The translations under genes were made by a program, and so were the position numbers. The notes beneath the pieces are model-generated. The model searched no databases. It worked only from the letters and a program-made list of their open reading frames with translations, and was not told the origin of the DNA. Shown here in pieces: positions 1 through 33,657 of a DNA stretch of 33,657 bases. Each line of letters begins with the position of its first letter. The stretch's first letter is position 1. Origin of the DNA: Candidatus Bathyarchaeia archaeon (lineage in GTDB: Archaea; Thermoproteota; Bathyarchaeia; Bathyarchaeales; Bathycorpusculaceae); assembly GCA_041676085.1 (NCBI GenBank), contig JBAYSO010000001.1, forward strand, positions 1 through 33,657, read 5' to 3'.

Positions 1-99
1 CGTTGTTCGCCGCTTCTTCACACACAATACTTGAAACTTGATATATCATGATCATACAAAGACATGAACTGTATAAAAAAGGGGAGCTAATCTGCTTTT

Positions 100-1146
100 T
101 TACTTACGTAGTAAATATTTTCTTAAAACGAGAGATGTTGTAGGGATTGTGCATATTGCCAGAATACTTAAAATAAAGTCTGCTACCATGGTTGATTCTG
201 TTGATTGTTTTGGACCGATGTATTCAGTTCCAGCTACGGATCCTGCACAGTACCATGTTACTGGTTGCCCTGCTGAGATGCCTCCACCTATGGATACGTG
301 GTTTATTCCAGAATTGTTATTGTTTGTGAGCGCTGTTGCGTTGTATTCTTCAGCATTGTTTAAATAGAAGTGGACTTCTCCGTCTCCGCCGCCTTGTATA
401 GCCTTGAGTTCAACTAGATACCATGTATCTTCTTCCACTGTTCGCGGTGAGGTATAATTATAGAGTTGACTATTGTTGCTAAATGAAAGTCGCCAGTACG
501 CTGCATCGTTTTCACAAACTACATTTAGACTGCACACAGAGTTTTCTGGCCCAAAGTTAGTTTCAATACCTGAATTGTACATGCCGCCTGCACCAATATA
601 ACTATAGTCTGTGGTAGGTAGATTATCAAAGAATACGTACCAACGCCAGTAAAGTGAAGTATAGTTCTGGTCTAACCACTTGTATAGGTAACCCCAGCAC
701 TCGTTTGTTGCATACGATGTGGCGCATTTCAGCATCTGATTTTCAACTGATAGGTTTACAGCAGCAGTAGTAGTATTTGTCCACGCAGAAAAGTTGCCTG
801 ACTCGAAATTACCGTTAAAAACTATGTAGGAAGCGGGGTCAGGCGTCGGCATTGGGGTAGGCGTTGGAATGGAAGTTGCCGTAGGTTCAGGAGTCGGGGT
901 AGACGGCGATGAAGAAGAGGAGCTACTAGAACTTGAACTTGATGTAAATGGTTTTTTAGTAGGCGTCGGTGATGGGGTGGGTTCTGGTGTAGGGGTAACA
1001 GTTGTTTCGGGTGCAGGTGTGGGTGAAACTGGTGGTTCAGTATTGGAATTAGATGTTAACATTCCTGAGTTGAGTGTGACTACAGCAACAGCAACGATTA
1101 GTATGGCAATGATTGCTGAAGCTAAAACTTTTTGTTTTTTCTGCAT
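100..1146 (-). CDS. Secreted/membrane-anchored protein: Pro/Thr/Ser linker plus beta-sandwich (LamG/ConA-like) domain
   Basis: N-terminal hydrophobic helix, long PTPTP/poly-S linker, NGNFESGNFSAW and TWYLVELK..VHFYLN strands, C-terminal TM followed by RKYLLRK. Confidence 0.7.
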   Translation of the reverse strand: MQKKQKVLASAIIAILIVAVAVVTLNSGMLTSNSNTEPPVSPTPAPETTVTPTPEPTPSPTPTKKPFTSSSSSSSSSSSSPSTPTPEPTATSIPTPTPMPTPDPASYIVFNGNFESGNFSAWTNTTTAAVNLSVENQMLKCATSYATNECWGYLYKWLDQNYTSLYWRWYVFFDNLPTTDYSYIGAGGMYNSGIETNFGPENSVCSLNVVCENDAAYWRLSFSNNSQLYNYTSPRTVEEDTWYLVELKAIQGGGDGEVHFYLNNAEEYNATALTNNNNSGINHVSIGGGISAGQPVTWYCAGSVAGTEYIGPKQSTESTMVADFILSILAICTIPTTSLVLRKYLLRK

Positions 1147-1274
1147 AATAAAACCTTCTAAAAAGTATGTTTTAGTTTAGAAGTTGATACCAAGCCTTCA
1201 CTTGTCCTAGAAGAAAAAAGCAATTACTTGCTTATTATAGTATGTGACTGTGACTTGCCTATAGCAAACGCTCA

Positions 1275-1925
1275 CTACTCTTTTACAATAAACCGGAAGC
1301 TACCGTCCTTGGGATAATAAATAATATTTTGGGTAGCTTGCACTTCAGGAAATTCCTTATACTTGCCCTTATACTCGAGTACTTTGTCTTCGATTTCTTG
1401 TTTTAGTCGAGCCCATTCTTCTTCGCTATTACAAGTCAATTTCAACTCAGCCAGCAACTCTCTTTTAGAATGCGTACCGACCATTTTTCGACGGAGCGCG
1501 CCACCAGCCATTTTACGGTAGCTGTAGCCCTTATACAAATAGGGGGCGCCTGCAAAACCCATACCTCTTAAAGCCTCTGCGACAGTGTTAGGAAGCACAT
1601 TCCAATCTGGATAAGCTAAGAACTCGTAAGATTCAGGGACATCACCTTTTCTTTTCGGCTTGGGGGTCTTCCAAACCCAAGGGGAATGATCAGGAAACTT
1701 GGGGGTCTCCAAGTTAGCGCTCAATTTTTCAGGTTCTGGCTGAGCTGTGGATTTTACCATGCCTCTCTGTGGTTCAAACACGTCACCCATCCTAAGAAGA
1801 TAACGAAGAGCACCCTGGTCAGGAACCATAGCGGTATCCACCATCCCTAAACCGCTCACGTGCTGCTCCTTTTGAATCCACTTCAATGTATCTTTCGCTC
1901 GGTCAGAGAGAGATTTTTCAGACAT
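1275..1925 (-). CDS. Hypothetical protein, possible N-terminal winged-helix-like segment
   Basis: 216-aa ORF; LRYLLRMGDVFEPQRGMVK resembles the wing of archaeal MCM C-terminal WH domains. Confidence 0.55.
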   Translation of the reverse strand: MSEKSLSDRAKDTLKWIQKEQHVSGLGMVDTAMVPDQGALRYLLRMGDVFEPQRGMVKSTAQPEPEKLSANLETPKFPDHSPWVWKTPKPKRKGDVPESYEFLAYPDWNVLPNTVAEALRGMGFAGAPYLYKGYSYRKMAGGALRRKMVGTHSKRELLAELKLTCNSEEEWARLKQEIEDKVLEYKGKYKEFPEVQATQNIIYYPKDGSFRFIVKE

Positions 1926-2846
1926 ACAGAACCACCTAAATTTATTTTTACACTAAAGCTTTTTGCAGAAATATTATCTAAAAGTTTCCTTTGTGACGCT
2001 TAAAATAAAAATAGAAATACAATTTTGTACAAAAAACACCAAACAAAATTATTTCACTACGTTAATATAGTTTAACAAGTAACAAAAATTACAATTTAGC
2101 ACTAAAAAGTAGTTAATTTGAAACAGTCGCTAACTCTATTTATATGGTTTAACGGTAAGTATTTATATCAGCAATAAACAAAGAGAGATATTGATAGTTG
2201 TCTAGGAAAAAGACTATAAGAGATATACTTGGCAGAACTGGCTCTTTTCAGAGTCGCTTGAGCCTTATATTTCCCTACTACTCGACCGTCCCCTTCTTGG
2301 GCAACTATCGCTTTAGCCTTCCTACCGCAAGTTAGATATTTAAAAATTGTTGACACAAACTTGGCTATCGCCTTGGTCAGAGTTTTTTTAAAAAAAATCA
2401 AAGATAATTAAAAATGATAGTAAAAATGCAAAAGAGCGCTTGCCCCAAATAAAAATAGTCGGTCAATAGTTTGACGTATTAAATTAGTAATGAATGTGAC
2501 ATTTGCTATCTTTACTGAGCCTATTAGGGCTTAACCCATGCATGATGTAGAATAACTTTATTTCAAAAGGACATAAGTCATTGACTGTTTAGTAAAGCTG
2601 ACTGCTTTACGCATTTCCTATTCTTGCCTATGCCTCGGCTAACTACGTCAATACCAAAACATTTTATTTGCTGAGAAGTCGAACAGTCTAAACATTTCTT
2701 TGTAACTGCCCTAACTATAACCGCCACCAATCAAACATTATTGAACACCCTCTTTCTGGTAATTTAAGTTTCGCTATGTAGTATACACAAATTACTCGGA
2801 TCGACATTTGAGAAGACTTTTATTACTTCCATCTTAGTTTAGTCCT

Positions 2847-3365
2847 ATGGCACTACAAGCCTTAACAAGCACACTTCGATCCAAAAGGTTCTGGGTTTGG
2901 CAGATCGGCGGCGCAGCAATCTATGCTATCCCAGTTACGATTAGACTTGTAACGGGCAATGTCATATTACCCTTTCTGGGTTTGCTTGAAACTCCATGGG
3001 TAGGTCATATGGTACCTGCCAACCTTGTCGAAAAGATACTGGTTAATGGATTCTTTCCGGGTGCAGCAGGTGCAATAGCAGGTGAAATCTTTTTCACCAA
3101 CTTTAATAGAGGGACACCGACAAGTAGTCGTCGAAAATATGTGTACCGCTTAACAGGAGCACTGTTTTATGCTACTATTTTCTCGCTTTTCCAATTATTC
3201 GGTTACATGGCAAATATTGTCGCTTCGTATGGTAGTAATCTCTTTGAATACCCGGGAGTTTATCCGCTAAATACCCTCTTAGCGTCGTTGTCAATTTTCA
3301 CCCCGGCCATTGTTTGCTACTTAAAAAACAAAGCGACCAATACTTACCATAAGTTTAAACGTTAA
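2847..3365 (+). CDS. Hypothetical integral membrane protein
   Basis: 172 aa with about four hydrophobic segments and a basic tail. Confidence 0.7.
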   Translation: MALQALTSTLRSKRFWVWQIGGAAIYAIPVTIRLVTGNVILPFLGLLETPWVGHMVPANLVEKILVNGFFPGAAGAIAGEIFFTNFNRGTPTSSRRKYVYRLTGALFYATIFSLFQLFGYMANIVASYGSNLFEYPGVYPLNTLLASLSIFTPAIVCYLKNKATNTYHKFKR

Positions 3366-3408
3366 CTATATCATCAAGTTATATTCTCTTTTAGCAATTG
3401 TTTTAGCT

Positions 3409-3894
3409 ATGTCATTTCATGTAAGACGTAAAGACAGAGAAATCACAGACGCATCTGAAATACGAAAAGTCTTAAAGGCAACCAAATACGTCACCGTCGC
3501 TTTTTGCATGAACAATGAACCGTATCTTGTCTCACTTAGTCACGGCTTTGATGCACAACACACTTGCATCTATTTCCACTGTGCATCTGAGGGCAAAAAA
3601 CTCGTCTACGCACAGGCAAACAACCGCGTTTGGGGACAAACAGTACTCGATTACGATGCTACTGACGAATGTGACTCTGCATATACGTCTGTTCATTTTA
3701 GCGGCAAAATCGTTTTTCTAACAGATCCAAAAGAGAAATGGCATGCACTCAAAATCCTTGTGCGCCAAACTTCAAATACTCCTGAAGAAAAACTAGCCAA
3801 AGTTAAACCTGAGAAACTTTTGAAAACAACAATTGGCAGAATAGACATAACATACATGACTGGTAAAAGACATGAAATTTCGCCCACACGTTAA
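3409..3894 (+). CDS. Pyridoxamine 5'-phosphate oxidase-like flavin-binding protein (NimA-like)
   Basis: RRKDREI start, PYLVSLSHG, IYFHCASEGKK, YTSVHFSG and MTGK end are typical of this family. Confidence 0.88.
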   Translation: MSFHVRRKDREITDASEIRKVLKATKYVTVAFCMNNEPYLVSLSHGFDAQHTCIYFHCASEGKKLVYAQANNRVWGQTVLDYDATDECDSAYTSVHFSGKIVFLTDPKEKWHALKILVRQTSNTPEEKLAKVKPEKLLKTTIGRIDITYMTGKRHEISPTR

Positions 3895-3949
3895 CTGTAT
3901 CTGGAAATAATTTTAAATCAAACAATGCAGCTAACCAACTGGAAAGTAA

Positions 3950-5188
3950 ATGCTTAGCAAACTGTCCTCACGCTTTACAAAAACCGCTGCTATTCTCGTA
4001 ATGCTTTTCGTTGTTGCCTTTGTCGTTTATTGGGTTACAGGCCCAGGACATGCAACATATTACAACTATTATGTACGTTTAGCAGATGCCTTTCTTCATG
4101 GTCGATTGTACTTGCTAGATAACCCAAGCTGGCTAAACGAACTCGTACCCCACCCTTCCGGTATAGGATACTATGTTGTTTATCCACCCTTTCCAGCTAT
4201 CCTAATGGCACCTATTGTGGCAGTTTTTGGGTTAGAACTCAATCAAACTCTATTTGGTTTATTCTTCGCGGCAGCTACAGTTCCTCTGGCGTATCTTGTC
4301 GCCAAATCAGCATTAGTAAAGATGCAATACCAAACCGAATCAAAGAGGACATACGTTTGGTTTGCAGTACTATTCGGGTTCAGTACCATATTCTGGTATC
4401 TCTCAAGCATTGGGTCTGTCTGGCTTATCGCACAAGTCACATCAACATTTTTCATGCTATTTGCACTCTATGAATGTTTAAACAAGAATCGACCAATTCT
4501 TGTTGGTTTGCTTGTTGGTGCATCCTTCTGGTGTAGACTACCAACGGCATTGGGAATTTTCTTTTTTGCAGCACTATCGATTTTTCAACAGCCAAATTCA
4601 GAATTAAAAAACAAGTTCAGGTCTGCATTACCCTACCTTGTCAAATTAGCAGTTGGAATGGGTGTATTTGTACTCCTAAACTTTGCCTACAACTATGCAC
4701 GTTATGGCACTGTGTTTGACGTTGGTTACTGGATGATTCCTGGGCTTATGGATGAACCATGGTTTAGGCATGGACACTTTAGTTTACTTTATATAACTGA
4801 TAATTTGCAGCCATTCTTACTGGGATTACCCATGCTAACTTCAACAGCGCCATACATTCAATTCCCAATGAGTGGTATGGCCATCTGGTTTACCTCACCA
4901 GCATTCATCTTTGCCCTTCACTCAAAAATCAAAGATCAAGTTACATGGTCTAGTTGGCTAGCAATCTTTGCTATAGTAACAGTCATATTCACCAATGCCG
5001 CGACCGGCTGGGGATTTGGTTACCGTTACGCAGTTGATTTCTACCCATTCCTATTTCTCTTAACAGTACGTGGGATTGGGGGAAACTTGAAGTGGTACCA
5101 TAAACTCCTACTTATCTTAGGTGTCGTCGTGAATTTGGTTGGTGTGATAACCATTAACAAGTTTCCGGACGCAAGAGTCCTTGTATAA
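3950..5188 (+). CDS. Multi-pass membrane protein, probable GT-C fold glycosyltransferase
   Basis: About ten TM segments; LADAFLHGRL, YYVVYPPFPAILMAP, YNYARYG and GFGYRYAVDFYPFL motifs. Confidence 0.65.
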   Translation: MLSKLSSRFTKTAAILVMLFVVAFVVYWVTGPGHATYYNYYVRLADAFLHGRLYLLDNPSWLNELVPHPSGIGYYVVYPPFPAILMAPIVAVFGLELNQTLFGLFFAAATVPLAYLVAKSALVKMQYQTESKRTYVWFAVLFGFSTIFWYLSSIGSVWLIAQVTSTFFMLFALYECLNKNRPILVGLLVGASFWCRLPTALGIFFFAALSIFQQPNSELKNKFRSALPYLVKLAVGMGVFVLLNFAYNYARYGTVFDVGYWMIPGLMDEPWFRHGHFSLLYITDNLQPFLLGLPMLTSTAPYIQFPMSGMAIWFTSPAFIFALHSKIKDQVTWSSWLAIFAIVTVIFTNAATGWGFGYRYAVDFYPFLFLLTVRGIGGNLKWYHKLLLILGVVVNLVGVITINKFPDARVLV

Positions 5189-5304
5189 GTGTTGACAGCT
5201 ACCAATAGAGGGTACTTACCGTAGGTTTATCCCAGTATTGAGGGCTCTAAATCGGGAAAGCTTAATTAACATAATTATCGTGTATTGTTGCGGCGTATCA
5301 GTTA

Positions 5305-5382
5305 GCCCAGGTAGTATAGCTCGGTCTAGTATATGCGGCTGTCGCCCGTAGGACCCGGGTCCGAATCCCGGCCTGGGCGCCA
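5305..5382 (+). tRNA. tRNA-Asp(GTC), intronless, CCA encoded
   Basis: Acceptor GCCCAGG/CCTGGGC, anticodon arm TGCGG-CT GTC GC-CCGTA, T arm CCGGG-TCCGAAT-CCCGG, discriminator G then CCA. Confidence 0.95.
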
Positions 5383-5961
5383 TTTCTCTTATTCACGTCT
5401 TTTTCAGGTTCTAAAACTAAAAACCGCGAAGAATAGATGTTCCAATGTAGCTACGCAATGACAGCATCCAGTTCCTTATAGCTACATGCTAAATACGCAA
5501 TACCCCCGATCTTTTATTTGAAATTAGTTTTTGAGCTCAAAGACATCAGTAACAATTGAATAAAAAAATGAATAATCGATTTTTTTACTATGAGTTCAAT
5601 TTATTCTTCTCGCATAGTTTCCTGAAAGTTTACTTCACCAAAAGAATTCTTAAAAAATAACTTTTTGAGCACATACCCTAATATAGTCTTGGTGACATTT
5701 GTGAACCATTAGAATTATTTCGAGAAAGAGAAAAACATCAAACAACTTTTTCTCCAGATTATTCTAAGTATATGCTTAGGTCTTGATAGTCGTAACCGAA
5801 TACAAGGAAAGGATCGCTAACTGCTTAAAAAAGACATTTGCAGTAGCTATGAAACCTCTCTTTGAAGAGAGGACTGTTTGGTTACTGAAAGACGACTTAA
5901 GAATAGGTATTGGCACTAACTCGATAAGTTATTTCTAAAATCGAACATTGGAGGAAAAAAT

Positions 5962-6750
5962 ATGTCTGAGCAAAAACTTGAGTACCCAGAACCCGGCGAA
6001 TTGGTTATGGCAACGATAAAAACCGTGATGGATTACGGAGTTTACGCTGATCTTGATGAATACAAAAAAAGAGGTTTTCTTCATATCTCTGAAATCTCTA
6101 GCGCCCGTATAAGAAACATCCGTGACTTCGTTAGAGAAAACCAGAAGATGGTCCTTAAAGTATTACGGGTCAACACTGAAAAAGGACACATCGACTTATC
6201 GTTGAGGCGCGTCACCAAACGAGAACGGACTGAAAAGGTCAAATCTTGGAAAAAAGACCGCAAAGGAGATGCATTGCTTTATGTTATAGCTGAACGCACT
6301 GGACTAACAAGAGAGGAAGTGTACCAGAAAGTCGGCGCTATACTAGAAGAGAAATATGGTCTTTACGACGGTTTTGAAATGGCCCTAAAAGAAGGGACTT
6401 CAGCCTTGGTCCAGTTAAATATCCCCGAAGATCTTGCTAATGCTGTATTTCAAGTTGCAGAGGAACGGATTAAAGTTAAGACGGTCAAGGTTTGGGGTAT
6501 TCTTGAAATGCGTTGCCCTCGACCAAACGGAGTTAAATGCATTCAAGAGGCATTTAAAAGCGCCAAAAAAGTTCACAAAACCAAAGACTCCACAATTGAC
6601 TTCTCAGTTATCGCAGCTCCAAAGTACCGTGTTGTAGTTTCAGCGGATAATTGGAAACGAGCCGAAGAAATCCTTAGTAAAATAAGCGAAGGAGTAATTG
6701 CTAATATACGCAATGCAGGCGGATTTGGCGAGTTCAAAAGAGGGAAATAA
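5962..6750 (+). CDS. eif2a: Translation initiation factor 2 subunit alpha (aIF2-alpha)
   Basis: YPEPGELV, S1 domain GFLHISEISSARIRNIRD, KVLRVNTEKGHIDLSLRRV, AAPKYRV; GGAGG upstream of the ATG. Confidence 0.96.
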   Translation: MSEQKLEYPEPGELVMATIKTVMDYGVYADLDEYKKRGFLHISEISSARIRNIRDFVRENQKMVLKVLRVNTEKGHIDLSLRRVTKRERTEKVKSWKKDRKGDALLYVIAERTGLTREEVYQKVGAILEEKYGLYDGFEMALKEGTSALVQLNIPEDLANAVFQVAEERIKVKTVKVWGILEMRCPRPNGVKCIQEAFKSAKKVHKTKDSTIDFSVIAAPKYRVVVSADNWKRAEEILSKISEGVIANIRNAGGFGEFKRGK

Positions 6751-7369
6751 TCACCAACAAAGGTAAAGAAGCATTAAGTCAAACTTAAAATATAGTAGTC
6801 TAGACAAAATAAAATGCAATAGTTAATAATTGAGAATAATAGCGATTAAAACGACTGTATAAGTCTATATTTAGTGCTTGAACTACTAAATATTTAATGT
6901 AATAAATATTGCAGTTTCATTTTTCTACTTATTTGATCGTATTGATAATAAGCCTCTGAATTACACGCTGTTTTTTTAATGAATCCAAGAACTGAAGTTT
7001 GTTTGAACTCCCACTTTTTCTATTTAAACTTAGAATTTGGAATATTATTCAGTCTATATTGTGTTTTCATAAGTGATAAATTATTTTTAATATAAACAAT
7101 AAGCGATTGTTATAGCAAAACAATTAGAGATTCCTTATGCAACTTGCCACTGTGGGCTTAAAAAGGACAAGAAATTTTCTTGCAATCCAGATGGCTGCAA
7201 TGAACTTACTGCTTGGTTATATGCGGATGCACTTCAACTGTGCAAGGATAAAAAATGAGAGTTCAGATAAAACTGTCAAGATTGCAATGCAATACGTTTT
7301 TTGAAGTTTATTTTTTTTGTTGCAATAATGATTTATATTTATAGTACAACAAAATCTAATGAGATTAAC

Positions 7370-8134
7370 ATGAGTAATGCCACAATAGTCACGCTCACAG
7401 CCGACAATTACACTGAACTAGGCGTACCATGTTTTTTAAACCCTAATCAAGCAGGGCACCAAATAAAACTTCAATGGCTAAAAAGACAATTGAAAGAAGG
7501 CTACATAATTAAGCATCTGTTGCTTGAAAACCAAAAGAAACCAATTGGTTTCATAGAATATACTTCAGGAGAGTTTGCATGGAGAGCAGTCGACGCTCCA
7601 AATCACCTGTTGATAAACTGTATGTGGATTAACCCCAATCAGTTTAAACACAAGGGATATGGTTCACTACTGGTCGAAAAATGTGTTAAGGATGCACAGC
7701 ATCAAAGTAAAACCGGAGTTGCAGTCATCACCAGCAATGGACCCTTTATGGCAAAGAAGGACCTGTTTCTAAAAAATGGATTTGAAGTGGTCGCTCAGGA
7801 CGATCGCTTTGAGTTGCTTGTAAAAAAACTTAAGAGCGGAAACTTGCCCAAGTTTATGGATTGGCGAAAGCAGTTATCTCAATACAATGGCTTAAACATC
7901 GTTTATACTAAGCAGTGCCCATGGGTTGCTAGGTTCATCGATGAAATAGGAGAAATCGTAGAGGAGAAAAAACTCCGCTTAACTGTGATAGAATTAAAAA
8001 CTGCCAGTGAAGCTCAGATGGCACCTTCGATTTATGCTACTTTTACTTTAATCTACGACGGAAAAATCCTCGTTGATCATTATATCTCTAGTACGCGTTT
8101 CAAAAATATTCTAAAAAAACAATTAAACATATGA
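7370..8134 (+). CDS. GNAT-family acetyltransferase with C-terminal YoaP-like domain
   Basis: GFIEY, INCMWI, KHKGYGSLL acetyl-CoA motif, QCPW and AQMAPS; ATG 7370 preferred over the upstream TTG. Confidence 0.85.
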   Translation: MSNATIVTLTADNYTELGVPCFLNPNQAGHQIKLQWLKRQLKEGYIIKHLLLENQKKPIGFIEYTSGEFAWRAVDAPNHLLINCMWINPNQFKHKGYGSLLVEKCVKDAQHQSKTGVAVITSNGPFMAKKDLFLKNGFEVVAQDDRFELLVKKLKSGNLPKFMDWRKQLSQYNGLNIVYTKQCPWVARFIDEIGEIVEEKKLRLTVIELKTASEAQMAPSIYATFTLIYDGKILVDHYISSTRFKNILKKQLNI

Positions 8135-8211
8135 CAATCGCAGCTTGATCCTTTTCTTTAGCTTTATTACATTTAAAGCCTATTATTATTCGGACTTTTG
8201 AAGGTTAAAAG

Positions 8212-8793
8212 GTGGAATACCCAGAACTACATCACCAAGCTAAGCATATCGATCGTTTAATAGATGAGAATATACATGCAAAGAGAACGGTTTTTCTAAC
8301 AACTGACCAATTACAAACCATAGTCGTAAAGGTTTGTCCAGATTTCTATGTTGAAGATCGTGGTTGGCATAAAATCGTTTTTCGTCACCGCCGAGTCGAC
8401 AAGAATGTAGTGCTTAAAATTGGGCCACAACAAAGCATAGAAAATGACCACCGAACTTACAAACGGGTACCCCATAGAATTCGGCATCAAATATTCGCAC
8501 GCTTATTTTGGCATACCAAGTATTGCCTACTCCAAGAGTATGGCGACCCAGCGGATGTGTCAGCGGAGCAGTTATCTTGTATTAGACGATTAATCTATAG
8601 ATTTGGTATTTTCGATGTTAAAGCAGACAACCTAAGAAAAATCGAGGGTGATTTAAAAATAATCGATGCAAATGCAATACGGATTCCGTTACCCACCCAG
8701 ATGAGAATAGCTGATGAATTAAAAGCGAAATTTCCTGAAAAACTCGAAAAAATAATAGGAAAAGTAATTAAGCGTTTAAAAAAGTTAGCTTGA
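8212..8793 (+). CDS. Minimal protein-kinase-like fold protein
   Basis: DRGWHKIVF (Gly-loop-like), VVLKIG, LLQEY hinge, FDVKADNL catalytic loop, KIIDAN (DFG position). Confidence 0.65.
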   Translation: MEYPELHHQAKHIDRLIDENIHAKRTVFLTTDQLQTIVVKVCPDFYVEDRGWHKIVFRHRRVDKNVVLKIGPQQSIENDHRTYKRVPHRIRHQIFARLFWHTKYCLLQEYGDPADVSAEQLSCIRRLIYRFGIFDVKADNLRKIEGDLKIIDANAIRIPLPTQMRIADELKAKFPEKLEKIIGKVIKRLKKLA

Positions 8794-9043
8794 TGCTTTA
8801 TTTAATTTTAACCAAGCCAGCTTTTATATCGGTAAGAGTTTGTTAAAAATGCCCAAATTGCAATTGACACTGTAAAATTTAGCTAATGTATTTAGGCTAT
8901 TTTGGTCTCCTAATGACCATAACGAATTCATTCCTTTAGCAAACATCCAACCCAATGGATGAAATCAAAGTAATCAACAAGTCATTTTTAACTAAACATG
9001 TGCAGAAAAGATATACACCTATAACATTAACTATTTTTAGAAA

Positions 9044-10402
9044 ATGACTTTAACCCAAAAACCAGCATTCAATGTAACAAACCCCGACAACTGGCTACAG
9101 GATATCATAAGAAAAGTAAACCGTTCAGTCGAACCTCAAGTCCTAACTCGAGTGAATGACAGCCTTTGTGTACTATGCAAAGGATCACGCATGCTTTGCG
9201 GAAAAACCCGCTGTCCAATAATTGTTAAAGTCAACACTTTCCTCAAAAGCAGCCCTTTAATGGAAAAAGAAAACATCAATGGCAACTCGCCACCTAGTGT
9301 TTTCATAGGCAGAATAGGTTACCCCAATGTCTACATAGGTCCACTAGTGCCTCCAGTACAAGAGGATACATCTATTTTTGATCTACCAGAACAGTGGTTT
9401 GGTAAGTCAATGGATGAAATCGTAGGGTTCCGTAGTCTGCTAATCCGTGGCAAACACATGGTTAATGTAACAAAAATCAATGAAGCAGGCAAAATCTTGG
9501 ATCAAACCAGAGAGTTGGCACTCGCTGATAACAGTGTCGACACTGAGCTAAACCTAACTAAGAAACCAATAGGCTCAATAACTTTGAGCGATGACGTGCA
9601 ACCATTTGGGCCCTCAGCACCCATCAAAGACCTCCGCGTAGGCAATACACGCTACAACGACAAAATAGAGAAAGCATATTATGACACAGACTTACGGGCA
9701 ACAAACGCCATCGTTGACCTATACAATCGAGGCGTCTTGGTTACTAAAATTCAAAAAGCATTCAGTGTTGGCGCGTTTGGTATTGAAAAGAATCGACGTC
9801 TAGTACCCACAAGATGGAGTATTACAGCTGTCGACGACGCTATATCCAAAAGTCTAGTTAAGCAAGTCAAGACTTACCCGGAAATCAATGAGTATCGAAT
9901 ATACGAATCAATCTATATGGACAATGTTTTTGAAATTTTAATGCTTCCGCAACAATGGAGCTATGAGTCGATGGAAGCATGGTACCCCGGCACCGTTTGG
10001 AATCCTAACGGCTCATCTGTAGCGATTTATAGTGACTGGGAAGGCAACAACGGACGTAGAACCTACGCAGTAATTGGCGGCTGCTACTACAGCGCCCGCT
10101 TAGCTGTCTGCGAACAACTTCTAAAGGAGCGCCGTCAAGCTACTGCAATCGTTATTCGTGAAGCTCGTTCTGGCTACATTATGCCCATTGGTGTCTGGCA
10201 AGTCCGAGAAAATGTTCGGAATGCTATGCGCCAGAAACCCTACAAATTTAACACTATAGCTCAAGCTCTGCAGTTTTTGAATGGTAAATTTGAAATTCCA
10301 TTGCAGCGTTGGATTTCCCAGAGTAAATTGTTGCAAAAAGCATTGTTTCAACGGCGTATTAGTGATTTCTTTGCGTCTCAACAATCTTCTGCACAAACGT
10401 AA
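9044..10402 (+). CDS. nreA: Nre-family archaeal DNA repair protein
   Basis: CVLCKGSRMLCGKTRCP, SPPSVFIGRIGYP, LVPTRWSITAVDD, GGCYYSARL, GVWQVRENVR and C-terminal PIP box QRRISDFF. Confidence 0.93.
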   Translation: MTLTQKPAFNVTNPDNWLQDIIRKVNRSVEPQVLTRVNDSLCVLCKGSRMLCGKTRCPIIVKVNTFLKSSPLMEKENINGNSPPSVFIGRIGYPNVYIGPLVPPVQEDTSIFDLPEQWFGKSMDEIVGFRSLLIRGKHMVNVTKINEAGKILDQTRELALADNSVDTELNLTKKPIGSITLSDDVQPFGPSAPIKDLRVGNTRYNDKIEKAYYDTDLRATNAIVDLYNRGVLVTKIQKAFSVGAFGIEKNRRLVPTRWSITAVDDAISKSLVKQVKTYPEINEYRIYESIYMDNVFEILMLPQQWSYESMEAWYPGTVWNPNGSSVAIYSDWEGNNGRRTYAVIGGCYYSARLAVCEQLLKERRQATAIVIREARSGYIMPIGVWQVRENVRNAMRQKPYKFNTIAQALQFLNGKFEIPLQRWISQSKLLQKALFQRRISDFFASQQSSAQT

Positions 10403-10431
10403 TATAATACGCTATCACAAAAGAGTTGTTT

Positions 10432-10888
10432 ATGCCGAATGTAATTCGTTATGACTTCAGAGTTTAATGTTTCCGCTGAAGCTGCATACAAATGGTGTAC
10501 AGATTACGGTTCAGATGGTCACTCTTTAATTAACAATAAAAACGCCCAACGCTTGATAAATTGGCTAACTAACAGCACAGTTATTCTAAAAAACGTTTTT
10601 TTCACAAGTAGTGGCATCGTTGAAAAGGAAAAACTCGTGCAACTCTATCCTGACCAGTTGATATGGATTTCTACATATCTTACTGGACCTAATAAACACT
10701 CACAATTTATCTATCAAATCCTGAAAAATAACAAAGAAACTTCATCTAAATTTTAGGGCCATCCACATAGAATACAGAGAAAACCTAACTCAAGATTAGT
10801 TCAAAAATTATCTGAGGAACTTGGCAAGAGTGATTTAGAAGCATGGAAGGGATATGCTAACGTGATGAAGAAAAAATTAGTCAGATAG
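10432..10888 (+). pseudogene. Frameshifted hypothetical gene, possibly START/SRPBCC-like
   Basis: Plausible continuous protein across frames: MPNVIRY / FNVSAEAAYKWCTDY...SSK / FRAIHIEYRENLT / LVQKLSEELGKSDLEAWKGYANVMKKKLVR*. Confidence 0.6.
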
Positions 10889-10956
10889 TATTGCTTTTAG
10901 CGTCATTTGGGTAAAATCTTAAAAAAGTTGGCGCTCTATACTTTCACAGACCACAC

Positions 10957-12564
10957 ATGCTAGTCTCTGCAATCAAACGTCAAACATTACCTTTCTCTGC
11001 TCCTAAAAGCAGAGAAGCCCAATTAGAAGCAGCAACCGTTTTTGTCATGGCAGAGGTCAATAGGAGTAAAGGCGGCGGCTTGCTCAACCGACAACCACAA
11101 GAAACTCTGAGGCTCATCACCAGAGTAGGTTATCCACTTTGGGTATGTTCAAAAAATAATGCGCCTCCCTTAATCTTTGATGGCTTAGACGTCTACAGTC
11201 ATAACGTCATTTATGATGAAGAACCATCCGCAACTTCTTTTATGAATGCTTTACAGAATTATCAGCAGCCCCGGGAAAACTACGTTACTTTCTTATGTGA
11301 TCAATGTACATATTTTCAGCAGCCACCTAAAACTAAACAATTCGTCTTTAGAGGTCTAATATCAGAAACAGATTTCCAGGCTGATTTTAGCATTTACCGC
11401 AGGGAAGCCACAGAAATAACTTTACCGCAAAATCTATTGCCACTCATTCTTGAAGAGCAAACTTTAAACGCCACTTTTACAGACCTTGACCGTCTTTTGG
11501 CTTTTTTTGCAGAAGAAAAAGCAAAGCTATTGGAAATCCAGAAGCTATTGAAAAAAATAACGAGTCAATACATCACTGAAATTGAATATGAAGCTGCTGC
11601 AGCTAAAGAAGAAGCAGACGCAAAAATAAAAGCGTTAAGTGAGTTCATCAATCCACAAGTAGTGAAATTTAGAAAAGAGTATAACCGTAGAATCAAAAAA
11701 CTGGGAGCAAGTTTTGATAAAGATCTTGATGACCTCTATAAGTTAAAAATTAGAACTGAAAAAATGATCTCTAAGTGTGAGTCTCAGTTTCGTGAGTATG
11801 AATGTAATGCGAGAACAGCAAGCAGGCGAGGGCATGAAATTTATGAGCAACGTTGGAAAGATAAGGCGAAGCAAATTCAGAAGGTAATTTCAGAATTTAG
11901 AAGGGAACTGAAAAATATTGAGAATAATGTCAATAGGTTGAGGAAACAAAAGGGTTTTGATTTATCCAAGCTTAAGCAGGAGTTGGATGTTGAGGTCAAA
12001 AGGCTTTACCAACCCATAGTAGATATTGAGGTTGCAAAGGATGAGAAAATCTTGGCATACAAACAAGAAAGCAACAGATTGATTGCATGCGAGAAGCCTA
12101 TAGCTGAAGGTATTGCACGGAGCTTAGAGATTAGAGAAACAACCAGTAGAGTATTTGATGGGTTAAGCGTAGGTGAACAAAAAAATGTTTCTTTATTTTA
12201 TATTCCGATATATGTTGTTTGTTTTGAAGCTAATTTATCCCAAAGGTATATTTTGATTTCACCCTCTTCGATTAGTAATTTTGATTTTTCTGTAAAATTA
12301 AGGGGGGTTTTAGGTAGGTCAAAAGTAAAAGACATGTTAGCACCTAGATTTAGGGCTATTGCAGCACTCACCACTAAAGTAGAGGAGCGTATACAGCACA
12401 GTAGTACCTTTGAAGTACAACTTGTGAGTTTAGGGGAAAAAAATAATTTGTTAAAATCACCAACTTTTGTTGGGAGTGTTTTAGAGGGATTGGAGGTTTT
12501 AAAACAAACCGAATGGGTAACTGAAAAAGAAGCAAAAGATTTTGCTAGTCAATTAACCGCGTAG
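10957..12564 (+). CDS. Hypothetical protein with long central coiled coil
   Basis: 535 aa; K/E-rich heptad region flanked by globular GYPLW and FYIPIY segments. Confidence 0.75.
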   Translation: MLVSAIKRQTLPFSAPKSREAQLEAATVFVMAEVNRSKGGGLLNRQPQETLRLITRVGYPLWVCSKNNAPPLIFDGLDVYSHNVIYDEEPSATSFMNALQNYQQPRENYVTFLCDQCTYFQQPPKTKQFVFRGLISETDFQADFSIYRREATEITLPQNLLPLILEEQTLNATFTDLDRLLAFFAEEKAKLLEIQKLLKKITSQYITEIEYEAAAAKEEADAKIKALSEFINPQVVKFRKEYNRRIKKLGASFDKDLDDLYKLKIRTEKMISKCESQFREYECNARTASRRGHEIYEQRWKDKAKQIQKVISEFRRELKNIENNVNRLRKQKGFDLSKLKQELDVEVKRLYQPIVDIEVAKDEKILAYKQESNRLIACEKPIAEGIARSLEIRETTSRVFDGLSVGEQKNVSLFYIPIYVVCFEANLSQRYILISPSSISNFDFSVKLRGVLGRSKVKDMLAPRFRAIAALTTKVEERIQHSSTFEVQLVSLGEKNNLLKSPTFVGSVLEGLEVLKQTEWVTEKEAKDFASQLTA

Positions 12565-12654
12565 TGTACAATGAAAAACCTTATTCTATCGGTCATATAG
12601 ATACTATTTATAGTAGTCTTATCAGATGCAACAAACGGTGGCTATGGCTAATTT

Positions 12655-13077
12655 ATGGCTGATGTTAACAATTGCATACTGAAGGTTTCTGATCTGGGAG
12701 TAAAAATTCAGAACTAAACGATTCTAGAACATATCAGCTTCAATGCTAAGAAGGTACAACCGTAGCAACATTGTGTCCTAATGATACAGAGAAAACTTGT
12801 TTCGTGCATTATTAACCTCACTTGTGGGTTTTCTAGTAATAGCCCCAGCAATTGCAGCAAAAAAACCTGAGTAAAAAACATGCGAATTTGCGCCATTTTA
12901 AGTGCTATTTTCAGTTTAGTATCTGCCGTTTTTGGTGTTGTTTTAGTAGCTTACCTTAATCAACCACGGGGTTCAGTAGTGGTTATTTGCGGAATAACTG
13001 TTTTTGTGGCAACGATATTGATTAATTGGAAAAAAAACTACTCTAGGGGTGATTTGCTTGAAGAAGTATACAGGTAA
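12655..13077 (+). pseudogene. Collapsed Zn/Mn ABC transporter relic: ATPase N-terminus joined to permease C-terminus
   Basis: MADVNNCILKVSDLGVKIQN*TILEHISF..GTTVATLCPNDTEKT (decayed Walker A) is followed by VGFLVIAPAIAAKNLSKNMRICAILSAIF..GSVVVICG (ZnuB-like end). Confidence 0.7.
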
Positions 13078-13483
13078 AACGTCGACTGCAATAATTCTAT
13101 ACTCCGAAGATAGGATTCTGTTGATAAAACGCAACACTAAACCCTTTTTGGGTTACTGGGGGTTGCCAGGTGGCAGAATGGACCCCGGAGAAACTATTGA
13201 GCAAACAGTTCTACGAGAGGTTAAGGAAGAGACTGGTCTTGGTGTTAAAATCGTTAGTGTAGTAGGCGAATATGTAGAGAAGGGAGTTAAAGACGATATA
13301 GAATATGACTATTATCCTACATGTTTTGTTGTTGAGCCAGTTGATGGAGAACTAAAAAAGCAGGATAGTGAAATTCAAGAAATGCATCTTTTTAGTTTAA
13401 ATTCCCTACCTTTGCCTTTGGCGTTTGAGCATGAAAAAATGATAAAGGATTATATTTCACACCGACAAGGTGTTGAAATATAA
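13049..13483 (+). CDS. Nudix hydrolase (MutT/ADP-ribose pyrophosphatase-like)
   Basis: Nudix box GGRMDPGETIEQTVLREVKEETGL; LAFEH near the C-terminus. Confidence 0.93.
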   Translation: MICLKKYTGKTSTAIILYSEDRILLIKRNTKPFLGYWGLPGGRMDPGETIEQTVLREVKEETGLGVKIVSVVGEYVEKGVKDDIEYDYYPTCFVVEPVDGELKKQDSEIQEMHLFSLNSLPLPLAFEHEKMIKDYISHRQGVEI

Positions 13484-13492
13484 TTTTAGGTG

Positions 13493-14443
13493 TTACTGTT
13501 GACTTTTGGTTCTTGTTTGTGGTGGCGGTGGAATTGGTAGAACTGTTCCTTTAGTTAGATTTTCTTGTTCATTTAATATTAACGAGATTGCTTTACCTTC
13601 GGGTACGATTATTTTTGTGTTGTTCTGTAATGATGAAGAAATTGTTTCAAGTTGCTTGAATGTTATTGCTGAGTCTTTAAAGTAAGTTGTTAGTGCTTCA
13701 TTGCGCAGTTTTGTTGCTTCCGCGTCACCTTCAGCGATGGCTATAGTTGCGGTTTTTTGACCTTCTGCTTGTAATATAGCTGATTGTTTTTGACCTTCTG
13801 CACGTTGGATTGCAGCGTTTTTTTCTCCGCTGGCAAGTGTTGCTTGGGCGATGGCGGTTTTTTCTGCTGCTTGGCGTTCGTTGTCTGCTTTAAGTACGGA
13901 CTCCATTGAACTCATTAATCCTCTGGGTGGTTCAAGGTCTTTGATTTCTGCACGTACGATTTCTATGCCCCAGTCTTTGGTTTGTTCGTCTAGTGCTTCT
14001 TTGAGTTTAGCGTTGATGGTCGGGCGTGAAGTGTTCGCCACAGTCATGTCCATGCCACCGATGATATCGCGGAGCACGGTTCGTGCGAGTGTGTCAATTT
14101 GAGATTCATAGTTATTAACGAAGTATTGTGATGCCTTCACTGCTGTTTCATCAGTTTTGACTTTGTAGAACACTACTGCGTCTACGCCCATGAAGACTTT
14201 GTCTCGGGTGATTACGTCTTGGCGTTGTACTGGAGTCATACGTTCAGTAATGTTTACTTTGATGATGCGGTCTACAAAGGGTACAAGCAAGGTTATGCCT
14301 GAATGTACGAATCGGTGGTATCTTCCAAGGCGCTCGACTAATCCTCTTTCAGTTGGTCTGACTATTCGTAGTGATGAAATCAATGCATACACTATTATGG
14401 CTAAAGGTATTACGATGGCTATGATTTGGATTATATCAACCAT
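13493..14443 (-). CDS. SPFH/band-7 (stomatin/QmcA-like) membrane protein
   Basis: N-terminal TM, GLVERLGRY, QDVITRD, LRDIIGGM, WGIEIVRAEIKD and repeated AEGQKQ coiled coil. Confidence 0.93.
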   Translation of the reverse strand: MVDIIQIIAIVIPLAIIVYALISSLRIVRPTERGLVERLGRYHRFVHSGITLLVPFVDRIIKVNITERMTPVQRQDVITRDKVFMGVDAVVFYKVKTDETAVKASQYFVNNYESQIDTLARTVLRDIIGGMDMTVANTSRPTINAKLKEALDEQTKDWGIEIVRAEIKDLEPPRGLMSSMESVLKADNERQAAEKTAIAQATLASGEKNAAIQRAEGQKQSAILQAEGQKTATIAIAEGDAEATKLRNEALTTYFKDSAITFKQLETISSSLQNNTKIIVPEGKAISLILNEQENLTKGTVLPIPPPPQTRTKSQQ

Positions 14444-14579
14444 TTTGTTCTTCTTTCTCCCTCTCTATTTTGCTTGTTTTTATTGCAGTTGATAATGCAT
14501 ATGCAAGCAAGAATTAAGGTTTGTCATTATACCGCCTTAACACTTTGTAGTGGTGAACCAAATGCTATTTTATGTGGTA

Positions 14580-14862
14580 ACCTCCGACAGCGCATACCTG
14601 GGCGTAAAACTGACCAGTCTGATTCGGAATGGCTTGCTTTTCTGCTAAGAGACGAGCAGATAAAGTCCAGTTATGTTCCAGCAAAGCATCTACGTGAGTT
14701 GCGTGAGCAAACCCGTCTGAGGTAAAATACGTTCAGAATAGAACGCAGTTTAAGAACCGGTACCAGAAAGTACTCAACAGAGTCAACATCAAGCTGCACT
14801 CTAAGTTAAGCGCCGTCTTTGGCAAGGCAGGAATGGAGATACTAAATGGTTTGATGGCGGGC
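14580..14862 (+). pseudogene. IS110-family transposase internal fragment, frameshifted
   Basis: IPGRKTDQSDSEWLAFLLR..SYVP..LRELREQTRLR, then a frame change at ~14722 to VKYVQNRTQFKNRYQKVLNRVNIKL..SAVFGKAGMEILNGLMAG. Confidence 0.85.
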
Positions 14863-14933
14863 CCGGAGGGATTTGAACCCTCGATCTCCGGCTCCGAAGG
14901 CCGACACCTTAATCCGTGCTAGGCTACGAGCCC
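14855..14933 (-). tRNA. tRNA-Arg(TCG), intronless, CCA encoded
   Basis: Reverse complement reads GGGCTCG..TCGGC-CT TCG GA-GCCGG..GAGGG-TTCAAAT-CCCTC-CGGGCCC-G-CCA. Confidence 0.95.
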
Positions 14934-14953
14934 TTTTCCATGGAAAACTACTA

Positions 14954-14999
14954 GTACACGGTGCTAAATGCGATAGCGGTTTCTTAGTGGTACACGGTG
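14954..14999. repeat. 10-bp direct repeat GTACACGGTG x2 between integrase and tRNA
   Basis: Copies at 14954-14963 and 14990-14999. Confidence 0.6.
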
Positions 15000-15021
15000 T
15001 ATTTAGGTTTTTCATGTCACA

Positions 15022-16407
15022 TCAATCCGTTTTTGGCTTGCGATAGTAGAGAACGCCGTTGAGTTCGCCATATTTTTCATAGCCTTTTCTGCCGACTTCT
15101 CTTAGTGTCTGCGCATCTCTGACTTCTATGACGTCGTATTCTTGGTCGCCAAAGCATTGAGCGGCTAGCTGTGCGTAGATTTGAATGTAGGCTAAGGAGC
15201 TGTGCCCCAGCAGGTATTGAACGGCGTCGGGATTGCCTTTGGCGTGGCGTTCTTTGGTTGCTCCCCAGTATCGGCAACTGTAGAAGCTGATCTTCTTTAG
15301 CTCTGGGTTGCCGAATTGTCTGACGGCTCGGCGGCGCATTCGTCTGAAGACTGTTCCTGCGTTGTCGGTTGTTCCGTAGGTGAAGACCAGTTTACCGTTG
15401 AGGTGTGGTAGTGCCAGCAGCATTTCTATGAGTTGCTCGCTGACTGGGATGCTTCGACTGTTGCCGCCTTTGGCTGGATGGTTGATGTTAATTCGCTTGT
15501 GGGGTTTGTCGATATCGTTCCATTCGATTCTAAGAGCTTCAATAGGTCTGGCGCCTGTTGCTTGCATTGTAAAGCAGAAAGCCGCCATTTGATGGCTACA
15601 ATGTGAGAATAGCTGGTCTTGGTGTTCTTTGGGCGGTATGTAGGGGGTTTTGCGTTTGAATTTGATTTTAGGTATGTCTGCTTTGATGCCGTTGTGTGCT
15701 AGGAAACTTTTGTAGGCTTTGGTCAATCCATGCCGCCTTATAGGCGTCATCTTTTTCAGGGTATCGTTGAATGCCATGCCTTCTTTGAAGGATTCAGGGT
15801 TGAATAGGTCGACGCCTAGCTTTGAGAGCCGTAGTAGCGAGTAGCCGTAGTTTCTGATAGTGACGTCCACTTTGCCTTCTATTTTGAGTTGCCACTGGAA
15901 GTCTTTGATGATAAGATCTATTCCGCGGGCTACTTGTTTTTCTCCCTGCAAAACGCTGATTTTTTCAGGCGTTTCGAGTGTCAAGTTTTTCGCATCTTTC
16001 TTTAAGACGCATACTTGGCTACTCTCAGTATTAGCGCCCTTAGTTTTTAAATTCAACGTCGGAAAATAGCTATCTGCAACCCGTTTAGCCCGCTTCAGGT
16101 CGTCTGAATCGGAAAAGCGACGTCCACATGACCGGCAGACATAGCGCTGGATTTTCACGTCAAAATTGCTGTCCGCAAAGCCATTTCGGAATACCTTAAA
16201 GCTGTTGCACTCGGGGCATTGAACCGTCTTACTGCGTACATCCTGGCTATCCGCGGGTATAGTCATGGTAATGTTTGGTTGAGGTTCATTTGAGAGCGTC
16301 TCAGCGTCAAAATCAGTACGAAAGTGGCATGTATCGACGTCAACGCTGCTACTGCCAAGTATGCCTGGAGAGGCGGACGCTTTTCCCTGAACCTCAGCCT
16401 CAACCAT
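15022..16407 (-). CDS. Tyrosine recombinase/integrase with N-terminal zinc ribbon
   Basis: CPECNS..RNG..QRYVCRSCGRRF; catalytic set TGARPIE(R), AKGG(K), FYSCR, LLGHSS(H), QIY(Y); true start uncertain. Confidence 0.92.
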   Translation of the reverse strand: MVEAEVQGKASASPGILGSSSVDVDTCHFRTDFDAETLSNEPQPNITMTIPADSQDVRSKTVQCPECNSFKVFRNGFADSNFDVKIQRYVCRSCGRRFSDSDDLKRAKRVADSYFPTLNLKTKGANTESSQVCVLKKDAKNLTLETPEKISVLQGEKQVARGIDLIIKDFQWQLKIEGKVDVTIRNYGYSLLRLSKLGVDLFNPESFKEGMAFNDTLKKMTPIRRHGLTKAYKSFLAHNGIKADIPKIKFKRKTPYIPPKEHQDQLFSHCSHQMAAFCFTMQATGARPIEALRIEWNDIDKPHKRININHPAKGGNSRSIPVSEQLIEMLLALPHLNGKLVFTYGTTDNAGTVFRRMRRRAVRQFGNPELKKISFYSCRYWGATKERHAKGNPDAVQYLLGHSSLAYIQIYAQLAAQCFGDQEYDVIEVRDAQTLREVGRKGYEKYGELNGVLYYRKPKTD

Positions 16408-16410
16408 AAT

Positions 16411-16695
16411 TTAAGAGGCCTCCTTTTCGTCTGCTGGCTGGCACCTATCATCTTGATCCCAGCTAATGGTCATATGCTGGTCACATTCAGAGATGGACCA
16501 CCCAACGACCTCTCTAACTTGCGGCTGCATCAAAAAAGCAGAAGCCCGATTATACAGGACATGATCACAATAACGAACAAAAATCAGTGGTTTTGATGGG
16601 TTCAAAAGAACAGCGTTGACTTCTTCATTTAGGCAGGACTTACAATTCGTTTCGCCAAATATGCCGTCAGGAGTTTTATTTGTAAGTCCAGCCAT
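16411..16695 (-). CDS. Small hypothetical protein, Cys-containing
   Basis: 94 aa, ends 3 nt before the integrase ORF; CKSC and CDH. Confidence 0.55.
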   Translation of the reverse strand: MAGLTNKTPDGIFGETNCKSCLNEEVNAVLLNPSKPLIFVRYCDHVLYNRASAFLMQPQVREVVGWSISECDQHMTISWDQDDRCQPADEKEAS

Positions 16696-16702
16696 TTTCC
16701 CA

Positions 16703-16901
16703 TCAACCTACTGTCTGTTTGTGTTGAGTCGTTTTGGTTTCCTTCTCAAAGATTGGCTGCAGAGTTATATTGTCGCTGACATCCATTGATAGCGCGATTA
16801 CTTTCCTACCTGTTTGGTCTTCGGGCGTTTGTTAGCCATGATTTAGGTATGGTGACTGCTTTGCTGTGACCCAGGTTTAGGATGTTTCTGATTATGGGCA
16901 T
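16703..16901 (-). pseudogene. AbrB/MazE-like DNA-binding protein with a +1 frameshift
   Basis: MPIIRNILNLGHSKAVTIPKSWLTNA, continuing in another frame as EDQTGRKVIALSMDVSDNITLQPIFEKE..*. Confidence 0.72.
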
Positions 16902-16914
16902 ACTTGATTCTCCA

Positions 16915-16993
16915 TTATGCGTGTCTACGCGTAAGTAGGTTTACATCCAACATTAACATTTTTTATGCATGGTAAAGGCATGTCTACGCATAA
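16915..16993. promoter_or_regulatory. Paired operator-like sites in the divergent promoter
   Basis: TTATGCGT-gtct-ACGCGTAA (16915-16934) and aaagGCaT-gtct-ACGCATAA (16974-16993). Confidence 0.6.
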
Positions 16994-17747
16994 TAAAAAA
17001 GCAAACACAAAAGTAAGCAAAAAAATGGAAAGCATACTCACGCCCCTAAGATACCTTGCTCATCACAAAGAAGCATCAGTAGAGGAAATCGCTAAGGAGA
17101 CTGGAAAAAACTACTCGACCATTCTCAGAACGATAACTGAACTTATCGAGAAAGGATTAGTAGATTATCATCATGAAAGAACTGCGCCCAGAGGAAAAGA
17201 GCTACGAATTTACAGCGCAAACTTGTACGGATTAATTTTCTACTGGAACGGACACTTTTCCAGTTTAGACATAAAAGAGGTTGCTAAAGCGCATGAGGAT
17301 ATGTTGCTTGTTTTCAAGAAATGGGAAAAGTTCGTTAAGGCAAAATGCGAACCTTACATGCTTGCTAGAGTAGCTTCGGCTGTGACTGCTGAGTTTCAAT
17401 TCCATAGTCAACAATATAATATGCTCATGGTAGTAGCAGGCTTGAGAGGAGCAGACATGATTAATATTTTTCGGAAGTCGGAGGAGCCTGCCCGTAGAGC
17501 TGCTTTTGATGTGACGGCTTTAGGCTTTAATTTCATGGCTCTTCCAGTGGAGCATGTTAAGGAGTTTTTGGGCAAGCAACAATGGCAGCAACTGGAGAGG
17601 ATATGGGCTGTTGTTGAAAGCGATTATGAACTTAGAGCAAAAAGGGACGAGTTTCTTGACAGGCTTGAAAGGGACCATGTAGAAGGTCTCAAAGCTATTG
17701 CAGAATGGAGAAAGTATCTAAAGCAAGAGCAAACATCACCAAAATAG
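16965..17747 (+). CDS. Winged helix-turn-helix transcriptional regulator with C-terminal helical domain
   Basis: ASVEEIAKETGKNYSTILRTITELIEKGLVD..RGKELRIYS; start may be 16980 or 17025. Confidence 0.82.
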   Translation: MHGKGMSTHNKKANTKVSKKMESILTPLRYLAHHKEASVEEIAKETGKNYSTILRTITELIEKGLVDYHHERTAPRGKELRIYSANLYGLIFYWNGHFSSLDIKEVAKAHEDMLLVFKKWEKFVKAKCEPYMLARVASAVTAEFQFHSQQYNMLMVVAGLRGADMINIFRKSEEPARRAAFDVTALGFNFMALPVEHVKEFLGKQQWQQLERIWAVVESDYELRAKRDEFLDRLERDHVEGLKAIAEWRKYLKQEQTSPK

Positions 17748-17750
17748 TCG

Positions 17751-18188
17751 AAACGGTTCAGCGGTAGAAGGAATAAAAAAATATTTTTTTTCTTGCAGGC
17801 TACCTATCTCTTTCCAGAGAAGAAGAAAAAACAGCTTATTTTCCACGGCAAAGCCCTTTTTTTCTTTCAACTTAAGACTAAAACGGTAGCTTGAAAAAGA
17901 AGAAGAAGACAATGACTCGCAGCGCAACCTGTTGTCTTCTTCTTTTAGTTGGAAGAAGAAAAAACGCTGTTGGCAAGCAGTTATTTTTTCTTCTTTCAGC
18001 CCCTAGCTAAGAAACGGAAATAATCGAAAGAACAACAACACTGGTGCATTTTGGTTTGTTGTTGTTCTTCTTTCAGGTTAGTGGTTAGAAGGGTTTGATG
18101 GCACACATGGGTTGACGCGCCATGATTAAGGGTTAACAGGGGTTTTTCGAGAAGGGCAGTTTGGGCTATGGCATGCCAACCCTTAATC
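17751..18188. repeat. Array of inverted repeats with (GAA)-rich left arms, (TTC)-rich right arms and unique loops
   Basis: Perfect stems 17900-17912/17932-17944, 17953-17964/17984-17995, 18028-18040/18057-18069; imperfect stem 17819-17868; separate 11-bp IR 18124-18134/18178-18188. Confidence 0.8.
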
Positions 18189-18304
18189 GTCCCTGTATCA
18201 GCCATGATGGCATAAAAATTTATTCCCAAATTAAGGAGCTCCAGTTGTAACTACGGTGCTTGATAGTCGTAAACGCTTTAAAGCTTAATGGGTAAACAAA
18301 AAGT

Positions 18305-18772
18305 ATGGATGAGCCAATACCCTTATTGAGCCTCAATCAAAATACACTAAAATCCGAGACACTCAAACACATCTCTCGTGTGTTAAAGAGGAGAAATATA
18401 CCGCATGTCTTGATAGTGAACCCCGACAGGTTTTGGTCGTACCATCGCTACCTAATAGAAGTATTCTCAAATCAGGAACCTGAAACTTTTCCACGCTACT
18501 ACTTCGACCGTGCATTCTGCAGAACAAAGCATCAGACGATGATTCACGATATTGCTTATAGGGAAAGGTTAGATATTGCGATTAAGGGTACTGTTGAAGT
18601 TATGGTTAAAGGGCAGATGAGAAATGGCGCTAACAGGATTTATTTCTCCGAGGGCTTAGCAAGAGTTGATGAGATACGCAAATTCTATGTCTGGGACTAC
18701 GGCAAAGGCGACTCTGCCTTACGCATAGACGCATACATTGACCCATACAGGCACAAATCTAATCAAGTATAG
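18305..18772 (+). CDS. Hypothetical protein
   Basis: 155-aa ORF preceded by AAACGCTTTAAAG (BRE/TATA-like) about 27 nt upstream. Confidence 0.65.
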   Translation: MDEPIPLLSLNQNTLKSETLKHISRVLKRRNIPHVLIVNPDRFWSYHRYLIEVFSNQEPETFPRYYFDRAFCRTKHQTMIHDIAYRERLDIAIKGTVEVMVKGQMRNGANRIYFSEGLARVDEIRKFYVWDYGKGDSALRIDAYIDPYRHKSNQV

Positions 18773-19106
18773 CCGAATTGATTTTTGTCGAAAACGAGGC
18801 TGGGTTAGTTTTTTAATAGCTGATGTCTCCAAGATGAGGCCTAAGAGGCTGAGGCTGGTAATTCAGGGCGTTAAAAGCTACATCCACATAGAAGCAGATT
18901 ACCTGTTGCGGATACACCGGATAGAATCAGAAACGCTCTCAGAATGGAAATGCCTAGCCGCATCATGGAAAATACAGCTAAACAGAGCACAAACCCCAGA
19001 GGAGAAAACCAAATACGAAAACCTGCTAAACAGCGCCCAAGAGCACATCAAACAGTTCCTTGAAGCCGGCGTAAAAGAAGTTAAGGAGCTTAAGGAGGTC
19101 GATTGA
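18738..19106 (+). CDS. Hypothetical protein, helical; start may be ATG 18834
   Basis: Open frame following the previous ORF; ends over the GGAGGT that precedes the next ORF. Confidence 0.55.
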   Translation: MTHTGTNLIKYSRIDFCRKRGWVSFLIADVSKMRPKRLRLVIQGVKSYIHIEADYLLRIHRIESETLSEWKCLAASWKIQLNRAQTPEEKTKYENLLNSAQEHIKQFLEAGVKEVKELKEVD

Positions 19107-19114
19107 TTTTGTCG

Positions 19115-19276
19115 ATGACTAAAAAAGAAATAGATGCGCTCCTCAGCGAGGTTAAATCTTTCGCTGATAAAATAAGGCTGAGCGGTAACAAAGAAGTGCT
19201 CTCTTGTTGGGATTGGCTCATAGCTGACTTTGCATTACATCAATATACCGTACAGGTCACCAAAAATTCCTGTTAA
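19115..19276 (+). CDS. Small hypothetical protein, 53 aa (not in ORF track)
   Basis: MTKKEIDALLSEVKSFADKIRLSGNKEVLSCWDWLIADFALHQYTVQVTKNSC*, with AAGGAGGT upstream. Confidence 0.55.
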   Translation: MTKKEIDALLSEVKSFADKIRLSGNKEVLSCWDWLIADFALHQYTVQVTKNSC

Positions 19277-19709
19277 CAATGGCCAATTTGCTATTTAAGA
19301 CAACTATAATAAATTTCACTATACAAAATACTGTGTTTTACTTGCATCTAACCACTAAGTCAATCAACGGGTGAGTTATGGTGAGTTAAAGGCATCGCTG
19401 GAGCTGTTTCAAGCTGAATTGGGGATAGCCAATAGAAGGGGCAGGTTGTTGTAAATTAAAGATATCGCCGTAGCTTTACCAAGTTGGAACTGGACCAAGC
19501 CAATATCGGTACACATGCGTAAGTAGTATTGAAGTAAACGCCAAGTATAGGTCTGAAAAGCGTAGGTTACTCCATTTTTAGCAAAGTAGCCAACGGCTTC
19601 AGGATGGTTTAGGCTTGATTGATTAACAAGGTATAGATATCTATGAGATACGAGGGGTCAGATGGATATATTATTTCTTGACTAACTTTTCCTATGTTTG
19701 TTAATTGAG

Positions 19710-20783
19710 CTATTGCGGTTGGCCGTGGGATTTTTTGAAGCGAACAACTGAAGCTGCAATTAATACGGTGATGGCGATCGTAATTATGGTTGCAACGGCG
19801 ATGGTTGTTGAGGCAAGCTCAAATCCCGTTGTGGGAACTTTGGTGCCGTAGGGTTCCATGAGCGGGTAGTGGTCAACGTTTTGGGCGTATATGGCGTTCA
19901 TGTTGGTCCAGTATTCTTTTGATTCCTGGGTCGGCACGTCGGCGGGGTCAATGTAGGCGGCTGGTCGAATGAAGTACGGCGTATCACCCACGCCTGGGGT
20001 GTTGGATTCGGTCGCGTTGGGGTATCTTGTGAGGTAATCATCCCAGAAGTTACCTGAGCCGTAACCGTCATCCCAAACATTGATTGAAAGTTTACTGGGG
20101 TAGCTGTAGATGAAACCTGGGTCTCCGACAGTGTAGTTGTTGTTGATGAAGTTGTTGTGGTAGATATGGTTGTCTTGGCTGGAATAAAATTGTAGAGCGG
20201 TATAACAATCCGTGATGGTGTTTCTGATGACGTAGTTGTTTTTGCATTCACTTGGCGGACGTCCTGTAGCGTATATTATTTCACTCGCGAAGTCTATTCC
20301 TATGGTGTTGTCATTGAGGTAGTTGCCTGTTATGTTGTTGTGGGAGCTCAATAACCTGATTGCTGTGGTTGATCCGAATGCCTCGACTGGGGCATTCGCA
20401 TGCATGATTGTGGTGTTTGTGATGGTGTTGTAGTCGCCTACTATGACAATACCACCTGAGAGAGTATGGTTGTTTCCATCAAAGATTATGTTGTTTTGTT
20501 CTATCTTTATACTTCCAGTGATATCAGAGTTCATAGTCCAGGTGTTGCCTTTTCTTGTTATAGGTGCTGTTGAAGGGTTTATGCCTCCCGCCTGGTTTAG
20601 GGTTATATCCCAGGTTTTCTCAACCGTATCCACACCGTAACTTTGAGCAAAAGGTGATTGAGCATTAATGACAACCTCTGTAAAATATTGATCTTGAGCT
20701 GAGCCATCTTGAGTCTCGATTATAACAATTAATATCGTAAGGCAAAACAACAAACCGATAATTCTGTTTAAAGCCTTATACAT
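19710..20783 (-). CDS. NosD/CASH parallel beta-helix surface protein
   Basis: Signal peptide, NNIIFDGNNHTL, NNITGN, IYHNNFINN, GNFWDDY, GVGDTPY, DHYPLMEP, C-terminal TM. Confidence 0.88.
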   Translation of the reverse strand: MYKALNRIIGLLFCLTILIVIIETQDGSAQDQYFTEVVINAQSPFAQSYGVDTVEKTWDITLNQAGGINPSTAPITRKGNTWTMNSDITGSIKIEQNNIIFDGNNHTLSGGIVIVGDYNTITNTTIMHANAPVEAFGSTTAIRLLSSHNNITGNYLNDNTIGIDFASEIIYATGRPPSECKNNYVIRNTITDCYTALQFYSSQDNHIYHNNFINNNYTVGDPGFIYSYPSKLSINVWDDGYGSGNFWDDYLTRYPNATESNTPGVGDTPYFIRPAAYIDPADVPTQESKEYWTNMNAIYAQNVDHYPLMEPYGTKVPTTGFELASTTIAVATIITIAITVLIAASVVRFKKSHGQPQ

Positions 20784-20869
20784 GCAAACGACTCAGTTCT
20801 TTTTGAAGATAAAGTTTATGCATGTTTAGCAGGTAAGAAAGAAAATAGTCCGCAATCTTTTTTAGGGGT

Positions 20870-20896
20870 TGGCGGGCCCGATGGCATTTGATGCCT
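20870..20896 (-). repeat. Degenerate copy of a tRNA 3' end (att-like)
   Basis: tggcgggcccgatggcatttgatgcct versus tggcgggcccggagggatttgaaccct at 14855: first 11 nt identical, 22/27 overall, same orientation. Confidence 0.65.
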
Positions 20897-21032
20897 GAGG
20901 CGCATTTATTCTGTTACCTCTTACTGGAGGGCGTTAGGATTTAGCCGAGCTTCTCCTAAATAGTTGATATCTGCCATCATAAACGGTTCGGTTCTGCTTT
21001 TTAATAAAGCTTGACAAGTCTTCAAAAGCTGA

Positions 21033-21063
21033 GTCAAGAAACTTTGACGAAAACCCTTTTTAG
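21033..21063 (+). promoter_or_regulatory. GTCAA-N6-TTGAC palindrome abutting BRE/TATA-like sequence
   Basis: GTCAAgaaactTTGAC then gaaaaccctttttag, about 30 nt before ATG 21094. Confidence 0.65.
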
Positions 21064-21093
21064 CGGTAAAATTCAGCATCACCTTGATGAAGT

Positions 21094-21810
21094 ATGAAGC
21101 GTAGAAATTTGGCGTTAATTGCCATTTTAACGCTTACAGTTTCCACTGTGGCTTCCTTGCAGGTCACTGATTTGGCAAGTGCAAATTATTTCCCTCCGCC
21201 TTCCATCGAAATCGACTCGCCTAATTCCTTAAAAGTCTATAATGACTCTTCTGTCCAGCTCTATGTTAGGGTTAACGCCTTACCAAGCGAATCTAGTAGC
21301 ATTACTTTCATTCGCTATTGCTTGGATGGAAAAGCCAACGTCACCCTAACCAACCTGTCAAGAGAGGACGGGCTTTACTATTGGACCTCCACAGAAGGTG
21401 TTATCGCTTCAGGCAACGGCTTTAGCGTGAACACTACTCTAGACAATCTAGCCGAAGGAAAGCACACACTTACTATATATTCGCATGCAACTGACGGAAA
21501 AGAAATGTCCCGAACAAGAGAGTTTACCGTTGATTATGATTATGTGCCTCCGCAAAACCCTTTTGGATTACCTGATAACTTGCTCAACGGCACTACAAGG
21601 CTACCACCCACAATCACTCAAAGACCTGAAGAATCCCAAACTGAAACACCACTACCCACAACAAATGAAGCCATCCACCCCTTGGAAAGTTCTCGCATAC
21701 TTTTCTTAATCATAGCCGTTGTAGCAGTGTTATTATTGGCGCCTGTACTCTACTTTAGGAGAAAATCGAGGGGCTTTATGGAACTGGAGGACGAAGACAA
21801 ATTATCTTAA
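21094..21810 (+). CDS. Secreted membrane-anchored Ig-like domain protein
   Basis: Signal peptide, PPSIEIDSP, YCLDGKANVT, LAEGKHTLTIY, FTVD, P/T linker, TM followed by RRK. Confidence 0.8.
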   Translation: MKRRNLALIAILTLTVSTVASLQVTDLASANYFPPPSIEIDSPNSLKVYNDSSVQLYVRVNALPSESSSITFIRYCLDGKANVTLTNLSREDGLYYWTSTEGVIASGNGFSVNTTLDNLAEGKHTLTIYSHATDGKEMSRTREFTVDYDYVPPQNPFGLPDNLLNGTTRLPPTITQRPEESQTETPLPTTNEAIHPLESSRILFLIIAVVAVLLLAPVLYFRRKSRGFMELEDEDKLS

Positions 21811-21845
21811 AAAGGTACATTTTAGCCATTGCTATAGTTGCCATA

Positions 21846-22751
21846 TTGATTATTAGCTCAAGCGTATATGCCTACTCAATGGCAACTCAAAACTCAAGTC
21901 TAACTTCTAATCAGAACAGCTTGTTCGTAGAGAGCTTTACCCCTACAGTCTTGGGTAGCAGTGTAATCGGCGGCAGAATTACCCTCGCAAATCCAACAGA
22001 CAAGGCTTTCGAGGACTTAACTTTGTCCCTCAAAATTGATGCTTCAGAACTAATAACACCGAATATGAGGTTATGGATGCCGCTGCCCATTGATGAACCC
22101 TTTAAAAATCGTTTTGTTCCATTAACCCAAATAAGCATTGAACCAGGTCAAAATGTGACGATTGGGCTCTATCTATATGACCCGGATCAAAACGAACCGC
22201 CTTTCTATCAGACAAGCGTGAACATCCAGACTTTCAGTCCTCATACAATCGAGTTTTACATTACTCAGAACACATTTGGTGACATAATTAACGGTCAATC
22301 TCTAATAATACCTCAACAAAAAGCGTACCTACAAATCACAGGCTATAGCCCAGTAGAACACAGTAAGGACACGTGGCACCAACATTTCAACAGTAGCACA
22401 AACCGCTATGAATACATAAACGACCAACCAAACTTTTACCAGCAATACCACCAATCAACATACTACCCAATGACACCCATGTCATATTGGGCGGCTAAAG
22501 CATACAATCAACTTGGCAACAGCTACTTCAACGTAACAATATATAACAACAGCACCTTCGCAGTGAGCGCAATTACTTTGTTTGGAGGCTCCTCGCCAGA
22601 CGGGCAAAGCATTCTGGGATCAGCATTAATGAACTATGTTTTGCAGCCCAATGAAACATATGTTTTTCCAGTTTCGGCATCAGCTACTCCATTGTATAGT
22701 TATATAAGCGGCAACTTGATTATTACTCAAACGGAATCAAAAAACACTTAG
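21846..22751 (+). CDS. Secreted beta-rich hypothetical protein; 5' end probably frameshifted
   Basis: Frame is open upstream as KKVHLAIAIVAILIISS; Ig-like ITLANPT..IEPGQ and FNVTIYNNS..LQPNETY segments. Confidence 0.7.
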   Translation: MIISSSVYAYSMATQNSSLTSNQNSLFVESFTPTVLGSSVIGGRITLANPTDKAFEDLTLSLKIDASELITPNMRLWMPLPIDEPFKNRFVPLTQISIEPGQNVTIGLYLYDPDQNEPPFYQTSVNIQTFSPHTIEFYITQNTFGDIINGQSLIIPQQKAYLQITGYSPVEHSKDTWHQHFNSSTNRYEYINDQPNFYQQYHQSTYYPMTPMSYWAAKAYNQLGNSYFNVTIYNNSTFAVSAITLFGGSSPDGQSILGSALMNYVLQPNETYVFPVSASATPLYSYISGNLIITQTESKNT

Positions 22752-22769
22752 TCTTAGGTAAGATTAACG

Positions 22770-23915
22770 ATGAAGCGTAAGGGTTTGCTTTTAATCGCCA
22801 TCATTATCATCGCCAGTTTGGCTTTCATTTATTCGCAGAGTTCAAGTTGGGAGGCAAGCGTTGAGGCAGATGAGTTCTATTTTGGGGCTTCTTTTGGAGG
22901 ACAAAACCCGCAAGAAGCAAAAGCGCTAATAAACAAAGTCAAAAACTACACCAACTTTTTCGTCATCGGTTCCTACGACCTATCTATAAACGAGACAGCC
23001 CTAAACGAAGTCTGCGACTACGCAGCCCAAGCAAACCTCAACTTCATCGTCTTTTTCGATTTTATCTCAAGGATTACTTACCCATGGCATCAAACCTGGC
23101 TCGACACAGCAAAAGAGCGGTGGGGTGACAAGTTTTTGGGTATTTATCTGAGAGATGAACCGGGCGGACATCAAATTGACGGACAAGAACCCATTAAAAA
23201 CGCCTCTGACTATAGCGATGCAGCAAGCCGGTTCGTTGAGAACATTACTCTTTCCAATAGCATGATAGATGCAAAAAACAAAAGCATCCCAACCTTCACA
23301 TCGGACTATGCACTTTACTGGTATGATTACCAAGCTGGCTACGACACGGTTTTTGCGGAGTTAGGCTGGAAGCTAAATTCAACCCAGCAGATAGCGCTCT
23401 GCCGAGGAGCAGCAAACATGCAAGGCAAGGACTGGGGTGCAATAATCGTCTGGAGCACCTATGAGCCTCCGTATTTGGGAAGCGCTCAAGAAGTTTATGA
23501 TGACATGGTTTTGGCTTATAGTGCAGGAGCAAAATACGTTGTAGTGTTCAATTACCCTAATTATCCTGAAGATAATCCGTATGGCATACTATCCGAAGAG
23601 CACTTTGAAGCTATGGAGCAGTTTTGGAGTTATGCTAACGCTAATCCCAGAGGGAACGGCGGTAGAGTCAACGGTGAAGTGGCTTTGGTTTTACCTAAAG
23701 ATTATGGTTGGGGCATGAGGAGAAATGAGTACATAACGCAGGATAACATCTGGGGGCTGTGGCCTGAAGATGAAAAAGCGCCTCTGATTTTGGAGACCGC
23801 TAACAAACTGCTAAACGAATACGGCTTGAAACTGGACATAATTTATGCGAATGCATCTTTTGATTATGAAGGGAAATACTCTAAGGTTTACGTCTGGAAC
23901 GTTACAATCACTTAG
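22770..23915 (+). CDS. Secreted glycoside-hydrolase-like (TIM barrel) protein
   Basis: N-terminal TM, FLGIYLRDEPGG, YDTVFAELGW, AYSAGAKYVVVF. Confidence 0.6.
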   Translation: MKRKGLLLIAIIIIASLAFIYSQSSSWEASVEADEFYFGASFGGQNPQEAKALINKVKNYTNFFVIGSYDLSINETALNEVCDYAAQANLNFIVFFDFISRITYPWHQTWLDTAKERWGDKFLGIYLRDEPGGHQIDGQEPIKNASDYSDAASRFVENITLSNSMIDAKNKSIPTFTSDYALYWYDYQAGYDTVFAELGWKLNSTQQIALCRGAANMQGKDWGAIIVWSTYEPPYLGSAQEVYDDMVLAYSAGAKYVVVFNYPNYPEDNPYGILSEEHFEAMEQFWSYANANPRGNGGRVNGEVALVLPKDYGWGMRRNEYITQDNIWGLWPEDEKAPLILETANKLLNEYGLKLDIIYANASFDYEGKYSKVYVWNVTIT

Positions 23916-23979
23916 CATTAAGGTCTAATAAATAACTTTTTACAGTGGTTCAAACGTATTATCAGACTTGGATGCCTTT

Positions 23980-24188
23980 ATGGTTGCTTTCGAGTGCCCC
24001 TTCTGCAACCAAACCATCGAGGCTAAACCGCCCGATGAAGTACATTCAGCGTACTCTTTCGAGAGACCAATACCTAAAGCTACCATGGCAAGCTAATCGA
24101 AAAAGAGTTGACGTGCCCAAACCCCGAATGCAGAGAACCAATAGCCGTTTACTGGTATGCACCATTGGACTACTTCAACAGAGTCTAA
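23980..24188 (+). pseudogene. Small zinc-ribbon protein with a -1 frameshift
   Basis: MVAFECPFCNQTIEAKPPDEVHSAYSFERPIPK / SYHGKLIEKELTCPNPECREPIAVYWYAPLDYFNRV*. Confidence 0.7.
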
Positions 24189-24252
24189 CTATGGAGAAAG
24201 GCTTGTGGGCATTCGCTGAAGGTGATTTATAACCATTTTAAAAAGAAAGCAT

Positions 24253-25374
24253 TTAAAAAGAACGAAAATGATTTTGGTAACTTCTTTTCTTGATGATAAC
24301 TACTCCAGCAATTGCTAGTGCACCTATGATGATTACAACAAGGGTTATTGCTGTCGTGTTTCCTATTTCCAATGCCGCTATTGCAGTTGCTTGTGGCGTT
24401 GATTCTGATGATTCTGAAGTTGAATTTGTAGGTTGAAAGTCTCCACTTATGCCGAGTGCTCTAATGTTTATTATTTCTCCCGTATCAGCCCATAGGTTCA
24501 CTCTTATGAACGTAGCTGATCCAGGGTATGTTTCGTTTAAAGGCAAATCAACCTTCCAGAGCGGATACAACTCAAAAGACTGATATCTGTCCATGACTTC
24601 CAACTCGGCCCTTATAGTTTCCTTTACGATTCCAAAGTTTTCCACTTTTTCGTCTTTGTATGTATACGAATAGCTTTCCGCTCTATCTAGAGCAATATCG
24701 ATGGCTTGAGTTTTCATTATTTTTACGTCTGTGTTACCTATTTTGTAATAGCTCATAACTTGATCGAAAGCGTAAAAATCCTTTTCTCTGAAACTCAAAG
24801 TAAGCGCAGGATAATCTGCCCCATTAAAGGTTCTTTTGAGGTCAAAAGAAGTCCATTGACCAGTGTCTGATACTTCAAGTTTGATGTTATCACTAGCTAT
24901 TGTTTCATTACTTGAAATCGGGGCGTTTGATAGTATATTTGACATATCTCTTATCCTTGAATCCCCGCTGTAAAATTCATATCTTTGAAGAAGGAGTGAG
25001 GCAGCATTTGCCTTCTCAAGCGGGAGTTGCTGAGAATAGTTTACTTCGCCAGATTGGATGTACATATGGCAGGACAACAAAGTCTCTTCCAAAAAACTGT
25101 AAGTAACTTCTAAATTGTTTGTTTCTGAATAAAGACCTATTTTACCGTAAGTGTAAGGTAATCCTTCGAATCGCTTGTAATCTGTTAAAGGTCCGGTCAG
25201 TTCTACGACATCGTATCTTTCAGTATCTATTAGCACAACTTCGTTCAAAAAATATAATATATTAATTGCAGGCACGGATTGCCCGGTTGCCGATAAGATT
25301 ATAGGTATTTGAGCGATACCAACCATGAAAAGAACGGCGAATACAACCAATATTTTTATTTTTTTATTCAGCAT
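24253..25374 (-). CDS. Membrane-anchored extracellular protein with PepSY-like domain
   Basis: Signal peptide; IMKTQAIDIAL..YPLWKV..IRVNLWADTGEII; S/T linker; TM followed by KKR. Confidence 0.7.
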   Translation of the reverse strand: MLNKKIKILVVFAVLFMVGIAQIPIILSATGQSVPAINILYFLNEVVLIDTERYDVVELTGPLTDYKRFEGLPYTYGKIGLYSETNNLEVTYSFLEETLLSCHMYIQSGEVNYSQQLPLEKANAASLLLQRYEFYSGDSRIRDMSNILSNAPISSNETIASDNIKLEVSDTGQWTSFDLKRTFNGADYPALTLSFREKDFYAFDQVMSYYKIGNTDVKIMKTQAIDIALDRAESYSYTYKDEKVENFGIVKETIRAELEVMDRYQSFELYPLWKVDLPLNETYPGSATFIRVNLWADTGEIINIRALGISGDFQPTNSTSESSESTPQATAIAALEIGNTTAITLVVIIIGALAIAGVVIIKKRSYQNHFRSF

Positions 25375-25389
25375 TTTTTGTCACTCCTT

Positions 25390-26958
25390 TCAATGTGGCA
25401 TAATATGGTCGCCATCTCCCCAAACACGCATTCGTCCATCTTGCCAAACTCCAAATACTGGTATCTGGTAACCATCATAGCCAATGTCAGAACTCTGGTA
25501 AGACACGCCATTTACTAGATATGACGCTTCATCTAGAGCTTGTCTTACAGTATAGCCATTCATTAATCGATCATAGAAATAGGCTACGAACTGTGCGTAA
25601 TCATAGTTATAAAGTTCCGCTTCATAATCATACCACATTGAAACACCATCGAAGCTTATATACACGTGATCGTTCTGATCTGGATTTAGATAACCGTCAT
25701 GAGCAGGATTCGTGCCAACGTTTAAAACCGAGGGGCTGATGTCCATCCACGAGGGAAGAATACCCGAGCTATGGGCTCGATTATAAACGCCAATTCTCCC
25801 TTCAGACCCAAGATCGCAAGCCCAGTTAAATACAAAGTCATGATTTCCATAGAATCTACCAGCTGCATCTCTTCCATAATTTACTGCATCGTCAATCGAA
25901 AAGTCCTCAATCGGTTCATAGTTTCTATTTCTTGACCATACGCCATAATGGGTAAGTGTACAATCTGGATAATCACAATAATAATAGAATGGTTCATAGC
26001 CAAGAAAAGCAATGTGGCCCTTGTAGAAGACCGATGAGTAATCAGCGACTTGCTCTGTGTAGACTGTATAGCTATGGACATAATCGTTTGTAGTCAAGGA
26101 GCCAAAAGCGTTATTGTGGTATCCGCTTGGGTATTTTCCAGTATTGTATACAAGACTGTCTTGATAACTAGCGACAGCCGAGGACAGGTAGTATTCATTG
26201 CCTGGTGCACTCATGTCGTAATAATCCTCAGTTCCGTAAGTTATGAAACTTGCTCGTCTAAAGATGCCATAGTCATAATAGTAACCGCCGCTTTCCATGA
26301 AAGAATAACCCTGAAAATGATAAGTTTTTAGTACATTATTGTTTGAGTCCAAAATTTGCAGATAATCAACTTCTAGTCCAACTGTATCTGCCGTCCAATA
26401 ATCAACGTTTTTGATTATAATCGTAACGACAGAGCTTGTAAAGCTAGACAAGTCTAGAATGCCCGAAGTATCGGTTTGCCAATTGACCCAGCCTCCATTG
26501 CTAGTAGTAGCGTAGCTACAAGCTGTAACATATATGTAGTCAGTGACTGGATGTTCGGCGTCGCCTTGAGTTCGGAACTCGCCAGAATTAATTAGTTTTC
26601 TGTTATGCTCATGGTTGACTACGAAGACGTCCGCAAGATCAACATAGTCCCCGGTCCAATCATAGTACCACCTCCAAGAGATTCTTAACTTTTTTCCGTC
26701 AAGATAATCTCTGTCCAGATGCATAAAAGCATAGGCATCACCAAGTCCAGGATCATTGGACATCATCCGTAGAACGCTATCACCTGACTGGCTAAATGTG
26801 TAGCTAGGATTATAGCTGCTCCATTGTTTGTATTCTTTTACTGCAAAAGATTCAAGTCTTAAACTCTCGTCTCTTGCCTCAACAGGCAGAGCGGACATTG
26901 TTGTGAATAGCGATAAGAAGAGCAAAAGCAAACAGATGCTCACACGAGTTTTTGCCAT
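25390..26958 (-). CDS. Secreted protein: jelly-roll-like domain plus putative clan CD (gingipain/caspase-fold) peptidase
   Basis: Signal ending PVEA; VFYKGH, FVFNWACDLG, GYTVRQALDEAS, MRVWGDG. Confidence 0.68.
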   Translation of the reverse strand: MAKTRVSICLLLLFLSLFTTMSALPVEARDESLRLESFAVKEYKQWSSYNPSYTFSQSGDSVLRMMSNDPGLGDAYAFMHLDRDYLDGKKLRISWRWYYDWTGDYVDLADVFVVNHEHNRKLINSGEFRTQGDAEHPVTDYIYVTACSYATTSNGGWVNWQTDTSGILDLSSFTSSVVTIIIKNVDYWTADTVGLEVDYLQILDSNNNVLKTYHFQGYSFMESGGYYYDYGIFRRASFITYGTEDYYDMSAPGNEYYLSSAVASYQDSLVYNTGKYPSGYHNNAFGSLTTNDYVHSYTVYTEQVADYSSVFYKGHIAFLGYEPFYYYCDYPDCTLTHYGVWSRNRNYEPIEDFSIDDAVNYGRDAAGRFYGNHDFVFNWACDLGSEGRIGVYNRAHSSGILPSWMDISPSVLNVGTNPAHDGYLNPDQNDHVYISFDGVSMWYDYEAELYNYDYAQFVAYFYDRLMNGYTVRQALDEASYLVNGVSYQSSDIGYDGYQIPVFGVWQDGRMRVWGDGDHIMPH

Positions 26959-27187
26959 TTATATTCCTCGTAGGTTGCGTCTTCAGATATAATAGCGAGG
27001 GCAAGTGTTATAAAGTTTGCCATAAATAGGCTTGTAACAATTGGCTTTCTACTTGACTCACTCCAATTATAGCGGCAGGTAGGGAGAGCTTAATATTTGG
27101 AGTGAAGCAATTTCTTTAATCAGGATTTACTGTTCTAAAAAGTAGATTTGAGTGCTGTTTCTAGCTTAGAATTATCGGATTAGCTAA

Positions 27188-27586
27188 ATGAGCCGAAAGC
27201 GTGCGCTCGTGCTAGTCGGTGTTGGAGTGGCCTTTATTGTCTTAGCGTTAGCAATCCTGCTGGCGGGCAATCAACCAACGGCATCCTCAACTCCCGAATC
27301 AAAGGCGACATCTATCTGCACTTTCCAAGCGACTATCAAGACGGCGCTCAAGCCAAAGCTTGCTTGATTGACTCACAGCTTTACTATGGCGTTTATAATG
27401 AAAGCTTTTCCATGTTCTGGAGCTACCGGTGACTACTCAATATACAAAGGCTACCCCTGCATTGTAATCAACGGAACAATCCAAAACGACTATGACAAGG
27501 ACTACTATTTTGGCATAAACGCAAACGTATACAAGTTCGATGGATACAGAATCGAGCCAGTGCTCACAGTTAATTCACACATCTAG
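27188..27586 (+). pseudogene. Frameshifted, truncated exported protein gene
   Basis: MSRKRALVLVGVGVAFIVLALAILLAG / GDIYLHFPSDY..LIDSQLYYGVYNES / GATGDYSIYKGYPCIVINGTIQNDY across three frames. Confidence 0.6.
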
Positions 27587-27623
27587 GCTCTGCTTTGAAA
27601 AAAAAGATAGGGAACTAATGCAG

Positions 27624-30377
27624 TTATTGTTTGATTACGGTTATGTCGTCGAACTCTGCCGTTGAAGAGTAATGGGTATACATTGCGGTGGAGCCGGCGA
27701 AGTCATCCAACCAGGCATGGCTGATTTGCATGTGCAGATGGCCATTTACCCAAACGTATGCTTTTGTGCCGATGATGTCTATGTCTATAGTATTTGTGTT
27801 AAATGGATTCAACCCAGCATTAACGCTCCATTGAACCTTATCCCAGTTGCGGTATATTGCAAATTCTAGATAGCCGTTGGTATGAATTAATGCATAGGCC
27901 ATATTATTCCATTGACTGTCATGTTTGGCTATTACCCAAGCCGTATCCCATGTGTCAGCACCTGCTGTGATTGTTCTTACCTGTACCCGAACATGTCGAT
28001 CGTTTGAGAATTGGTCATTTGTGCGTATCAATGAAAGGCCCTGTTGAGCTCTTAGAATCCCACTGCTAGCTGTCCATGACCCTTGGTTGACTGTCCAGCC
28101 ATTGTAATTTCCGTCGGTAAAGTCATCGCCGAATGCTTTCAAATGTATTCTTCCGTTGCCATAGATTTCGAGAGTAGAAGTGCTCCATTCTGGCGGGACA
28201 TACATGTTCCACCAAATGGGGGCAAATCCAGTATGCAAGGGAGTTGACAAGAAAGGTCCACCAATGAACTGGTTGGAGGCTGCATTTAGAGCTTCAATTA
28301 CTGACTCATCTAGAGCTACAGCATGATAGAAAAAGCTGACAACCCACCAGTAATATGGATTGCCCCCTCCCCCGCCATAGGGTATGCCCTGCTCCAAAGA
28401 TGCTGAACCTCTTGGAAAGCCTATGAAGACTTGAGAGCCATCATCAGGGTGGCTAAAACCATCATTACTCATCTGTACATCAATGTTTGTTATTGTATCC
28501 CATGGTTTAACCTCGCGGTGTGTAAAAGCATACGGTATTCCAAGTGCTCGGCCATTATTATAGCCCTGATATGGGTCACCTGTCACAGGGTTTGTCAAAC
28601 TTGCAGATAAACAGGTATTAATAAAGGCCAGTGTTGTCTTTCCACGATCGCAGTCATCTATTGCATTGTATATTTCCTCGTCATAGATGCCATGTGAGGG
28701 GTCCCAATAATAGTTATTAGGGTAATCGCTGCCAATGCCTGTACCAGTCTGGTCTTCGAACATGAAATGTAACTGACCGTTTATGTAGTTACCGACACCA
28801 TGATCGAACGTAACAAATGCTACTCGGCTGCTATCGGCTGTTTTGAGGTTAATATCATTGTTGAGAATTTGCGTTTTTGTCGAACCAGGGTTTCTGTGAC
28901 CTTGATGATTGTATGCATAGAAACCACCTTCTTGGAACCAATTTGTAAGGTAAACAGATGTGTCCCTTTGATATACGCGTTCATTGTAACTTTTTCTCCA
29001 GTTGTCATTAGGTGATGCGTAACCTGGTTGATCTGCACCACTGCTCTCGGAACCCCAAACAATGCCTGTTTTTGACCACGCGCTGACTGGTGAGAGGGGA
29101 GCCAACAATGCTATCGATAATGTTAAAATGCAAAGCAGTATTCCTAAAGTCTTAGAGTGCCCAGCCTTCATTATGGATTCCAAGCGTATTTGTTTCTTTT
29201 TGTAAACCAGAATTGAGGTAGTTGCTGTTGACATAACAATAGTCATGAGTGCAACCCAAAGAATCAAGCTGTAACTTACCTCAGTTATTTGTTGTTGATT
29301 GGTTTCTTTTTTTGTTACGTTTATGTCTGCAGTTGGCACTCCCTCTGGAGCGGGCACGGTAGACCAGGCCTCGTGTACACCTCTAACTTCTCTCGTGTCT
29401 GCCCAAATATCAACCTCTATCCCATATAGCGATCCATACCATTTGTCCAGTACAACACCGATTTTCCAAGTAGGGTAAAGCTCTAAAGCATCTGCACTTC
29501 GAGGTTTGCTAGCGTTTAACGAATGATCGAAAAGAAGAGATGCCCAGCATATGTTTGTTTGATTGACGTTTATTTCATTGAAGGCATAGTCGTCGAGTTT
29601 AAGTGTATGAGCGTAATTTCTGGCAGCGTCTATTGCGATAGTTATAGCTTCTTCTTCAGAGAGATTTACGTTTGTACTTCCAATGTTAAAGAACTGCCAA
29701 TTGTCTACAAATGCGGCTAAAAAGTCACCTTCAAAGCCCAAAGTTACGTACTTGGTGTAAGGAGCTTCAACACCGTTTGCAGTGTAATACCACTTGAAAT
29801 TAGTGTAATCATCAAATGAAATCATTTCAAGAGCTATGTCGCCTGTAACCTTAGTAATGTTTTTACCCATGTCAACGTTGCTCAGAGTAGATATTAGGTT
29901 TCCGAAAAGCTTATTGTTAGTATAGTTTTGGTAACTGTTTAGGAATTTTTTTGCATTTTCAACATGGTCGATGCTGGCTTCTGCTTTGATTAGGTTAGGT
30001 GTACCTTCCCTACCAAGAACTTGTATCATTTGTAGTTTGTTATTTCCATAAGTATACTGAACCGTTAATTTACTATTTTCAGAGGTTAGAGAATATGCAA
30101 TGTTTTCTTGAGAAACGAGGTTTAAGTAGGTAACTGACATGTTATCCTTTGGGTACGCTTTTGCTTCTATAGAGTACTTTTCCATGTCGAGCCCAAAAAT
30201 GGTATTTAAGGCGTTAAAGCTTTGCTGCTGAATCTCGCTGGTTGGTTGTGCATAAACTGTGGGCATAAGCCCAGAGTAAGTAGCACTGATTGTTAGCAAC
30301 GATAGAATGAAAACAGTTGTGATAAATAGATTTTTTTTCTTGCTAAAGCTTATTTTTCCATTTTTCATATTGTTCAC
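27624..30377 (-). CDS. Fusion protein: PepSY-like ectodomain, TM, internal signal peptide, putative clan CD peptidase, ConA/LamG-like domain
   Basis: LSEEEAITIA..YPTWKI..IEVDIWADTREV; two hydrophobic segments; FVTFDHG, AFINTC, ALNAAS, IYGNG; DDFTDG..WTVNQGSW..AEFDDITV. Confidence 0.72.
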   Translation of the reverse strand: MNNMKNGKISFSKKKNLFITTVFILSLLTISATYSGLMPTVYAQPTSEIQQQSFNALNTIFGLDMEKYSIEAKAYPKDNMSVTYLNLVSQENIAYSLTSENSKLTVQYTYGNNKLQMIQVLGREGTPNLIKAEASIDHVENAKKFLNSYQNYTNNKLFGNLISTLSNVDMGKNITKVTGDIALEMISFDDYTNFKWYYTANGVEAPYTKYVTLGFEGDFLAAFVDNWQFFNIGSTNVNLSEEEAITIAIDAARNYAHTLKLDDYAFNEINVNQTNICWASLLFDHSLNASKPRSADALELYPTWKIGVVLDKWYGSLYGIEVDIWADTREVRGVHEAWSTVPAPEGVPTADINVTKKETNQQQITEVSYSLILWVALMTIVMSTATTSILVYKKKQIRLESIMKAGHSKTLGILLCILTLSIALLAPLSPVSAWSKTGIVWGSESSGADQPGYASPNDNWRKSYNERVYQRDTSVYLTNWFQEGGFYAYNHQGHRNPGSTKTQILNNDINLKTADSSRVAFVTFDHGVGNYINGQLHFMFEDQTGTGIGSDYPNNYYWDPSHGIYDEEIYNAIDDCDRGKTTLAFINTCLSASLTNPVTGDPYQGYNNGRALGIPYAFTHREVKPWDTITNIDVQMSNDGFSHPDDGSQVFIGFPRGSASLEQGIPYGGGGGNPYYWWVVSFFYHAVALDESVIEALNAASNQFIGGPFLSTPLHTGFAPIWWNMYVPPEWSTSTLEIYGNGRIHLKAFGDDFTDGNYNGWTVNQGSWTASSGILRAQQGLSLIRTNDQFSNDRHVRVQVRTITAGADTWDTAWVIAKHDSQWNNMAYALIHTNGYLEFAIYRNWDKVQWSVNAGLNPFNTNTIDIDIIGTKAYVWVNGHLHMQISHAWLDDFAGSTAMYTHYSSTAEFDDITVIKQ

Positions 30378-30698
30378 CTGTATAAAGGCGAATAAAGACT
30401 ATTTTCTTCTATGGTGTATTAAAAATCTTATATCAGAAACAACCATTAATTAGGCTTCTTAATTCATTGTCAATCCAATGAATGTAAGCATATTGGTGTT
30501 GCTCAAAAAATGAACAACCTGTAGTGCAATGGCAATTATTTTAATAAGACATCGCCAACTATAAACACGGGCATGACGCCTGCTATTTTGTTAACCTGAT
30601 AATAATCTCTAGTTCCTTGGATAGGTCGCCCCCCACTCCTGAAAATTTTTCCGTAAAATATATTATTAACCTTAACCGATTTCCAGATTGGACACACT

Positions 30699-31859
30699 AT
30701 GAGCCAAAAAACTATTTCGGCTTTTATACTTATTTGCCTATCTGTCACTGGAGCAATTGCTGTTAATTCTACCCGAGCTGCTGACACTTCCGATTCTTGG
30801 ATTGAAAAGGCACCTATGAATGAGGCAAGAAGCGGGTTAGGCGTCGCTGCTGTAGATGGGAAAATCTATGCTATAGGCGGCTCAACTGCCAATGGGTCAG
30901 CAACAAGTAGTCCTCCCCAATTAATCATAACTAACGAAAGATTTGTTGACGGTTTTGTAGGTACAAATGAGGAATACGATCCCATAACAGATACTTGGAC
31001 CTACAAAGAAAGCATGCCAACTGCGAGAATCGGCTTTGCTACTGCGGTTTACCAAAATAAAATTTATTGTATAGGCGGAAGAACAAGTAGCGGTTATACT
31101 GCAGTGAATGAGGTTTATGACCCTAAAACTAACACATGGGACGTTAAGGCATCCATGCCTACCCCCAAAGCTTGGATAACAGCAAGCATTGTTGGAGATA
31201 AAATCTATGTAGTAGGAGGCGGCGTTTATGACCCAGTCAGAGATTCTTGGTCTTCCAATGAGTCTATAGCACTTTCTAAGTCAGTTAGCGATTCCTGGGC
31301 GCTAAACGAATCTATAGCACCATACGACATCTTTGCTTCAGCATCTCTTAACACGAAAATATACATTGTAGGCGGTTTCTCACAGGACCTGTGGCATAAC
31401 AAGAACTTAATTTACGATACAGAAACAGACATGTTTAGCTCTGGTTCATACCCACCGTCTAGTATAGCTACGGGTGCAGCAGTTGCTTTCGATGAAAAGG
31501 TCTTTGTTTTTGGGTATTCGCAAAACTTTGATTTTACTCACATTTATGATCCCTTCAGTGATAACTGGACTATTGGTTCTAGTCCCCCTATTAGTTATCT
31601 CTTCAATTTCGGCATAGCCAACGTAGGTGATAAATTGTATGTGATAGGCGGCTTCACTTACAACATGATAACATTTACGCCCAGCAGCGCCAATCAGCAG
31701 TATACTCCAGCGCAAATAGTAACACCTTCGCCGACGCAAATGTCTCCGCAAGAAAATGAATTAGGGATTTCTCCTTTGCTGATTATTTTGCCATTCGTTT
31801 TATTGGTTGTTATAGGAGTTGGTTTACTTCTATTTTTTAAAAAAGTAAAAAGAAAATAG
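30699..31859 (+). CDS. Kelch-repeat surface protein
   Basis: Repeated GKIYAIGG/KIYCIGG/YDP..W..MPT blades; signal peptide; C-terminal TM followed by KKVKRK. Confidence 0.92.
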   Translation: MSQKTISAFILICLSVTGAIAVNSTRAADTSDSWIEKAPMNEARSGLGVAAVDGKIYAIGGSTANGSATSSPPQLIITNERFVDGFVGTNEEYDPITDTWTYKESMPTARIGFATAVYQNKIYCIGGRTSSGYTAVNEVYDPKTNTWDVKASMPTPKAWITASIVGDKIYVVGGGVYDPVRDSWSSNESIALSKSVSDSWALNESIAPYDIFASASLNTKIYIVGGFSQDLWHNKNLIYDTETDMFSSGSYPPSSIATGAAVAFDEKVFVFGYSQNFDFTHIYDPFSDNWTIGSSPPISYLFNFGIANVGDKLYVIGGFTYNMITFTPSSANQQYTPAQIVTPSPTQMSPQENELGISPLLIILPFVLLVVIGVGLLLFFKKVKRK

Positions 31860-32041
31860 AAGCGGAAAGGTGTCGCTAGCTATGACCTTTCTTAGTTTTT
31901 GAACCCTCTGAATTTCATCCACTCTACTTGTAGTTTAGAATCAGCTGCAAAAAAAGTTTTGTTGTTCTTTGAATGAGCACACTGTTCCAAACATTAGCTT
32001 TAAGTTCTAAATTAACAAACAAGTACTATGAGGTTAGGTAC

Positions 32042-33346
32042 ATGAGCCATAGTCCTACTCAATTGTTTGCTTTAACCGTTATAGCACTACTATTATCGGC
32101 TATGGTTTTAGCGCTTTCTCCTGCATCGGGACAACTCAATCTGGCTAGTACATCAAGCACTATTCCCCAAGCAGACCAAGAATTCGCCAACGGCACACTC
32201 GCCTCTAACAATGCGCCCTTCAAAGTCTGGTACAACTGGGTAAACGTTTCAAACACACAAATCCTCTACTATGCAGCCTACACCACGCCAGATTATCCCT
32301 TTCCAGTTCCAATCGCCAACATCGTAGGCCAACACTTCAGTTTAGAAGATGGCACCCAAGTTTTCATTGCCAGCGCTCTATCTGAATTGGAGGTTTACCA
32401 TGACCTCAACGGCGACGGCATCCCACAAACCAACACAGGCGCAGATGAGAATGAGGTTCTCTACTACATTTACTCTAACATGAGCCAAGGCTACAGCATG
32501 ACACCCATCCAGAAAACAACAATCGATTCAGTTCCACATTACCAGTGGAGCTTCACCTACCAAAACGCTTATGCATACCTGCAAAATGCTCAGGCACGAG
32601 TCGGCGTTGTTGCAAGAATGTTCTTTGAGCACTTAACCCTAAACTACGATTTTAGCGTACAGGGGAATGTTTCTGATTTGAAGACAAGCTTTGACATAGG
32701 AAAAGTCACCAACCTCGAAGTTCTTGAGCCCTCCGAGTTTTCCTCTTTCGACGACTTAAGCTTAGCTTTACTATACGCCACAGCCACCTACACATCAAAA
32801 CCCTACTCAACTTCTGTTAATGGGCAGCCATACGACTCTTCCACAGCAGATTCAGCGGTAGGAGCAGACGTTGCCGAAGTAAAGGTGGACGATGTTAAAG
32901 CTTATGACTTTGTCTTCGGGGGAAACTATACGCTAAACAGGGACGGCAGCACTGAGACCCATGGTGCAAGTGTGGAAACCTATGAAGCGCAGGCTCAAGC
33001 GGTTCCAGCTACGGGATTGCCAACGATTTATGGTCCAACAGTACGAAGCATCGGCTTCTTTACTGACTACCTAAACCTGGCTGATCTTTTCGGCGGTTCA
33101 TGGCCAAGCGTTAACTCAAACTACGAGTCCTCATCGCTAATCTATCGAATCTGCTTCCCAGAATGGGATGGCATGCAAATAGAGCACGACCCAACATTCC
33201 TCGGATACATATACAACAACCAAGAAATCCCAGAAATACCAACAATAACGCTAATCATAATCCCAATAGTAATCGCTAGCTCACTGGCACTATTATTCCA
33301 AAGAAAACGCAGACTCACAAAGCCTCAGTCAAGAAAGTTTGACTAA
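32042..33346 (+). CDS. Secreted protein with PEF-CTERM-like sorting tail
   Basis: ATG 32042 precedes the signal peptide; DLNGDG Ca-loop-like motif, IEHDP, then IPEIP, TM and RKRR. Confidence 0.75.
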   Translation: MSHSPTQLFALTVIALLLSAMVLALSPASGQLNLASTSSTIPQADQEFANGTLASNNAPFKVWYNWVNVSNTQILYYAAYTTPDYPFPVPIANIVGQHFSLEDGTQVFIASALSELEVYHDLNGDGIPQTNTGADENEVLYYIYSNMSQGYSMTPIQKTTIDSVPHYQWSFTYQNAYAYLQNAQARVGVVARMFFEHLTLNYDFSVQGNVSDLKTSFDIGKVTNLEVLEPSEFSSFDDLSLALLYATATYTSKPYSTSVNGQPYDSSTADSAVGADVAEVKVDDVKAYDFVFGGNYTLNRDGSTETHGASVETYEAQAQAVPATGLPTIYGPTVRSIGFFTDYLNLADLFGGSWPSVNSNYESSSLIYRICFPEWDGMQIEHDPTFLGYIYNNQEIPEIPTITLIIIPIVIASSLALLFQRKRRLTKPQSRKFD

Positions 33347-33391
33347 AATCAACCGACTTAGTCAAGAAATATTGACCAAAACGCTTTTACA
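33328..33391 (+). promoter_or_regulatory. Two tandem GTCAA-N6-TTGAC palindromes plus BRE/TATA-like sequence
   Basis: 33328-33343 and 33361-33376, followed by caaaacgcttttaca. Confidence 0.7.
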
Positions 33392-33450
33392 CAAAAAACA
33401 ACCGCTCTTTAGTAAAAAATTAAAGCGATAATAGTAAGATGAGGGGGTGA

Positions 33451-33657
33451 AAAGATTTACCTTCTAAGGAACCGAGCGCCATCCTCAGAGGTAAAACTCT
33501 TGATATCTATCTTCTTATGCTAAAAAACAGAAAACCTCTAGGGGTTAGAGAAGTGCAACGAGAGTTAAACCTAAGCAGTCACTCAGTTGCCAGGTATCAC
33601 CTTTCTAAGCTAGAAAATGAGGGATTAGTAAGACGAAAAAACGGCAAATATGCTGTC
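33451..33657 (+). CDS. Winged-HTH transcriptional regulator; runs off the window, start unclear
   Basis: LRGKTLDIYLLMLKNRKPLGVREVQRELNLSSHSVARYHLSKLENEGLVRRKNGKY. Confidence 0.8.

Follow-up and report, generated by a model that had tools for sequence, protein, structure and literature searches.

A predicted secreted caspase-fold peptidase and its membrane-anchored PepSY-like partner, encoded in split and fused form in a Bathyarchaeia genome

In the window, that is the whole 33,657-nucleotide stretch of Candidatus Bathyarchaeia archaeon DNA analysed here (contig JBAYSO010000001.1 of assembly GCA_041676085.1), a module composed of a predicted peptidase and a membrane-anchored partner is present in two copies, one split over two genes and one fused into a single gene, which raises the question of what the partner does for the peptidase and what the fusion means for the pair. 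The three open reading frames (373, 522 and 917 aa), and all the motifs quoted in an earlier, sequence-only reading of this DNA, are present in the translations. The features are as follows.

24253..25374, minus strand: split partner gene, 373 aa (open reading frame and translation; model pLDDT 92.6)
24439..25287, minus strand: split-partner ectodomain, residues 30-312, with three predicted helix-plus-sheet PepSY-like modules (model and fold matches)
24289..24357, minus strand: split-partner C-terminal hydrophobic anchor, about residues 340-362 (from the sequence itself)
25390..26958, minus strand: split peptidase gene, 522 aa, with signal peptide, accessory domain and His/Cys domain
26254..26874, minus strand: N-terminal accessory domain of the 522-aa protein, kept in the close family
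25393..26253, minus strand: predicted caspase-hemoglobinase-type domain of the 522-aa protein (Atlas structure matches, feature matches, profile-profile comparison)
26194-26196, 26014-26016 and 25816-25818, minus strand: Glu255, His315 and Cys381 of the 522-aa protein
27188..27586, plus strand: short gene lying between the modules and broken by an in-frame stop, with 59 aa (hydrophobic N-terminus) before it and 72 aa after it
27624..30377, minus strand: fused gene, 917 aa
29343..30248, minus strand: PepSY-like ectodomain of the fused protein, residues 44-345 (BLASTP, predicted complex)
29346-29375, minus strand: tail of the fused-protein ectodomain (residues 335-344), placed over the catalytic site in the predicted complex
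29202..29267, minus strand: first membrane segment, residues 371-392, equivalent to the partner's anchor (sequence, homolog comparison)
29079..29201, minus strand: basic loop and internal signal peptide, residues 393-433, ending in Val-Ser-Ala, with a predicted signal-peptidase cut after Ala433
28134..29078, minus strand: predicted caspase-hemoglobinase domain of the fused protein (model pLDDT 92.8, pTM 0.93; fold searches)
28980-28982, 28800-28802 and 28611-28613, minus strand: Glu466, His526 and Cys589 of the fused protein
27627..28133, minus strand: accessory beta-sandwich at the C-terminus of the fused protein (3keto-disac_hyd match, weak at E 0.001 and short of the curated cut-off)

The 373-aa partner consists of an N-terminal hydrophobic leader, a tandem PepSY-like ectodomain, a Ser/Thr-rich linker, a C-terminal membrane anchor and a basic tail, and the 917-aa protein of a signal peptide, a PepSY-like ectodomain, an anchor, a basic loop, an internal signal peptide, the His/Cys domain and the beta-sandwich. 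In the split module the stop of the 522-aa gene lies 15 bases ahead of the partner start, with a purine-rich, ribosome-binding-like site in the gap. Four DNA runs, each from a different study, show next to no variation at the window's locus. One RNA-library contig spans 25189-26967, including the split peptidase gene; the RNA contigs cover only parts of the fused gene, and 27044-27611 lies outside their coverage. The small gene at 27188..27586, for which NCBIfam gave no useful match, is probably not part of the system.

The kinship proposed between the two copies holds for both components. The 373-aa protein aligns with the N-half of the 917-aa protein in BLASTP (26% over 290 aa, E 5e-20); the 522-aa C-domain and the middle of the 917-aa protein reach only E 9e-4 in pairwise comparison, and are recognized as homologous by profile-profile comparison (probability 99.9, E 1.6e-32), in which H315/H526, C381/C589 and E255/E466 share alignment columns. 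The His-Cys spacings of 66 and 63 aa, the swapped module order and the difference in accessory domains had also been read correctly.

A clan CD-like fold had been suggested for the His/Cys domains, and the model of the fused domain (pLDDT about 93) agrees, being predicted as a caspase-hemoglobinase fold, with a top fold match of Z 14.0 (rmsd 4.1, 212 aligned), caspase-fold chains as the best 35 of 50 VIA rows, and structural-alignment identities to clan CD chains of 7-16%. In this model (domain numbering) His96 follows strand 88-94 and Cys159 follows strand 151-157; in clan CD, according to the available part of PMC4357240, the His lies on the loop after the third element and the Cys after the fourth. 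For the split His/Cys domain, a low-confidence Atlas model gave structure matches to C14, C13 and CHAT, and language-model features matched DUF6345 best (0.95-0.96). Conservation of the pair is near complete: among about 150 aligned family representatives, His is kept in 98%, Cys in 100% and Glu in 99%, as are a second His (96%), an Asp (95%) and a Ser (98%). The near-invariant Glu could reflect a preference for Arg/Lys at P1, or simply binding of the partner tail. The family comprises 880 clusters at 50% identity, in which the catalytic domain is constant and the accessory domains vary (LamG, PKD, DUF2341, FG-GAP, InlB-B repeats, F5/8). Pfam and NCBIfam scans of the three window proteins returned nothing useful, with no match for the accessory N-terminal domain of the 522-aa protein or to any model of the named clan CD families (C11, C13, C14, C25, CHAT); clan CD Pfam models matched 0/58 members of the peptidase alignment at E 0.5, and PDB sequence searches with the peptidase and partner profiles found no relative. 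The product is predicted to be an exported protein with a caspase fold and an intact His/Cys pair.

The partner is modelled as tandem PepSY-like modules, each with a helix packed on an antiparallel sheet, as the sequence-only reading had proposed. Its fold matches include YpeB (5boi, E 1.6e-6), the vibriolysin propeptide (3nqy, E 1.1e-5) and an Aspergillus metalloproteinase propeptide, with YycH/YycI among the weak ones; in a second search 5boi was again the top match (Z 10.1, rmsd 7.0, 203 aligned). Pfam PepSY models matched 0/18 partner members, one of which gave a single weak match to DUF4901 (YcdB/YcdC; E 6e-4). This domain is not dedicated to the peptidase, since it also occurs alone and on ArsR-type regulators: of 40 partners sampled where no peptidase was listed, 20 are ArsR-type membrane regulators, 17 stand alone or within larger surface proteins, and 3 have a weak peptidase match.

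The two families do co-occur. In a survey of 151 related genomes, 106 of the 113 peptidase matches adjoin a partner gene, five lie at contig ends and two are alone; one peptidase that looks intact lacks a partner within about 3 kb. Partners are held by 41/44 peptidase-positive genomes, and 17 of the 58 partner-positive genomes have no peptidase match. The spread is patchy: 44/151 genomes (27/79 good ones) are positive, with up to 11 matches each, many copies are frameshifted or interrupted, and no match was found in 107/151 genomes, near-complete ones included. Peptidase and partner identities co-vary (Spearman 0.79 over 114 pairs; shuffles at most 0.20).

A complex of the two components was predicted for the fused pair, from alignments of fused proteins, with a score of 0.89 against 0.26 for the best of three controls; the mark used is reached by 116/157 solved complexes and 2/215 mismatches, counts that hold only roughly for alignments of our own making. 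At least 80% of the contacts are shared between runs, and the partner pLDDT is at least 83. In the predicted complex the peptidase is enveloped by the partner, whose tail, beyond the last PepSY module, crosses the catalytic residues; the interface takes in His96, Cys159, Glu36 and Ser228 of the peptidase domain as well as residues 292-301 of the partner, so that His and Cys would both contact the same partner surface. Inter-chain mutual information over the 114 pairs was weak (mean z 0.62 for 18 scorable predicted contacts, a mean reached by random pairs in 0.5% and by interface pairs in 1.3% of draws) and is not counted as support, because the top pairs are His-misregister artefacts and many of the pairs had already fed the complex prediction.

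On balance we consider it probable, with appreciable room for doubt, that the module encodes a secreted protease and a PepSY-like chaperone-inhibitor with an anchor of its own, comparable to SleB-YpeB or to the M4 propeptides. The partner would act as a detached pro-domain that binds the predicted peptidase as it leaves the cell, helps it to fold and suppresses its activity at the cell surface until it is released, which might come about by cleavage of the partner tail or by displacement; the swapped accessory domains may direct the enzyme to surface glycoproteins or to particles.

The fused gene carries a feature absent from the sequence-only reading, namely a second signal peptide inside the 917-aa chain. 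The fused layout is found in 69/150 family representatives, always with the partner ahead of the peptidase (69/69), and the split layout mostly has the peptidase gene first. Among 49 fused proteins, a small-x-Ala motif stands behind the second hydrophobic segment in 47 and behind the first in 10, V-x-A occupies the internal site in 36 (against a background of 7%), and the loop has a net charge of at least +4 in all 49. Given the constant order and the signal-peptidase-type site before the peptidase in 47/49, the fusion is likely, on these sequence patterns, to be a polyprotein cut by signal peptidase; such a cut would yield the same two products as the split genes, at 1:1 and through one export channel. 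An origin by assembly error or chance read-through was rejected, since contigs from other DNA runs cross the junction without indels and the 69 representatives are fused alike. An internal start at Met403, giving two proteins, was also discarded: no clear ribosome-binding site precedes Met403, and the loop has no conserved Met among the 49 homologs compared. On a tree of 76 peptidases the split and fused arrangements are clustered (5 changes vs 24.5 after shuffling); this tree, made by a quick search with most fused rows subsampled, does not fix the number of fusion events.

The inference of a two-component system had included its diversification as polymorphic effector-immunity pairs, and here the two halves part: a cognate inhibitor or chaperone is supported by the predicted complex, and the polymorphic half is less supported. 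In that proposal the peptidases attack the surface proteins of competitors, the membrane partner shields the producer and its kin, and orphan partners give extra immunity. The patchy spread, the high copy number, the many broken copies and a peptidase that is almost never partnerless, whereas partners occur alone, would all suit it, as would the greater variability of partner interface positions (0.36 vs 0.49 for the rest, in split pairs and with no surface-residue control) and the caspase-like toxin domains of bacterial polymorphic toxins, an example being Tox-Caspase, which shares with the present module a secreted caspase-like domain and an adjacent partner gene (available text of PMC3482391). 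However, a polymorphic toxin is a variable toxin on a constant carrier with orphan cassettes, and here the catalytic domain is the constant part, no swapped toxin tips or orphan-tip arrays were seen in the loci read, the pairs co-diverge, the window locus is almost identical across studies, and the partner domain, though adjacent in most cases, is not confined to that role; moreover, the same available text describes classical polymorphic systems as rare in archaea, and its first 300,000 characters make no mention of PepSY. Co-divergence and the unswapped catalytic domain in particular weaken the polymorphic reading, which we regard as unlikely; an effector-immunity role and that of a chaperone-inhibitor are not mutually exclusive.

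Slightly less probable still is a partner that serves as tether, activator or substrate, holding an active protease on the surface or being cleaved beyond its final PepSY module, which would shed the pair. The predicted position of the tail at the catalytic site would suit a substrate and an inhibitor equally. Each class conserves tail residues of its own: counted from the Trp of the WADT motif, 23/24 split pairs have Gly at +16, and most of the 84 fused proteins have Ser/Thr at +14/+15. In M4 propeptides the corresponding position is the site of cleavage. On the other hand, the nearest structural neighbours of the partner are inhibitory or chaperoning, and lone partners keep a similar small-residue tail, with Gly at +16 in 9/15, so the tail may be a mere linker start.

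An extracellular caspase network of Bathyarchaeia, in which secreted proteases of the caspase fold, dozens in number, each accompanied by a PepSY keeper of its own and often made with it as a polyprotein that signal peptidase cuts, act on the surfaces of neighbours, orphan keepers cross-protect, and ArsR-PepSY regulators sense proteases and switch genes, would amount to an archaeal protease-based self/non-self system, and we advance it as speculation with little expectation that it holds. The narrower idea that the peptidase is mainly a signal, bound or cut by the regulators with a change in transcription, seems quite improbable. Of the best 120 homologs, most join the partner ectodomain to an ArsR-type HTH, as do two genes of the source genome, and 93/115 long regulator matches end exactly 14 residues past the motif Trp, adjoining the predicted contact of tail and active site; yet 0/20 regulator loci have a peptidase match nearby, their neighbours share no common theme, some genomes with a regulator have no peptidase match (e.g., G016), and PepSY-like folds serve other sensors too, YycH/YycI being examples. 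Least credible of all is a transpeptidase role, in which the enzyme, with the partner as a subunit, would process the numerous surface proteins that these archaea anchor at the C-terminus: GPI transamidase and PorU are transpeptidases, the fold matches include GPI transamidase chain K (Z 11.6) and asparaginyl ligase (Z 13.1), and secreted proteins with a C-terminal anchor abound in the window and at other loci, but its patchy occurrence and many divergent, broken copies misfit a housekeeping sortase, and C13 is not singled out by the fold matches.

Among known systems, the proposed chaperone-inhibitor pair resembles the SleB-YpeB pair of Bacillus spores, where a secreted hydrolase is co-encoded with a membrane protein whose three PepSY domains embrace it. 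The YpeB domains have been proposed to chaperone and inhibit SleB, and separation of the genes lowers the levels (available text of 10.64898/2026.06.01.729290). SleB is cortex-lytic and YpeB single-purpose, whereas here a predicted caspase-fold protease is combined with a C-terminally anchored partner, in many copies and with fusion possible. The M4/M36 propeptides (FTP and PepSY) are alike in fold, in the position of the PepSY part ahead of the enzyme in the fused form, and in a C-terminal end predicted to lie in the cleft, but they are soluble in-chain pro-domains of zinc enzymes removed by autolysis, while the pro-part here is membrane-anchored and split off by a gene boundary or, as predicted, an internal signal peptide. 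With clan CD (C14 metacaspases, paracaspase and caspases, CHAT, legumain C13, gingipain C25, clostripain C11) the family shares the predicted fold and the strand-His/strand-Cys pair, and differs in being secreted with a separately anchored PepSY-like partner in place of the clan CD pro-domain. If these predictions hold, a large unannotated family would be added to clan CD, to which database-based peptidase counts are blind in one of the most abundant groups of sediment archaea. A literature search returned no description of PepSY-type control of a caspase-fold enzyme, of which the module would be the first case found, and the internal signal peptide points to a possible prokaryotic polyprotein in which enzyme and keeper would have to be exported together.

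The same layout recurs in DUF6345 (PF19872). This model has no match in the source genome and matches 0/58 peptidase alignment members, and our family profiles barely score DUF6345 proteins, which points to a sister family of the same architecture. Among the archaeal DUF6345 loci over the cut-off, 4/4 have a YcdB/YycI-like or similar membrane partner, three being split (peptidase then partner) and one fused with an anchor and an internal signal peptide, a layout that offers DUF6345 a testable function.

The module is real and probably of the protease-plus-PepSY-keeper kind, and it is present in the window both split and fused:

24253..25374 (-), 373-aa membrane-anchored PepSY-like partner of the split copy
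25390..26958 (-), 522-aa peptidase of the split copy
27624..30377 (-), 917-aa fused protein with PepSY-like half, anchor, internal signal peptide, His/Cys domain and beta-sandwich

All three ORFs, together with the motifs quoted from them in the sequence-only reading, are present in the translations; none of the proteins has a Pfam match, an NCBIfam scan returned noise only, and the fusion junction is crossed without indels by contigs from four other DNA runs. The 373-aa protein aligns with the N-terminal half of the 917-aa protein by BLASTP (26% over 290 residues, E 5e-20). A pairwise comparison of the His/Cys domains is not convincing (E 9e-4); their family profiles, however, align with a probability of 99.9 and E 1.6e-32, placing His315/His526, Cys381/Cys589 and Glu255/Glu466 in the same columns, and the two domains are homologous.

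A profile built from 58 peptidase members matched, at E up to 0.001, 880 clusters at 50% identity. Among the best 150 of the 880 representatives the Cys (100%) and the first His (98%) of the proposed dyad are kept, and a Glu (99%), a second His (96%), an Asp (95%) and a Ser (98%) are near-invariant. The proposed clan CD fold is likewise borne out by the model of the fused-copy domain (pLDDT 92.8, pTM 0.93), for which every Foldseek match listed is a caspase, MALT1, a metacaspase or one bacterial relative, and a wide VIA structure search gave metacaspase 9 (Z 14.0, rmsd 4.1, 212 aligned), with SAVED-CHAT, legumain-type enzymes, MALT1, gingipains, GPI transamidase and separase as further leaders, none of which stands clear. 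The split-copy domain, in the Atlas's own lower-confidence model, matched C14, C13 and CHAT clusters, and a feature search with it led to DUF6345. The domain thus has a clan CD fold but, with no match of the 58 members to a clan CD family model, belongs to no modelled family; it is a putative peptidase. A large survey of Bathyarchaeia, in the portions available, calls peptidases by MEROPS similarity (PMC10321748), an annotation that would probably miss this family.

The PepSY-like nature of the partner was also upheld by its predicted structure. The ectodomain model of the 373-aa protein (pLDDT 92.6) best matches the C-terminal PepSY domains of YpeB (E 1.6e-6; Z 10.1, rmsd 7.0, 203 aligned), followed by the vibriolysin propeptide and that of an Aspergillus metalloproteinase, while sequence models gave a weak YcdB/YcdC match in one of 18 partner members and nothing else. 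Complex prediction was run on one pairing, the partner and peptidase halves of the fused protein, which scored 0.89 against 0.26 for the best control. Of 157 solved complexes, 116 attain that mark, as do 2 of 215 mismatches, figures only roughly valid with our own alignments. At least 80% of contacts are common to the runs, with partner pLDDT of at least 83. In the predicted interface the tail behind the partner's last strand (residues 335-344 of the fused protein) is in contact with both catalytic residues, His and Cys, as well as the conserved Glu and Ser, a placement that suits a pseudo-substrate inhibitor or a genuine cleavage site. PDB sequence searches with both profiles found no comparable complex; covariation between peptidase and partner gave a weak signal in a flawed test and was left out of the case.

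Peptidase and partner are closely linked, as the co-occurrence check confirmed. Among 151 genomes of the archaeon's family the peptidase is present in 44 and the partner in 58. Both occur in 41 of the 44, and in the other three the peptidase matches are short or interrupted. After 30 of 143 peptidase matches were set aside (second pieces of one gene, short fragments), 113 were followed: for 106 a partner on the same strand lies no more than 700 bases away, five are at a contig end and two stand alone (one a 128-aa fragment). The partner is a separate downstream gene in 63 and lies upstream in 43, mostly fused, with a few separate or frameshifted frames. In all 69 fused proteins among the best 150 of 880 representatives the partner comes first and the peptidase second, so the swapped module order noticed in the window is a family rule. 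The named records retrieved with a fused profile, 29 in number, all carry Bathyarchaeia or looser archaeal labels, and a class-wide sample gave matches in 25 of 201 genomes, nearly all from the same taxonomic order. In a quick tree split and fused arrangements cluster by lineage, which does not settle how many fusions took place. Six peptidase and 13 partner matches were counted in this genome. Besides the fused gene of the window, it has two fused paralogs that are frameshifted or interrupted in assembly (L003, L004; contigs C200, C87); interrupted copies are common in relatives. A fused-type peptidase that looks intact and carries a signal peptide of its own (L136, contig G070:C2) has no partner within about 3 kb. 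Accessory domains vary widely among relatives (LamG, PKD, DUF2341, FG-GAP, InlB-B repeats, F5/8, weak choice-of-anchor J); in some peptidases (loci L015, L016; protein P0248) one is inserted inside the caspase fold just behind the catalytic Cys, with a weak choice-of-anchor J match, or FG-GAP repeats in another.

The Pfam DUF6345 model found four loci over cut-off in 251 genomes of the phylum (L181-L184). In three of them the next gene downstream encodes a membrane partner, with weak YycI-like and YcdB-like matches in two; the fourth is a single fused gene that runs from partner through anchor, basic loop and signal peptide to DUF6345. L182 has the anchor and internal signal peptide layout. 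The partner-peptidase architecture is thus shared by two sequence-distinct caspase-like families in archaea.

The halves of the 917-aa protein are separated by a membrane anchor and a basic loop, which leads to a second hydrophobic segment. A small-x-Ala site follows the second segment in 47 of 49 fused homologs and the first in 10, compared with 41 for true N-terminal leaders and a background of 34%; strict Val-x-Ala follows the second in 36 of 49 (background 7%), and the loop has a net charge of at least +4 in all 49. A basic stretch, a hydrophobic segment and such a site are the anatomy of a signal peptide, cut by type I signal peptidase, so the fused gene likely encodes a polyprotein. A cut behind Ala433 would leave the partner anchored and set the enzyme free, the same products as the split form.

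We consider it rather probable that the partner is a detached, anchored pro-domain, which would meet the enzyme at export, help it to fold and hold it inactive. Once released, the enzyme may serve nutrition, remodelling of the cell's own surface or attack on other cells. The closest tested precedent is SleB-YpeB, for which the available text proposes PepSY chaperone-inhibition, levels dropping once the genes are separated (10.64898/2026.06.01.729290); chaperone-inhibition of this type would explain both the strict adjacency and the polyprotein. The gingipain pro-domain is described, in the part available, as putting a loop into the active site (PMC4357240), much as the predicted tail would. 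In literature searches that cover subscription papers thinly, no description of a caspase-fold and PepSY pairing in archaea or Bathyarchaeia was found, nor any of a caspase-type peptidase in Bathyarchaeia; DUF6345 returned one unrelated proteomics paper.

The partner had been proposed as a cognate inhibitor, chaperone or immunity protein, and the predicted complex favours the first two. Effector-immunity pairs are unlikely: among 83 listed partner matches lacking a listed peptidase, 40 were fetched, and these comprise 20 ArsR-type HTH/membrane/ectodomain regulators, three with a weak peptidase match and 17 stand-alone or within longer surface proteins, which speaks against a partner dedicated to immunity. 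Over 114 pairs the identities of peptidase and partner go together (Spearman 0.79), a sign that the pair stays together that says nothing on co-evolution. A partner serving as tether or shed substrate is quite unlikely. ArsR-type regulators form the majority of the best 120 partner homologs, and 93 of 115 long matches stop 14 residues past the Trp of the WADT motif; that the peptidase is a signal for them is very improbable, their neighbours sharing no common theme. A transpeptidase, despite GPI transamidase among the leading VIA matches, is least credible of all.

The regulators, with ArsR/DUF7347 winged helix, membrane segment and PepSY-like ectodomain, form a conserved family (L006:1324-2646 and L007 on contigs C240 and C102 of this genome; 20 loci among L142-L180, most ending 14 residues past the motif Trp) and are one-component membrane regulators of Bathyarchaeia. 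At L143, L150, L153 and L171 the partner ectodomain comes last in long surface proteins that contain beta-helix or propeller-like parts, and no peptidase adjoins them.

Three RNA libraries, from two studies of anaerobic digesters, gave contigs over a large part of the 522-aa gene; one contig spans 26967 to 25189 and so reaches the partner gene. RNA contigs of both studies end at 26967, nine bases ahead of the start codon, where DNA runs continue, a weak hint of a transcript start at that point; such contigs can show neither strand, level nor a single transcript. Around the modules were observed:

15022-16407 (-), tyrosine integrase with N-terminal zinc ribbon, neighboured by a winged-helix gene and a pair of unknown ORFs; 15022-19106 is possibly an integrated element
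19710-33346, surface-protein island holding both modules, where secreted proteins with a membrane anchor at the C-terminus follow one another (NosD-like beta-helix, Ig-like, Kelch, unknown 457 aa)
22770-23915 (+), 381-aa N-terminally anchored protein, no Pfam match, conserved D-E-P-G-G, relative in L017; perhaps, at a guess, a glycoside-hydrolase-like barrel
27188-27586 (+), small gene for a membrane-anchored product, interrupted by an in-frame stop and located between both modules
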